Below, in pieces: positions 1 through 64,000 of a stretch of 64,000 nt of DNA. The notes under the pieces are model-generated. The model did not search any database, was not told the DNA's origin, and saw only the letters and a list, made by a program, of their open reading frames with translations. The translations under genes and the position numbers were made by a program. The stretch lies in assembly GCA_973895155.1 (NCBI GenBank), contig OZ316895.1, positions 11,430,858 to 11,494,857 of the forward strand, read 5' to 3'. How positions within the stretch are numbered: position 1 is the first letter of the stretch; each line of letters opens with the position of its first letter. Source of the DNA: Marsupella aquatica (taxonomy: Eukaryota; Plantae; Marchantiophyta).

Positions 1-3000
1 CAGCGAAGAATCGGAGCAGGAGAGCTGCTGCTGCTGCTCGTGGTGGAGTTGTGCGAATGAGCGTGAGCACTACGGAGATTGCTCCGAGTGACACTCTGTT
101 TGCTGACTACAAGCCCTCCACCGCCTTCCTTTTCCCGGGCCAAGTAATCAATTGTTCTTTCCTGCTACCATTTGTTTCTGATTTATCTGAATTTTCTGGT
201 CTTAGGTGTTGTTTCTTTACCTTCTTGTTTAGATTTGGCTTCAATCGCCTTGATCAATGAAACGTTTCCACGTTGCGTTTGGGACAAAATCGATTGTCAC
301 TTCTTTTTCTCGCCTTGATCTCTCTGCATGCATAGTAAATGCCACTTTTGGGTTTTCCAGAACAGGGGATTCAGTAAATTTATTTTCTCTGCAAATCGTT
401 TTCATGCTCGTTCTCTACCAATCATCTTGGTGGGCTACGAAATTCAAAGCCTCTAACCAGGATGAAAATTGCTCCACCCTTCACTGATGCAATAATTATT
501 TACAAGCAAAGTACGATGCTAGGTGCTACAATTTTACCATCGTCAGGCTCTGATTCTATCTCTGCAAAGGTTCTACTATTCTTCTATTTACCAGGGGCCA
601 AGGCAAAGCTTTCTGTGTAGGGCCATATAGTCGACTTGTGGACCTCGGACATTTGAATGGCACTGCAATCTTGAAGAATTCTTGCAGTGTAGTGGAAATT
701 CTTCCCTAATTTCTCTGCCTCCTACGACAATTCATCAGCTTCATAAACAAACTGTCTCAGTTTATTTCTTGCCCTCTATTCCCCCTTGCGGTAACATGGT
801 TCAAAAATTGATGAGCCCCTTCTTGCTCACACAGGGTGCACAAGCCGTAGGCATGGGCAAAGAAGTCGAGACTGTTCCAGCTGCTGCCGCTCTTTATGCC
901 AAAGCGGCTGAAATATTAGGGTGAGCCTATATTTGATGAACCTTGTCTGTTCACCAGTTGTTTAGTACGGCTGTTCCCAGTAGATAAATTAACAAGTCCG
1001 CTCCTCTTTTTAACACTGGCTATTTGTGCTGAGCTTTAGTCTTAGACCTTGAAAGGCTTCTTGCTGAAGAGAATTATTGTATCCGTGATGATGGGGGCAG
1101 TTATGACCTTTTGGACGTATCGATAAATGGACCAAAGGAGAAGTTGGACTCAACAGTTATCAGCCAGGTATCTTTTTCTCTACTTTCTCTCGTATTAGAA
1201 GTATGTTTGAGAAGATGAAAAGAGCAAACTCAAATTTTCCTGCCAGTATGATATGTTTTGCTGTCTTAGATTCACTCGTCAACTCAGAGGCGTGTGCTGC
1301 CTTTCTTTCTCCTCATAGATATCTCAGTCGGAAAACTACTACCAGACATTAGAACTGGAGTTTTGTTCAGTCTGATGTTCGCTTCTAAAGAATTACTCGC
1401 AACGACCTGGAGACTTTAGCTTACACTCAAACTGCTGCAATTGCAGCCTGCTATATATGTCGCTAGCCTTGCCGCTGTAGAGGCCTTGAAAGCAAGAGAA
1501 GGAGGTCAAGCGATTATTGATTCTGTCAACGTTGCTGCGGGATTGAGTCTCGGAGAATACACTGCTCTTGCATTTGCTGGAGCCTTCAGGTTGGTCGTAC
1601 TGCGCCTTTCGTTTTTGGTTGAGGTCTTTACTGAGGGAGCGTCCAGAGGATGGGCACAATCTTACAGAGGGCAAATGGAATATGATGGCCTGCCGCAGAT
1701 TTTTTCTTTAAGTCTTATGCTTCAGCTGTCTCTTACTAGTTCTTCGCTAGAAGTCATTGTGGTGCCCAAAGCTGTTCAAATATGGAGTCTTTCCCATGCT
1801 GATACGTGTGTGGTGCTGTTTCAGTTTTGAGGATGGTTTGAAACTTGTGAAGATCCGAGGAGAAGCAATGCAGGTTAGTCACCTGCACATCATTATGGGC
1901 CCCTTGATAAAAGGCATACTAGATTCTGTTGGCATTGTCTTCGAGGCCAACAATTTAGCGTTGCTTCGCAGGTAATTTCGACATCGTGCGGGAGGCCTCG
2001 GCAACTCACCATTGCAATCTCATTGTATGTATTGACAATTTTGTGTATTCTTTTGCAGGCAGCAGCAGATGCTACCCCAAGTGCAATGGCTAGTGTAATT
2101 GGTTTAGATTCTGAGAAAGTAGCCGCTCTGTGTGAAGCTGCCAACGCAGAAGTTAGCGAGGAGGAGAGAGTCCAAATTGCCAACTTTCTTTGTCCCGTGA
2201 GTTTTTTCTGATTTTTTCTTTGTTTCCAAGTCCACTTCGAATCGTTCCTTCCTGTGCGCGTTAGCCCACTTGATGTTGCAGTCCTTATTCTACGGTGTCT
2301 TAAGTCGCCGTTTCCGCAGGCTACAACAGATGCAACTTGATCTGATTTTGAAGTCTGTGGCTACAAGTTCCATCAGTTCCCAGTCTGATGTTCCAGGCGG
2401 CGTTTGTTTTACAGTTGGACTAATTGCTCGTCCCGGTATGATCAGGGCAACTACGCAGTTTCAGGGGGTGTGAAAGGTATTGAGGCAGTCCAAGCAAAGG
2501 CCAAGTCATTCAAAGCACGAATGACGGTAACTCTCAGCATTTTTTCATTTAAAACATTTTCAATCTCCGCCTTTTCACAACGACAGCAGTGTCTTTTCCT
2601 GGCAACGTTAAGTTTAGGTAGAACCTGATTGTCGTGTATCAGCTCACCAGGAAGTGGATTGACTGGACTCTTTGCACGTTCCTGAGAATAGTTTGTACTA
2701 TTGCCAGGTTCGGCTGGCAGTGGCAGGGGCATTCCACACACGATTCATGAGCCCAGCTGTTGCAAAGCTAGAGGCTGCCCTGGCTGCAACAGAAATTAAA
2801 GCTCCGAGAATTCCAGTGATCTCTAATGTGGATGGTCACCCACACTCAGATCCAGCGATAATCAAGCAGATCCTGGCAAAGCAGGTATCTTTCTGTTGCT
2901 TGTGCAAAAGTTATCAGTTCAGGTACTAGTTCTGAGACTGATATTGAGCTGGGCAAAGCTTTTTCTCCTTCATAAATGGCTGTCTTCATCCTTGTTCTTA

Positions 3001-3646
3001 AATTTTGCATCAAGATTTCTAGGAACAATAATCAGCTTAACTATAACTAGCCTGACAAATCCTGGTCATGAGCTTTTAGATATTATGAAGTGAGCCATGT
3101 CTCCTTGCAAATTAGTAGGCTCTCCGGGCTGGAAGCTAGGTTGTGGCACAATCTCTTTGACAGCATTATGAAAGTTTTTCATGCGATGTGACTTCCTGGT
3201 TGTTAATCTTTAGGTGACATCCCCAGTTCTGTGGGAGAATACATTAAGTACTCTTTTGGAGAAAGGTCTTCAGAACAGTTATGAGCTGGGTCCTGGCAAG
3301 GTACACCACAGCTTTGCATTTTGTCACATTTACCCTGTTCCCCTTCTCTATTCTTCATCACTTGGCATGCTGAGCTCATCAAGCATAGTTTGTTTCTTGC
3401 GAGTGGTGTATCTCGTGAATGTATGCTGATTTTGACATATGATTGCAAGTCCTGCCATGCACTTTTGGAACCTATAATTTAAGGATGTTTTACGTTACTG
3501 GTTTAGTTACAGTTGTGCTTTGGGAAGAAGTTATACTCGTTATTTAGTTGGTCTAAATTGCAATTGGTTTGTGCTGTGAACAGGTCATTGCTGGCATCAT
3601 CAAGAGAATCAATAAGAGTGCAGAAATTGAGAATATAAGTCTGTAG
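1..3646 (+). CDS. fabD: Plastid malonyl-CoA:acyl carrier protein transacylase (FabD/MCAT), 5' partial. Exons approx <1-143, 835-920, 1101-1167, 1447-1589, 1825-1873, 2059-2196, 2446-2526, 2708-2884, 3214-3300, 3584-3646
   Basis: The spliced translation gives AFLFPGQGAQ, QPAIYVASLA, catalytic GLSLGEY, RGEAMQ, IANFLCPGNYAVSG, AGAFHT, PVISNVD and ELGPGKVIAGI. All introns are GT-AG with compatible phases. An Ala/Arg-rich transit-peptide-like frame is open back to base 3. Confidence 0.96.
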
Positions 3647-5866
3647 ACTAGGAGCACTGCCAACATTTGTACGATTTTGGTATGCCTATTCTTTTGATCT
3701 TTCATATGTAGCATGAGAGCGCGTTGAGTGATATGACTTTGAGCCAAAGAGAAAATTTGTAGGATCGTAGAGGCGAAATGGGAATCTTAGCATCTGGTCA
3801 GCATATCGAAGCCATGTGAGTAATTCAATCCTTCCACTGTTTCATTAGTAATATTTATTGGGTGGCTGCCATATTGAAGCACCTACTGGCTCTCTTGGTG
3901 AAACATGACTTCATTAAACTGGAGGAAGCTTGACTACATTAAAAAGAAAATTTCTATCCCAGCATGTGCGGTTCGCAAAATTATTCTGGAAATAGATCTA
4001 GATGCTCAACCCCAAAGCTGCTCAACCCCAAAGCTGCTCTGACTTGTAAAGTGAACTTTGACTATCAATCTGCAGCCTCACATGAGCTAGGAAGTGCAAA
4101 GGAACGACTTCAGATAATCAAATATTCTGAATAACCTTTCGGTTTATGTTATGGCGTCCATACAAATGGTAGGCAATGCTAAGCGCAGTCTCAGAGGGTT
4201 TTACTGACATTATAAGGCTCCCCATTTTGATCGTAATTCACTAATGACAATCTTCATGTCTTTAGGTTTGCCTCAGATTAGTAAACTCAAGTTTTGTGTC
4301 GACGTACATTTACTTCACGTTATCAAACTGAAGTCCGTGCAAATAAGCAGCAATATCGGGGAAAATTTTACAGGCCGTCTTCAACTATTCATCGGTTCAT
4401 GGTAAGGAGTTACAGGACGTCCCAACCTGTCTACTTTTGAACTGGTTTGACGAATAGTACTGTTAAAGCAGAATGCCCTGACATAAGCAAAGAATAAGGT
4501 TCGGCCAATTTCTGAGTACACTGCATGCGGATTAAGCCGTCCAGCTGTCTGACAGCTTCTCCATAGCGAACAATCTCTCATGGGATGATTCACCCTTTGG
4601 CCTTATCATCAGATCCCAAAGTGGATGCTCGCTAGAACGAATTTGGCATGTGCTTGAAATTGTTTGTCTATCGTCTGCTGTCGTATTTTCCCGAGTTGTA
4701 TGTATTCCGATATTGATAATATTATATTTTCAATCGAGTACCTTTCCTTCAATGGAGTTTTTAATTTCCTACAGCGTACGAAATCTTACAGACCAGACTC
4801 GCACAGTAGAAAGAAATATCTATGAGGAATCTCAGGCACTTGTAAGAGTGGTTAAAAATATATATGTGACGGGTTGAAAGATACGGCACGACAATTGCGT
4901 GCCTCCCAGGAGGGACAACCTATGCGTGTCTTCCAGTAATTGCACATAAAAGGACAATCATTGCCTGTCTTTCAGCAAGTGCGATGTAGTTTATTAGAAT
5001 TGTAGTTTATTAGAATTGTAGTTTAGTAAAAAACAGACCTCAGATTACAAAAAACAGACCTCATTTCTGTTTTTGTAGTCTCCCATTTAATGAATGTCTC
5101 CAGGTTTGGTGTTATTTGGCAATGTGACATACATGTGTGCCATTTTTTACATAGATTTTGTAATTCTAATAAACTACATCGTACTTTTTTGTGGGCTGTC
5201 TCCCTTGTGCTCTCTTTCCTCTCGGATCGTGGGCGCTTTTCGGTTCTTTGCAAAGTGATACATATATTTATGTGATTGCGTCAGTACCACCTCCCCAACT
5301 AAATGTAAGCGTGTCCTCCTGTAGACCTGACGGTTTTCTGAGCAAAGAAGTGTACAGTGTGGGGAAGAGAAATCTCCTTCACACGACCGATCTTCGTCCT
5401 TCCTTTCGATTGACCCACCGCACCGTAGATCGCACCCCAGCTCGCACTCATTGCGCGCTGAGAGGGACAATTTATTGGAAGCTGCATGCACGCCGACGCA
5501 AAACAAATCTCGCCCAAACACATCAGAGTTATCAGTGAAGACTGAAGAGTTGGAGTTCCGATTCATTCATGTAAGCATGAATCGAGGACGTGCCGAGCCA
5601 CACTGACTGCATTATGCTGCAAACTGATCCTCACTGAACCACTTCGAATTTCTTGTTTGTAAAGAAACATTGTGTGGCTCGGTTCGAACAGACTGATGAT
5701 TCGCCTCATTGTTGGTGTCATTTATCTCCTGTACGTGCTTCCTGGATCCTCACCCAGGACGGTTCAATTTCAGGGGGTCTCAAATATGTACCCCTGTTAC
5801 TTTTCTGTGTACTCTTGAATAGTTGAATAGGATTACTCTTTTGTGTACTCTTGAATAGGATAAATA

Positions 5867-6246
5867 CTGTGCACCCTAATTAGTGTCATGCAAAAATTAG
5901 TGTTAGGTATAAAATTAATGTTACTAACACTAATTTTGGGAAAAAATAATATTGAGTCCAAATAACACTAATTTTTGTAAGTTTTCACAATAGATTTTTT
6001 TCACTTGAGCTTAAATTGTTTGTAAAAAATGGATGATCTTTAGTCCAAATTAACACTAATTATTATGTATTTTCCAAAACAATATTTTCTCTCTCTATTT
6101 TGTCACTCTTAAACCAGACTAACACTAATTCATGTGCGCAAAAATAGTGTTAGCACAAAATTAGTGTGACTAACACTAATTCGCGAGTAGACCCTGAAAA
6201 TGGGTGTTCTCGGATTAGTGTTAGTGACACTAATTATGGTGAATAG
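5867..6246. mobile_element. MITE with TA target site (Tc1/mariner-like)
   Basis: TA|CTGTGCACCCTAATTAGTGTCA ... TGACACTAATTATGGTGAATAG|TA forms an imperfect 22-bp TIR. The interior has many AACACTAATT/AATTAGTGTT motifs. Confidence 0.65.
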
Positions 6247-9200
6247 TATAGTTATTTTATTTAAATCAATGAGTGCACACTTTATATTAGCACATTTTTA
6301 TGTGTGATTAAAGGCAGGGGTCCTGAATACGCGGTCTCAAATATGCACTCGTGTTGCTCTTTGGCGAGATAGGGCCAGAGTCTGTAAGGTGACCTATGGA
6401 TGACTTTAAGATTTTCTGAATTAATTTGTTTCAGTCCCTCAATTGCCAAGTTGGGTGGGGGGAAGCGGACACCCAAAATCAAGGAAATCCTGTGCCATGA
6501 GTATGCAGGCTATGCTCAGGCAGCCCACATGTTTTTCAGCCTAGTCTGTGCCGAACGCAGATCCGGACTGCGGTTGGACTCCATGCGGGCTATATTTGAG
6601 ACCCCCTATTAAATAGAGGCATGATTTTATTGCTCCCTCAATCTATTTCTTCTCTGGATCCCCACTCTCTTGGAAATTCTCAGGTTTGTTCTTTTTAGTC
6701 AGATTGGCAAGTGTGGCACTGTGATGGAGAAGATGCTAAGAAGATTCCTTGTCTAATTTCCTTAGATGAATTTTTGACCACTAGATCTTCCTACAATTAA
6801 GGAGAGCTGTCAGATTTTGGCTAATGAGAGAAACTTTAGAAGGACAACATGAAGCCAAAAGTGGCCAAGACTTTTCTGTGAGGTGGATTTAATTTGGCAC
6901 TCTACCTTCTTCTCCGTAGAAGTTAGAGTCAAAACAGTTGAACATAGAATGGTCAAATTTGACAGGTAAAAAATTTAAAATTCAAGTCCAGCGTTTTAAA
7001 GACGTTGATGGACCATTGAAATTCACATGAATAATTCCAAAATATTAGTTTTAATGGCATCTTTCTTTAGTATAAAATCTCACATTTGTGTGTCTTTGGT
7101 CCAAGGGATTGTAAGTTGGTGAACAACATAAATTATTAAAACATGTTTTTTTTGCCTTGAAAGCCAAAAGCAGATCCATCCACAATCCAAGGGAGGATAA
7201 ATGTTCTACCTTGGAATATGCACCACTGCAGGGTAGCCTACAAGGGGGGATAATACCTAGGGATCCAACACTATCAGTAACAGGAAGGAAAGAGGGTTGG
7301 ACCAGGACCACAAAGCGGCCAGCCAGAAGCCAAGGAGAAACCAATACTCCCACCATTACAACCCAACCACACAAACACACATATACCTTCCACACCCCTT
7401 GTATGTTAAGTCATGCTTTTAAACAATATAGAGAGCTCTGCTTCTTGGTCAACTTTACACAATTGTACCAAATTCCACTGAACATCTAAATATTGTCTAA
7501 TGATAAATTGAGCAAAGGCATGAATTTCCCAAGTTTTTTGTGGGTACATGTGGTCACACTTTGGGGTTTTCAAACATTGTTTGGTCAGTTGCTACTGTAT
7601 TTGAAAATGATATAATAGTACTTTAGCTACAACATGGTTAACGATAATGATTTCGACGGACCAACTTGAGGGTGGGTATAGGTCTACCGTTTATGTACTA
7701 GGTGGAGAGGGCCTCAAAATACAGTTGAATGCCCCGAGAGCATACTGAGTTAGCACTGAAATTATACAGTTACCTTGGCTAATCTGCAGGCAAGGACATA
7801 TCCTATCATGCCAAACAGATTTGTGTAGTTTTCGCTTAGCATGCATATCCAACATTCCTCAACGACCAATAGAACCCTCTCAGTAATATCTCAGATCGCC
7901 AGTTACTTTGGATTCACACAGCATGAATAGCATGTGATGCAAGCTTCTTGAGAATAGCATGTCATCCCACATGGAAATCTCAATGTCACTCAAACAACAG
8001 ATTGGATGATATTATAGTACTACTCATAATTAACTTCTATTGCAACAAATTACAAAGAACGGAAGCCAGGTTGATTCTTGAGAAGAACCTCATATAGCAT
8101 GCTTATCCTGGAATATGCTTTACTTTTTGTCTGGCAGTGATATGTAATTGTACAAAATTAGAGAGTAAAACTAGAATACATATTAAATACGAATGAGATA
8201 AAATAATATAAATAAAGCACATACAAATAAAAACACATAGTGACCAATGGAAAGTACAATTAAATTTTATGACACAAAGATGTTACCAATTGTGCATTTA
8301 CTTCAATGTGTCTTATTAATGACACTCATTTCAATAAAAGCCATAAACTTAGGAAAGAAAGTCATGAAGGAAACTTAAGACAAGATGTGTTGACATTACT
8401 TAGAATCATTTCTTTCACTCATGAGAATACTTAAAAGTGGTAGAAAATGAAGCCCTTGGTTTCTCTCTAGGAGATAACAAAGTTTAAAAATTAAGGGGGC
8501 TGCCAAAATACATTAAAAAAATACTATGGGATACCAAAAATTTAAAGGGGTCCAAAAATGGATTAAAAATCTATATGATACAAAGGATGCCCCTTGTTAA
8601 GGTACATTCAAATAAAAATACATGATACAAAAATATGAATAAGACAAAACATGAAAGTTGGATTCACCATATAGCATTGTCAAAAATTTGTTGATTCTTG
8701 AGAACCTCATTGGTTTACTCAGCCTTTAGTAAATATACTTCATAGTACACATGAGAAGGCCACAGCCATTAATTACATAATGATGCCAAGAGGCCAACCA
8801 AAAATTACTTGCTCTTTAAACCACAGTGGCCATATATATAAGGGGAAGTGTCCAAGATCTCCCATTTTTTCACATTTTGTTTACCTTTCTTTTAAAAAAA
8901 ATCACAAGGGGAATCTGTGAAACCACACAAAAATAGAACAGTCAGTCACAACATTTGAACATTAGACCTACGAGTCTCAACGCAAGCGAGCTACCACACA
9001 GCCATGTCTCTCTGTGCATTTACTTTTCTTCGTTATTGTACTAGTTTGCTCCATGATTTTAGTAAAATGTTACTTTAATAGTAGCTACCAGTCACTTGTA
9101 GCTTTTAAAAGGCAGGTGTGATTTAAGAAACTAGGAGGAAAAACTAGTATCAAATCTGAATGAACGTGAGTCCTTGGACCCACATTACTACCAAAGTTAT

Positions 9201-11773
9201 GCTACCTTGAATTGTTTCACCTGAGCCACTTCCTCCTCCTCCACGTTGACCATCCCCCCCAAAAAAATTCAAATGATTACTCTTAAGTATCTTTAGTGCC
9301 AAACATATATAAAATTGATTGTGCTAACATAAAACTTCACAAATCATTCCAGGGCTTGGATATATAAGAGACTATAAACACAATGGGTCGTCATTGACTT
9401 GCAGTACTCAAGGGTGATGGCATATGATGATTCTTTATGGAGAAAAAAAAAATCATGAATTTGGTAGCACATAAATTTTTTTGTCCCTGATATTAACCTA
9501 CAGTAGTTATTAAAGTACATCAAGTTGGGGCCCCCCTATTATTCCATTCATGCTCCCAGTCTATTGGGAGGGTTCCATCACACAATCCCTCTAGGGGGGG
9601 CGGGGGATTCCTTGCTTCCCAACATCACTGGGATGACTCCAGCACTTCAGACTGTGAGGTGCTTCGTATGTGGTCCCCACTCGACGATTTACCAGTAATC
9701 AGTAATTGAACGATTGTGATTCCAGACCACCAATGGAACTCAGTAAGTTACTCAATTCGTTTTAGTTGCGAGACGAGGGAAATGGCAGGCTAAATTCCAG
9801 AGAGATTGGGAACCATAAAATCAGGTGATTGAGTGCGGACATCATTCAGTACGTTACATTGCGTACAGTCCACATCATTCTAAAGCTTTTGACCCTTCGA
9901 TTTCTTCCTCTCACCATCATTCTTGCCTGAATGGGACGGTCGCGAACTCACTCGCAATGGTGGCTCAAGGTGAAGAAAAACCTCACAATACACAACTCAG
10001 CAAAAAGGCCAGAGAGCAAAGCCAGTGAGAAAGGCAAATCGATTCGATTGCGTGCACTGATAATAACTTGCTGGTGAGGTTTCTTTCCTGTCATCACTCA
10101 TGCGAGGGCGACAATGCTCTCAACTGGGCAAGCACTTTGTGAGTGTAGATTTCTACGCATTCGCGTCATCAATGCGAAATGGGCACGATAGTTTTTATCG
10201 AGAGAATCTGCTGTCTCACCCAATCCAGCTCCGAGGTCTGGACTATATGACTGTGGTCGAATGACCAATGGCGATTGGTCTTGATTCGCCAATACTTTTC
10301 AAAAGCCACTGATGCTGTGGGAGTCTACGAATGGAGATCAAACTCTGCGAATCAAGCACACGTGACCGTAATCTAGAGGTACCATGCGCAGAGTCCCAAA
10401 CTGAGGCAACACGAGAATTTGGAGAGATCGTCTTTCAGGTACCCTCGAGAGATTAGGGGGTTTGAAACCTCATCATTTTATGGACCTTAATTTAATAATT
10501 AATTAGGGTTACACGTACAGAAAATTCTGGATTACCAAATTTATAAACTATAATATTTTGCCTTTGGTAATAATTGGTATCATAAATCATTGTAAAGGCT
10601 ACTAAAATAAAGAAATAAATTTAAAAAGTGTTGTGAAAAATTTAAGATCATTTATTTATGCCAAAAACCATTATCATTAATTTTTGAAGCTTTGAGATAC
10701 CCTACTGGACAATAATATGACCTCTATTTTACAATCAACTTGGCACGTTTTGAATCATGAACAAAATCAAGACAATTATTCCCTGCTAGAAAATGAAGCC
10801 CGGACGGACCTCTATAATAGGTGTGCCAACATGCTCTCATGGATTTCTGCAACTTAGAGGGACCACATTTCATTCACAAGTTCACAAGAGAATCTGTAAC
10901 GGAATTCACAATCTAGGTCTAAGGTTCATGAATAATTTCACATAGAATCTATCCTATAATTCATGGTCATAGTCTACTGTTCATGGCATACTCCCTAGAG
11001 TGAAATGATATGCTGTATTTTATTTTATCTTGTAACATTTTGTAATATTTAGATTATCATTATCCTTGTGAGTAGGGTTGGGAATCAGTGTCTGGATAGG
11101 GGAGCCCTTCATATGTATAGGCAAGGGTACCCTGGCTAATATTCCTACTTACTCCTTCCCAGATGCTTGGTTTCTATGTAGGGTCCAAGGACACATCAGC
11201 ATCCTCCCTACCAGGTTGAGTTAGAAAGCAATGCACTTTGTAGCATCATGTTAGAGGCGCTGTGTTCAAGATTGGGCATTGTGTTGGAGTTTATGCCAAG
11301 GCGTGGGGTAGAAGCTGGCGTTTCTAAAGGCAAATGTTACAACTCACTAACGATCATTTTAACTTGAAAGTTGATCCACTTGCCAAGAACATTGAAGGTT
11401 GCATATTTGCTATATTGAGGTTTGGCTCGACTCCTTGGAGTAAAGTGCTGGCTGGCTCTTGTGTTGGAACAAAAGAACATCAAAGGTTTTGCCCAGGAAG
11501 ATTTCTCATTGCAGTTTTTCACACTCTTGTTGTAATATTTTATTGGTTATATTCCAGTCCAATCACCTCCCCATTTGTGCTCTAATCTAAGTCAAAACTC
11601 TTTTTGCAAAATTGAAGTCAACAAGCTCACCAACAAAGAAAGCTAACGCCTTGAAAAAGATATCACATGGTTCACAATGTCTAACCAAAAATCCAGATAG
11701 AGACCCAAACTTGTAACCATATATATAGAAGAAATATATCCTGTTTCAATTTAAAGTTAGTAATGTTTGAAAA

Positions 11774-13073
11774 TGTTGAGCATAGACGACATTCGCAATG
11801 GCAAGCCCATGAACCATCCAACGCACAATAGTCGACACAGAGAGATACGTGGTTCACCTCCACATGAGGCTACTCCACCGGAACACACAAGAGCTTTACT
11901 GCACTCTAGGCCGATCGGCCATACCAAGCATCCACAGCACAAGCTCTCCCTATCTCTCAACTAGCTCCGTAACAATGAGCCTAAGTTCCACCAGGGTCTG
12001 GCATCAGCCCTGGCTATATACACAACAGCACTACCGCTAACATTAGCTAAGTCCTAACCCAAGTTAGACTAACTGTGGTTAGCTCATGAGTCACAAGACT
12101 AGAGCAATATCTAACAAACTCCCCCTTGACTCTTGTCTTGGGGACTGAACTAAATGCTACCATATGGATCCTCAGCGAGAAGTTCTAGACAATCACCAAA
12201 CCAGGTCTCCCCCTAAAAACCACAAGGGTTAACTAAGGGTTAACTAGAACTAAGCTGTAGCCAAACAGGAATGAGTAATCCATATACAAATAGTCACACA
12301 TTGCTAAATAACTCTACTTGCACTACAACTGCAAAACCTGTAAAGTAGCTGCACGGTGTCTTGAGAAACTCTCCAAATGAACATCTTTGGTAAAGGCATC
12401 AGCGGGATTGAGCTTTCCATCAATCTTGACTAGCTCAAAAGTTTTATCAGACATTGCTTGCCTGATAAAAAGGTATCTGATATCAATGTGCTTCACTCTA
12501 TTATCCATCACCTGGTTAGCAGCCAAGTGAAGAGCACTCTGACTATCACAGTTTAGAGTCATTTTGCCATGCTCTAAACCCATCTCCGCGATCAACTTGT
12601 CCAACCAAATTGCTTCCTTTGCTTCCTTTGCTGCTTCTGCTGCTGCAACATACACTTTGATGATCTGGATTCATTAAAGGACACATCATTCCTGTTTGGC
12701 TACGGCTTAGTTCTAGTTAAGCCTTAGTTAACCCTTGTGGTTTTTAGGGGGAGACCTAGTTTGGTGATTGTCTAGAACTTCCCGCTGAGGATTCCATATG
12801 GTAGCATTTAGTTCAGTCCCCAAGACAAGAGTCAAGGGGGAGTTTGTTAGATATTGCTCTAGTCTTGTGACTCATGAGCTAACCACAATTAGTCTAACTC
12901 GGGTTAGGACTTAGCTAATGTTAGCGGTACTGCTGTTGTGTATATAGCCAGGGCTGATGCCAGACCCTAGTGGAACTTAGGCTCATTGTTACGGAGCTAG
13001 TTGAGAGATAGGGAGAGCTTGTGTTGTGGATGGTTCATGGGCTTGTTGTTGCGAATGTCGTCTATGCTCAACG
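11774..13073. mobile_element. Fold-back Ty1/copia derivative: two 3' ends (3'UTR+PPT+LTR) in inverted orientation around an RNase H fragment
   Basis: Arms 11774-12274 and 12686-13073 are near-identical reverse complements. PPT TCAAGGGGGAG precedes TGTTAG in both arms. GAAAA direct repeats lie at 11769-11773 and 13074-13078. Confidence 0.88.
12323..12655 (-). pseudogene. Ty1/copia RNase H C-terminal fragment
   Basis: YVAAAEAAKEA..IWL, CDSQSALHLAAN, RVKHIDIRY and NPADAFTK are copia RNase H motifs. Confidence 0.93.
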
Positions 13074-13671
13074 GAAAATGGTCATAAGGGTTAAAATAAT
13101 GTATTTGAGTTGTTTGTCAAAGATTGTAATCTGTGGGGGCAATGTTTTCTAGAAGTAATATTTGGATGGATCACTCCCAGGAACCTTGCAACCCGGATGG
13201 ATCAGGTTACTCCTAACCAGAGAAGTATGGAGTGTTTTACAAAGAAATGTGCTAGACACAAGAGGATTTTCTGCAGTTCATCTAGGTTGATTGCTGCATG
13301 TAGGCGTTTGGTCAAATGTTTAAACACATTTGCTATCAGGCAAAGTGAGTTGCTACAAAGGAATTTAAAAACAAATCTAGCTAGCTACTTTCAAGGAAAA
13401 CAACCCTAGCTATTACTGTGTCCCAATAATTACATATCAAAATATGATTACTGTGTGGAATGTCATTCCAGACTATGATAAACACTATTATTTTGTTTAA
13501 AGTGTACATTCCAGACTATGATAAACACTATTATTTTGTTTAAAGTTTATTGTCACCTTTTGATGTGCAATTATTGGGGTGCGCGACTACTTGGCAAATT
13601 AAATTATCCAGATCTGACTTTATAGAGATCTATCAACTATTCCCTTAGTTTTGAGCTTGCCATAACTGCCA

Positions 13672-14019
13672 GAGGGATATGCTCAATAGACCCCCTCCAA
13701 GAGAAACTTTACTTGATCAGCCCCCTCCAAACTTTTTTGTCCCAATCAGCCCCCTCATTATGGCCCGTACCCTTTGCTCCCGTGTAAGGCAGTTTCCCCC
13801 GTGTAAAGGCATTACTGCACAGTTGGGAGCCATGCCACCATGCAAGGTCGCCTCCCGCAGTCGACCACACGACTCCGCTGCAGTCGGGCCGCAACTATGC
13901 AGTTTTGCTCCCCTCGCACTATGGTCCCTTATGAGCGTGAATACATCGTGGTTTATGTCTTCAACAAAATTTCTGTTTTAGGGCGCACATTGTTGGGGCG
14001 CGGTTTAGGGTCAAGCGCG
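13672..14019 (+). repeat. MULE left TIR (~350 bp)
   Basis: Highly similar reverse complement of ~43799-44174. This explains the twin ORFs 13679-13981 and 43865-44167. Confidence 0.93.
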
Positions 14020-15149
14020 ACCGTCATTCGTCGAGGGTGGGATCGATAGTTTTTTGTTGTTTTACGGAGGGGACTGCATCTTCATGGTTCATGGAGGTGA
14101 GGCGTCATTTGCTGGTGGCGGCTGGCAATTTTGGGGAGGTTCATTGATCGATGCGAAAGGAGAGCGCGAGGTCTGAGTCTCGGCCCACTGCTAGGATTGA
14201 GTAGCGTTCATTCACCCCATTCTGCGAGATTTATTTCACATTGTAGCGCCTGCCAGATTGTTGGTGGGTTTTGGATTGGTGAGAGTGTCTCCCTTTGCTG
14301 TTCTTCAATAAGGTATGGAGGATTGTCCGCCCGCCAATGTAGCCCAAGAAACTGTTTAATCATGCATATCATAACATCTTCTGCATTATCTTTGCCTTCT
14401 CGTCATAAGTTCTTCTGCATTGTTCAGATTTGCATTAGATTAGTTGAGATCATTTGCAGAGTCTCCTTGTTCTTGTGCATTTTTGTCATCATGAAATCCA
14501 TGTACTCCGGTTCTGCTGCATAGTTGCCTGCGAGCTTTAGGCAAAGTGGACTTCACGACAGAGATTAATCTCCATCCCCCTTGAACCCGCCTGTATTTTT
14601 TTCTTGGTCGAAGCATTAGGTTGATTTCAGCTCTTTTTGCCTAAGTATGAGTTCTGCTGCCCTGTTTGAATACCAAGACATCTGTGTGTTCTAGTTTTGC
14701 TTATATCTGAACCTGTTCTCTTCTTGGTTTGGTCCAGCTATCATGAGAATCGCCTCTTGTTGTGTTCTTGTTGCAAACATTGATGGGCTGTTTTGTTTTG
14801 GTGAGAGTATCTCCCTCTGTGCTTCTTCCAGAGGAGGATTGTCCGTCAATGTCGCCCAACATACTGTTTCCTGCATTTTTTTGCATCATGTCGATGCGCA
14901 GAATACCATTACCTGAATGTCTCTTGCATTCTGCAATTTTTTAGCCTTAGCACCATCACATCCATGTCTTTCGGTTCTGGCACTGTATAGTTTCAATATT
15001 ATGTTGATAACAGTGCAGGGACAGTTTCCATATGGCAGTTGAATCCTATCCATTAACAAGTGCAAAGCAGTACAAGACGAAGGTCAAGGTCATAGGCTGG
15101 AGAGGTTGGGTTTGATTTTGAGCCCAACCAAGGTTCAAGCTCAGTTTCC

Positions 15150-18100
15150 ATGGCACCACGAATGAGAAAAATTCAGGTAGCAGAGGAAGAGAATCACTTC
15201 CGACATCGTGTTCATGCTAAAGGCAAGCATGTGTTTGTCTGCATAGTTGGTGCTCACAAGCCTCGGTCATTCTCTTCCTTTGCTGGTTTCCAAACCCACA
15301 TGGACGTCACACACAAATTGGAGTTACCACGTGCATTATTGGAGGCGGGCCAACCTTGGTTGTATTCAAAATCCGACTTCTCCACTCGGATTGCCAAGAA
15401 ACATAAGGGCCATGGGCCAAATGCAAGGAAGGACAACAATGAGGCCTCTTGGAACCGACTTCGATCTACTGTGCGACTTCGATGGAGACAAACAAAGTTG
15501 CAGAAGAAGACAATGCTAAAGAAGAAGTATGGTGTTGCTGCAGATCAGTCGCTTGTTCCTGCAAAATCATTGCTCATTCATGTCATCAAGCAAGTGTACA
15601 TACGTGGAGGGCAGCCGAATGGTTGGTCATCCTTGTTGAGATGTTACAAGACTCTGTGTCAGCTGCTGCAATTACTCCTATTCTTTGTCGCTAGGTTGCT
15701 TCAATCCAAGAAATGCCGGTACTTCTACCTAGAGATCGCAAGTTGCAGGCACTTCAACTAGATTGTCGTGTTCTGCCATGCATTTTCCCCGGCCGGATGT
15801 GGAGGTGCAACCTCTTGAGCTGATGCAGTTTGAAACTATTCGAGATGCTCTCATTTTAAATGCCTTGAATTACTTGGCTCAGAAAAGAGCGCTTTTGTAG
15901 TGGAAGCATGGCCCCAAAGAAGTCAACTTTGAAGCTGCATACCAAGATTACATGGAGTGGAAAGAAGAGCAAAAGCCTGTCAGCATAGCCACAGCCACTA
16001 ACAATTTGCTGCAGGAATACAAAGGTCGGGGCATGACCACTGAAGCTGCACAAATAGAGGTATGACCTTCTTATTTTACTTCTTGCAATCTTTGCTTATT
16101 GTTTGTACATTCCATTCTCGTCATATTGTCTGAACCATGTGCAGGCTAGACTAAATGAAGAGTGGGAGGACACGTCTGACGATAGCGATTATGAGCCTGG
16201 GCCTGAGAAGTGGGGTCTGTTGCTAAATGATGTTGATCAACAGCCAGATGAGCCAAACATAGTATTTTCAGAACCTGTCCTCAATACTTCAGTTGAGGAC
16301 CCGCCTCTTGTACAAGATCCTATTGAGGTTCCTTCTCATGTTCAGGATGATGAAGACAATGATCATCAGAATCCTTCTCATGTTGAGGATTTAGACCATC
16401 TTATTGACCATCCTGTTCATGATCCTATTCAGGATCCTATTGACCATCCTGTTCAGGATGATGAAGACAATAATCATCAGAATCCTTCTCATGTTGAGGA
16501 TTTAGACCATCTTGTTGAGCATCCTGTTCATGATCCTATTCAGGACCCTATTGACCATCCTGTTCAGGATCCCATTGACAATCCTATTCAGGATGTTCAT
16601 GAACAAGGACTCAACTTTTCACAATAGTGTCACTTGGTTTCAAGCCTCCGAAATATTCTTAACGCCTATGGGGAGGGAGAGGACGGCTACCCCCTCCAGG
16701 TCAGTCTTTGTTTCTTTGCTTCAATTACTTTTGGAATTTCCTTGCAAATTGTGAATACATGAGCCTCATTGTATTCGGATGCTCCTTGTGTTCATTGCAG
16801 GAAGGAGTAGTATCGGAGACTATCTCGGAGTTTGTAGCACCACCAACCCCTACACCAGAGACTCTACTCCCAAACTTCATAGCGCCAGTCGCAGCAACAG
16901 CACCAGCCCTTGTACCGTGTATATTAGTCTCAGAGTCCTTACCACCACTTGCACCAGCACCACCAGCCATTGCACCACAGATTGTACTATTAGAGTCGGT
17001 ACCAGTAGCAGTAGCACGACCACCACCACCAGCCCTGCACCACAGATTGTAAGTCTCTAAAGTGCAAATTTGGAAGTCATTCAATTGCAATCTAGTCTGA
17101 ATACTTAAACCCCAATGTCTTTTCACTCCCCTAAGCATTCATTTCATATATTGTAGGGACAAAGACGAAGGGGAAGGGGTGTACCACTGGAGTTCCCATC
17201 CCCAGTACAAAAAGCAGCACCATCCCCTCCAATGTCAACAAACCCCTTCCAGGTTTGCCTTTGTGTTTTTTGTAAAAACATATGTTTGCAATGCTTTGCA
17301 ATGTCTGAATAAAGCTGCCTCATTGTCTTCGCCGTGCATTGCATTTCTTCATTCTAGAGACGGAGCGGAAGGGCAAGTGGAGGGGTTGTAGCAGTGGAAT
17401 CACCAGCACCAGCCCTCGCACCACGGATTGTAAGTCTCAGAAGTGCTTACTTGGAAGTCGTGCAATTGCAATCTAGCCTTCATACTTCAACCCCAATGTC
17501 TTTTCACTCCCAGGTTTGCCTTTGTGTTTTTGGTAAAAACATTTGTTTGCAATGCTTTGCAATGTCTGAATACATCTGCCTCATTGTCTTTGGTGTGCAC
17601 TGCAATGTCTTCATTCTAGAGACGAAGCGGAAGGGCTCTTGGAGGGGTTGTAGCAATGGAATCACCAGCACCAGCCCTCGCACCACAGATTGTAAGTCTC
17701 AAATGCGCTTACTTGGAAGTTTGAATACATCACCCTAATTGTCTTCTACGTGCACTGCAATTTCTTCATTCTAGCCCGTGCACGGGAAAGAAATTTGATA
17801 TAGGTCAGCCTGGTTTGCCTTCTTGTACAAGGCCACATTCCTTTCTATTCATATTACTTTGCAGGGGTTAAATACACAACCCTTGGTGTATTCAAGTCAG
17901 TTAATGATATTCTCCATTGTAGAGAGGAAGTAGAAGGGGAAGGGGTGTATCAGCGGTGCCCCCAAAACCAGCAGCAGCACCGGCACCGACAAGCAACCCC
18001 TCCCAGGTATGTCTTCATGTACCAGGCTAATTTCCTTATCAAACTGCTTTGCAGGGAGTGAATACACAACCCTCACTGTCTTCTATGTCAATTAATAATT

Positions 18101-19110
18101 TTGTTCATTGTAGGGAGGAAGACAAAGGGGAAGGGATGTGTAAGCAATGTCCTCAGCACCAGTGGCACTAGTAATCCCAGTACCAACAACCAACCCCTCC
18201 AAGGTACGCCTTTGTGTCTTAGGCCACATAATTGAATTCCTTCTCATCAGCGGCGTCCAATTGTTGAGTAATGTGAATACTTCTTTGTCAATGTCTTTTG
18301 ATGTTGCTTTGGATTGTAGGAAGGGCAACAACGGGAAAAAGCAAGCAAAAGGCGAAAAGGAAAGGGAAATTTGGTGGAGCAATCCCTTGCACCTGCCCCA
18401 ACCCCTATCCCAACAAATGAACACTCAGCCCCTGCCCCTGTAACAACACCAACACATGCACCTGCCAATATCCCTGGACCACCACTAGCACATGCCCCTA
18501 CACCACGACCAGTAGAAGCACCAGGCCCTATACCAGTGCCAACACCAGGCCCTGCACCGGCTACGAACTCCTCACAGGTATGCCTAAGGGTGCAGCAGAA
18601 AAATTCCTCTACTTCATTGTGGAATGTGAATACCTCTTTGTCCATGTATTCTAATGTCTTTGTGGGTTGTAGGTACCACAAGGAGGAGCTGCTTTGTCCT
18701 TAGTACCTGTTCCTGTCTCAAGGAAGAGGAAGGAGGCCTCTAAATCAAGCAAGGGTATGAGCCAGGCATTGAAGGTTGTTCCTCTATTGGCAGTCAACCC
18801 CAAAACAAAAGTTGTGTTTTTGCACCCCGAAGATGATGACTTAGCAACATCAGAAGTTGAAGACAGAGCACTAAGAGGCAAGCAAAAGCAAAGTAAAAGC
18901 TCGACAAGTAGAGGGGAGGGGCAAGGGAGAGGAGGAGGAGCACCTTCTACTCGACCAACTCCCTTGCATGAAATCCCGCTAGGTGATGGTGACAATGTAG
19001 ACACATTTGGGCCATCACAACTTTTGCATGACTCCCAAATGACTGCTTCACAAGATATATTCAGGGAGGTTATTGACCAACTCCCGCACCCTTCCCAATA
19101 TGCTGACTGA
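15150..19110 (+). pseudogene. MULE accessory gene: N-terminal C2H2-like zinc finger and basic region, acidic 37-aa repeats, multi-exon RG/Pro-rich tail; frameshifts and stops present
   Basis: ATG 15150 gives FVCIVGAH..FSSFAGFQTHMDVTH. GT-AG introns at 16060-16144 and about 7 more downstream. Repeated mini-exons; stop at 19110. Confidence 0.65.
16340..16570 (+). repeat. 111-bp coding tandem repeat x2 (VQDDEDNDHQNPSHVEDLDHLIDHPVHDPIQDPIDHP)
   Basis: GTTCAGGATGATGAAGACAAT occurs at 16340 and 16451. Confidence 0.9.
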
Positions 19111-19376
19111 GTGTGGACGCCCTTCCTGTGTGGTACTAAGTCATTTTTGTGGTAGCTTCAGTGGTCTTTAGATGCAATGTAGCTTGAGGTAGCTTCAGAT
19201 ACAATGTAGCTTCATTGGAAGGCGAGGACAATGATACATCTACACTGCAAGGTCACAACTCGACTTGCAACTTGTACTGGAAACATTTATGAATAAAAAG
19301 CAAGTTGCATTCACTATGTTCTGATGTATAAAAGTTATTCATTCTGCTGGATACTACCCTCAGTTTGCACCTTCAG

Positions 19377-19756
19377 TTTTGGAAGACATTGTTCACGTTG
19401 TCTTCGCACCACACTTAGCCATTTTTCCAACGACAGGATATTCTGCTTCAAGAAGCCATTTGAGCAGGGGTAAATGGTGGATGTTGTGGGTTTTGGAAGA
19501 CATTGTCCATATTGTCTTCGCACCACACTTAGCCATTTTGCCAACGGTTTTGGAAGACATTGTCCATATTGTCTTCGCACCACATTTAGCCATTTTGCCA
19601 ACGACACGATATTATGCTTCAAGAAGCCATTTGAGCAGGGGTAAATGGTGGATGTTGTGGGTTTTGGAAGACATTGTCCATATTGTCTTCGCACCATACT
19701 TAGCCATTTTGCCAATGACACGATATTCTGCTTCAAGAAGCCATTTGAGCGGGGGT
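19377..19756. repeat. 114-bp tandem array (units 114, 57, 114, ~95 bp)
   Basis: TTTTGGAAGACATTGT starts at 19377, 19491, 19548 and 19662. Confidence 0.92.
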
Positions 19757-20105
19757 ACTAAATGGCCAACACTAGTGGTTTCACACAAGATGCACGTGAG
19801 AACTGCAAAAAAGTTTCAAAATTTGTATAACATCTCAAAATTGTTGGAGTACAATGTTGTTGCAGACTTCAATGTCTGCAACTAAAGCAAAATTGCAATT
19901 GCTACTTCCTGTGAGCTATTATTTGAACTTGTTACCATTGTGGTGTAAACTAAGTCAAGAGCTCATTGCTACAAAATACTTCCCCACAACAGGTGCACCT
20001 AAATACTTCATGCCCAGACTCATCTACTCCAAGCAACTCAACATTAACTCTATGACCATCTGCTTTGATAGGAGCCCTCCATTGTGCACCCATTGCACTG
20101 AATTG

Positions 20106-20612
20106 TCATTGAAGCCATGCCTCTGCCTCAGAATGGGACCTAAAAGACTTGTGACTAGCTCCATTGAATCCGCTCACCTGACATTCTGCCTCCTCCCAAG
20201 TACAATATATCCGAGGACTGCGCCCCCTAGCAATGGCATACCATTTTTTCTTTGAGGTAGAGCCTAGATCACAATTGTATGGAAGAGCAATTGACTTAGA
20301 GCGAGAGGAGAAAGTATGTGATTGTAATTTCACCCTTGTGGCAGGCTGAGTTTGCGCAATGTCAACCAATTGTGCTTGTGAGGCTGACAAAGATGGACCT
20401 GCATTAGCACCCTGGCGCCGAGCCGATACAGGTTTTGGTGGCCCAACAACAGGCACTATAGGGGAATCGTGACCCTCTGATTTTGATGGCGTTGTACTTT
20501 GAGCAAGGGGAGGCAGCCCATCTCGATTCCACACTGAAGACAAACACAAAATCCGTTCAACATGTGATGGAGGAAGAAGAGTAGTGCACTCAAACCTGCA
20601 AATACGGTCCAT
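20106..20612 (-). CDS. MULE-borne protein ending in an RNase H1 N-terminal hybrid-binding / caulimovirus viroplasmin-like domain (true start uncertain, possibly spliced)
   Basis: C-terminal KKKWYAIARGRSPRIYCTWEEAECQVSGFNGASHKSFRSHSEAEAWLQ matches the YAV..GR.PG(I/V)Y.TW..C..QV.GF.GA..K.F....EA..F/W pattern. Confidence 0.8.
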   Translation of the reverse strand: MDRICRFECTTLLPPSHVERILCLSSVWNRDGLPPLAQSTTPSKSEGHDSPIVPVVGPPKPVSARRQGANAGPSLSASQAQLVDIAQTQPATRVKLQSHTFSSRSKSIALPYNCDLGSTSKKKWYAIARGRSPRIYCTWEEAECQVSGFNGASHKSFRSHSEAEAWLQ

Positions 20613-23296
20613 ATGGCGAACCCCAATGCCCAAAACAACTGAATGCCCCAACTAAAAACTAAATCCCTAGCACTCTCGCTCTCTCTGGCGCTCTCAGGCG
20701 CTGCACAATCTACTCAGACCTCTCTCTGGCGCTGTAGTGCTGTCCTGTCTGTCCTCTACTACACTGGTCTCCTACTACCTCCTCCCTTTGTTGTCACTCA
20801 CGTGGACAACTTCAAAGACTCTGCTTTAGTCCGCTCGCCAAACGCGCACATTCTCCATGGAACACTCTATGTCGACCAACGGTCCCGCGCGCCAATAGCA
20901 TTGCGGAAGTAGATTCAAATTTGAAGACATTATGGTCAATGTCTTCAATATCAATGAAGGAAGTTAAGAAGACAACATGGTCGCTGTCTTGAAGTGCAAG
21001 GATGGAAGATAAACAGGAAGACAACATGAATATGTTGTATTCATCAAAGAATAATGGTGGAAAAAAGTGACAAGAGTCTATTTTGATGCACAACCAAAGT
21101 TCAGTAATAAAGTAACTAGTAAGGTTCAGTAATATCAACATGATATTGTGACCCAAATCCCTGACACTCTATTGCAGCCTCATTGGCCAATTCCATGCAC
21201 CTATCAATGAAAGCTTGTGGCAATTGTTGTTCACTATTTGGGAGAAGGGGCTGAGGCACAATGCTCTGGATTGGTCCTGTGCCTGCTGTTGGTGCTGTCG
21301 ATTCAATACTATATTCAGTCTGTAGTAGTTGGTCTTCCCAAGGAAAGGGTGACACAGGTGGGTGCTCCAAATTGACTGCATCACCATTATCCACCTGCAT
21401 ATGAAGGCAACTTTAAAATCTGTCCCTAGCATGAGACCACACATGCATGAAGCCCACAAGTAATGATATATACTTGTAAGAAGACTGTTAATGTTGGAAT
21501 CCTTACTCTTGCCGGATCTATTGGCGTCACACTATGGACTTTATCACAAGATCTTCGGTTATGTCCAACCTGCCCACACTTACTGCACCTGCACTTCCCA
21601 GTGTTAGGCCCCGCTTTCTTTGCCCTCGATTGAACTTGAACAATTGGAAGTCCAGCAATAGTGTTTGCTGTTGAAAAGGGTTCCACCCTGTTTGGATCAT
21701 CATCTAGTGGATATCTCAAGAATAGTTGTCCAAGGGAGTCAATCACTGATTCTTTGCCTTCTCCAAGAGCCCTAGGTGGATGCCTCCCTCCACGACCCTG
21801 TTCGATGCGGACCATTCTATGTCTACCCCTTTTCACAGCAGCCATAGGAGCAACACAATTTGGACTTGGCATTAAGTCTGATACAATAAAGCTAGGTAAA
21901 TCATTGTCATACAAAGCCCTAATTGAAGCAGTCCGCCAACATTTGTGAAAATGAGCAGAAAAATTTCTGCCTTCCTGGTCATCCCAAGCCATTATATGCT
22001 CACATGGCCACACCATCTCTTGCAGCTCCCAACAAGTGCAACATTTCTTTGGTGACAGTGACACTAGATACTCCTCACTTTGGGATGTAGTTTGAACCTT
22101 GGCTGTGGACGCACCATCATCAAACACCTGAGCATATGAAAACTTGGATATAATTACAAAACTATTCAAATAAAGAATACATTCATACTAGTGTATTTTA
22201 ATTCAACACCGAGCTATTAAGAAGACATTGATGTTACAGTATATATAGAACACGTAGCTAGTAATGCATACACAAGACCAGGCATGAAGATTACCTGCCA
22301 TTGACCAAACGTCTTGAGATTCTTGTTGTACCTGACCAGGGCTGGAATAGTGAGTACTTCCTGTCTCGCCAACGCAACTGCTTTCCTTTCTTTAAACTTT
22401 TGCTGAACATATACCCACATGCGCTCCATCAACTTGCAAGGAGCAAATTCGCGCAAGGGGAGTAAGCCTGAATTTGCTTGCTCAGCAGGGTTGCTTGTAA
22501 CCTTTGCCATGCGGGGAAGTGGAAAGGCATGCCTGGCATAAAGTTTTGCATCAAAACTTCTGATGTAGTCTACAACATTTGCATTCTCATGTGCCTTGAC
22601 GGACTCTGCCAGTCGCTTCAAACATGCTTCAAATCTGATACAGGTTCACAGGGAAAACATTGATGTTAATGTATACAATCATGTCATACACAGAGAAAAC
22701 ATTTGCGTGAGTGATATGTACTTCACATTCTGTATTTGAGGAGAGGTAATATTACTGTATTGAACACTGAGTATGCGGTGTATACATAAGAAGACAAATG
22801 TATGTAGAATCAAAGCAATGAAGGTTTTTGGACTTACTGTCTTTCATCGTTGGCATATATGCATCCTATAAAAATATCTGCTGCTGCTTTGCCATGCCTG
22901 TTCTTGACATTAGCTCTCAAGTGGTTTGCACATGCTGCTGCATGTATCTTACCTGGCCATACATACACTAGTACATATTAAGCTGATTTCCGATGCTCAA
23001 TTTTTGCGAACAATCGGCGTTCGATTCTTTTAGCATCGGAAATTCCGATTATCAAAAAATGGCAATATGCCATACTCTCGGCTTCGGATATCTTCATTTC
23101 TGATATAATTGACAACGGAACCTTTCCGATGCGTTAAAAAACGGATCATATCCGTTAGAAAATACATCGGATCCCTCAACATAAACTTTGATTGATATGT
23201 TCGATGTTTTTTGTAACGAAAATGATGTGCGTTACAATATTGATCGGAAACTTTCCGTAGTTAATAATAACGGATATTATATCCGATTGTGCTAAC

Positions 23297-23478
23297 ATGG
23301 CAAAGTCCGATGTTAGGAGAATGGGAAAGTCCGATGCTGGGAGTATGGGAAAGTCCGATTCTAGAAGAATGGGAAAGTCCGATGCTGGAAGAATGGGAAA
23401 GTCCGATGCTGGGAGTATGGGAAAGTCCGATGCTAGAAGAATGGGAAAGTCCGATGCTGGGAGTATGGGAAAGTCTGG
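23297..23478 (+). repeat. 24-bp tandem repeat (ATGGGAAAGTCCGATGCTRGRAGW), ~7.5 copies
   Basis: Directly visible in the sequence; mirrored at 24325-24505. Confidence 0.93.
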
Positions 23479-24324
23479 TTATGACAAAAAGAAATTTTTT
23501 GATTGTGTTAGAATGAAAAGTTTTGATGTGTTAGATGGGGTATGTGGTTGCACCGACATACTCTTCCCAAAAGATGCAATCATTCTTGCATGCATGAATA
23601 ACTTCATACTTGAGGCAAATGGACTTGAGTGTTGTTTTTGCCTCATTCCAAGACCCAACATATTTTTCCCTTACGGAAATATGTGCTCAACATGCCAAGT
23701 CCAAAATACATCATCTAGAAGGAGGTTGCTTGTCCCATGTAGTCTTTGTTGCAAGTCCAACAACAACATAGTTGATAAAAGATGAGACAATCAGGAGCCA
23801 TTGACGCTGAGGCTTTGGAAGGACCAAAATATCATCCATAACTAATAAGCCATAATTATCCCATATCAAATCTAATGAAGGAGGGCTTTACTATCGATGA
23901 ATGACCCCTGCCAGATTTCTATTGGTTTCTCCTAAGGGAATGTAATAGGGTAACTAGAATAGGTCACTTGATGCAAAGATCTAATCTCATGATAGAGAAA
24001 AATGGATCAAGAATGGGTCCAAATTATGGGTCTTAGTAAACTCACAAGTGTATAAAATCCCCAAACACTCTAAGTCAAACAACAAAAGTGCTAAGCTTGC
24101 ATGTACAATGTAAGGAATAAGAACCACAAAGTTAAGCTCATGTTGGAGGAATAGCAATTGGGATGGGTGACCAATTAGTTGAGAAAATTTGAAGAGTTCA
24201 CATGTCAAGGGAGATGGGCACCTAGCTCATAGTTCCAAATGAAAGTAGAAACCCAATTAAAGGAAGAGATGGGTGACCTGAGCATGTCGCGTCCGCTGAA
24301 ATGCATATCCCATTTTGATTGCTT

Positions 24325-24505
24325 CGGACTTTCCCATTCTCCTAGCATCGGACTTTCCCATTCTCTCACCATCGGACTTTCCCATTCTCCTAGCATCGGA
24401 CTTTCCCATTCTCTCACCATCGGACTTTCCCATTCTCCTAGCATCGGACTTTCCCATTCTCCCACCATCGGACTTTCCCATTCTCCCACCATCGGACTTT
24501 CCGAT
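24325..24505 (-). repeat. 24-bp tandem repeat, inverted counterpart of 23297-23478, ~7.5 copies
   Basis: CATCGGACTTTCCCATTCTC units. Confidence 0.93.
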
Positions 24506-25564
24506 AGAAGTCCGATTGTCGATATCTGATACTATTAAAATGGCATGTTGCGATGCTAGTAGTATCGGATATATGGTTTTTCAAATTTTATTTTACAAAG
24601 GCGTCCGATGTGGAGAGAATCGGAAAAAGGAGGTAAAATGTACTAGTGATAACTCACAACGGCAAGTAGACCTTTATGTCGGTCTGATATGAGTGGCATG
24701 TGAGGCGATTCAATGCCGTACAGTGATCTATCTACCAACACTAGTAGAAACCGGGGGGTATTTAGACCCCATTAAACGACTATTCAGTACCGTATAGGAC
24801 TTGGAAACGACTGGGAAGGACTCTAGTCCTTTATAGGACTGCGAGTCGTATGTTTTGTTACTATAATCAACTGAGTCCTTTATAGAACTGGTTTATAAGT
24901 CGTTTAATAGACTGGATTTTCAGTCTATTTTAGTCTTTGTGTGGGTAGCTTTGGTGAGTCGTTTTCAGTCTTTTATGGGCTGCGATGATGAGTCGTTGGG
25001 AACGACTAAAAAGGTTATGGAGGGTAGTCTTTAAATATACTTTGTGGGGTATGTATAAGTCTTTCATGTCAACTGGATATGAGTGATGAAGACCCCACTA
25101 TACTACTTGGAATGAACCCACTCTTGTGCACAAATAACATATTGCATTCATGTTTTATTGTGTACTTGGAATGAACTCACTCTATAAGTTCACCATTCAT
25201 CATGTTAACATTAGAATACATAGTTTCAGAAAGCCATCTTCTATACCATGTACACTAATATGAATTCACAGATTCAAACTTCATAGACTACAAAGAAGGT
25301 CACAAAGTATTCCTCTATACCATACACACTAATACTGAAATGATAAAATAGATTCAAGTATCATAGACAATCACCATAGAGCCATAGTTTGACATCAATC
25401 ACTTGTTTCATACATACAGAATTCAGAAATATCAATGTCACACACAACGTCTCCTTCATCCTCTTTACCAAATGGAAAAATTGGTACAGATATTTCTTGG
25501 ATCTTTCCAAGGCAATGTCAAAATGTGACACAATTCACATGATTCTATCTACACTTGCATTCAG

Positions 25565-28500
25565 TCACTGCAGACTAACACACTCTGATGGCCAGAGCAC
25601 AAGAGATCCTACTGCATCTGCAATTATTTCTTGAGGTGGATCATCGTCTCTATTCGGAAATGGCAAATTACAATCAGATACAATCACTGTAGTCAACAAC
25701 ACTACTACATGGTCATCCGGGACCACTTTGCCATGGAATTTTGCATGATCCGGTCGCAAAATGCCTGTACCCACACATACCTGCGAGTCATCCTCCCATG
25801 ATAGAAGATTATGGACTGGCTCTGCTGTGGCTATCACCTTCACCTTACCCTGGTTGTTTTTCTTGGCTTTCCTGGGTGGCTTATACATGACATTATTCAT
25901 ACCTTGGTTGCGAGTCATGACTTTGGCACGAGTGTTTTGTGCTGGTGATCGAGAATTGGCTACACTCTTCTTCAAAGAATCTGCATCCATATTTGACACT
26001 TCTGATTGTGTAGCAGGATTTCCCTGCGACATCATCTCAGTATCTGCCAACATTGTACTTGCTTCAATTGAAGCATCTACAATCTTACTTGCATCCAATG
26101 TTGCTCCCAAGTTTCGACGTCGCTTCACCCTACTCCCACTTGGTTGAGAGTCTGTCAACTCTGCATCAACTACAATTCAGTGTCATGTCCAACATAAGTC
26201 AATCACTCATCACATGTGCTAAATGTACATGTCACCAACCACAAAGTTGTCACTATCTCCTTACCATTATGAACAGCCTTCTTCCCCTTCTTTGCCATTG
26301 CCATATGCTTCATGTCTGCTTCTGTTGATCAATAAACACACCACAATATTCAGGTTGAATCTATTAACCACTGAATTGTTGCTCAACATTCATATAGAGG
26401 AATTTAAAGCATCAGCTTACCTGATACCTCCTTGGCTATGGTCACTGAGGCACTGGGCACATCTTCTTCATTATTGCTCTTTGAATCACCTGATACATCA
26501 ATCATGATGTCACTTCAGATCCCAGTTCATCCAACCAATTCTTACAGAAAAGATGACCTCTAACCGGCTTAAGCTTCACAAAACTCCATGCACTTTTCAA
26601 ATGTAATGTACTGGATCATAGCAGGTTACCTGTCTCAGCAACCTTCTTGCCCTTCTGCTTACTGATTACAGGGTCCTTCTCTGCCTCCACTCTTCCTGCA
26701 TTCAAACCATTCACTCAATTCATGAAAACTTACTTCTAACATTTGAACATAGGACACAATAAACAATGGGCCGGTGTCATTTCCATACATGTGTCAGATT
26801 TGCCAATTCCCTTTTTTGTTAACAAGGGCACACTTTGTACAATGTTGCCCTCATTGTTTGGTTGGGAACCACCCAATTTTTCAATCACAAGCTTGAAATT
26901 AGATTCCACTGATGCAAGAAGGTTCGCTACAGATGCCTCCACAATATCCAAACGATCAGCCAATTTACTTTCCACTCGAGGGAGTCCACACTCTAATGAC
27001 TTCAACCGTTCACACATCTCTGTGAGAGTTGTAACAGTTCCCTGTCATAACACAGCTTACATATCTCAGATAACTGTCCCCAAGAATTGGTTGCTTACTT
27101 CCTACTACATTTCTTTCTGATGCTCAAGGCCAAATAGTCACAAAACATACAGAATTACAACATAATCACCTGTTTGGAAGTCACACTTGTCACCTCACTC
27201 CTTTGTTTCATGAACTCCTCTCTCACTTCTTGTGCTGATGGTTCTTCACCTGTCAATTTCTTCTGCAGTCCACATCAACATACATATGAATGAAACCAAG
27301 TGTTGATTGTCAATGAAAATGTAATAATGGTAGCAAGATGATAAGTTTGAGGCTTACTATCAGGCATGTCACTGCCTTACCAATTGTTCTTTCACTGGAG
27401 CATAACTTCCTCTCCCAGCCTATGAAAGGTGTTTCACTTTGCCTCGAGCATTTGACATCAGTTCACTCTTGCTCTGTCCAGCCTCCGACATGAACCCTTT
27501 GATTAACCGTGTCCATTGATCCAGTTCCAATGATGGGGGTGGTGGCATTCTCCTGTTAGAACCATTGTCTATCCACATCCTTTTCAACATATGCCTCTCT
27601 TGTTTCAAAATCCTCATTGCATAATCTGATATGCAATCTTCAACTGGGCCCTTACCATCATTACCAACATAGTCCCACCGTTCAAGAATGTCCTTGCAGA
27701 TAGCAGCCCAATCAGCTTTGTTCTGACTCCTAAACTCTGTAATGCTCAAATCTAACCAACGCAATACTTCTCCTCTTAGGTCAGAATGCCAACGGTTCTT
27801 ACCATCATATGTGGGAGTTATCCAACCTTCGGAATTCACTTCTACTTTACCAAATTTGTTATTGTCTCCTGCCTTGGTACTCCCTGAAGCGCTACTAGGT
27901 GTCCCTCCACGGCCTGGATTGCATTGTCCAAACCTCCCTGGAGTCCCTGCACATTTACAGGATCCATTTACAGTCACTTACATTAGGTAAGTATGAATCA
28001 TAAATCCTGCTGCCAAATATACACTAGACTTCAGAGCAATTCTGCAATGACCAAGTTACCTCTCCCTTGGCGCATAGATGGTTCTGGACCACCTGTCCTA
28101 TTGCTTTGTCTTGATGAATTAGGGCCGTTTCTCCCGCCTGTGAATGATTGCCGCCTATCTGAACGTGGATGGCCTTTGTTGTTTTCGTGATTGTCCCAAT
28201 CAGAGTCTGCATACCAACAGGTACATGCCACACTCATGGACCTATAAAATAAACTCTTTGCCCTAGCTACACATCAGATAAGTCCATATTGAGCTAAATC
28301 TCTACTACCATCACAAAATCACTAGCACAAGGCACTTACTTGTCCAATCATCCTCCTCACCTTTCCATTGCCCTCTGTACCCGTCTCTACCACGCTCTGG
28401 GTGTTCATATTCATCCCATCCATCTTCTACTCCATCATAGTCATCATCATAATTATCAGGCGTCCCTTGCCAATAACTCTGGCTCATTCTAGGGTATGGA

Positions 28501-28682
28501 TTATGTGATTTCTCTCTAGCTGCCCACCTACCTGGGACTTGATGAGGGCCCTGTGCATCCTGCATAGGTGCATTTTTCTGTGAGCCCCCTGCATCTGGGT
28601 CTCCATCCATATCCAATCTTTCCTCTTCACCCCACTCTCCAAGCCCCATGTCTGTCTCCATGTCATCACCCTCTTCCCCCAT
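25565..28682 (-). pseudogene. TnpA-like (Ptta/Tnp1 En/Spm) multi-exon gene
   Basis: RHMLKRMW..PPPSLELDQWTRLI..W/F..QSKSELMSNARGKVKH*AGRG (Ptta-like), followed by a coiled coil. The C-terminal FHGKVVPDDHVVV..LPFP..IADAVGSLVLWP is Tnp1-like. Premature stop at 27420. Confidence 0.8.
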
Positions 28683-28859
28683 AGCTTCTGCATAGCACCC
28701 ACAACCAAACACGGAGAATCAACACACTAAATTCAAAGTATCAATCAATTTCATGCATATCCAACTATCCTAAACATCATTCCAGGCAGCAATTCCCGTT
28801 CTGTGACTCTGTGCAGGTAGTCATCCTCAACCTCATACTTGCCAATCGCCAGCTGTTGC

Positions 28860-31800
28860 CTATTGCAAATCATCAACCTCATCATATTCCATTTGCCCAG
28901 GTTCATCATATGTCTCTCTCAATGTTAAGGGGATGTAGTCAGTCCCTGCCCGAGTTGGAAGTACAGTCTCATGACTAGGATGCTCGAATGCAGCATGGTC
29001 ATCCAAACTGAACTCTACTTTACTTCCATCCATCCACCTATTCCGTGCTTGGCTATGGCATACCACCCTCCAGCCATGTGACTCCTCCACATCTGCAAAG
29101 AAAGCCTGTTCAACTTGGCTAGGGAAAACAAAAGGCTCAGATCATTCTGGTACTCTGGACCTAAAATTGGCCAACAAGAACCCATCATGATCACGCTTCA
29201 TGGTGGCCCTTGGTCTCTGCCACTCTGATTTCATCCATGATCCCTTCATCAATATCACTGGGACACTTGTGTTACCATAATTCAACACCCAAATGTCGGT
29301 CAACTCCCCCACGTAACCCATCTTCATCCACCCCCTCTGTTCTTCAGAGGTTCTCTGCTCAAACACAGAAATCAAACCACAATCATATGATACACAATGG
29401 TCACCCTGCTCATCCCTCACTCGATAATGATTTCCATAAGCTCTCATCCATTTGTAGGTCAGAATAGACAATCATGGTGGCACAGATAGAAGATACAAAT
29501 CCTTCTCCATATCTGGGTGATGTCTACTATGCTCTCGAATTGTCACCCGAATCCACTGCTCGAACTGTGGGAAGGGATCCTGCTGCCCAGAGTGTGCAAC
29601 TTTTTGCATATCATATCCCTGCAATATGAGGTACAGGCATAGTTAGGTCTAAACAACACATGACAACCTAAGATCACCCTTGGAACAGACAAGAAGCATC
29701 ACAATAAAGGCAAGTCAATTCAATCACTCACCTCCACCATGGTTGCATAGGCTCTGTGTTTGCCAGCACATATGAATGAGCCTTGTCTCGAATCGCAACA
29801 GGCAGCTGAACAGCACGTCCCACACCTTCAACAACCTCGCCACTCACTCCATCATCTTCACCAGATTTCCAAACTCTTGTCATAGCTTCACCAGACCCAG
29901 CCATGTACTCTGTTAGGAATCCCAATGTCTCATCCTTAATGTACCCCAATGCCATGGAAGCCTCTGGCCTGTAGTATGTTCTCACATGACCTTTCAACAA
30001 CTTCATGTATCGCTCCATAGGGTACATCCATCTGGTACTGACTGGCCCATACTGCCCTAGCTCTTCTACCACATGGATTAGGAGATGAGTCATAACATCA
30101 AAGAAAGCAGGGGGGAAGTATATCTCCAAGTCACAGAGGACATAAGCAGCATCCTGCTTCAACTGCTCCAATCCTTGGGGATCCCACACTTTCACACATA
30201 TACGGCGAAATACATTGCACAGTCGAAGAATGACATTACGGACTGGTTTCTGCATGAGACCTCTGAGGCATAGGGGCAGAATGTGCTGCATCAACACATG
30301 GTAGTCATGTGTTTTCATACTGCCAAGTTTATTCTTTGTAATATGCTTCTTGAAGGCACCAGCATAGCCAGAGGGCACTTTCAGACAGCTCAATCTATAC
30401 AAGAATGTCTTCCATTCATCCTGTGTGCACACATAGGGAGCTTGGAACTTGAGAAGTACATTGGGATTGCTTGCATGGGGCTTCAACCAAAGGTGAGGGC
30501 GAATCCCCTTCTGTTGCATATCAGCTCGAACTGCTCTTGTATCTTTCTCACCCGACAAGAACTTCAGCAAGCTCTCACAAATATTTTTCTCAATGTGCAT
30601 GACGTCCACATTGTGTTTGCTGGGCTTGAATTCCTGCACTCCACAAAGCAAAGAATTCAACAACAGAAACACTAATTAACCGCATAGGAGGATTGTAACC
30701 AACATCAATCCACCATTGCTCCAATCTAAAATTGCAATCATACAGGGGCTGGAGGCTAAGTACATTACCCTCCAGTACTCCAACTCCAAGTCCATCAAGG
30801 TCTGTCTTTTCACACCGTGTTTCACCACTGGATCCTCAGGTTCTCGATCAGTGGCACTTCTCTTGTCCTAATCAACCTTCCTGGCTGCCCACCTCAGGAC
30901 TTGCTCTCTGGTGACCCTCTGTGGTGGGCCACGAAGCTCTGTTTTGTTGTTGAAGTGTGCAATTTGAGACCGTGTGTGCCTGTAAGGATGATCAACAAGC
31001 AGATACCTTCTATGCCCCTGAAATTTCATACTGTGCAGGGCATGCGACCACTCACTTGTCACATTTTTCCCACATGGTGTGCACCCCACATAGCCCTTTG
31101 TCACTCGTCCAGATATGATGCCATGGCCTGGGTAATCTGCTATATCCAGCAAACAAATTGCATGCAGTCTAAAGGGGCTGGGTCGAAGAAGCCCCTTCAG
31201 AACATCATGGGTTAACACCCCTTCTATCCACAAAGTCTTCCACTCTTCCACTGCTGGAGCCAACATGATATCTATGAATTGCTCGGTCACAGAAGCTGGT
31301 CCAGGGATTAACAGCACCATCATGACAAAAAACCTCTTTGTAGTCATCCATGGGGGAAGGTTGTAATTTAGCAGCGTAACCGGCCAACATGAATAACGGT
31401 TGTTTTTGTCTCCAAATGGGTTTACTCCATCCAGTGATAGACCAAATCGAAAGTTCCGCTTCTCTGCAGCAAACTGTGGCCACCTCTCATCAACAAATTT
31501 CCAATGGTTGGAATCTCCAATGTGACGCTGCAGGCCATCACTGCTCTTGTTATCAGGAGTCCATGTCATCAGCTTGGAAATGGCAGGGCATCTAAACAGA
31601 CGTTGTAGTCTAGGAATGAGAGGAAAATGACGAAGAACCTTGGCAGGGTGTGTACATTTCCCTACATTCTTGTACCTGTGCTTACCACAATGAGGGCATA
31701 TCAATTTATCTGCATGCTCTTTGCGAAAGAGAACACACCCATCAGGGCATGCGTCAATAGACACATAGTTCAGCCCAAGGTTAGACATCAATTTCCTAGC

Positions 31801-32559
31801 CTCATACATATTTTTTGGAATTGAATTACCATCTGGTAACACATTTCGGCGCAGGAAGGTCAACAACTCTGTCACAAATATATTGGGAACATTGTGATTG
31901 CCACAGATGTTCAACAACAACACGACAAAACCCAGCTTGGAGCAGTTCGACCCCTCGTAGATAGGAATGCAAGCTTCTTTGATGTGTTTTGGGCCCCCAA
32001 ACACCCACTCCCTCTCTGTTGCACCTTCCCCAATGTCAAAGTCAGGTTCAGCTTGGCCGTCGCCAATGTGTGGCTGCGGTTCATTGTCCTCTTTTGATTC
32101 CACTGTGTCGTAAAAAGCATCAAGGTCTTCAAAAATCTCTTGAACCATTCTTGGGACATCCATCCCACCGTCCTCAGTGACTGCCTCTGCATCTCCATGT
32201 TGGTCATCCATGTTCTCATGTTGGACCCCAGGACCATCCTCTGCACAGTCTATGTCCTGCTCTACGTAGTCTCTACGCCTAGCTGTATTAGAATCCACAA
32301 AGTCAGCTCTCCACTCTTCATCAGAGGAGTCTTCTTCTGCTGGTACATTCCAAACCCTCCACCGAGGGTGCCTTTCATGCCGCAGCAGGTGAAGGTGCAC
32401 AGTGTTCAAACTCAACGACTTGAATCCTTGGCACTGTGTGCATGGGCATCTCATCCTCCTACTCCTACCTTGGGCGGCCCGGGCTTGTTCACGCATCCAC
32501 AATTTAGAATCATGATGCCTAATCCTAAATGGGTTGTGAAGAGGCAACCTTGGAGCCAT
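28860..32559 (-). pseudogene. TnpD-like CACTA transposase (Tnp2 core plus DUF4218/DUF4216-like regions)
   Basis: CPCTQC..HL..H, IDACPDGCVLFR..CPHCG..RY, LRHFPLIPRLQRLF, LSLDGVNPFG, YNLPPW, DYPG, DVMHIEKN, MKTHDYHVLMQ, RWMYPMERYM, EPFVFPSQVEQ. Intron 30634-30768. In-frame stops at 30868 and 29142. Confidence 0.95.
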
Positions 32560-32885
32560 CACTATACACACGCACTCAGCACCCTGTCATTTTATTATGC
32601 AAGTGAAAAATACACTTCCTGTTAAGGATTTCACCCCCGACTGTACTTGCCAAAATACGTAACGTTCCAAAAAAACAAAAAAACAAAAAATATAGGTGCC
32701 TGAGTCATGTACCTATTCTCAAGTGAATGAGACAAAATTCCTAAATGTTTGAGGGTGTCAACTCCTCCGCTGTCCTCACATGTACTGCCTCTGCACGTAC
32801 ATCCATGACCATATCAGAGTCCAATCATGTATAGTCATAGACACAGGTGCCAGGTGCGAGACCGGTGTGAGATGTCCTCATCTTA

Positions 32886-33293
32886 CTACCACATCAAATA
32901 CGGATACCAATCCTGTTGTCGATGCCACTCAGCCCTGAGGTACTCAGGCATGTACATTAAGTCATCAAGGTCTAAACCCTGCTCATGCCATGGTGGTCTT
33001 CGATCCGTGCCTACAAGCAGTGGCAGCAGTGCCCTCCATGGTGCACATGTTGCTACCAAGTCCCTCCACTGGGTACTAATTAGTCTATATTTGCAGATAT
33101 CTTGTGCGCCAGACACCACAAGAACCCTCAGCCAGACATGTGTAAGAACTATATCATCTGCCAAATCAGGCAACAAGGAACCACCTACAGCATCGTGCTT
33201 GTCTAACTCATCTGCTGAAAAGTAAATGTCCTCTTCCGACTGTGCATCCTCATTCACCACAGCATTCACAACACATCCAAGGTCTGTAGGCAT
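32886..33293 (-). CDS. CACTA cargo ORF with F-box-like motif
   Basis: LLPDLADDIVLTHVWLRV....CKYRLISTQWRDLV resembles the LP.LPddi...IL.RL....R.VS..WR.L F-box consensus. Confidence 0.62.
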   Translation of the reverse strand: MPTDLGCVVNAVVNEDAQSEEDIYFSADELDKHDAVGGSLLPDLADDIVLTHVWLRVLVVSGAQDICKYRLISTQWRDLVATCAPWRALLPLLVGTDRRPPWHEQGLDLDDLMYMPEYLRAEWHRQQDWYPYLMW

Positions 33294-33886
33294 TATCTCG
33301 CATGGAAGCTGCCTCTTCTAGACCGTCTGCACTTAGTCTCCCCAATTCCTTCTTCTGCAAATACCACACTGAACCCCTTCATAATGGTATTTCTCTCCTT
33401 GTCATGCTCATTCAATATAGCATCTGCACGCATAGGATGGTGTCCTATGTTGACAACAGGTCCATATTGGACAGAAGCAAAGTTGGGTTTCTCTGCCGCT
33501 GCTTCATAGGCTTTCTTTTCAGCCAAAGCCTCTGCAGTGGCCTCCTCACTCTCCCACAACTCATATTGCTCAGTACTCTGTACACACCTATGTTTAACAG
33601 AATCGATCAGCCAAGAGACTTCAACTACTTTTAGACCTTGGTTGGTAATGGCAGAATCAATGAAGGACCATGACCACTTGTTCATCACATCCAGCCATGT
33701 CCCCGCAACAACATGTGTAGTCTGTGGAGTGATGTCCTTGACTTCAGTCCCATGGAACTCTGAGAATCGTTTTTGTACGATTGGCCAACTCACTTGGGTG
33801 AACCCATAGTGGCCAGGAATCAAAATGGCTTTGATTCCAGCCAACAGAGGCGGGTGGTCAACCTTTGTACGTTTCCTAGAGGCCAT
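33293..33886 (-). CDS. CACTA cargo ORF with a single BRCT domain (DNA polymerase lambda/Pol X N-terminal type) and an N-terminal NLS-like segment
   Basis: MASRKRTK..LLAGIKAILI..IVQKRFSEFHG....TTHVVA....VVEVSWLIDSVK....TEQYEL shows the THV and W..DS BRCT signatures. Confidence 0.8.
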   Translation of the reverse strand: MASRKRTKVDHPPLLAGIKAILIPGHYGFTQVSWPIVQKRFSEFHGTEVKDITPQTTHVVAGTWLDVMNKWSWSFIDSAITNQGLKVVEVSWLIDSVKHRCVQSTEQYELWESEEATAEALAEKKAYEAAAEKPNFASVQYGPVVNIGHHPMRADAILNEHDKERNTIMKGFSVVFAEEGIGETKCRRSRRGSFHAR

Positions 33887-34484
33887 GTACACACGGGCCA
33901 CCTAATCACTGCAGACCGAAAGATAATGCGTTCACCTGATAATCGAAGGGCCCTTAAAATGCTGCGTTTATAACTTGGTCCAGTCCAGTCGTCTGGTGAG
34001 TCTCTGCTTCGATTCCAAACGGGAGAAATATTGGGACAAACGTACTAGACACCTGCAAGCATGCACCTCATAGTTTGAATATGTGCCTTCACAATATTGA
34101 AGGTGACAAGTGCAATTGTTTTGTGATGCCACATACAGATGTTGTAATTGGGCAGACATTCAATGAGAATACAAAATGTTGGTACACTTTAAGGGAATTC
34201 TCGCAAATTAAATAGCCTTGTAACTTATATGCTCATAATGAGAAGTCCTGATTTAATTTAAGCAGTGTCATGTAAGTCGTGATCAAAATGATTGCAGAGT
34301 TAAAAAAGTTCCTAGAAGGCTTAAGGGGAGTTTTTGAAGGCATGTACCCAGGAACAAGTAATGAACTTAGGGTACTTGTTGCCTAAGCATCCTCTCCTAC
34401 AGAGGTCCTTCTTCTCAAAATTGGAATGTCTGCAATCTCCAAGGTATCCACATCAGGTGCACTATGCATGTACATTATTCAGGT

Positions 34485-35161
34485 TCAAAGCCAAGAAATG
34501 TGATCTCTCATGGGAGTGTGCAAAGTAGGATCTATGGCATGGCGATGACAATAGAAGATCCATCGATCAACACCATGTGCAGAGTGATCATAGATGTGTC
34601 TGTCACAAGCATAGCCTTCTGCTTGACGCTCCTTCAAACAATGAAAGTGCCACATGGTGGGACACCTAACATAGTGGACTATGTCCACCCAGAAATCTTC
34701 ATCGTGCTGACCACATGCCTTGCACTTATGAAGTGGGCAAGCTGTGGCAAGATCGGGCAAACATGAAAAACAAAAGAACCTCACACAATATCTGTCAGGG
34801 CATTTCCTAGTGGTGGAGCATCAACAGAGCCCTCATAAGACCCCAACTTCCCACACTGTGCACACTTAGCCTGCTTCTCCAAACAATCAGTGCACATCCA
34901 GCCTCCCTGGTGTGCTGACGGGAGGCCCACTCCTGGACAGTTGTTTTCTGCAGCAAGGTCAGACTCCGGGTTGAGGTGGAAATGCCTCATGCAAGGGCCC
35001 TCACATATGGCTAAGCCACCACCATCGTCACAAATGGCACAACAATGAGTTGCCTTCTGGAAAATCTGACTTGCGGAGAAGTTACTACCATCTGGCCCAA
35101 CTACACCTGTGTTGCTCACCTCTGTCCCCCGCTTCTTGGCTCGGATTTTAGGGCGTGCCAT
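34485..35161 (-). pseudogene. Stand-alone EDM2-like (NSD-type) triple PHD finger protein, ~225 aa, with one frameshift near 34812
   Basis: CAICDDGGGLAICEGPCMRHFH..C..WMCTDC; CAQCGKLGS..[fs]KCPDRYCVRFFCFSC; CPLHKCKAC..RCPTMWHFHCL; tail IFYCHRHAIDPTLHTPMRDHI, similar to the EDM2 IYC..HEID..L.TP.RDH motif. Confidence 0.82.
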
Positions 35162-35830
35162 GCCTACGCATGAGACAGATAGTACAATTTAGCAGAGTGC
35201 ACAGACAATACAATTTAGTGCAATGTACAAAAAGTACAGTGTAGCATATAGACTAGAGTGGCAATTGCTACTGCAATGAAATGTTCACACACATGTGCAG
35301 AGTAGACATACTTTTTGGTTTGTTGAGCCCACACTAAAAACTGATCCCCTCGTATAATAGCTCCACCTACACCTCAATTTTGTGGCTATGATTCACCAAA
35401 GGAGATCTGCAACAAGATTTAATGCATTTGAATCACATATAACAGTCGTGACATGTAAAATAGGCATTTTTTGAACAGGATTGGTATCAAGCAGTGTGAT
35501 CAGGGTTGTAATTTATACATCCTAAATAGGCTATGATAGTGAATGAGACAAATAAGTTAGGCATAAATCACTTTTTCCAGGTTATCACATGGCCCATTAA
35601 TTCCAGTCTTTGAAAGGAGACTTTTAAGTGAGCTTGCTAGCCTCTTAAATTAGGATATTGTACTTAGTGCAGCCATAATAGGATAAGTTATGTACTGTTG
35701 ACCCTAAACCCTGGACCCAAAATTGGTCATAATTCAAAATCTTAAGTAAATATCCTCTCTGTTCAAGTCAAAGTGTTAAGTTATAGGTCAATGGTCTCTG
35801 GTTTGTGCATGCGGTGTGACAAATGGTCCT

Positions 35831-36280
35831 CTAGAGTGTGTGATCCAAACATGTGTAGACACCAAAGTGACCGGTGGTGGGGTCTGGGAGGGCAGGACAA
35901 GTGACATCGCCAGGCACACTGCAGGATGGCGAGTGGTTCCAGATGATACATTGTGCTCTGTGAAAAAACCGACATCCAAGAGAACGGTCATCCAACTCTA
36001 GGCCAGAAGCTCTACAGGCAGGACAGTCATATTGGCAACTGTGCACACACCCTTGGGCCCTAATTTGTGGCGGGTCATGTACAAGAGACAGAAATACCAA
36101 GGATGTTGGGAAGGGTGGAGAAGCAGGTACAGGCCGGCTGTAGTTGTTCCTGGCAACAACTGGGTACTCAAAGTACCATGCAGACTGGGCTGGAAGGATC
36201 CCAAGTCTGACATACTCAAGGTGCAACATCTCTGCCTTGCGTGCAAGCCGCACATGTTCAGCGTTGCGGGTCCTCACCAT
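35831..36280 (-). CDS. CACTA cargo ORF, Cys/His-rich, unknown function (149 aa)
   Basis: ATG start (MVRTR), uninterrupted, co-oriented with the other cargo. CxHxCxxxCxxC cluster. Confidence 0.45.
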   Translation of the reverse strand: MVRTRNAEHVRLARKAEMLHLEYVRLGILPAQSAWYFEYPVVARNNYSRPVPASPPFPTSLVFLSLVHDPPQIRAQGCVHSCQYDCPACRASGLELDDRSLGCRFFHRAQCIIWNHSPSCSVPGDVTCPALPDPTTGHFGVYTCLDHTL

Positions 36281-36505
36281 AAGTGTTGCTTTTGTGGAGC
36301 AAGGTGAGCAGGAGCTGTACTTGCCTCACCAACAGCAACCAACCTTAAATTATCAGTTCCCACTCACTGTGTCATTCCATTGGTTCCAGCTAGGGGTCAC
36401 AGTGTAAACATAGCATGAAACACTCCTAATCAACTTGCTTACAAACTACAATATCCAGAAAGAGTGAAAGTCTCACCCTCCAGTGAGCAGCAGAGAGGTA
36501 GTTCA

Positions 36506-37036
36506 CTAGATGTGTTGATGTGCAGTTAAACCTCCACTATTGCTTACTTCTGGTGTATGCTGCTCAGAAGAAGACATATTAGTAGCAGCAAATTGCAAAT
36601 AATGGCCATAAGCAAACCGTGAGAGTTTGCAGAATGCTACGACAAATCCATCACAGCAGTGCTCCACAGGAATGAAACCAAGCAAAATTTGGTGACCTCG
36701 GCCAATGACAAGGCCAATGTAGTGAACAATCCTTGACCGATCAGGATATGGATTGGAATTACAATTAGTCAGCTCTTCTTCTTTGTTTTCTAACTCTGGG
36801 GGAAATGAGCATGACCAGGGAATTCTCTGAGAAATAGAAGTGCACAGGGAAAATGAAATTGGCTCATTCAGCTGCGCAAGACCGACCATTGCAGCATACT
36901 TGGACAGTTGTTCCGCAATACATAAAATACCCTGACTTACATGCAATCGATACAATCTGCTTCTGTTGGCTGTCCTACAGCTCATGGCAGTGCCGTTGGG
37001 ATAGGGTAAGTGAATATTGCCATAGCTGAAGCACAT
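36506..37036 (-). CDS. CACTA cargo ORF, unknown function (176 aa)
   Basis: Long ATG-initiated ORF, co-oriented with the other cargo. No motif recognised. Confidence 0.3.
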   Translation of the reverse strand: MCFSYGNIHLPYPNGTAMSCRTANRSRLYRLHVSQGILCIAEQLSKYAAMVGLAQLNEPISFSLCTSISQRIPWSCSFPPELENKEEELTNCNSNPYPDRSRIVHYIGLVIGRGHQILLGFIPVEHCCDGFVVAFCKLSRFAYGHYLQFAATNMSSSEQHTPEVSNSGGLTAHQHI

Positions 37037-40000
37037 TGAGCTTGCAGCAAGAAGTGAAGGAGCATGGCCAAAAGCAGAAAAGACAGACAGGTTTTACAAG
37101 AAGAAACTAACAACCGCCAATCTGCTCAAATCCGCTGCATAGATCAAACCCTCCAAACTACACAGCCCTCCTTTGAAAACAATCCAATGTGCTTTGGCTG
37201 GTGGATGACAAGGACTGGGAGAAGAGGAAACGTCTGCACAATCAATCCAAATGACGGGACACAGAGACCAGGCACAGAGAGGATTTGTGCTTAGACAAAA
37301 ACCACAAATTGTAGCATGGGTGCCATAGCATTCTAGACAAAGCACAAAACATAGAATCTATGAATCTATGACTCATGGACTAACAAAATGATTGGGTAGC
37401 ATGGCAAAAGGAAAGACAAATTAATTTCAAAATGACAACATGGCCCATTTCCGCCATTCATTTGACGTTGCTAGGTGTCCGTAAGATGACTGACCCACAG
37501 ACAATCCCGACAACCTCATCTGACAGACTGCTTTTCTAGTGTGAAGAAATACATGATTACAAGCAACACCACGCCTCATCCAAGCAGGGAATTGAAAACA
37601 TAACCATGTCATTCCTGTATTGGACAGTGTCCTCTGCCATTGCACTGCATAGTTGTTATTCCATGTTGGTTGTCAACAGTTTGTTGGCTTGCCACAGCCT
37701 AGATAGAACAATACAATACTGTACATGAATACAACAAGAAAAATCTGCATACAGCGATGGCCCGGTCACTTGAGGAAAAAACAAAACTAAGAAGGCAGGC
37801 ACACGGGCAACCGAGAAAAAAAGCTAGTGGCGCCTCGCGGAGAATCCAGAATGGTAATGCCCTTGCCCAGAAGCTTGGGAAACAAAAGAGAAAAAAGCAA
37901 AAACGAGCTACCGACCACCATCTTGACCAGGCCCGCCACAAGGTATGGCTGGAGGCTGTGGTCCCCCCCTTAGTAAAGAAAAGGATGCAAGTCGGTGCAC
38001 GGGGCACAAGGCATGTTCGGATCCAGGGAGGAGCACAACAGTAATGTCAAGCAAGAAGTGTGGAGAGACCAAACAGTAAACAAAAATAGGGGAGAACAAA
38101 CATACATCAGCAGCAGCAGGAAACGAGAAAGTTGATTTGGGAGGGATTGTAGGGAGAGAGATTTTGGTGGGCTCGGCTACGCGTGAAATATCAGGAGATA
38201 GATGCGCGAGAGAGTGAAGAGGGTGGCAAGCGGAAGACAGGTTGGGACTGGACCCTTGGTGCCGGGGAGTAATATATGGGGTAATATACGTAGAGACAAA
38301 GCTGTACTCACTTGATTGAGTAGGCAAGTGGGTGGACGAAGATCAACAACCGCAGTAGCAGCACAGCCAGAGAGGCAAGAAAGGGGAAATTTCAGCAAAG
38401 GTAAGCGACACAGACAACTCACCCTCCGTCTCACCCTCCCAGCTCCAAAGTTGCAAGAGCAAGAAGTCAAAGGCACTGAAACAAAGCGGGTGGCAGTTTC
38501 AGTATCTCAGGCAATGCAAAATTAATCCATACTTAATCAGCCCTGGCCACACATTCCTTCAAAGCCCCTCATACTAGCAAGCAGGTCTGGCCTATGAATC
38601 TTGTAGTGCTTAACGATACAAAGCCTTCCCAAGTACCAATTCAAAAGTAGCAGAAATAGATTGAAAGCTAGTTCCGATGATAGCTCCCAAAAGCTTTCCT
38701 CAGCCCGATTCCTATGCACATCAGAGGAGCTCAAACCATTTAGAAATGAGATCACAGGTTACTCTTGACAATCTCAAAAATGCCACAACCTAAGCATTGA
38801 CAACTCCGTCCCCCCATTCTAATTTCTCCGACAAGTTTGCCTTAAAGCACATCCACTCGCAGTTCAAGCAGATTCAGAATCATCATAGACAATAGAGTGT
38901 TCCACCATAGCCCACGGTAGGTCCACAGCCATCGTAACGAACGCTCCGCCCCCGGGGCTTATTAGTATTGCTCACTTTTAAGAAGGGCAGTTTTCGCAAA
39001 AGCAGTCTAATTGCCTAGACTGCACTAGAAAAGTTGGAGGCAATATCACATCGGAGCATTCTGCGTCTAAGGGCCAGCGACGCCGTTCAGGAGATAGATG
39101 CGCGAGAGAGTGAAGATGGTGGGGAGCGGAAGACGGGTTGGGACTGGACCCTTGGTGCCGGTGGGTAATATGTGGGGTTTCAATGAACAATGGGCCAGTT
39201 TGAGGAGGATTAAGAAGCGCGCACCCCACGGTCTTGTGTGGTGGTTGGGTGGGGTTTTGTTTGATAGAAGAAGAAATCACCATTCTCTTATGGAAGAAAG
39301 AAAATCGCAGGAAACAATGGGCAGGAGAACAAGGCATGTAATAGAGAACAACGAGGCATGTAATAGAGTACTTGCGGTTACTCTAACGGTGCACGAACAC
39401 TCACCTTTGTCTTCCGCTTTGTCTGCTGTGGCCAACAAATCCTAGAGCGCTGCCAAGCTTGGTGGTTGCTTGATGGTTGAAAGTGTGCAGCTCACGTCCC
39501 TACCTCAATGTCCAACTCAATGTGGGATGCTGCAGCTTCTCTTGGTCGCATCTCCTCTTGGTTGCATCTCCTCCTTGTCGCAGCTCCTCTTGGGGTTCAC
39601 AGCTAGCGCACAGCTAGCGCGCAGCAGCGCTCGATGGTTGACAATGCGCAGCTGAGCTAGGAGAAGAACTGAATGACTGTGGCTGCTCTTCTCTGCAGTC
39701 CAAGCACCCGGCTGGCAGAATGCTACGACACCTGAAAGAAGCACACTTTCAGCTGCATGGCCAGGACTAACCTTTGGCTGATGACACTGATAACCAATGG
39801 CAGCACTGTCAATTGCTTCCTCCTAACAAACAACCGGCTCCCGATTCTGCAACTGCTCTTTAAGCTCCACGACCTCCTTCACAACTCCAATGTCCACCTT
39901 CCGCAGTGGTTGCCTTCCACAGCGCCTTCACAACTCCAATGTCCACCTTCTGCAGCAGCAAACGATTGCCGCCCTGCTCACGCCTCCTTTGAATGCCTCG

Positions 40001-43000
40001 GCAACCTTGAGGACACACTACAATTAAACTTCCGCAACAATCGCCTCACCTTACGATAGACCTTGGCACCACAACACCTTCCCAGATCACAGCTGCTCCC
40101 CTCAGCTAAACCCTCAGCGCCTCAGTCCCCAGATCACAGCTCCTCCCGAACTGCAACTCACTCAAAACCTAAGCACTCAGGAGTGCCCTCAACAATGAAC
40201 AATGGGGCAACTCAGACCGGAAGCAAAGAGCCCTGCGACTGTAAAAGCCTTGGAACAGTACGCAGCCGCGCAAAACCTCAACATTTGACAGGCATTGGAT
40301 GCTCTACCCTAACCAACACTCACTAAACCAAGACTTAGTGTGGCCGTCTCCTCAGCAGCTCGCGATCCGTAGACACTGATTGTAGCTCGGCAGAGGACAA
40401 CCGAGGGTCAAGTTCGTAAGAATCCCCCGTTTCCCTCGCAAAACCCTTTGCAAAACCCCGATCCTCCCACCCCGTCTCCCTAAACTGTGCGACCCTAAAC
40501 TCCCTCTGGCTGTTGTGTTAGTGCCCCTACAGAGAGAATGAGGGGACCCTATGCCAAAATGTGGGCAAAAGGATTGACCGTTGGGGTGAGCCGTTGAGTG
40601 GGGCGAGGCGTTAAGTGTGACCCCAAAAATTCATTTAGGCAAAATGAATTGTGGTAAATTGTGACCTGTTTTGAGAGTTGAAAGATAATCAGAAGTAAAG
40701 GGACCATGGAGAAGACGGGGCCAATGTAATTAAGTCAAGCATCACTCATTCAAAATCCACATGGACATAGTTGGGTACTATATGAGACACCAGGGGACAA
40801 GACATTTTTGAAGGGTTGGCATATTTACCCTCATCCCTAAACTTGGATGTGGTGCACATAACATCCACTCTCCTACCCCAAGTACAAAACAACTCCTAAC
40901 AACTTAGGCCCAATGTAGTCACTTGTGCCCAACCATGTTCATTAAGAGCCTAAATGTTTTCATTTCACCCACATTGCATGTTGTTGGGGGTTCCATGGTC
41001 TGTTATTATAATGTAACTCCTCATGTGAACTTTGTGAAATTTAGTATTTAAGGGACCATGGAGAAAGCGGGCCAATGGAGTAATTGGAACCATGAACCTT
41101 TTTGGTCACAAATAAGGCCATCTAATGAGTTATGCCCCTTGCTATCACCATCTTTATAGAATTAACCCTCTTCAACATAAGTGAACATTACCCATGTAGT
41201 GCTAGACTATTCATCGTTCACAAAGTAGCAAGGACCCTTCTCATAGTCTTTTAGAGAACCATATAACACTAATAGTCGTTTGTAGTCTTCAACAAAACCG
41301 GCACAATGGGAGCGAGTCGTTTCAAGTATGGAAAAAGGACTTAGTGGGCTTAGTCCTATAAGGTATGGTCTAAATGGCCCCGGTTTCTACTAGTGCAATT
41401 TCAAAAACCAGATCCAATTATCTGTGTTCTCAACTGGAGCTACTGCGTAACATAGAATCAATCTTTGGCCATTTCCATCCAAACATGTAGCTAAGAATAG
41501 TTGAGTGGGGTACTTCCTGTTCTTTGTATGACATGCATCAAGAGAGATGAGAGGTTGAATGTAGGTACATGCTTTTTGTGTAGCTGATGGGCAAATGAAA
41601 GCTCGACAGAAAATGTTGGAGTTTTCCATTGGGGACCAGACTGCCACTGCACCAGAGTCAGTCTTTCTCACCTTGGCAATTAATGCCGGAATCATTTGAA
41701 ACGTGTCTTCCTACCCACCAAGGTGCAGATCCCGTACATAGTCTTTTGCTCGCCACATTTGGTGGTAAGTGCTGTTCTTTTTATAATCCCCTTGAAATCC
41801 GCAGAGTAGTTCTTTGACCGGCACCTTCAGATTTCTACACACTCTAGGCGCCAGTGTGTCTCCTAATCACACTGCCTTTTGTGTTGGGCCCCTCCACTTG
41901 TGTTTAGATGTTGGACAATTGTGTTTCAGCTCACACACAGTAATGATATGAGCCCCACTGTGAGCTTGCCTGTGACATCGGACCCTGAATGGGCAGTAGG
42001 CTGAACAATCAAAACCATCTTCATCGTACTCTGGTGGGGGCCTAAACCTAGAAAACTCCCCGCATACTCTTGTGGTAGAAATCTTCCTGACTTTTACCGT
42101 GCCAGGGGCATGTGACCCAGGTAGCCACACACTGCTATGCTGCACTACTGTGCGTGGTTTCTTTGCCATTGTTGTGTTCCTCTAGAGATAGTTTGGATCC
42201 AGAGGTCCAAGGGGTGCACGAACCTCCTATTGCAATCCACATAGAACATATTCATGTTATTGTATATGGAAACACAGAAGACAGTGGTGTCATTGTATAC
42301 AAAATACACACCACAATGGGGATGTTTATATGAAACATAGAAGACACTCATGACGTCGTATACAAAACATTGATGGTAAAATGCAAAGAAGACATTCTGG
42401 TTGAGGTATACCTGTGGAGCATTTGTGAGAACGATTGCTCCAAACTGGTTTGTTGATCCTGCCATCTGTTGAATAGCAATTTGAAACTCACAGTCTTCCA
42501 TCTGCAATGGCAGCACAAACATGCCATGCATCAAAACATAGAGTGACAAGTATTACATTTCTAACCCTTCAAAAAAACCACAATGATATAGGTATGGACT
42601 CTTGAAAAGCTTTACCTCTTCCGCTGTCAATAATGGTTCTGCATAGGCATTGTGTGACCTTTGTCTACCCCTTGGTTCGGATGTCATTCCTCTGTCACGG
42701 AACCCACTATACTCACCGTAACGACTGTTATAGTGCCAATCTAATTCATGTTCATCTTCATCATCCAATTCATGGATATACAGTGAATTTTTATCTTCTG
42801 AACTATCACTACATTCAGAACTGTCTGGCCCAGGTCTGATGTCACCACTTGACTTCCTTTCATATCAATGAGCAATCTTACTAAATCGGCAAACCCTTGT
42901 TCAAAAATTGGGGGCGGTTTTAAGTCTATACACTACTCGGCCATGCATCACAGCCCATGAGGCCAAACATCTATCAAATTCATCAAAATTGCTAAAACGC

Positions 43001-43798
43001 TTGCCCAAATGAATGCGGGCCGCCTCTGCTTCCACTACAAAGAGCATTGTAGAATACATAATGAAGAACGTCTACTGGTGCAACAACTTCAACAGTGCAA
43101 AACTTATGATTCATACGGGAGCAACTTCAACTTCATACTTAAGCCAAACAAATCCTCCAATTTATACTAACTTGAAGCACAATAGATTCACCTTCTTCGG
43201 GACTCTTCCCATCCAGGATTGATTTCAGATTTTTCAGATGTCTTTGTGTTGTTCCCCGCCTTGCTCTTTGTGGTGATTGCCTATCAGAATCGGGAATGTC
43301 CACCTCACAAACATCCCCTTGACGCCAAAGATTGATGTCACTTACATCATCTGCCATGATCATGTATTTCAATTTGCATATGAGTACTGTACAGAGGTTA
43401 GTCATGTCCATTTAACGTAAAGCTCAAAAACATTTACTAAGCCACATGCAAAAGGGCTCTGCAGCCCATGAATTGACGTCGTTTCTTGACATTGTTTGTG
43501 CCTCCAGTTTACACATTCTAACATCTGCACAGTAGTACCTTGTTTTCCTGTGCAATCGATGGTGGCAGGTGCGTGCGCCGTGCGCCTCGTGTAAAGTTGA
43601 GTGTACTTGTTATCGGGCATGGACAAAAGTCGGGATGGGAGGATATTAAAAAATGCGGAGATCAGTTTAGAAATAGAATACAATCATGTCAATGTATTCG
43701 CATTCGTGTAACATAACCCTAATGTTGATCGTGGCGGCATGGATGGGCAAATGCCCAATTTTGACTTCTAATTACGAGGTCCCGTTGCCTGATTACTG

Positions 43799-44174
43799 CG
43801 CGCTTAACCCTAAACCGCCCTGACAATGTGCGCCTCGACAATGTGCGCCCCGACAATGTGTGCCCTAAAACAGAAATTTTGTTGAAGACATAAACCACGA
43901 TGTATTCACGCTCATAAGGGACCATAGTGCGAGGGGGGAAAAACTGCGTAGTTGCGGCCCGACTGCAGCGGAGTCGCGTGGTCGACTGCGGGAGGCGACC
44001 TTGCGTGGTGGCATGGCTCCCAACTGTGCAGTAATGCCTTTACACGGGGGAAACTGCCTTACACGAGAGCAAAGGGTACGGGCCATAATGAGGGGGCTGA
44101 TTGAGGCAAAAAAGTTTGGAGGGGGCTGATCAAGTAAAGTTTCTCCTGGAGGGGGTCTATTGAGCATATCCCTC
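43799..44174 (-). repeat. MULE right TIR
   Basis: Reverse complement of 13672-14019. It has three copies of a ~15-bp CACATTGTCGGGGCG unit where the left TIR has one. Confidence 0.93.
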
Positions 44175-45425
44175 TAAGTGCCAAGTGCCCAAAACACAAA
44201 AGGAAACCTTGATCTGTATTTAACATACAAATTTAATTAAAATATGAACAGTAACTAAACGCTGTGACTGGTTCACTATAACGAGATGGACACGTATGTT
44301 CATCCGGGCCCTTAAATAAGAAGGCAAAAACACGCACTGGATTGTCAGAGAATCTTTGGCCGACTCTGATCCCCGACATTCCTCTCGTTGCAGAGTCGCC
44401 GATCGACGATCCTACATGAATCCATGGCCAGGATCGACCGCTTTAGTCTCAATCGGAAAGTGACCCTGTACGGGAAATCGCTCACCTGAGGCGGTTAACG
44501 ACTGAGTAAAGTCGCGAAAACTCCCGCGCTTCGGGAAAGATCACTCCACGACTGTGCGCTTGACATGCGTCGTCGATATGTCCAATCGACAGCTCTCGCA
44601 GACCTGGTGGGCACAATGATGTTACCAAATGGCCCTTCTCCAGTTCTCCTCGTCCCATGGGTTAACTATAATAAATCCCGATTTTCCGAGCCGAACAGCT
44701 GATCTTGAGTTCCATAATCATGATACGACGACGCCGGACTGACATTTAGGGTGATAACGTGATAACCTTGTTCCTTGGGTGTAAGCTTAGCCTCCGAATT
44801 CGGTAAGTTTAGGGTTTAGGTAAGTTCAATGTTACTCCATGACAAAGTGGCGGCTGGTTTGCTAGACTCTGTTAATGTGGTGGTGTAATAATATCTGGGA
44901 TGAGTAAATTACCACAGTATTTGTGGATGTCAATAATAGGTGACTTACTATAATCCAAAGGACACAGAGGGCTTGAGTTGATGGTTTTAGCGACTATGGC
45001 CATATTTCTCTGAGTGATCCTCCTCTGCTAGTTTACTCATCAGCTTCACCAGGCTTTCAGCTTATGCTGAGTATGGCTTTAGTTCCTTAGATATTGTGAG
45101 GGATTCTCGGTTTTGGCTCTTTGGTTGTCTTGAGGTTTCTCTTTTGTTTTTTCTCATCATTGGTTGGATCCTGTCTCCTGGTTTCACATTTAATTTTCTT
45201 TGGCAGTGATGTATGTATTGCATGATCTCAAAAAATCAAACTCTGACTTGTTATTACACCAGGCTATGTTGTAACACTAAGCTATCAGATACATCTTAGC
45301 TTAATCTACACACCTTACTATGTAAACCTGATCATTCTAACTGGTAGCCTGTTTACAAATTTCCATCTGGGCACAAAGGAATTCTGGCCATTTGTTGAAA
45401 AATGGTTTTTCATCACTAGTCAATT

Positions 45426-47367
45426 GGCCAAAAAAGCATTGTACTAACCTGTCCCCCAAACTACCCAATTACTAACTTGTCCCCTAAACAAAATTAATTA
45501 CACTTGTCCTCTATTTCATAATATTTACTTGTATATGGGGTTCTCTTGCCATGTGGCAATTTTTGTTAGGCAATTACTCTTATGTCTAGGGTTACAAGTA
45601 TACCCATAGTAGGGTTGATCTTAGTTGTAGACTAGGTCAGGTAAATTAGGTTGCACACTATATCCCAAACGGTCTTTGCTTGGATAGGAGGGCTCAAGTT
45701 CATTGTTACAGATCCAGTTGAGAGATAAAGAGATTTTGGATTACAAAGACTCGGTATGGCTGACGGGCCTAGAGTGAAATAAAGCTCTCATGTATTTCCA
45801 TGGACGTAACCTCAGCTGAAGTGAACCACGTATCTCTATGTGTCAACTAGTTGTGCGTTGGATGAACATGGGTTTGTCGTTTTGAATGTTGTCTTTGCAC
45901 AATTACAGGTCCAGGAGGGGCAAAAATACTTCATTTTTTGCTCCACACTGCTCCTCACAAAAACCTGACACTTTAGGCCCTCATTTGTACTCAAGAAACA
46001 CAGTGGGGAAGGGGGGTCAAGGGGGTGTGGCAAGTTAAGGCTAGCCAGTAGCAACTTGCCACATGGCAACGACAATCCATATATTAGTTAATATTGTCTG
46101 ACCTGAATATGAAATGGGAGATAGGTTAATAATTAATTATGGGCCCCCATTAGAGGTCCTTTCCAAAATTCCTGGCTCCACAGCGCGCCACATCATCATG
46201 GCATGCCGCAAACAGGAAGGGAGTTGTTTTTTGGATAAAATTAACTTCTATAGTCGTGTTCGTGGCAAGTTTGCTGTAAAAACTTGGATGCCATGTCGTA
46301 AAAAAGAATGTAAAAACAACTGACATGCAAATCAAAAGACAAAAAGATTGAGGTAAAACTGCTCCCAATAATGGTTTTATTTTCATTTTGATTTTATTCA
46401 AAACATAAAATTTTCCTGACAGCAATCTTTAATTTGACATTGTTGAGTCAAACAATAATGAAAACTCAGGTATAATATGGCATTGGAAAGGTATTGAAGA
46501 GACGGTCTTTATGAGCTTAGAATTGTCACCATTCAATAAGAATTGAGTAAGTAATTTGAAAAATAGATTTTACCCGTGATTTCGTAATCTCTAACGCAAA
46601 TAGAAATTTTTGTTGTACAAACCCTTAAATGTTGACCCCTTCCATGAGAATGACCCTAAAATTGACAGATTTTATCAAGTACTACGAGATAATGAATTTT
46701 AGAATTTCTGTAGCTTTTTAATGAAGTTAACATTGATAGATTCAGTTGAGTTCTAAGGAGATTATAAGTTTCCAGTGTTTTCTACCTTTCCAATGAGTGT
46801 GACATTGTGAGATTTTATCAAGTATTAAAGTGGTCACGAGTTTCTAAAATTCTCTAGCTTTCGATCCATTTCGAATCACACAATTGAATATTTGTTTCCA
46901 TGAAACTTTTTGTCTTAAAAACAATTTTGCAAGCTTAGTGATTTGATGACACCGATAAACTTCTCTCTCTTTGTCTATTTGTGTGTAGGAATTGAAAAGT
47001 AATTATTTTCGATGCAACTTGAGTGCATCCAGCATCCCTTCGATAACGTGGAGTAAATCGTCGAGCACTGTTTTGCTGAAGTGGGCAATTAAGCTACCCA
47101 CACATTAAACAGTAGTTCACATTACAATTGATTTTGTGATTGATGTTAATTATGGTTGCCTTGGTAAGTTTGACAACTGTTTCAAATGTAAAACATTGAC
47201 TTGTTCATTTTTGAAAAAAAAAATTCTTCAAATTTGGAGGTCCATCTAGGCTTCAGTTCTAGATAAGTGTCTCTAAAATAACATGGGGTCCACAGATCAA
47301 TTTTATCTGGCGGCAAGTTAGTAATATCAGGTAGTTTGGGGGCGAGGTTAATAAAAAATTGTTGGCC
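45426..47367. mobile_element. Degenerate non-autonomous TIR element
   Basis: GGCCAA....TAACCT..CCCCCAAACTACC...TTACTAACTTG at 45426 has an inverted counterpart ending at 47367. The internal part (from 46138) is homologous to sequence from 59027. No TSD found. Confidence 0.5.
45564..45904 (+). mobile_element. Diverged solo LTR related to the copia LTR at 11774-12116
   Basis: Starts TGTTAGG. Shares GGTATGGC..GGCCTAGAGTG..TAAAGCTCT and GTGAACCACGTATCTCT.TGTGTC.ACTA..TGTGCGTTGGATG. Confidence 0.75.
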
Positions 47368-48838
47368 AAAAGCACCTCCCTCTGGCCCCTCCGCCCTTTC
47401 TTCGGTTCCTGGCCTTGCCATCCATGCTAACCCTAACCAGCGTACACTTGCCCCCACTAACCCCGCCCCCGCTAACCCCAGGCAACTCAAGGGTATTGGG
47501 CTCATTGACGAAGTAAAGGTCTACGAGTAAAGCCCATTTGACTGCCCACTTACTGTAAGCAACTGCAAAGCTGAGGATGAGTTATTACAGTCGGGTAGCC
47601 GCGCCGTGTCGGAGCGGGCAACAGGGAGAGGAACGCCGTGCACGGTCCGACGGGCCGGGACCGGTGGCCGGCAATGAAGTCGGGCCGGGAAGGAATGGGC
47701 CGTTCGGGCGCGCGCGCTTTTCCTTTCTCTGTTACATACAACTCTACTCAACTTTCGCACGGGACTTTCGCACGGGCCTTTCGCGCGAGAGAGGCAGAGT
47801 CCCAACCCAAACAGAGACGGGGCAGAGCAAAGGACGAAATAGAGTTGGGGTAGAGCAAAGGACGAAACAGAGTCGGGGAAGAGCAAAGGAGAAAACAGAG
47901 TCGGGGCAGAGCAAAGGAGAAGAGTACGAAGCAGAACAGAGACGGGGCAGAGCAAAGGCGAAGAGTTTAGGTGGAATCGAGCATAGTGGATTGGCGTCGA
48001 GTCGAGGTCGGGCTGTAGAGCTTCGGCAGGATCAGCAGAGCTTGAATTTGCAGGAGTGGGTTCGCCAAAGTTATCGATCGGAGGCCCAATTGCTGCATGT
48101 CACATAGATCGCTGCGAGGCGGACTGTAAAGAGAGAGGCCTAGGATTCGAGTTAGCAAGTGTTGGTTGATTGTGGTGGTGTTTCGGAGCCTTGCGTGACG
48201 AGGTACGTAAGTGTATGCGAGGAACGAATGTCCCGCACTCTATCGCGACAGTTTGTTTGGTTTGGTGAGCTTGGGAGTGAGTGATTCAAATGTTGGCTTC
48301 TCAGAGCTGTGTACGTCTGTGGTGAAGAATTGGAAGCGCTGGTTCATCGATTTTGTTTACAGTGTCGAGGAAGCTTTCTGTCGACTTTCATTTGGCGCAA
48401 TAGGTGATCAATTCTGTAGGTTTGTGTGTATTTGGAGGTAGGGCGTGTCTATCGGTATAGGCGGAACTGATCCACTCAGAGTTCGTATTCATTTATCGAG
48501 TTTTGAGTTGATTTTTCTGTATGAGCAACCTTCTCGATGAGGACTAAAGTATTCGCCGCGTACTTTTCTTCTTACGGTTCGTTAATTCTTCTACAGCGTT
48601 TCTTTTCGCAAATTGCACTTGCTCTATCATGATTGCTGCATCGCCTCGACGCATCACTTACCTACTTCTCAAGTTGTGGAGAGTTACCCGACTTTTGAAC
48701 GACCTCCGTTCCTTGGTGTTGGGAGGGTGTGGGGTTGACAGTAATTGAGATTTGCCTGCTTGTTTTTCTGCAGATCAGGCGGGCAAGCTGGCATTTCCGA
48801 TTGGTCAGGATTCGGGAAGACAATCGAGCGGAGGACGG

Positions 48839-51800
48839 ATGGGGGGCGACTCGTTCGGTCCTTCTTCCCCTCTCGACCCCGACGTTGACGAATATGTGGA
48901 AGATTTTGTGTACGGTACTATGTCCTCGCTGATGGGAGAGCCGGACCAGCAGCAGCGTCAGTCCTGGATAGAGCCGAAAAATTTAAAGCTGATGCACCGA
49001 GTTGGCCGCGGCCTCTTCGGTGATGTGTGGCTTGCCAGGCTCCAAAACTCTACCGAAGAATTTGACGAATCCCATGAGGTAGCAGTCAAGATGCTGCCCG
49101 TCATCTCCGACGACAAGGTCTACACCGTGCTGGGGAGGTTTGAGAGCCTCTACCAAGCATCTAAAGGCTTGGAGCGCGTTAGCTGGCCCCGAGGCATTTC
49201 GGCGAAGAACGGAAAAGTAAGCATTGATACGTTCTCTCATGTTGTGCGTAGGAAAGAAATCAGCCAAAGGAGATAAGGTGATTAACGCTTCTTGTTTTGA
49301 GTAAGTGGGGGTTCGAAGCTGTCGCTGGTGTCTCCCAGGCGAGGCATTCATTTGACTATGCCGGTGGAATTTGTTTCCATGAAGAGATGTGTGGTACTTT
49401 TTGCTATACATCAATATAATTGCTCAATTTCTAGTGTAATCATAGAGTTAGACTTCGGTTGGATATGACAGAACCGATTTGTTGCCTGCCATGGGAAGAA
49501 GCAGTTTTACGCTGTTGATAGGCTTGTCCATCTTCGAGCCAGATGGCCCGCGGGTGGGCATTCGCCGGATGGTCATGAGTTCATCTCGCTCTGTCTGCTA
49601 AATTGGAATTTGGCTTGTGGTGAAGCCGATCTGGTGGTCAGGGTATTTGCTGCTTTCGCACACGCGAACGTTTGTTTCTTCTGGAGGCAGTGATTTGCTC
49701 CGATTAACTGCTTGCATATTGGCAGTTTTTTTCGAAGGAGTTCATTGCGATGCTTTTAAGGCTATCAGCTTCTGTGGTCGTTTTCCATATGGCCCTCCTA
49801 ATTGTCAGGAATGTCATGCCCATAGTTGCCTCATGACGGTAGACTAATGCACGCGATGACTACAAAATTTTCTTGGACCGAGTTCTTGCGTTAGATGGCC
49901 ACTCCAAGTGGTGCCATTGGTCATCCCGGTGACTCTTTGTTTCAAGAACAAGGACGTCTTATCTGTTACGAACGGTAGAATTGGATATCCAGGGTACGAG
50001 CAATATCTGGACAGTACCCGTACAGGAGAATTGCCTCAGTCCGTATCTTGTTTAGTAGATGAGTTTTTGAAGAAATTTCGTTGATGACTGACTCGTGATG
50101 CCGTTGTTTTGTGTTGTGTCGAAGGCCTGTATTATATTGAATTTCTATGAAGGATCAGTGGGTGATAAGATGGCGCGGCTCCCGGGAAACCGACTTTCTT
50201 TGAAAGATGCACTTAGGTGACTCCTCAGCTCATGCTACCATTACCTTTGTCAACCTCAATTGTAGTCATCGTAGTCCTCGTTATGTGCGTTGCAGGTGTG
50301 CGACCAGTTGGCAAACTCAATCTAAACATTTTAATCATCCAAAGCCTTCGGCTGTTTTGAGCAATGTTTTGACATACTCTGGCTTCTGAATGAATCACGA
50401 GGTCCATTTTTCCAGTGGATGTTGGGGAGGTCACCGTAGTCTAGGTACGTACTGATGGGACAAGACAAGTGTTAGGAGGCAAAACAGATCCGAGCAATGC
50501 AAATAACAGCACTTTTCCTATGTCTCCTTCGTGTTTCAGTCAAAGCGTCTTGTGTCGAAACTTAGCTAATTCTGAAGAGATCAAGTAGCGTTTCGTGAAA
50601 TCAATCGTATCGGACCGGATGGGAACTATTAATTTTCTGTTCATTGTGCTATTTTTGGTTTTGACAAGTTCACAAGAGTTATTAGTTGAAGAAATGGGTC
50701 GACTCTCTTCTCGGCATCCTCAAACACGAGCTGAGGTCGGAACAGTACTCTAGGACCTAACGAAGCGAATTTGCTGTCCCCGGGGACTAGATTGAATGGA
50801 TGCGGAAATGATATGATTTGTAGGTCAAACAGAACGCCACCGGCTCATAGGGTTTGCCCTTATTTGGTCACAGTCAAAACTGTGATACGATCTGTCTATG
50901 GGCCTGAGGATGGCACAGTAACAGTTCAGTTACGAGAGCCAAGGATTCTTCATCCATGAATGATAACGTCTTGTTGTGCTGCTTGATTGTGGATAGGTAT
51001 GGGGAAGACCTCATCGAAGGTATAATGGAGCTACATTCGTGTGGATTGCTTGCTCTTAACCTGAAACCCTGCAATTTTCTTCTGGATAATCAAGACTCGG
51101 CCATTCTTGGAGAGTTTGGAACCCCAATATTATGTTTTGACAATTCGGCGACAAAATCCCAGCCTGTTCCATGGATGGGAACACCAAATTACATGGCACC
51201 AGAACAGTGGGACCCTTCTCTCAGGGGTCCCATATCCAATGAAACTGATGCCTGGGGCTTTGCAGCGAGCATGATTGAGATGGTAACAGGCACCAAGCCT
51301 TGGGATGGCAAGACGGCTGACGAAATATACGACGCTGTGGTAGTCAGACGCCAGAAACCAGCGCTTCCTGGGGAGCTTCCATCTGCAGTTTATAAAGTGT
51401 TGAAGGCGTGTTTCGAGTATGACTATCGCCTGCGCCCACATTTTAAGGACATCCTCAGTGCTTTTAAGAGGTAAACCACAAAGATAAGCCGACGTCCTTC
51501 AAATTGATCCTGTGTTCTATGACTCTCATTGGTCGCAGATTGCAGATTTTTATACACATGTGGACGTGAGCATAGCTCCACAGAAACGAGTTTATAGATC
51601 GATGGGAACAGTGCATTGTGGACATGTTTCAGACTTATTGCGTCAAATCATCTTGAAATCAAATCCCCCAGAAAATTATCTTTCTGAAAGCGGTAACTTA
51701 AGGATTTGCTTAGGCAGATTGCGAAACTGGCATCCGACCATTCCGTAACACCAAACAAAAGGCCTTCATTTATGAATTTATCGTGAACCTCGCTTCACTG

Positions 51801-53081
51801 GTAGATTTCTTGCCCATTATACAAGAGAATTTACTATCGTGGACTCCTACCACTGTTAGATACTGGCAGAGATTAATACGTTGCTGTATTTCTATAGAAT
51901 TCTTAACACACATGGATTGATTTATGTGATACCATTAGGATCTTAGGTTAAGTACAATAACAATACTTGTTCTCACCTTTTCGTTTTGATTATTGTTTTC
52001 CATGTGCAGCCCAGATGAGATTTTTAAGGAAGGAGACTGGATCTGTGTAAGAGACAGGCCATCAGGTGATTGTACAAAAATCGGAATTGTAAAGGCAGTA
52101 GTTGGTTCCGATAGTGTCTATCTACAATCTTGCGACAAACCTGGTGAGCGACTCCAGATTACCGGTGCTGGTCGTCTTTCTTTATGGAAAGATAAGTTTC
52201 AAATTAATGATCTTGTCAAGGTGAAGCAATCTGTACTGGAACCACGATTTGGATGGCCCCAAGGAAGTGATAGAACTCAGGGCTTTGTGAAGGGGTTCAA
52301 GGACCAAGATGGTATCGTTTTAGTTGGCTTTCCGGGATCAATAGTGGTGTGGAGGGCAGACCCAATTGAACTTGAGCGTGTCTCAGCAGGCTTTGTTCCT
52401 GGCGACTGGGTGTTTCTACGAGGTGGCTGGCCAATGGATGCCGATGCTGCAGCAGCTGGACGTCGAATTTCACGTATTGGAGTGGTCCATTATGTGGAAA
52501 GTGATGGCAACCTGAAGGTTGCCTTTCAGGGTCGTGAGACTCTTTGGACAGGAGTGCCAACAGACTTTGAGAAAGTTCTTCCCCTATCCGTGGGACAATT
52601 CATCCGATTGCGAAGTGATGTTGGCAAACCTCATTTTGATTGGCTCATCAAAGAGCATGGTGGCTGGGACATGGGTCGCATTGTCAATATTGTACCTAAT
52701 GGTGGCCTGCAGGTTGAGTTCCCTGGCCGTTTCTGGAATTCGAAAGGGTGGTGGGCTGATCCTGATGAAGTTGAAGTTGTCCGAATCCAAGAGATTGAAG
52801 GTGTTGTGCAGAAATACCAACATGTTGAGTCCATGCACTGGGGCATCCGTCCGCTGCTCTCGTTGATCGGAGTCTTAGTGGCTGCTCGTGTGGGAATTAT
52901 TGTTGTCAACGTGGTTTCAAAACCTTTTCAAGGAAACAAAGGAGAGGAGCAAACAAAGCTAGCTGAACAGAAGCAAGCCCCTGTGGAGACTAAAGAATGC
53001 ACAAATCCAGCAAACCCAGCTTGGCTGCCTCCACAGGTGGCCACTCTTATATTTAGAGAAGGAAGCTCTACTGCTCGATGA
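48839..53081 (+). CDS. KOC1: KEG-like protein kinase with HERC2-like SH3 repeats and C-terminal transmembrane anchor (KOC1-like). Exons 48839-49216, 50125-50216, 50997-51470, 52010-53081
   Basis: GRGLFGDVW, HEVAVKML, FYEGSVGDKMARL, LNLKPCNFLL, GTPNYMAPEQW, ETDAWGF; then GDW / PRFGW repeats; then hydrophobic LLSLIGVLVAARVGIIVVNVV. A 5'UTR intron spans ~48203-48773. Confidence 0.9.
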
Positions 53082-53958
53082 AAGGATTACTTCTTCCTTG
53101 GAGAGGCAGTGGGGTCAAAGAAGTGTATTTACCGATGGATTGTAGATGTGTATATTAATGTAAAGAAAGAGTTAAACCTGCATTGTAGATTAAAAGCTGG
53201 TAGTGGTATGCGATTTTCTGTTTTCTCTAGCTAAAAGTTAGCTTGCTGGCCCCGTAGAGCTAACTGAGGCACTACAGGGATCCCTTGCTTGTGATATCGC
53301 GGTTGCAACTGCTTTTATAAATGTGTATAGAAAGTCATTTTGAAAATTTCTAGTCTCCATTTGCATTCTGGCAAAAGTACAGTTCGGTTTAATCGACTCA
53401 GTAGACCCTTATTCTATAACAGGATAAGGGATTTGCTTTTTACATGGAAACAGTGAAGGGTCTGTTTGTTACTGTGTTGATGATGCTCAATACGAGCAAA
53501 AGTTGGGGTTGTGGTAGATGAAAACGAGCTACATTCGATTCCAAGCCAACGAGAAGGAACTGATTCCCCTATGTTCTGCACATTCTTGGCAGGTAGTCTT
53601 AGAGCGGGATCCACCTCCATCTCGTCTTTTGCATTGAAAGAGTTTTCCTGACTTGCTGCATCTAGCATGTAATCTTCGAGATCGTTCTAGATGATAATAT
53701 ACACTGGATTGGGCCCGTTATCGACTCTTGTAGAACTGGTCTCTTCCACGAGTGATGTGTCCAATCGTTACTAATCCATTCTCAGATAGAATTCAACAAT
53801 GAGAAACGTGGCCGTAAATAGATCGATGTATGGTACAGAAGGAATTCGGGTTTCTGCTGTTGGGTCGCAAATGAACGGAATGAGGTTGGAAAGAGTCTAT
53901 AGACTTACTGAGAGCAAGCTGAGGATGATAGCGATAAACCCGATATTTGTGGTTGTTC

Positions 53959-54158
53959 TTTGAAGCCGGTGGAATTGCTCCAAGTTGAACGCGAACAGCG
54001 GCCACACGAAGTTTTTTAAATGTTTCTCAATGGCTGTTTCGCTCTGTTTTACAACATTTTTGAAGCCAGTGAAATTGCTCCAAGTTGAACGCGAACAGCA
54101 GCCACACAAAGTTTTTTAAATGTTTCTCAATGGCTGTTTCGGTCTCTTTCACAACATT
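53959..54158. repeat. 100-bp tandem duplication
   Basis: TTTGAAGCC.GTG.AATTGCTCCAAGTTGAACGCGAACAGC at ~53959 and ~54059. Confidence 0.9.
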
Positions 54159-55633
54159 CCAGTATCTTCATTCATTTTCTTAAAGAGTCCAGTGTCATCT
54201 AAGGGAACATTACCCTATTTTCCTTGAGCTCGTTATAGACTCATTATCGTCCAAGATAACAACGCAGTGTCTTCTTGGAGTTTCCAGTACTCGAGTGTGG
54301 TGCAAGTCGAAGCATCTTGTGGGAAGCAAGGCCTTAGTATTGCCCAGTTGTCTCATGCTACTGGGCATGGCAATGCAGGACTCTCACTAAATTTGTCCTC
54401 AAGGAATATGCAATGTGTGATACGACTGCCTACCTGTTCAACATGTCCTCTGATATGTCACCTACTGAGTTCTTGAAGATAATTCCTGATCAAACTCAAC
54501 AGCTACACTTGAAAGCAAATATGAAAACCCCCTGACGACTAATCAGAGGAGTCAAAGAACTTCCAGGATGCTCTCGTGATTGAATCTACCGGCAGTATTT
54601 CCCGGCGAATAATGTAGCCTATTACTACCCAAGAAGGTAGAGGGATGCAATACAGGTGCGATGTTTATACAATACACTTCCGGATCCACAAATACAGGTA
54701 ACCGAACAAACGGTAGAATAGGTCACTGCACACCCAGCATGCAACGCGGCAAGAAAGAAAAGACAGAAGGGACACACCATGCCAATCCCAAAAGCCACTA
54801 CTGGCAAACGGGACATGGTTTACAGATGACAAGTCAACAATCAAACCAGCAGTTGTTAACAAAAAGGTCTGAATCTCAAATCCAGACAATACCTACCAGC
54901 AATGCACAGCCTTGCTACGGATTGCTGAAGAAACAATTATCTGTCACTTCAACCTGTGTGCTTGACTATGTAATCAATAACGAATTATGAGCAGCTCCTG
55001 TACTCAAATCACTAATTTGAACAGGTACAATCGCTAGTGCTGCTCGATCTGTAAGAGCTAAATGAGGTTGGAACTACTTCAAGTGCATATCCCCTGGTTA
55101 GATAAACCAACGGCATCGCAGAAGAACTCATTCCGTAAAGGCCCCGCGTCAGGTTAGCTTTAGCAGTTATTGCTGTAAACAAAATCTTGCCAATGAAATT
55201 GCTGATAGCAATTCATCTGAGCGCGACATTCTGACGATTGTCATAGACCCAAGTGAGTGGGCCCTGAAAAATGCAACTGCCGTTTGTAGCAAGATCTTAG
55301 TGAGCTGGTAGTAGACGAAACTACTGCACGAGGTACGGTAGTCATCGCTATGGCACAAGAAGGTTGATTCCAGATCGAACGCTCCCCTTCATTTCTGTAC
55401 ATCTAAGAGCCCTCTCTTGGGGACTAAGAAGATGAATCTTACTCAAATCCAAGACAAATTGGACAAAAACTGCCGGTGAAAGAAAACGATCTCGCGCTGC
55501 TAGACACACTTGAACATCTACACCAACCTCTTCTCTGCCAATCATTTGAGACAGCCGCAAAACTGAGCGAATGGAACGTGCGAAGAACTTTGATCACACA
55601 GATGTGTTTCACACATCTACGACTTTCCCGATA

Positions 55634-55978
55634 CTAATCCATCTTCTTCAGTTCCTGCTTCCCATACTTCTTCAATTCTGCTTGAGTGACTCTCCGTTCC
55701 TGCTTTTCTATCAACGATATGGCCTTCATGACAGCCTTCTGCTTCCGTATCTTCACTGCCTTCCGTTTCTGGGGCCCCTTCTTGCCAATTCTCCCGCCCC
55801 CGGTACCAAGGAACTTTGAAGCGGCAGTGCTGTCTGTGACTACAACCTCCATCGTATCCATAGCATCCATAGATTGCGCGACCGCTGCTCCACCAGACCT
55901 GACGTTATCCTTGGCAACATCCATGGCCGTGGAACCGACGAGTCGTTTCACCTTATTTTTCTTCTTGGATTTTGCCAT
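55634..55978 (-). CDS. Small basic conserved plant protein (114 aa), possibly an Alb1/Ecm1-like ribosome biogenesis factor
   Basis: MAKSKKKNK...AMDTME...KKGPQKRKAVKIRKQKAVMKAIS..EK. Intronless, with a telo-box upstream. Confidence 0.7.
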   Translation of the reverse strand: MAKSKKKNKVKRLVGSTAMDVAKDNVRSGGAAVAQSMDAMDTMEVVVTDSTAASKFLGTGGGRIGKKGPQKRKAVKIRKQKAVMKAISLIEKQERRVTQAELKKYGKQELKKMD

Positions 55979-56177
55979 AGCGTCCGGAAAATCTCTGCCC
56001 CTCACTATATCGTGCTAGAACGAATGACCTTTCAGAATTCAGCGCGATTTGTCACTTCCTCTCAGCTCTAAGGAAAGCTCAAAGTGTAGCAAGCTCGTTG
56101 TAGCCTCAGCTGGAACGAAACAAATTCTCTGCTTGGTGGGTTCCCTCCCACGAGATCTCTGCAGCAGTAATTATTTA

Positions 56178-56204
56178 AACCCCAAACCCCAAACCCTAAA
56201 CCCT
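56178..56204. promoter_or_regulatory. Telo-box (AAACCCTAA) within a short degenerate AAACCCY run upstream of the small basic gene
   Basis: AAACCCCAAACCCCAAACCCTAAACCCT lies about 210 bp 5' of the ATG at 55978. Confidence 0.5.
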
Positions 56205-59026
56205 GCAGCACAAGTCAAGGAGGAAAGACTCTGCTCCTGATTTATGGAACGGGACAAAGAAAGCTTCGCTGAATTGCCAACAAATTGGAACCCTGTTTGC
56301 TCTTGCGTGTTTTTTTGTCACTGCCAAGACCCCATACCCTAAAACGGACTGGGACCCTCGATGAGCATGGGCTCTATACATTTCAAAGTGCCAAAAAAAC
56401 AAAAACAAAAACAAAGGGTTCACTCGATGAGCTGGCTCTATATATTTCAAACTGCCAAAATAAACAAAGGGCTTCCTCCCGCAAAAGACCCAATCAAGGG
56501 TGTACAACTAATGAGCATCTCCAAGGGTTTAGCGGTCACTGACTGCTGTCCTGTTGAATAACCTGGGGAAGTACCTGCCATTTTACGGAGCCGGGTAGCG
56601 GCCAAAGTCCACAACGCCGCTGCTTCCACCCCAAAGTTGATCGTCATTCTCTGACCCAATGTTTGAACCCTTGAAGTTGCGGTTCGAACCACCCTGGCCC
56701 AGCCTGCCTGTGCTGAATTGTTCACTTTCTACCACGAAACCTTTGAAGAATGTCAAAACTTTCGACCTTCTTCACACAACAGGACCTTTACCCTCTGCCC
56801 TTCTGATAGTGGACGAATTGAGCTTTGCGATTGTGTACTCGAAGTGCTCTCACATTTTGCCATGTGGGCTGCTGCTGGCCATCGATGCCTATGGAGGCCT
56901 TGTCTCCAGCATAGAATGCCGACCTCCTTCCAGGGCAAATCTGGTGGCAGGCAGGCAGAGAATAGACATCGAGCCCACCAAACTTTTGGAGGTTGCGGGG
57001 TACAGTGGGAGGCTGGTTTGCAAAACATGGCCACTATATGGATATTTGGCGGATAGGGTGTAGAAAAATGACATTGTTGGAGATACTCTAAAGGGACAAA
57101 AAGCCAGGCTGAAAATCAACGCCAGAACCACCAAGGACCCCAACGCCTACCTGTCCGTAAATTGAAAGCCTGGTAGAGCTTGGGTGTGAACTTCATAGGA
57201 CAGTCAAGCAAGTGAATCCTAGTAGAGGCAATCAACTGCCTCACCCTTACAAAGAATAATGAATGTTTGTGCCCACTGAAATTCAACACACACTGTGTAA
57301 AAAAGGCCATGATAATACACACTAGGGTAAAGGCTCTTGATTAGGGGATATTGTGAAAATGATCATAATTTTGGGGGGAATGATAAACTACTGGCACTAG
57401 AGCTTTAACCCAAAGGGTTTTGCTAATGGGTACATTTAACTTTCCATTATGACATTGTCCTCTTTTTAGTTCACTAGTATCTAATTATAGTATCTGTCAT
57501 AGCATGGCCAACTGAAAACCAGTCCCAACCCTGACTGGGTAGTTTCCCTGTACAGCAGGTATTAGCATTTGACATCTGTAAAATGGAATCTTGAAACCTA
57601 GCAACTAGCCCAGTAAAGAGTCAACTAGTGTAGAACCTCTTTCATATACAGATCAAGTGACCAAAAATCTAGTTCCTGAAAACCCATAGCATCCCATTGG
57701 GTGAGTTGGACCTGTCTTTCTATATTTTCTTTACTGGGTTTGGTCAACATTGGGGTGGAGATGTTCTTAGAGCATTCCCACTGGCCCGCCCACCGGTAGC
57801 AATAAAGGCTTGGCGTTTTGGACACTCTATTCCAACAAAGTAATCCCCACTAAGACGCACCAGGTTGGAGCCTTCTCCCGAGCCTTTTCTCTCGGCCTGC
57901 CCCCAAACTTGCCTCTCCCATGCCAACACTAGCAAGCCTGCCCCCATGCCTTGCCAAATGCTTGGTAGAGATGTATTGATCTTTGCCACACAGGACAGTC
58001 CTGCAGTTGTGTCAGCAAGTTGAGGCATTTGGGTGGGTACATTCACATGCATTTCAAGGGCTTGGATAGCCAAATGGGTGGGGGCTCGTGTTGCGCAACT
58101 CACCATACAGGTAGGGTTGTGCCAAAGTGTACGTCATCTACTAACATGTTTATCAAGTCAAATTTAGCTTGACCGGTGGGAATGCTTTTGTACCCTGTGA
58201 AAAAGCAAAACATTACTCTACTATTTCAGTCTTTCAATTTTTAAAATAATGTGGTGTTGACCCTTTTGAGGTTCCACAAGCACTCTTAACTCTTTGGTCA
58301 GGTCCAAAATCTAATGTTTATTTGTTTTTTGCATTCACTCCAGCCCAAGTTAGCAGTGCTCACCCCCCTCTCTCCATGCCCTACCTTACTGACTGCCTGA
58401 AAACACTGCATAGACAAGAGGCTGTATGTGACTGTAAAGTATGTGCAATGAGAGCTGTGCATGATATATATACAGGCAGCTGTGGATAAAATACACCAGT
58501 CAGGTTCCCTAATGTCACCCCAATTTTATAAATTCACCCAAAACTAATCTACCTAAGTCACTTAGACTCTTCCTATTTTAGAAAGTTTTGGATCAGCCAG
58601 TAGTTAGACTTTAGATTTTTCCCTGCTATGCAACAGAAGCATCTTCAATTTCCAGCTAGTATAATTTTGCCTACTTTTATAGAGAACTCAAAGACTTAAG
58701 GATTTCCAAAGATCTCCTGTATAATGTGTATCATCTGAGCAGAAAAGAGGATTTTGCTACAATCCATTTTTGTTACAAAACTCCATCAAATTGCTTTGGC
58801 AAACATGGATGTCCATAGGGGCTTTAACTTCAAAGTTTCAATTGTGGGAACTAAGCAATAAACAAATATGTTCCAATATTTACTCATACTTGTATGACTC
58901 ATTTTGTCCATTTTCAAACTCAAACAAGTCACTTTGGCTGGATTAAAAACGGGATTGTAGAGTTGTCCGAGTGAATTTAGGAAATTATGGGATGGATTTA
59001 GCATTTTCAGTTTTTGGTTTCTTATT

Positions 59027-60230
59027 TATGGACCCCATGAGAGGTCCCTTCCAAAATTCCTGGCACCAGAGCATGCCACGTCAACAACAATCGCAACAAA
59101 CAAGACTCTTCGGTTTTGTGAATCAAATTTACAATTCTCATTCGTGTTTGCGTCAATTTTGGTGTAATTTTGGGACGCCATGCCGTAAAAAGAAATGTAA
59201 AAATTTAGAAATACAAAGAGCAAGATGGGTAAAACTGTCACTATGTAACCATTTTAGTTACGTATCCAATTTTAAAAGTTAAATTCAAAGATTTGAAAAG
59301 AATTTTTCATATAATAAAGAATGACTAATAACTAACTTGATAATTTCCTTGTTAACGGGTAACTAGCACATGGAGTAATATTTCCTTCCTTTTGCAATTT
59401 AGGCAAACTGCCATGGTCGGAACTTGAACTCAATGAATTGGTACAATTCATTTGATCAAACATTGATCTGGTTTCAAATGGACTTGCCACGACTTGACTA
59501 TTGACTCTCTTGAGAATTTGGTTGCATGTAGCGAAAAGGCCTGATTTTGACAACTGCTTGTGATAAATCAGAATTTCACAAGTCTGAAACTAGCCAAAGT
59601 CAGAATCAGATTTCACAATTCTAGAGATTTCTAGAATTTCCAATTATTTGAAAGTACATTGACAAATCTTTTACAAATTAACAGGGCTCAACTACTAGAA
59701 AGCTTAAGGTTCGTTGTTGAGAAAAGCAGTCTTCTCAATTGAACTTGAGAAAGTAGTTTTCTCAACTCAAAGTGCCCATGGCACTTTAGTGGTCGAATAT
59801 AGTGCCATCCAATGCCCAAATCAACTAACTAAAAAAAACTGAGCCTTGGGTTTATTAATGTTCTAAAATTAGCTAAAATATCTCATATATCTTAAGTGTT
59901 TTAATGCCTGCTAGCAGTAGCAGAGCATTATGAACCATATTAGCCTCTCAAAACTCAAGCTAAAAGCACTCATTTTTTTTGTCATTGTGAAGACTTGCAA
60001 AATCACATTTGGATGAGGTAATTTATATCTTATATTTTCACTAAAATTTGTAAAATTATCTCAGCAAAATAGCGTGTGTTACCAGATCTTTTTGGACCAT
60101 AATAGACTCACACAACTTGAGCTAAAGCTAATATCACATATATTATTTTTACTGAAACAAGGCCTAAAAAATGTAACTAGGGGGTCCACGAACTAATTTT
60201 GGAAATAGAGTAAAGCAAGTTATGGCCAAT
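59027..60230. repeat. Dispersed repeat homologous to 46138-47300 (non-autonomous DNA-TE remnant)
   Basis: Shares ATGG.CCCCAT.AGAGGTCC.TTCCAAAATTCCTGGC and GCCATG.CGTAAAAA.. blocks, with an inverted GGGGTCCAC near 60181. Confidence 0.5.
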
Positions 60231-61740
60231 AATGTTTTTATGAAGCTGTCCCACCAAGCAGAGCACCTGGAGCCACTTGGCATCCTTCATTAGATGAGAG
60301 GGGGAGACCCTGCAATAATGCATAGGGTAAGAGCAGCTGGGTGATAGCCCAACTGAAGGTGTTGTTTGGAGATATTGTCCTCATGGTAGGGCATTATGAT
60401 ATTATGGGGCTCATAATTTTTGGTAAAATTTGTTGATAATTGATGAACTGATGAAGGGACTGAAGGTTCCTTCCCTTGTGATTGCCTTGGACATGGCATT
60501 CTCAGCTCTGTCTCTTATCTCACACACAACATTGCTTTCCATAAATTACTTAAAACAGTTTCTACTAACCTGGCCCCCAAACTACCCGATATTACTAATG
60601 TACCCCCAAATTTTTTTTAATTATAAACCAGTCCCCCATTTTGTATCAGGGTCAGTATTAACTCGTATACGGGTTCCCGTTGCCAAATTAAAAAGTAAGG
60701 TTTATGTCGCAAACAGTTGATGACTTTGACAACCCTGCCAAGTACAGGGTCAAGTAAGTAGTCAAGACATCAGCACATTTTGAAAATGTGCAATGTGCTC
60801 ATGAAATTTGTAACATTTTTCGTAAGCAATGGGCTTGAATACATAATATGGGAGCGATGGAGTCATGCAAATGTTTTTGATCACACCTTCCACCTCATTG
60901 ATCTGACTTGCTTTCAATTGGGCTGAGATTGGGGCTTCAAGATGAAGAAGTTGCATTCTTCTCAAGGCAATGAGTGAGCCATTCAGACAACATTAAACTG
61001 AACGGAGGTCATTTTCAAAAAACACTACTTGATGTCTTGACTACCTTCTCCACAGGGTAGTCAAAGTCTTCAACTGCGATTGGCAACCAGTTCCTTTTTC
61101 TTTTTAGTGTAAAATTAGGTATGACTTTACGCAGTCCATGGGGATGGGCAGGGACGAGGCATTGGTCCATCCGGGCTTCATATTCCTAGTTTTCTGGATG
61201 GGTCTTCTGCTCCGCGCGCTTAAAAATAATAGGTATTTACTCTCTGATGCAAAGTCTAGGAAAAACAAGAAAAAATCTGCTCCATTCATCTCATTTAGTG
61301 TTAGCAAAGAATTTGTGTTGTGTTACTTCCAAATTTGAGTTTGTAACACTAACTCATTTGGGATCTAAAAGAGAGCCTAGGTAGCCCAAGAATTAGTGTC
61401 ACTTCCAAATTAATATTAATAACACTTGGCGGGATCAAAATCAGAGCCTTTGTAATGCTAATTAACATAGATGTGTTAAATTTTAGAGATGCACACTAAA
61501 AGGTGTCTTTTGCCATAAGGAACCTAGTGATGCTAACCTTGGCTTGCATATCCTGGCCATCAGCATGCATGCTTTGTCTATTTAGTGTTAAAATCAATGT
61601 GAAAACCGAGTGTGAAAACCTGTCATTTAGTGGTATGTAACATGATTAGATGTGCAGCTACTACTTACACTAGCAGGACTTTGTTAGTGGGTGTAACTTT
61701 GACTCATTGTTATGAAGCCAATTAGGCATAGGAAGAGCTT

Positions 61741-61913
61741 AGCTCTCCCTATCTCTCAACTTGCTCTATAACAATCAGCCTAAGTTTCAGTTACTGACAA
61801 AGGCGTGTTGGTGATTGCAGTAGTAGCATATTTGACCTTAACCAAGCACCTGACTATGGTTAGCCTAACTTCAATTATATAGTAACTCTAGATGTACAAG
61901 TCAATGCCTAACA
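61741..61913 (-). mobile_element. 5' half of a related copia LTR
   Basis: AGCTCTCCCTATCTCTCAAC..ACAAT.AGCCTAAGTT matches sequence from 11942. It ends GCCTAACA, i.e. TGTTAGGC on the - strand. Confidence 0.65.
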
Positions 61914-62451
61914 TGCGAACTGATTCTCAATGCAGACACCGGTGCACTGGCCGGCCAAGTGAGTGGTGGCAACCCTTTCTTGGAACCACACATTTGGACC
62001 TTCAATGCAGCCAGCAACAGCCGTGTTGCATAAAACCTCCCTGGAACAGAAGGTTGGAGAAGGCAGTATCAATGTAGCTTGGATTTAGCAAGTAATACTA
62101 ATTTATGTGCGGAATCTGAATTGTTTTTTGGCGTGAATTAGTGTGAGTAAGAGCAGCCACAATGAACAGACCGTACAAATGCATGTTTTGACTTCTGAGT
62201 CAATTGTTAGTCCCAAGTGAAATGCTCCCAAGCTGGCAAAGGCTCTACCAGCACTTTAGTTGTAAGGAGCCAGGATAATGCACTGGTGAGAGTTAGTTAT
62301 CAATTGGGTGCTGGAGGCTTGGGACAAGTGAGAGTAAAAGATCCTTAACAACGGATATAAGAATGGGCATATAAAGGGTCACCAGAATACGGTCCTCTAG
62401 TATGGACATAACCAATTAGGTCCCCTTTCAAAGAAGAAAAAAGACAAATTT

Positions 62452-62790
62452 TGTGAGGCATTTACTCTTAGGTGTAGAGTTAAGACTGCAGTCAGGCTAA
62501 CCTTAGTCATAACCTCTTTTAAGGTTAGTCGTGTGCTGCATCCTAAATACCCCAACAATGTTTGCTTGAGGAGGAGGAACCCATGCTCATTGTTAAGGAG
62601 TCACTCGAGAGATAGGGAGAGTTTGTGTTGTGGAGACTTGGTATGGCCGACAAGCCTAGAGTGCAATAAAGATTCCATGTGTTTGCGTGGATGTAGCCTC
62701 ATTGGAGGTGAACCACATATCTCTTTGTGTCAACTACTTCTTCGTTGATGTTCATATGCATGTCGTTGCGAGTCGCATCTTTACTCAATA
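62452..62790 (+). mobile_element. Solo copia LTR (339 bp) with 5-bp TSD AATTT
   Basis: TG...TA termini (CA mutated). AATTT at 62447-62451 and 62791-62795. Homologous to 11774-12116 and 45564-45904. Confidence 0.8.
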
Positions 62791-63087
62791 AATTTTACAG
62801 TTACGGGCCAAGCAAAGTATTATGGAGTACAAGGGCCATCGGTTTTGTGGGGCAGACTCCGGCCCAAGGTCTCTTCACTGGTGCTCAGGCTGTTTGCAAA
62901 GGAAGTCTAATGGATGCTATATTTGCCTGAGCCAAATCAAAGACTATTCCTCATCTTTGGACATCTTTGCATGCTTTTTTATGTTGGAGAGAATCCAATT
63001 GTTGGCTGAATGGAGAGGTTGCTAGAGTGGGTTTTCGGCTGACTAATTCTTTTCACCCTCCTCAAGGAATATGGCTATTTCTGATGC

Positions 63088-63462
63088 TTAGATTGTTTAT
63101 GGTGTGCCAGATACTTTGGAGTATAAGGCAGGCTAGGATTGGATAGACCTTCAACCCTGACAAAGGAGACTCTTCACTCAACTTCTGGTCTTTTCAGGCA
63201 ATTTAGATCACTTGGCTGTAACTGGAGAAGGAGACTTCTCCGCCGGCGTCTAGTCTTTCTAGACATTTTAGACCACTGAACTTGGATTGTTTATGGTGTG
63301 CTTGATACTTTGGAGTATATGGCTGACTAGGAATAAAGACCTTTACCCCTGATAGAGGGAGACTCTTCAATCAATTTTTATTCTTTTCAGGCAACTTAGA
63401 TCACTTAGCTGCTAAGGAGACTCTTTGGTCAGCGTCTAGTCTTTTAGACATTTTAGACCACT
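63088..63462. repeat. ~194-bp tandem repeat x2 (a further ~64-bp duplication lies at 63891-64000); probably TE-internal
   Basis: GATTGTTTATGGTGTG at 63091 and 63285; both units end CTAGTCTTT..AGACATTTTAGACCACT. Confidence 0.8.
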
Positions 63463-64000
63463 CAGCTGTTGTGTGAGCAGTGACAGTTCCTGATATTTGA
63501 CTAGCAGGACTTACTAGTGCTAGAGAAGTGCTTACATCAGAAAGATCCTGGCTGATTTGAGTTGGTTCATTATGGTTTAGCTGAGCACTAAAAGTTACAC
63601 ATGATTAGGATGAAAAGAATTTGAGTGCTAGGTGCTTTTGTAACCTTTAGCTGTTGACAGTCAGACTAGGAGCTTTTTAGTTGGCTGGTTTGGACTGAAC
63701 TTATGACATTATTTGGTAGGATAGGTTGACCTCCCCCTTCTGTAAGGCAGAGTATGGGTACCCAACAGACAGTGGGCTGACAGGTGCCATGTGGTGTGGT
63801 GATGTGAGACATGTTTTGATTTTGATTTGAGTTGATAAGGTTGCTCTGTTTCCAGTGGTTGTTGTGCCTTTGCTACTCTATCTTTCTTTGTGTGGTCTAC
63901 TTGTTCTTAACCCTGACATGCCTCTGGGGCCCTGCTGGTTCCCCCCATCCCTAGTGTGGTCTACTTAGTGCTTACCCCTGACATGCCACTAGGGCCCTGC

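Follow-up and report, generated by a model that had tools for sequence, protein, structure and literature searches.

The window analysed here, 64,000 nt of the liverwort Marsupella aquatica, contains a decayed member of a multi-copy CACTA family with three conserved accessory genes ahead of the transposase gene and its likely TnpA partner (Table 1). The most telling fact about this cargo, read from its sequence, is an EDM2-type triple-PHD protein with a start like that of histone H3. The start codons of the accessory genes likely follow closely on spliced 5′ UTR introns, and the most likely source of their transcripts is a single promoter region upstream, with alternative splicing and polyadenylation. 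Our explanation as a whole, which combines a CACTA element with accessory genes, one promoter region, alternative splicing and polyadenylation, and use of the EDM2 pathway, is tentative, and we rate it slightly short of an even chance.

Table 1. Features of the CACTA element and its surroundings (positions in the window).
Feature	Position	Strand	Details
Enclosing MULE	13671..44175	(-)	331-nt TIRs, 97%
Complete CACTA (En/Spm) element	24739..41395	(-)	16,657 nt; decayed copy
5′ non-coding region	37750..40650	(-)	CpG o/e 0.58-0.63 vs 0.27-0.36 in ORFs
Family-shared block	38078..38282	(-)	92-nt pyrimidine-rich repeat, second copy 39087-39178; ATG-free candidate leader exon
ORF37036 (176 aa)	36506..37036	(-)	contains donors 36940, 36547
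ORF149	35831..36315	(-)	ATG 36280, acceptor 36315; starts MVRTR; Cys/His-rich C-half
Predicted non-coding exon (35406-35312) and 148-nt intron	35162..35407	(-)	acceptor 35407, donor 35311; intron ends at acceptor 35164
Stand-alone intron-less EDM2-type triple-PHD gene	34485..35161	(-)	about 226 aa
Tandem-BRCT gene	33293..34053	(-)	ATG 33886; acceptors 33909, 34053
Acidic stretch and F-box-like motif	32886..33293	(-)	Pfam F-box E 0.05-0.08, below cut-off
TnpD transposase	28860..32584	(-)	ATG 32559, acceptor 32584; introns 30768-30634, 29731-29619
Second core gene, TnpA-like by position	25565..28688	(-)	ATG 28682, acceptor 28688

The element and its core genes

The element ends in a perfect 18-bp TIR of the CACTA/CACTG type, starting CACTAGTAG, with the 3-bp TSD TTG on either side. 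AACGACT/AAAGACT subterminal words occur at both ends (2+6 and 1+4 copies, raw counts without a chance control). The element sits inserted in a MULE, whose transposase frame it breaks; a further interruption of that frame is due to a non-autonomous element with CACTA ends (22966-24648, TSD TAT).

The family is multi-copy in sequencing runs from three organisms. These runs were treated as DNA, there being no sense-strand intron joints among the joints listed, and read depth along the element was used as a measure of family sharing, not of copy number. Coding parts are better shared across the family than spacers in all four runs. The window copy is broken in the PHD, BRCT, tnpD and tnpA genes, and variants and loose ends in the runs show these breaks to be private to that copy or to part of the family. 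Four ORFs lie in one common frame, which we reject as meaningful because indels in the window copy produce it by accident. No relative was found in two metagenome scans, and an Rfam scan gave 0 matches.

TnpD matches the Pfam families Transposase_21 (E 6.6e-59), DUF4218 (E 2.1e-27) and Transpos_assoc (E 5.5e-4); DUF4216 was not detected by Pfam. The tnpD frame is interrupted by stops near 30868 and 29142, and there appears to be a frameshift close to intron 2. The TnpA-like gene has nine exons in a single frame with two in-frame stops. It has no Pfam match and may resemble the Transposase_24/23 motifs. The stretch 25565-26053 is its last exon rather than a stand-alone ORF.

Accessory genes

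Judged by their relatives, the three accessory genes (ORF149, triple-PHD and tandem-BRCT) are real: intact, intron-less relatives of their proteins, at 53-83% identity, begin at the same starts. P0004 and P0005, 54% and 53% identical to ORF149, both have the MVRTR start. ORF149 is a depth peak in all four runs and 5 of 9 of its variants are synonymous among the variants listed; element copies that skip ORF149 also exist in the runs. ORF149 had no match in the PDB and its relative P0004 none in the atlas, and the ORF149 structure model is of low confidence (pLDDT 43.6).

P0003 (294 aa) is 59% identical to the BRCT gene, with a conserved start. The window copy has lost its second BRCT through an internal deletion near 33325/33306. 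Beyond the deletion lies the F-box ORF, whose ATG is probably not a true start; in intact copies it probably forms the C-terminal end of the BRCT gene, though it may be a gene of its own. The BRCT-to-F-box frame is open over the 10 codons visible in run loose ends (read by hand); P0003 terminates without the F-box part. The stop-start (TAATG) overlap at 33293 was considered as coupling and rejected, because it follows the deletion in the window copy.

ORF37036 is probably not a gene and was rejected as one (acceptor -3.2 bits, no Pfam match, no depth peak). It is gapped in the family, by a 1-nt gap at 36882 in one contig and in a contig from a further run, and is more probably a 5′ UTR exon or intron. 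The earlier note had described seven co-oriented (-) ORFs; among these, ORF37036 looks non-coding and the F-box ORF probably has no start of its own.

The EDM2-type PHD protein

The PHD gene of the window copy is frameshifted by a 4-nt loss near 34808, and its true end is 34485. P0001 and P0002 are co-linear with both halves of the broken gene from first Met to stop, and are 83% and 77% identical to its tail. The fingers come in the order PHD-1st_NSD, PHD_NSD, PHDvar_NSD, all three below the Pfam cut-off. A profile search gave 252 matches at E<=0.001. Among 10 long matches looked up, 3 are named EDM2 or lie in the Arabidopsis EDM2 cluster and 7 are hypothetical or unnamed plant or algal PHD proteins. 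Across three stand-alone proteins, two liverwort proteins and Arabidopsis EDM2, 34 columns are invariant, mostly Cys/His.

The element protein shares with EDM2 (ENHANCED DOWNY MILDEW 2) three PHD-type fingers in NSD-like order, ending T-P-x-x-x-H. Unlike EDM2, it has no introns, is transposon-borne and has an H3-like start. The stand-alone proteins (220-245 aa) are without the RFD-like N-terminus and the methyltransferase-like C-terminus expected of an EDM2 orthologue. The EDM2 acidic patch has given way to neutral or basic residues, and the median charge before PHD1 is +1 in the stand-alone family versus -6 in long EDM2-like proteins. In a quick tree of 136 of 153 rows (17 were left out because their PHD spans were too short or too long) the stand-alone proteins group on a single long, separate branch (SH-aLRT 100); the tree names no donor lineage. 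Distant stand-alone relatives are known as proteins without genomic context, so they are not necessarily transposon-borne.

The PHD protein often opens with an H3(1-9)-like motif, A-R-x-K-x-x-A-K/R-K, which keeps the H3 register (R2, K4, A7, basic 8/9). The motif stands directly after Met in 7 of 17 family members, and the stretch from there to PHD1 varies; it is internal in one subfamily and absent in P0002, P0006 and P0071. An N-terminal profile from six hand-picked starts had H3 1-10 as its sole PDB match (E=1.4, not significant alone). H3-likeness beats composition shuffles at p<0.05 in 8 of the 17 members (median score 19), which are related so that the counts are not independent, versus 8 of 65 long EDM2-like proteins (median score 5). 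As a sequence pattern, the motif appears to exceed what composition predicts, as a histone mimic should. It is short and basic, and may be only a nuclear localisation signal. With no alignment used, a predicted complex between the PHD module and its 29-residue tail scored 0.02.

Splice sites ahead of the start codons

All AG-to-ATG spacings given in the earlier note are present: GCAG at 5 nt for tnpA, ACAG at 24 nt for tnpD, GCAG at 22 nt for BRCT, GTAG at 2 nt for PHD, ACAG at 34 nt for ORF36280 (the ORF149 start) and CAAG at 4 nt for ORF37036. The PHD GTAG is the only AG within 90 nt before that ATG. The wider claim of an acceptor before most ORFs holds in part: the tnpA acceptor is the one that is strong by itself, the joint signal is modestly above chance but becomes weak and varies with the window once tnpA is left out, and ORF37036 has no acceptor.

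Sites were scored with a matrix from 22 introns of the window (leave-one-out scores -0.7 to 13.8 bits), a small training set in which ATGCAG-like ends belong to the consensus. Ten percent of the element's 1181 sense AGs score at least 5.6 bits. The best acceptors within 35 nt score 11.1 (tnpA), 9.9 (ORF36280), 7.4 (tnpD), 6.2 (BRCT), 6.0 (F-box), 4.7 (PHD) and -3.2 bits (ORF37036). Against other ATGs, the seven ORFs give combined p values of 0.033, 0.012, 0.003 and 0.015 in windows of 10, 25, 35 and 60 nt. Against local shuffles they give 0.095, 0.043 and 0.0033 at 10, 25 and 35 nt, and 0.53, 0.23 and 0.022 without tnpA; the 35-nt window was picked after the 34-nt case was seen. Each of the five credible starts (ORF149, PHD, BRCT, tnpD, tnpA) has an acceptor-like site within 35 nt, with p 0.0012 against local shuffles at 35 nt and 0.0096 without tnpA. 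Overall, these p values range from 0.001 to 0.04, and from 0.01 to 0.34 without tnpA.

In PHD, tnpD and tnpA, the closest ATG ahead of the start is in another frame and sits immediately 5′ of the acceptor, where it would be lost on splicing. From acceptor 34053, the BRCT leader would have 166 ATG-free nt. Gene-caller extensions before the Met of PHD relatives fit an AG 2 nt before the ATG, the position of acceptor 35164, in P0008 (V-G), P0006 (E-G) and P0129 (V-A), and are incompatible with it in P0007, P0011 and P0076. Local donors are found for ORF149 (36547, 7.5 bits), PHD (35311, 7.0), tnpD (32779, 6.2) and BRCT (34375, 5.6); that for tnpA is weak (28838, 2.0).

The 5′ region is likely the promoter and leader region, judging by its composition and donors. 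GTGAGT occurs on its sense strand at 40323, 40161, 39404, 38422 and 38311, five times in 37.7-40.5 kb where 1.03 are expected (1000 local shuffles, p=0.002), and 0 times on the other strand. Its top-scoring donors are 40049, 39771 and 39404. The GTGAGT sites singled out earlier, 40323 and 39404, both exist, but 40323, at 2.3 bits, is weaker than every one of the 22 training donors (2.5-11.8) and was rejected as the likely leader donor. The leader proposed at 40.3-40.5 kb falls in one of the stretches of the element that family members share least, and the 5′ region as a whole shows a depth drop in all four runs and varies between family members. A better candidate leader ends at 38105 with the donor GTATGT (4.7 bits); variants in two of the four runs exchange exon sequence exactly at 38105/38196. 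A single spliced leader for all genes is plausible. Most acceptors (4 of the 5 credible) have a plausible nearby donor, so the DNA cannot separate a shared leader from separate promoters.

Proposed expression and its alternatives

Transcription would start within 37.8-40.6 kb. The pre-mRNA would be spliced, often via a short local non-coding exon, to one gene's acceptor, and would end at the poly(A) site of the same gene. To reach the distal tnpD and tnpA acceptors, transcription would have to read through several proximal poly(A) sites that lie in H3K9me2 chromatin, a job of host EDM2. EDM2 is reported to bind H3K9me2 chromatin and suppress proximal polyadenylation (PMC7529245). The element likely exploits this pathway or jams it. 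H3K9me is reportedly retained on activated Arabidopsis Spm elements (10.64898/2026.08.24.746577). The element's PHD protein likely helps transcription of the element through silenced chromatin. This EDM2 module, its other domains and acidic patch gone and its tail H3-like, would recruit or titrate the EDM2 pathway and H3-tail readers and writers, favouring element expression. More speculatively, a BRCT-BRCT-F-box protein could act at transposition breaks, where it would hand phosphorylated damage-response proteins over to SCF for degradation. The most elaborate form of this model is a virus-like late unit, with one leader, a swappable cassette, self-controlled poly(A) read-through via an EDM2 reader with an H3 mimic tail, and a BRCT-F-box protein removing damage-response factors; we think it improbable.

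Alternatively, separate promoters could serve the accessory genes, tnpD and tnpA, each of them with its own 5′ UTR intron; the acceptors would then be real and no leader would be shared. Four genes have a local donor and acceptor 148-323 nt from each other, which would allow this, and the window's host kinase gene is built alike, its ATG preceded at about 65 nt by an acceptor-like site. Arabidopsis SPM2, 5, 6 and 9 are described as split (PMC13547354), with independent starts by CAGE. CpG o/e is partly kept in the spacers before BRCT and tnpD (0.44 and 0.57), and the 5′ region varies within the family. Yet the spacers of 177 nt (tnpD-tnpA) and 326 nt (before tnpD) are short for a 3′ end, promoter, exon and intron, all spacers together hold one TATA-like match, and the tnpA local donor is weak. 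The exon before the PHD intron also owns an upstream acceptor (35407), and donors are in excess in the 5′ region. We consider separate promoters possible but doubtful.

Accepting the accessory genes as real, the PHD protein might instead act as a tether to chromatin that serves target-site choice or TnpA/TnpD; its basic start would then be no more than a nuclear localisation signal. The insignificant PDB match, the 9 of 17 members that fail against shuffles and the basic starts of BRCT relatives are consistent with this, as is the insertion of the window copy inside another transposon. A motif in H3 register right after Met, with variable sequence behind it, argues against it, and we judge it rather unlikely. 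Passive cargo, meaning pieces captured from the host and randomly spliced at sites that are leftovers or arose by chance, is very unlikely. Such indiscriminate splicing is reported for Tgm-Express1 fragments (PMC1947982), one in ten element AGs scores like a true acceptor, and the window copy is broken in four genes. But the relatives are intact with starts in common, the Cys/His pattern is retained on a long branch of its own, coding parts are the better shared, and the breaks are confined to the window copy or to part of the family. Nor is the element a Pack-CACTA, as the transposase is present and the relatives are intact and diverged. The earlier note's view that the cargo is not passive is borne out by accessory genes that start separately and are conserved in the family. 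One upstream promoter region remains our preferred, if tentative, reading.

Relation to known elements

Maize En/Spm and Arabidopsis EN/SPM3 and 7 also have CACTA ends and a Transposase_21 gene upstream of a multi-exon second gene, with several proteins possibly from one alternatively spliced unit (PMC2613891, PMC13547354). In maize Spm, tnpA and tnpD are reported to arise by alternative splicing (PMC2613891), and Arabidopsis families to use alternative splicing as well as separate promoters (PMC13547354). The window element is twice the size of En/Spm, and three or four additional genes separate its tnpD from the 5′ region; its second gene is without Pfam support, and its shared leader is a DNA-level candidate. 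Arabidopsis EN/SPM2, 5, 6 and 9 similarly have head-to-tail co-oriented genes in one CACTA, but TnpD and TnpA only (PMC13547354; 10.64898/2026.08.24.746577). The words PHD, BRCT and F-box are absent from the main text of PMC13547354.

Among DNA transposons with anti-silencing cargo, conserved accessories taken from host genes of chromatin or ubiquitin type are kept in VANDAL (VANC/KIU, a MULE), in fungal EnSpm with TET/JBP and in red-algal En/Spm of 16-20 kb with 4-5 ORFs (PMC13317346, PMC12730594, PMC6431247). Their cargo is different, and excerpts of these papers mention neither an EDM2 module nor a histone-like tail. A literature search at listing level found no earlier description of the five-gene CACTA design. 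That design stands even if the leader is not shared. The intact 226-aa PHD relatives are small and intron-less.

Viruses offer parallels. The adenovirus major late unit joins one leader to many acceptors, and influenza NS1 and coronavirus ORF8 are histone mimics, likewise parasite proteins with a short H3-like motif. Here the bearer is a DNA transposon, the motif is at a free N-terminus fused to a histone-reader module, and the mimicry is read from sequence. In the known plant cases, transposons counter silencing at the level of DNA methylation, and the proteins they use, VANC and TnpA, bind specific sequences. If an element encodes an EDM2 module, this would mean a second counter-silencing front, RNA processing inside H3K9me2 chromatin. 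It would address the open point that activated Spm, as reported, keeps H3K9me, yet needs long spliced transcripts. The H3-like tail would make a transposon a user of histone mimicry, a theme so far mainly viral.

A multi-copy CACTA element within a MULE

The element that carries the genes discussed here belongs to CACTA and is inserted in a MULE, whose transposase frame it breaks up. Its family was sampled in five public sequencing runs containing the stretch, from three organisms and three studies. The family is multi-copy, because hundreds to thousands of contig variants cover the stretch in these runs. The window copy is decayed: TnpD and the TnpA-like gene both contain stops, and at the changes private to it relative to all runs it has A/T where the family has G/C. 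A second, non-autonomous element is also inserted in this MULE transposase gene, and 87 nt separate it from the large CACTA. By the genes that flank these elements, the host is a plant. Pieces related to the 1.3-kb inverted-repeat element lie near 45.7 and 62.6 kb.

Positions of elements and genes in the window
Feature	Position	Details
Complete CACTA element	24739-41395 (-)	16,657 nt; 18-bp perfect terminal repeat; TTG target duplication
Putative TnpA-like gene	25565-28682	
F-box-like ORF	32886-33293	
ORF149 (ORF36280)	35831-36280	
MULE TIRs	13671-14001 and 43845-44175	331 nt
MULE extra ORF	20106-20612	RNase H1 N-terminal (Cauli_VI) domain, E 2.8e-17
Further MULE extra ORFs	15150-15761 and 18757-19110	
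Non-autonomous element	22966-24648	CACTAGTA ends; TSD TAT; two inverted arrays of a 24-nt unit
Inverted-repeat element	11775-13072	1.3 kb; arms 243 + 107 nt, 96-98%
Transacylase-like host gene	1-3650 (+)	
Kinase host gene	48839-53081 (+)	SH3_15 repeats

The PHD cargo

All runs carry four extra bases near 34808 relative to the window PHD ORF, and two related proteins, P0001 (226 aa) and P0002 (220 aa), match both halves of that ORF from first Met to stop. A profile of these two matched 252 proteins, a short stand-alone set first and then many of about 1200-1300 aa, which align at residues ~220-430. Of the long proteins, ten were looked up: two are named EDM2, one is in the Arabidopsis EDM2 cluster, and seven are hypothetical or unnamed plant or algal PHD proteins. 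The top-scoring named long relatives are liverwort proteins, a weak hint at the lineage of the host. The Cys/His frame is retained across all three PHD fingers, while the acidic patch before PHD1 is gone from the stand-alone proteins (median charge +1 vs -6). In the tree, ten of the stand-alone rows group together on a single long branch (SH-aLRT 100), and no donor was placed. Distant stand-alone members are known as proteins without genomic context, and the members are related to each other.

Many stand-alone members begin M-A-R-x-K-x-x-A-K-K. The sole PDB match of a profile built from six hand-picked starts was histone H3 1-10 (E=1.4). When members were not picked, 8 of 17 scored above composition shuffles, with a median score of 19; the same shuffle test on the long proteins placed 8 of 65 above (65 of 93 were scorable), with a median of 5. 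The H3-like match directly follows Met in 7 of the 17 members, and among those scored it is absent from P0002, P0006 and P0071.

The other accessory genes

P0003 (294 aa, 59%), a relative of the BRCT gene product, has the same start plus a second BRCT domain. Read by hand, loose contig ends at 33325 run in frame into such a second domain, so the window copy of the BRCT gene has an internal deletion. The F-box-like ORF follows that deletion. This ORF more probably forms the tail of the BRCT gene, since three variants show its frame open over the ten codons visible upstream and its acidic start is similar to the acidic end of P0003, a protein that itself lacks an F-box. Any role for a BRCT-F-box protein is speculative.

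ORF149 is 54% and 53% identical to its relatives P0004 and P0005, and the three share an MVRTR start, which resembles CENH3/H3-type starts; the match of the ORF149 start to H3 1-9 is weak. Five of nine listed ORF149 variants are synonymous, in a small and biased sample. Read depth at PHD and ORF149 peaks above that of their spacers in four of four runs. ORF37036 has gaps and no depth peak in the runs.

Splice signals before the start codons

Splice matrices were built from 22 window introns, ten from the element, three from the kinase gene and nine from the acyltransferase gene; the host gene with nine annotated introns we take, from its translation, to be malonyl-CoA:ACP transacylase-like. 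Spliced frames of the 22 introns stay open except after TnpD intron 2. The earlier note had proposed that a shared leader at ~40.3-40.5 kb is spliced, as in En/Spm, to acceptors just before the start codons. Every AG-ATG spacing it gave was found in the sequence. The best acceptors within 35 nt score 11.1 bits for tnpA, 9.9 for ORF36280, 7.4 for tnpD, 6.2 for BRCT, 6.0 for F-box, 4.7 for PHD and -3.2 for ORF37036; one in ten of 1181 sense AGs reaches at least 5.6 bits. For all seven ORFs, the combined p is 0.003-0.033 against other ATGs and 0.095, 0.043 and 0.0033 (10, 25 and 35 nt) against local shuffles. Without tnpA, local shuffles give 0.53, 0.23 and 0.022 at these distances. For the five credible genes, tnpA included, they give 0.037, 0.012 and 0.0012. 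The signal before starts appears real, but it is modest and depends on tnpA and on a search size picked afterwards. ORF37036 and the F-box-like ORF have no credible acceptor of their own and are probably not independent genes, which favours the earlier proposal.

The sense strand at 37.7-40.5 kb holds more GTGAGT than expected (5 vs 1.03, p=0.002). Both GTGAGT donors named in the earlier note, at 39404 and 40323, are present, but the one at 40323 is weak, its 2.3 bits falling under all 22 training donors. The earlier observation is confirmed in part, and its interpretation is supported in part.

Discussion

We lean slightly towards one transcription unit; separate promoters for the genes would be almost as probable an arrangement. 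Nearby donors are available to four acceptors, some CpG remains before BRCT and tnpD, and Arabidopsis families with split genes and separate starts are described (PMC13547354; 10.64898/2026.08.24.746577), as separate promoters would have it. Against them, spacers between the genes are short, the local tnpA donor is weak (2.0 bits), PHD is preceded by a predicted non-coding exon having its own acceptor, and CpG is retained mainly at 37.8-40.6 kb. Contigs that skip ORF149 (joins 35346/36298, 35363/36138 and 35346/36197) also speak for a single unit; they stop before reaching either the 35311 donor or the PHD acceptor.

In X1, one of the runs, depth at 40.3-40.5 kb is 282 vs ~2000-3300 over the tnpD/tnpA body (depth, not copy number), and the drop is seen in four of four runs. 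The block 38078-38278, which holds GTATGT donor 38105, has a clear depth peak in three of four runs, and sequence is swapped exactly at that donor in two of four, in one contig each. This block is a better leader candidate than 40.3-40.5 kb. A 378-nt contig from organism C matches 36424-36801 with no differences, its other listed pieces differing by ~1-20%; this non-coding-looking segment may be a conserved element, either an RNA or one used in splicing, around donor 36547.

With several genes in series, read-through would be required for tnpD and tnpA. Host EDM2 is bound to H3K9me2 chromatin, where it acts together with AIPP1/EDM3 and ASI1/IBM2 to keep proximal poly(A) sites from being used (PMC7529245); histone binding is noted for its PHD repeat (PMC3632883), and Spm elements activated by TnpA retain H3K9me (10.64898/2026.08.24.746577). 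For an EDM2 module stripped in this way and equipped with an H3-like tail, we infer that the simplest use would be to recruit or titrate the EDM2 machinery and H3-tail enzymes. A close rival is that the PHD protein is a tether for target choice, its start a plain NLS.

There are precedents for large cargo-bearing elements: En/Spm alternative splicing (PMC2613891), extra domains in CACTA ORF2 (PMC8978399), VANC/KIU (PMC13317346), TET/JBP in fungal EnSpm (PMC12730594), red-algal En/Spm of 16-20 kb with 4-5 ORFs (PMC6431247) and Tgm-Express1 (PMC1947982). Among the open-access papers listed by our searches, none showed a CACTA element that carries an EDM2 module or a tail resembling H3. The EDM2/H3-like cargo carries the interest more than the leader model does. 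The second core gene of the element is TnpA-like by its position. TnpA-like proteins are stated to be restricted to flowering plants (PMC13547354; 10.64898/2026.08.24.746577), and the putative TnpA-like gene would contradict that restriction if its host is not a flowering plant.

Follow-up and report, generated by a model that had tools for sequence, protein, structure and literature searches.

Autonomous CACTA/EnSpm transposons, which encode TnpD and TnpA, have several features in common with the element described here: terminal inverted repeats (TIRs) starting with CACTA, a 3-bp target-site duplication and a transposase with Transposase_21 and DUF4218 domains. Pack-CACTA elements carry captured, host-like extra sequence, which is likewise found inside our element (PMC13317346, PMC3814199; accessible parts of both papers). 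In contrast to Pack-CACTA cargo, the extra sequence here accompanies a transposase in its element; it comes as ORFs the size of whole genes, for which diverged relatives but no donor turned up. Other DNA transposons, with VANC in VANDAL elements and TET/JBP in fungi, contain extra genes that are thought to affect host chromatin control, as far as the accessible parts of the sources describe them (PMC5735166, PMC10398659, PMC12730594); in plant DNA transposons, the accessory genes in print target silencing. These systems also combine a DNA transposon with extra genes, although the superfamily or host and the encoded domains differ. Their functions have been published, whereas the roles of the cargo at the present locus are predicted from sequence.

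What appears to be new is a multi-copy plant CACTA family with genes for PHD, twin-BRCT and F-box-like proteins upstream of the transposase; gene capture as such is already known. A literature search with Repbase, subscription journals and supplements outside its scope returned no paper joining CACTA or EnSpm with BRCT, and titles and abstract openings contained no description of a PHD, twin-BRCT and F-box-like layout upstream of a CACTA transposase. Neither "BRCT" nor "F-box" occurs in the main texts of PMC13317346 and PMC13547354.

The window, by which we mean the whole 64,000-nt stretch of DNA analysed, contains one large CACTA/EnSpm element with a TnpD transposase (PF02992 and PF13960). 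It is flanked by a CAA target-site duplication at 24736-24738 and 41396-41398. The insertion target is the transposase ORF of a MULE (PF10551, E 4e-6), whose frame stays open across the empty site when the CACTA element is removed. Along the minus strand from 5' to 3', the element consists of about 6 kb without a recognised ORF, the PHD gene, the BRCT and F-box-like ORFs, tnpD and, where tnpA would be expected, ORF pieces.

Table 1 Features of the large CACTA element, numbered by position in the window
Feature	Position	Strand	Details
CACTA/EnSpm element	24739..41395	-	16,657 bp; identical 18-bp TIRs starting CACTA
Spliced ORF pieces in the tnpA slot	25565..28718	-	Assigned by position alone
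tnpD transposase (Transpos_assoc, Transposase_21, DUF4218)	28860..32559	-	PF02992 E 6.6e-59, PF13960 E 2.1e-27
3' part of F-box-like gene	32886..33305	-	Acidic stretch, F-box motif (residues 41-88), conserved 45-aa tail
TAATG	33291..33295	-	Part of ATA ATG (Ile-Met) codons in the F-box frame; P0003 is colinear
Deletion junction	33307..33324		18 nt covered by no listed contig
5' part of twin-BRCT gene	33326..33886	-	NLS-like start, BRCT1 (residues 13-112), helix, linker, 20 residues of BRCT2
PHD-finger cargo gene (NSD-like PHD1 and variant PHD)	34485..35161	-	PF23011 E 9e-5, PF23004 E 0.0012, both under cut-off

We call this copy broken because in-frame stops interrupt tnpD at 30870 (TAG) and 29144 (TGA) and the PHD gene falls into two halves whose different frames overlap near 34810, an apparent 1-nt frameshift. 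Another TAG, at 28862, could break tnpD a third time or could lie before a splice site. The pieces in the tnpA position have no informative Pfam match, nor does any ORF in the roughly 6 kb at the 5' part of the element (35400-41380) give a useful one; within the latter region lie a direct repeat of 92 nt (38191, 39087) and a stretch rich in GC. The CpG observed/expected ratio is 0.36 in the element versus 0.59-0.75 in two genes outside it, as would be expected of a methylated repeat. The PHD gene product has a basic N-terminus and presumably resembles the PHD repeat of EDM2. According to the accessible part of one source, EDM2 is a histone-binding regulator of transposon silencing (PMC3632883).

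The same MULE holds a second, non-autonomous CACTA-like element of 1.7 kb (22966-24648), located 90 bp from the large one, with the ends CACTAGTACAT, an apparent ATA duplication (judged by eye) and inverted arrays of 24-nt subterminal repeats. Inverted repeats of 331 nt at 13671-14001 and 43845-44175 are 97% complementary and are likely the TIRs of the MULE holding both CACTA elements. Pairs of long inverted repeats at 11775-13072 flank a short fragment (12326-12670), which we take to be a Copia-like RNase H. From their translations, the plus-strand genes at 1420-2208 and 48749-53078 are presumably host genes similar to malonyl-CoA:ACP transacylase and a KEG-like kinase. The spliced genes in the window point to a land plant as the probable host.

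Two minus-strand ORFs meet upstream of tnpD. The first (33886-33293, 197 aa) matches the Pfam BRCT profile PF00533 with E 8.6e-4 (19.9 bits, cut-off 21.3), and the second (33293-32886, 135 aa) resembles an F-box (PF00646, E 0.081, below cut-off). As a preliminary description of the locus had it, the last base of the BRCT ORF's TAA is also the A of the F-box-like ORF's ATG, the F-box frame of this copy runs into a stop within a few upstream codons, and the pair precedes the transposase, whose ORF begins 327 nt further on, at 32559. The same description proposed that the TAATG overlap may serve as a stop-start signal, or that a frameshift in the last BRCT codons may yield a fusion protein, and asked whether related copies encode a fusion or conserve TAATG.

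We examined the junction of the two ORFs in the contigs of eight public runs, out of at least 12 matching runs. In two of the eight (X8 and X9) the junction is not covered, and in X7 only its F-box side is, leaving six informative runs (X1, X2, X3, X5, X6 and X7) from five studies, with X1 possibly representing the source sample. On the BRCT side, contigs of five of the eight runs (X1, X2, X3, X5, X6) leave the window sequence at 33325, the base after codon 187. On the F-box side, again in five of eight (X1, X3, X5, X6, X7), they leave it at 33300/33306, with loose ends of up to 241-255 nt. The loose ends were interpreted from 30 letters each, and both reading-frame comparisons were made by hand. 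Read in the BRCT frame, they give L-Y-K-S-I-V-V-E-L-G versus M-Y-K-S-L-V-I-N-L-G in P0001, the closest protein. In the F-box frame, the loose end of X1 is open and aligns colinearly and without gaps with the F-box-like protein P0003 (10/21 identities in the segment that runs from G-L-V over the ATG to C-V), placing the Met of TAATG opposite an Ile of P0003. On both sides, the sister copies thus stay in frame, running into a second BRCT domain on one and into a longer N-terminus of the F-box protein on the other.

No contig or joint among those listed spans 33306-33325, and the X6 bin depth of 123.1 is the value computed for zero cover of 33301-33324. Within the window, no piece of at least 10 nt of the 18 junction letters has another copy. 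Comparison with the homologs indicates that at least 107 BRCT codons, a stop and about 49 F-box codons are missing; if the genes do not overlap, the deletion therefore probably removed at least about 470 nt. We conclude that the TAATG overlap is, very likely, the scar of an internal deletion in one broken CACTA copy. Intact copies would with good probability encode two separate genes, twin-BRCT and F-box-like, judging from the homologous proteins. The explanation as a whole, in which the scar goes together with intact copies whose two genes are likely kept for accessory proteins, we regard as probable.

The window BRCT ORF comprises one full BRCT domain and about 20 residues of a second. It is 59% identical to residues 1-187 of P0001, a protein of 294 aa with two BRCT domains, and nothing aligns beyond residue 187, which corresponds to the codon just before the break. 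Identity follows the domain structure, at 69/100 in BRCT1, 18/34 in the next region, 3/20 in the linker and 14/20 at the start of BRCT2, and both proteins start with a basic NLS-like motif. P0001 itself exceeds the cut-off of the BRCT profile, with 56.4 bits over two stretches. Searching 1.84 billion representatives with a family profile gave 18 matches, 16 of which are BRCT-only proteins or pieces. The remaining two, P0019 (trypsin repeats) and P0021 (a scallop BRCA1-like protein), were treated as non-members. Full-length twin-BRCT proteins of 264-321 aa occur in seven clusters, members included. The six clusters other than that of P0001 are 16-28% identical to it (alignment A3), and their source annotations read just "hypothetical" or "BRCT domain". 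An F-box profile matched 0/35 stored proteins. These relatives appear to form an unnamed family of stand-alone proteins, none of them fused to an F-box. An Atlas search with P0001 gave generic BRCT clusters alone (scores <0.9), an NCBIfam scan gave nothing useful, and neither metagenome scans with alignments A1 and A2 nor a viral scan with the transposase revealed a relative.

AlphaFold, run on 18 sequences, gives two domains with pLDDT >90, a helix, and a linker (143-162) with pLDDT <50, at a pTM of 0.48. The model predicts two independent BRCT domains joined by a flexible linker. The assignment of the BRCT fold is solid, and the closest structure to BRCT2 is the BRCT domain of PARP4 (Z 15.9, rmsd 1.6, 96 residues aligned), followed by XRCC1. 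The tandem BRCT proteins TopBP1/Rad4, BRCA1 and LIG4 also have two BRCT domains per chain, and this group provides the best profile and Foldseek matches. The element protein differs from these structures in a partly disordered linker of about 55 residues and in the lack of a predicted fixed packing (pTM 0.48, rmsd 9-19). Phosphopeptide-binding tandem BRCT domains pack head-to-tail and have a pocket with Ser/Gly and Lys. In alignment A3, judged by eye, the residues of this pocket seem to be missing, and AlphaFold predicts no packing.

The preliminary description had named the domain a Pol-lambda-type BRCT. The BRCT fold holds, but Pol lambda does not stand out among solved structures. Against PDB sequences, the family profile does match human Pol lambda (E 2.9e-5), but at rank 26, with Rad4 (8e-9), REV1 (3e-8) and PARP4 (2e-6) placed above it. 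A single-sequence search with BRCT2 alone gave TdT as the best match (E 0.021), and no Pol X BRCT is among the best 50 structural matches listed for this domain. The 18 family profile matches include no Pol X protein. We rejected an identity as a Pol X protein (lambda, mu or TdT), as the family members consist of BRCT domains alone, without the Pol X catalytic domain. Plant Pol lambda has the BRCT fold in common with the element protein, which differs in having two BRCT domains and no polymerase domain; the two kinds of BRCT domain may resemble each other, and a Pol lambda type is one candidate for those of the element.

The F-box-like ORF has lost its N-terminus in the window copy. It is 55-56% identical to P0002 (170 aa) and P0003 (183 aa), with 28-32 of 48 residues identical in the F-box motif and 29-30 of 44 in the tail. 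The F-box match lies below the Pfam cut-off of 20.5 bits in all three proteins, the window ORF reaching 13.3 bits and P0002 19.3 bits (PF00646, E 0.0011), and the best PDB match, FBXL5, is weak (E 0.41). Residue 55 of the F-box is Leu in the window versus Pro in the seven covering runs, P0002 and P0003. In the acidic stretch before the motif (33210-33254), the subfamily of runs X2, X5 and X6 differs.

Selection on the accessory genes seems to us somewhat better supported than its absence, in view of the sequence comparisons. That the domains are kept far better than the linker fits a constraint on the proteins. A synonymous share of 6/31 among the substitutions listed in sister contigs for the BRCT ORF, and of 5/11 for the F-box-like ORF, is a minimum count across mixed subfamilies rather than a dN/dS value, with the indel-adjacent rows 33458, 33459 and 33462 excluded. 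The 6/31 in the BRCT ORF gives no sign of purifying selection in this mixed set of subfamilies.

An alternative with the same scar is that the genes are passively captured host sequence, as in Pack-CACTA elements, and do nothing for the element. Capture by CACTA elements has been published (PMC3814199, PMC13317346; accessible parts), and the low share of synonymous changes in the BRCT ORF would agree with it. P0001-P0003 and the distant twin-BRCT relatives are known here as proteins, from protein sequences alone and not from CACTA surroundings, which leaves room for passive capture. However, the 18 matches among 1.84 billion representatives include no named host donor gene and comprise instead a diverged stand-alone family and two likely unrelated proteins. 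Conservation tracks the domains, and the 3-nt insertion that marks the subfamily in X2, X5 and X6 (33459 and 33462) keeps the frame. On balance, we consider passive capture unlikely and retain genes kept for accessory proteins as our reading.

A second alternative, which we find improbable, is that intact elements splice the BRCT exons to the F-box exon, giving a BRCT-BRCT-F-box protein that would send a repair factor to an SCF ligase. The two ORFs are adjacent and co-oriented, and the other genes of the element have introns. The F-box is followed by only about 45 residues without a known domain, and the region upstream could thus supply the part that binds a substrate. On the other hand, full-length twin-BRCT proteins end in tails of their own, terminating 29-77 residues past the last BRCT motif in all seven clusters, where protein ends in the searched collection are gene calls that ignore splicing. 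P0002 and P0003 start with their own Met-led N-termini. A search for longer F-box forms, covering 322-2000 aa only and thus weak evidence, found none. In the window copy, we found no donor-like site for a splice between the two ORFs upstream of the junction.

It is highly improbable that the junction arose in the assembly and that the plant has no deletion there. None of the runs, not even X1 with the best cover, has a listed contig across it, but the two TIRs and the duplicated target site show no irregularity, and a single-copy junction low in depth could fall outside the listed contigs. The conclusion on TAATG is the same in either case.

That TAATG is a functional stop-start signal, or the site of a frameshift giving a BRCT-F-box fusion, is barely conceivable: the overlap is there in the window sequence and the deletion has left one whole BRCT, but the signal is missing from sister copies in five studies, its ATG lies inside a coding frame, the copy is broken elsewhere too, and a chance overlap is expected for one phase in three. 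The three phases that a junction at 33306 could have lead to a stop at this TAA, to a stop 19 codons further on and to a fusion of the ORFs; TAATG occurs 72 + 67 times in the whole 64-kb window. Read out of frame, it serves as the stop of the shortened BRCT ORF. The proposed stop-start coupling and the frameshift fusion are therefore unsupported, since on either side of the junction the other copies read on in frame, the ATG is internal and no fused protein was found. Instead, a single break at 33306-33325 cuts both ORFs, and in other copies this place is occupied by additional sequence.

For intact elements with separate genes, we can sketch a possible role. The twin-BRCT protein would be nuclear and, at sites of excision and insertion, would be a two-handed adaptor or else a decoy for host factors that respond to DNA breaks. 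SKP1 would be the partner of the F-box-like protein, and the PHD protein would read histone H3. The handling of repair factors is a reasonable idea because both domains are CACTA cargo, the BRCT protein is conserved domain-wise and it has a basic NLS-like start. An adaptor or decoy also has a basis in Arabidopsis, where Pol lambda binds LIG4 and XRCC4 via its BRCT domain and has been linked to the repair of transposon excision sites (PMC4444747, accessible part). We put forward the repair-adaptor role of the twin-BRCT protein tentatively, as one possibility. The wider proposal, that a high-copy plant CACTA lineage keeps a PHD, twin-BRCT and F-box toolkit with which it redirects or degrades host factors of silencing and of the DNA-break response, is more speculative still and rather doubtful at present.

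The deletion scar itself requires no mechanism, and interest shifts to the element family behind it. If the proposal is true, the three-gene toolkit would be a transposon counter-measure against DNA repair rather than against DNA methylation. If the twin-BRCT and F-box-like genes are selected in mobile copies, the steering by a transposon of the repair of its own breaks would become directly testable.

Follow-up and report, generated by a model that had tools for sequence, protein, structure and literature searches.

EDM2 is the described plant system that shares a cassette of PHD fingers with the gene analyzed here (accessible portions of PMC7472560, PMC3632883, and PMC9292364). The protein binds H3K9me2 and partners with AIPP1 and ASI1, and the ASI1-AIPP1-EDM2 complex promotes distal polyadenylation over intronic heterochromatin (accessible portion of PMC7472560); transposon silencing is altered in edm2 mutants (accessible portion of PMC3632883). 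For anti-silencing by transposons themselves, the precedent comes from element-encoded accessory proteins, VANC of VANDAL (MULE) elements and TnpA of Spm, which act through DNA motifs with shown effects on methylation (accessible portions of PMC10398659 and PMC13317346). Viral and host histone mimics such as influenza NS1, G9a, and SetDB1 provide another precedent, in which a protein that is not a histone carries a short H3-like motif within a flexible stretch (accessible portion of 10.1101/2025.01.21.634156).

We analyzed a window of 64,000 nucleotides from the liverwort Marsupella aquatica (contig OZ316895.1, positions 11,430,858 to 11,494,857), in which a CACTA transposon carries a short cargo gene (Table 1; coordinates are those of the window). 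Its predicted product has in common with EDM2 the triple atypical PHD cassette and the C-terminal tail motif, but it differs in lacking the RFD and the C-terminal region, in a shorter PHD2, in the loss of an acidic residue ahead of PHD1, in an H3-like N-terminus, in forming a clade of its own, and in its transposon location. Like VANC and TnpA, the cargo may relieve silencing of its own family, but it joins an H3-like tail to a fold of the histone-reader type, and the likeness is one of proposed role. The putative mimic motif resembles that of NS1, G9a, and SetDB1 in kind but is N-terminal, spans both Lys4 and Lys9, is transposon-borne, and is joined to PHD fingers.

Table 1. Features of the CACTA element and its cargo gene, in window coordinates.
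Feature	Coordinates	Strand	Evidence or remark
Complete CACTA (En/Spm) element, 16,657 bp	24739..41395	-	houses the PHD cargo gene
Left terminal inverted repeat	24739..24758	+	target duplication 24736-24738
Possible TnpA-like exon, by position alone	27420..27977	-	no Pfam family matched
Tnp2 transposase, several pieces	29046..32559	-	PF02992 E 7e-59, PF13963, PF13960 E 2e-27; tblastn with P0170
Third cargo ORF, 135 aa, weakly F-box-like	32886..33293	-	PF00646 E 0.083
Second cargo ORF, 197 aa, BRCT-like	33293..33886	-	PF00533 E 9e-4, just under cut-off
Cargo gene, 226-aa H3-tail-like plus triple-PHD protein, broken in present copy	34485..35161	-	frames and intact homologs
PHD3 and EDM2-type C-terminal tail, residues 148-226	34488..34724	-	Cys165 to Tyr in present copy
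PHD2, residues 100-146	34728..34864	-	shorter than the host EDM2 finger by about 18 residues; contains the frameshift
4-nt deletion of present copy	34808..34811	-	base count against P0001; public-run contigs
PHD1, residues 41-93	34883..35041	-	preceded by clade-specific Gln-Lys-x-x-His where an acidic residue stood
Basic motif, residues 2-10, with the spacing of histone H3 residues 1-9	35132..35158	-	5 of 6 strict positions in window copy
Acceptor-like TAG 2 nt before PHD-gene ATG	35164..35166	-	same geometry ahead of Tnp2 ATG
Cys/His-rich ORF upstream of PHD gene, 149 aa	35831..36280	-	no Pfam or Atlas assignment
Right terminal inverted repeat	41376..41395	-	target duplication 41396-41398

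The CACTA setting named in the preliminary description holds: the CACTA-started terminal inverted repeats are matched at 18 of 20 positions, a 3-bp target duplication borders the element, Tnp2 pieces lie inside it, and one contig in public run X1 joins 24735 to 41396 without the element, as expected of an empty site. The two subterminal ends of 500 nt contain one 8-mer present 6 times; a Pfam search of the element gave no match to a TnpA family. Among the best 120 of 601 Tnp2 matches, the sole named relative is from Riccia (41%). Contigs of run X1 span the entire element, with the body in long pieces less than 1% divergent and about 1,800-2,070 deep. A young family with many copies would account for this cover; depth is not to be read as copy number. 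The CpG observed/expected ratio is 0.36 over the element and 0.29 in the PHD gene, a depletion that methylated DNA would lead one to expect. At 29615, X1 contigs carry one extra base in 1949 of 1949 depth, so the Tnp2 region of the present copy seems to be lesioned too. In run X7, depth is high at Tnp2 and the PHD gene and low in between, and cannot rank the parts. Runs X9 and X11 contain Tnp2 relatives and give the PHD gene little cover, which suggests that related elements may manage without it. The small shares in runs X6-X11 were not used to infer range.

Around the CACTA insertion lies a MULE-like element, recognized by a MULE fragment at 41390-41710 and by 331-nt inverted arms at 13671-14001 and 43845-44175. 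This element (13671-44175, arms 97% complementary) encloses a second, non-autonomous CACTA-like element of 1.7 kb at 22966-24648, which has an 11-nt terminal match, a 3-bp duplication, and inverted 24-nt tandem arrays and is separated from the large CACTA element by 90 bp. Elsewhere in the window we observed a fold-back element at 11926-13035, with inverted arms of 243 nt and 107 nt and related pieces near 45690, 61740, and 62575; exons of a protein kinase with repeat domains at 48749-53081 (+), which by eye we take to be KEG-like; and an exon at 1420-1830 (+), presumably of a malonyl-CoA:ACP transacylase.

The cargo gene is followed on the same strand by the BRCT-like ORF, the faintly F-box-like ORF, and Tnp2. 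The BRCT-like stop and the F-box-like ATG share one base, so translation of the two may be coupled. Upstream of the gene, open frames at 36280-35831 (-) and 36002-36307 (+) overlap in the deepest X1 bin of the element (7609); Pfam and the Atlas returned nothing usable for the overlapping frames at 35831-36307.

Two minus-strand frames make up the cargo gene, 35188-34781 (with an ATG at 35161) and 34820-34485. In a gapless alignment with P0001, an intact homolog of 226 aa, the first corresponds to residues 1-117 (79% identity) and the second to residues 119-226 (83%). Four bases are absent relative to P0001 at about 34808-34811; the lesion is therefore a 4-nt deletion, and of the earlier proposal that two ORFs are joined across a single 1-bp frameshift near 34812, the two ORFs stand and the single base does not. 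Contigs of five of the eight public runs (X1-X5) contain four extra bases at this site, and no such insertion is listed in X7, X9, or X11, where the gene is thinly covered or represented by diverged pieces. Two four-base forms account for the whole X1 depth at the deletion site (2057 and 1812.9 of 3869.9). In X2 and X3, less than half of the depth has the extra bases and several diverged contigs stop at the site, so further broken copies may exist.

The other lesion of the present copy is at residue 165 (34673-34671, change at 34672), where Tyr stands in place of the expected Cys. In X1, X4, and X5 the Cys codon has all of the depth at 34672 (3586, 10006, and 207, respectively); its share is 34389 of 34860 in X3 and, in X2, 38334 of 42124. 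A Cys-to-Tyr change had been thought likely from the window copy, and with the Cys codon in nearly all of the depth of five runs, Tyr165 is private to this copy or rare. The present copy is damaged; the family is not. The gene had also been called intron-free, which is true of the coding stretch, and the acceptor-like AG 2 nt ahead of the ATG makes a spliced leader possible. Because the ATGs of the PHD gene and of Tnp2 both follow a TAG by two bases, one leader may be spliced to several ORFs.

The three atypical PHD fingers read from the window are recovered by profile and sequence searches. Their Pfam matches lie below cut-off (PF23011 E 9e-5, PF23004 E 1e-3), a profile match to NSD2/NSD3 extends over positions 15-170 (E 1e-11), and phmmer with P0001 gives 248 matches, the best seven of them short (166-245 aa) and the next EDM2-like. 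Long EDM2-like proteins form the majority of the best 150 of these 248 matches, in line with the resemblance originally proposed, and the best long relatives have E values of 8e-28 to 1e-18 and identities of 31-48%. The Atlas labels P0001 as NSD-type PHD (0.93; 339-aa plant cluster). The motif of the C-terminal tail, likewise first described as EDM2-like, occurs in all 9 intact short proteins and in 100 of 130 host-type rows; none of the 3 NSD-like rows has it. With NSD2/NSD3 PHD1-3 the cargo shares the profile match and a weak fold match (Z 3.9, rmsd 3.3, 75 aligned), but the cargo proteins lack SET and PWWP domains, and the NSD-like rows, besides lacking the tail motif, fall outside in the tree. 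These comparisons support a triple-PHD cassette of EDM2 type, not NSD type, encoded as a short gene of its own.

The cassette appears to have been remodelled. Of 120 host-type rows, 114 have an acidic residue ahead of the first PHD1 Cys; none of 20 short rows does (a further 14 of 134 host-type and 1 of 21 short rows could not be parsed), and the short rows carry Gln-Lys-x-x-His at the PHD1 entry instead. In AIRE-type fingers, an acidic residue near the PHD entry holds H3 Lys4; given its loss, the specificity of EDM2 cannot be assumed for the cargo cassette. PHD2 has a median length of 43 residues in short rows (12 parsed) compared with 61 in host-type rows (104 parsed). Only PHD families were found in the 217-245-aa cargo proteins, with no RFD and no long C-terminal region.

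A single-chain fold predicted from an 11-row alignment reached a moderate pLDDT of 69.8, with residues 1-26 below 50. Foldseek against the PDB found no match to the model at E 0.001, and VIA-align gave Z values of 4.0 or less, with PHD-type chains at ranks 1, 2, and 5-7; the PDB searches found no EDM2 structure. A match to Scone-R was dismissed as summed noise. A scan of metagenome contigs yielded one locus, a full-length host-type EDM2-like transcript of 1305 aa.

The claim that the CACTA element contains a stand-alone short gene is upheld by intact homologs of 217-245 aa that form one clade; four of them, at 39-83% identity, share the stop position or differ from it by no more than 8 residues. 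The 9 near-complete rows have pairwise identities of 39-91%, and 26 Cys/His columns are conserved in 8 or more of them; identity between branches of the clade is about 40%. In a tree of 148 cassette rows (11 of 159 were dropped as shorter than 150 aa), all 15 short rows fall on a single branch (SH-aLRT 100), apart from all host EDM2-like proteins, so the proposed comparison with host-type EDM2 separates the two. A 43-row tree, rooted on three NSD-like rows, places the short clade at 100/99 on a stem of 1.36, outside the flowering-plant EDM2 group (99/94) and without a supported sister, though the long branches leave its deep position unsure. No close host donor was found among 133 host-type rows. 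The long stem, about 1.4 changes per site, together with the absence of a supported host sister, points to an old capture; the capture proposed in the preliminary description is not supported as an event between this element and the EDM2 of its host.

Intact frames, kept Cys/His columns, and a separate long-stemmed clade together speak for an old cargo gene rather than recent host scrap, and the family does not look like the set of recent, decaying host fragments against which the first description asked to be checked. A recent, near-identical Pack-CACTA host piece was considered and rejected, the best long relatives among the phmmer matches being 48% identical or less and the zinc ligands kept. 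The cargo is very probably a conserved transposon gene. A distant member, P0009, and a Tnp2 protein, P0185, come from the same source (ENA) and from contigs of identical size, 13,432, which suggests that they share a contig; by reading of the tables, no such contig match to a Tnp2 protein was found for the other short proteins. None of the ten short proteins looked up by cluster, nor P0115, had an informative name. At least 12 short relatives look cut or frameshifted. A crude selection test on DNA (29 ORF variant sites among 40 of 126 rows) counted 10 synonymous and 19 replacement changes, where 20.6% were expected (P=0.059), which is not significant. Several of the top long PHD matches are from liverworts, which also contain a second group of EDM2-like proteins, 620-770 aa long and with a C-terminal cassette (P0012, P0015, P0017, P0024, and P0029; 100/99 with P0042).

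The basic N-terminus was compared with the order of H3 residues 1-9. The pattern was noticed by eye first and tested afterwards. A six-position rule applied to 19 N-termini sums to 73, compared with a shuffle mean of 42.3 and a maximum of 51; since any kept motif beats shuffles, the H3 order was then scored alongside every other arrangement of its nine residues, 22,680 in all. It ranks 7 of 22,680 over the 19 rows and 4 of 22,680 over 14 dereplicated rows, all of which are relatives and thus not independent, and in each of three subgroups it lies in the top 0.27-0.33% of permutations. Over 114 host-type segments the H3 order is unremarkable, with 72% of all orders scoring at least as high. The reversed rule gave P=0.046 overall. 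The motif is present in 16 of the 19 rows, with Arg2 and Lys4 in 16 of 16, Ala7 in 10, a basic residue at position 8 in 12, and Lys9 in 11; Pro is the usual residue at position 3 (8 of 16), and position 10 shows no conservation. It is missing in P0002, P0003, and P0088, and P0002 and P0003, close intact homologs, match at 2 of 6 positions only. One subgroup, of seven rows, has the motif at an internal position of the predicted protein, which would leave no free N-terminus. Met-Ala-Arg-x-Lys begins 6 of 19 clade N-termini and 4 of 271 other proteins. The gene had been credited with its own start, stop, and nuclear localization signal (NLS); an intact frame is confirmed in other copies, and for the basic N-terminus an H3-tail mimic suits the observed order of residues better than a plain NLS does.

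Short PHD-only EDM2-like proteins of grasses (e.g., P0031 from Eleusine) resemble the cargo in having a lone EDM2 cassette, in 250-390 aa, but P0031 and P0125 nest within flowering-plant EDM2 and the H3 order is not found there: across ten short PHD-only EDM2-like rows, 85% of orders are as good as the H3 order. Four such proteins, P0031, P0050, P0097, and P0160, also start Met-Ala-Arg-x-Lys; P0031 and P0160 are named from Eleusine.

Several other accounts of the cargo deserve weighing against a histone mimic. RAG2 steers RAG1 to a chromatin state, and by analogy the PHD cassette might steer the transposase, with the basic N-terminus serving only as an NLS or DNA-binding arm. The strand and acceptor-ATG geometry common to the PHD gene and Tnp2, the kept zinc ligands, and the fingers retained in P0002 and P0003 without the H3 spacing would all suit such an integration-targeting reader; it nevertheless seems less likely than a mimic, as an NLS would not need the H3 order (top 0.03% of permutations) and the acidic residue before PHD1 is gone. 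The tail might instead occupy the protein's own PHD groove, to be released or locked by methylation. Tail and reader do belong to a single chain, with 29-40 residues between them in the 16 motif-bearing rows, but residues 1-26 are below pLDDT 50 in the single-chain model from 11 rows, and the loss of the acidic residue ahead of PHD1 speaks against a canonical Lys4 pocket in that finger, so that self-gating is improbable; a predicted complex of the tail with its own cassette scored 0.01, which counts neither way. A comparably low probability attaches to a dominant-negative or stand-in role in the ASI1-AIPP1-EDM2 complex that would protect full-length transposon transcripts. The kept EDM2-type tail motif, the distal polyadenylation role of the complex (PMC7472560, in the portion accessible), and the silencing changes of edm2 mutants (PMC3632883, likewise in part) agree with this role, but identity to the long proteins is 31-48%, PHD2 is shorter, the PHD1 entry is altered, and the RFD and C-terminal parts are missing.

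The frame could be the last exon of a longer spliced protein, to which the acceptor-like AG 2 nt ahead of the ATG would be suited, as would the longer start predicted for P0003 and the Gly that stands before Met in the window copy, P0003, and P0006, a residue compatible with a kept acceptor. We consider this quite improbable, because Met is kept directly after the acceptor and similarity starts there; a search for longer proteins gave only 220- and 226-aa matches among 14 candidates, weak evidence since these are unspliced gene calls. A Pack-CACTA piece of a host gene, amplified passively and with no role of its own, would agree with the two lesions of the present copy, the many cut relatives, and a synonymous excess short of significance. 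Frames nevertheless stay intact and zinc ligands conserved when identity is down to about 40%, the stem is long, and no close donor was found among the 133 host-type rows, which makes this account very improbable.

We tentatively favor, from sequence comparison, a cargo protein composed of an H3-tail-like N-terminus and a remodelled EDM2-type PHD cassette that would serve the element as a counter-silencing decoy or adaptor. The gene would be expressed from the element's promoter via a spliced leader. Upon loss of the first Met, host enzymes or readers of H3K4/H3K9 could mistake the tail for H3 and so be drawn off or bridged. The cassette would anchor the protein to chromatin or to a partner and would have given up the way in which host EDM2 reads the H3 tail. 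A fuller version is more doubtful: that an ancient plant CACTA lineage has its own H3-tail mimic and EDM2-derived cassette as a virus-style decoy against host histone methylation, one of a PHD/BRCT/F-box-like cargo set fed by one spliced leader.

In the open-access literature searched, we found no report of a CACTA element carrying either an EDM2-type PHD or a histone mimic. The main text of an atlas of Arabidopsis transposon products (PMC13547354, in the portion accessible) does not mention PHD, EDM2, histone, BRCT, or F-box; its supplements may bear on this. Even without mimicry, the cargo would be an old, conserved CACTA accessory gene with no description in that literature, and a natural stripped-down EDM2 cassette. 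The small size of the protein and its intact homologs make peptide and expression tests simple. Counter-silencing by plant transposons has so far been known, in VANC and TnpA, to work via DNA motifs; the cargo, if the favored reading is true, would attack at the histone level, as some viruses do.
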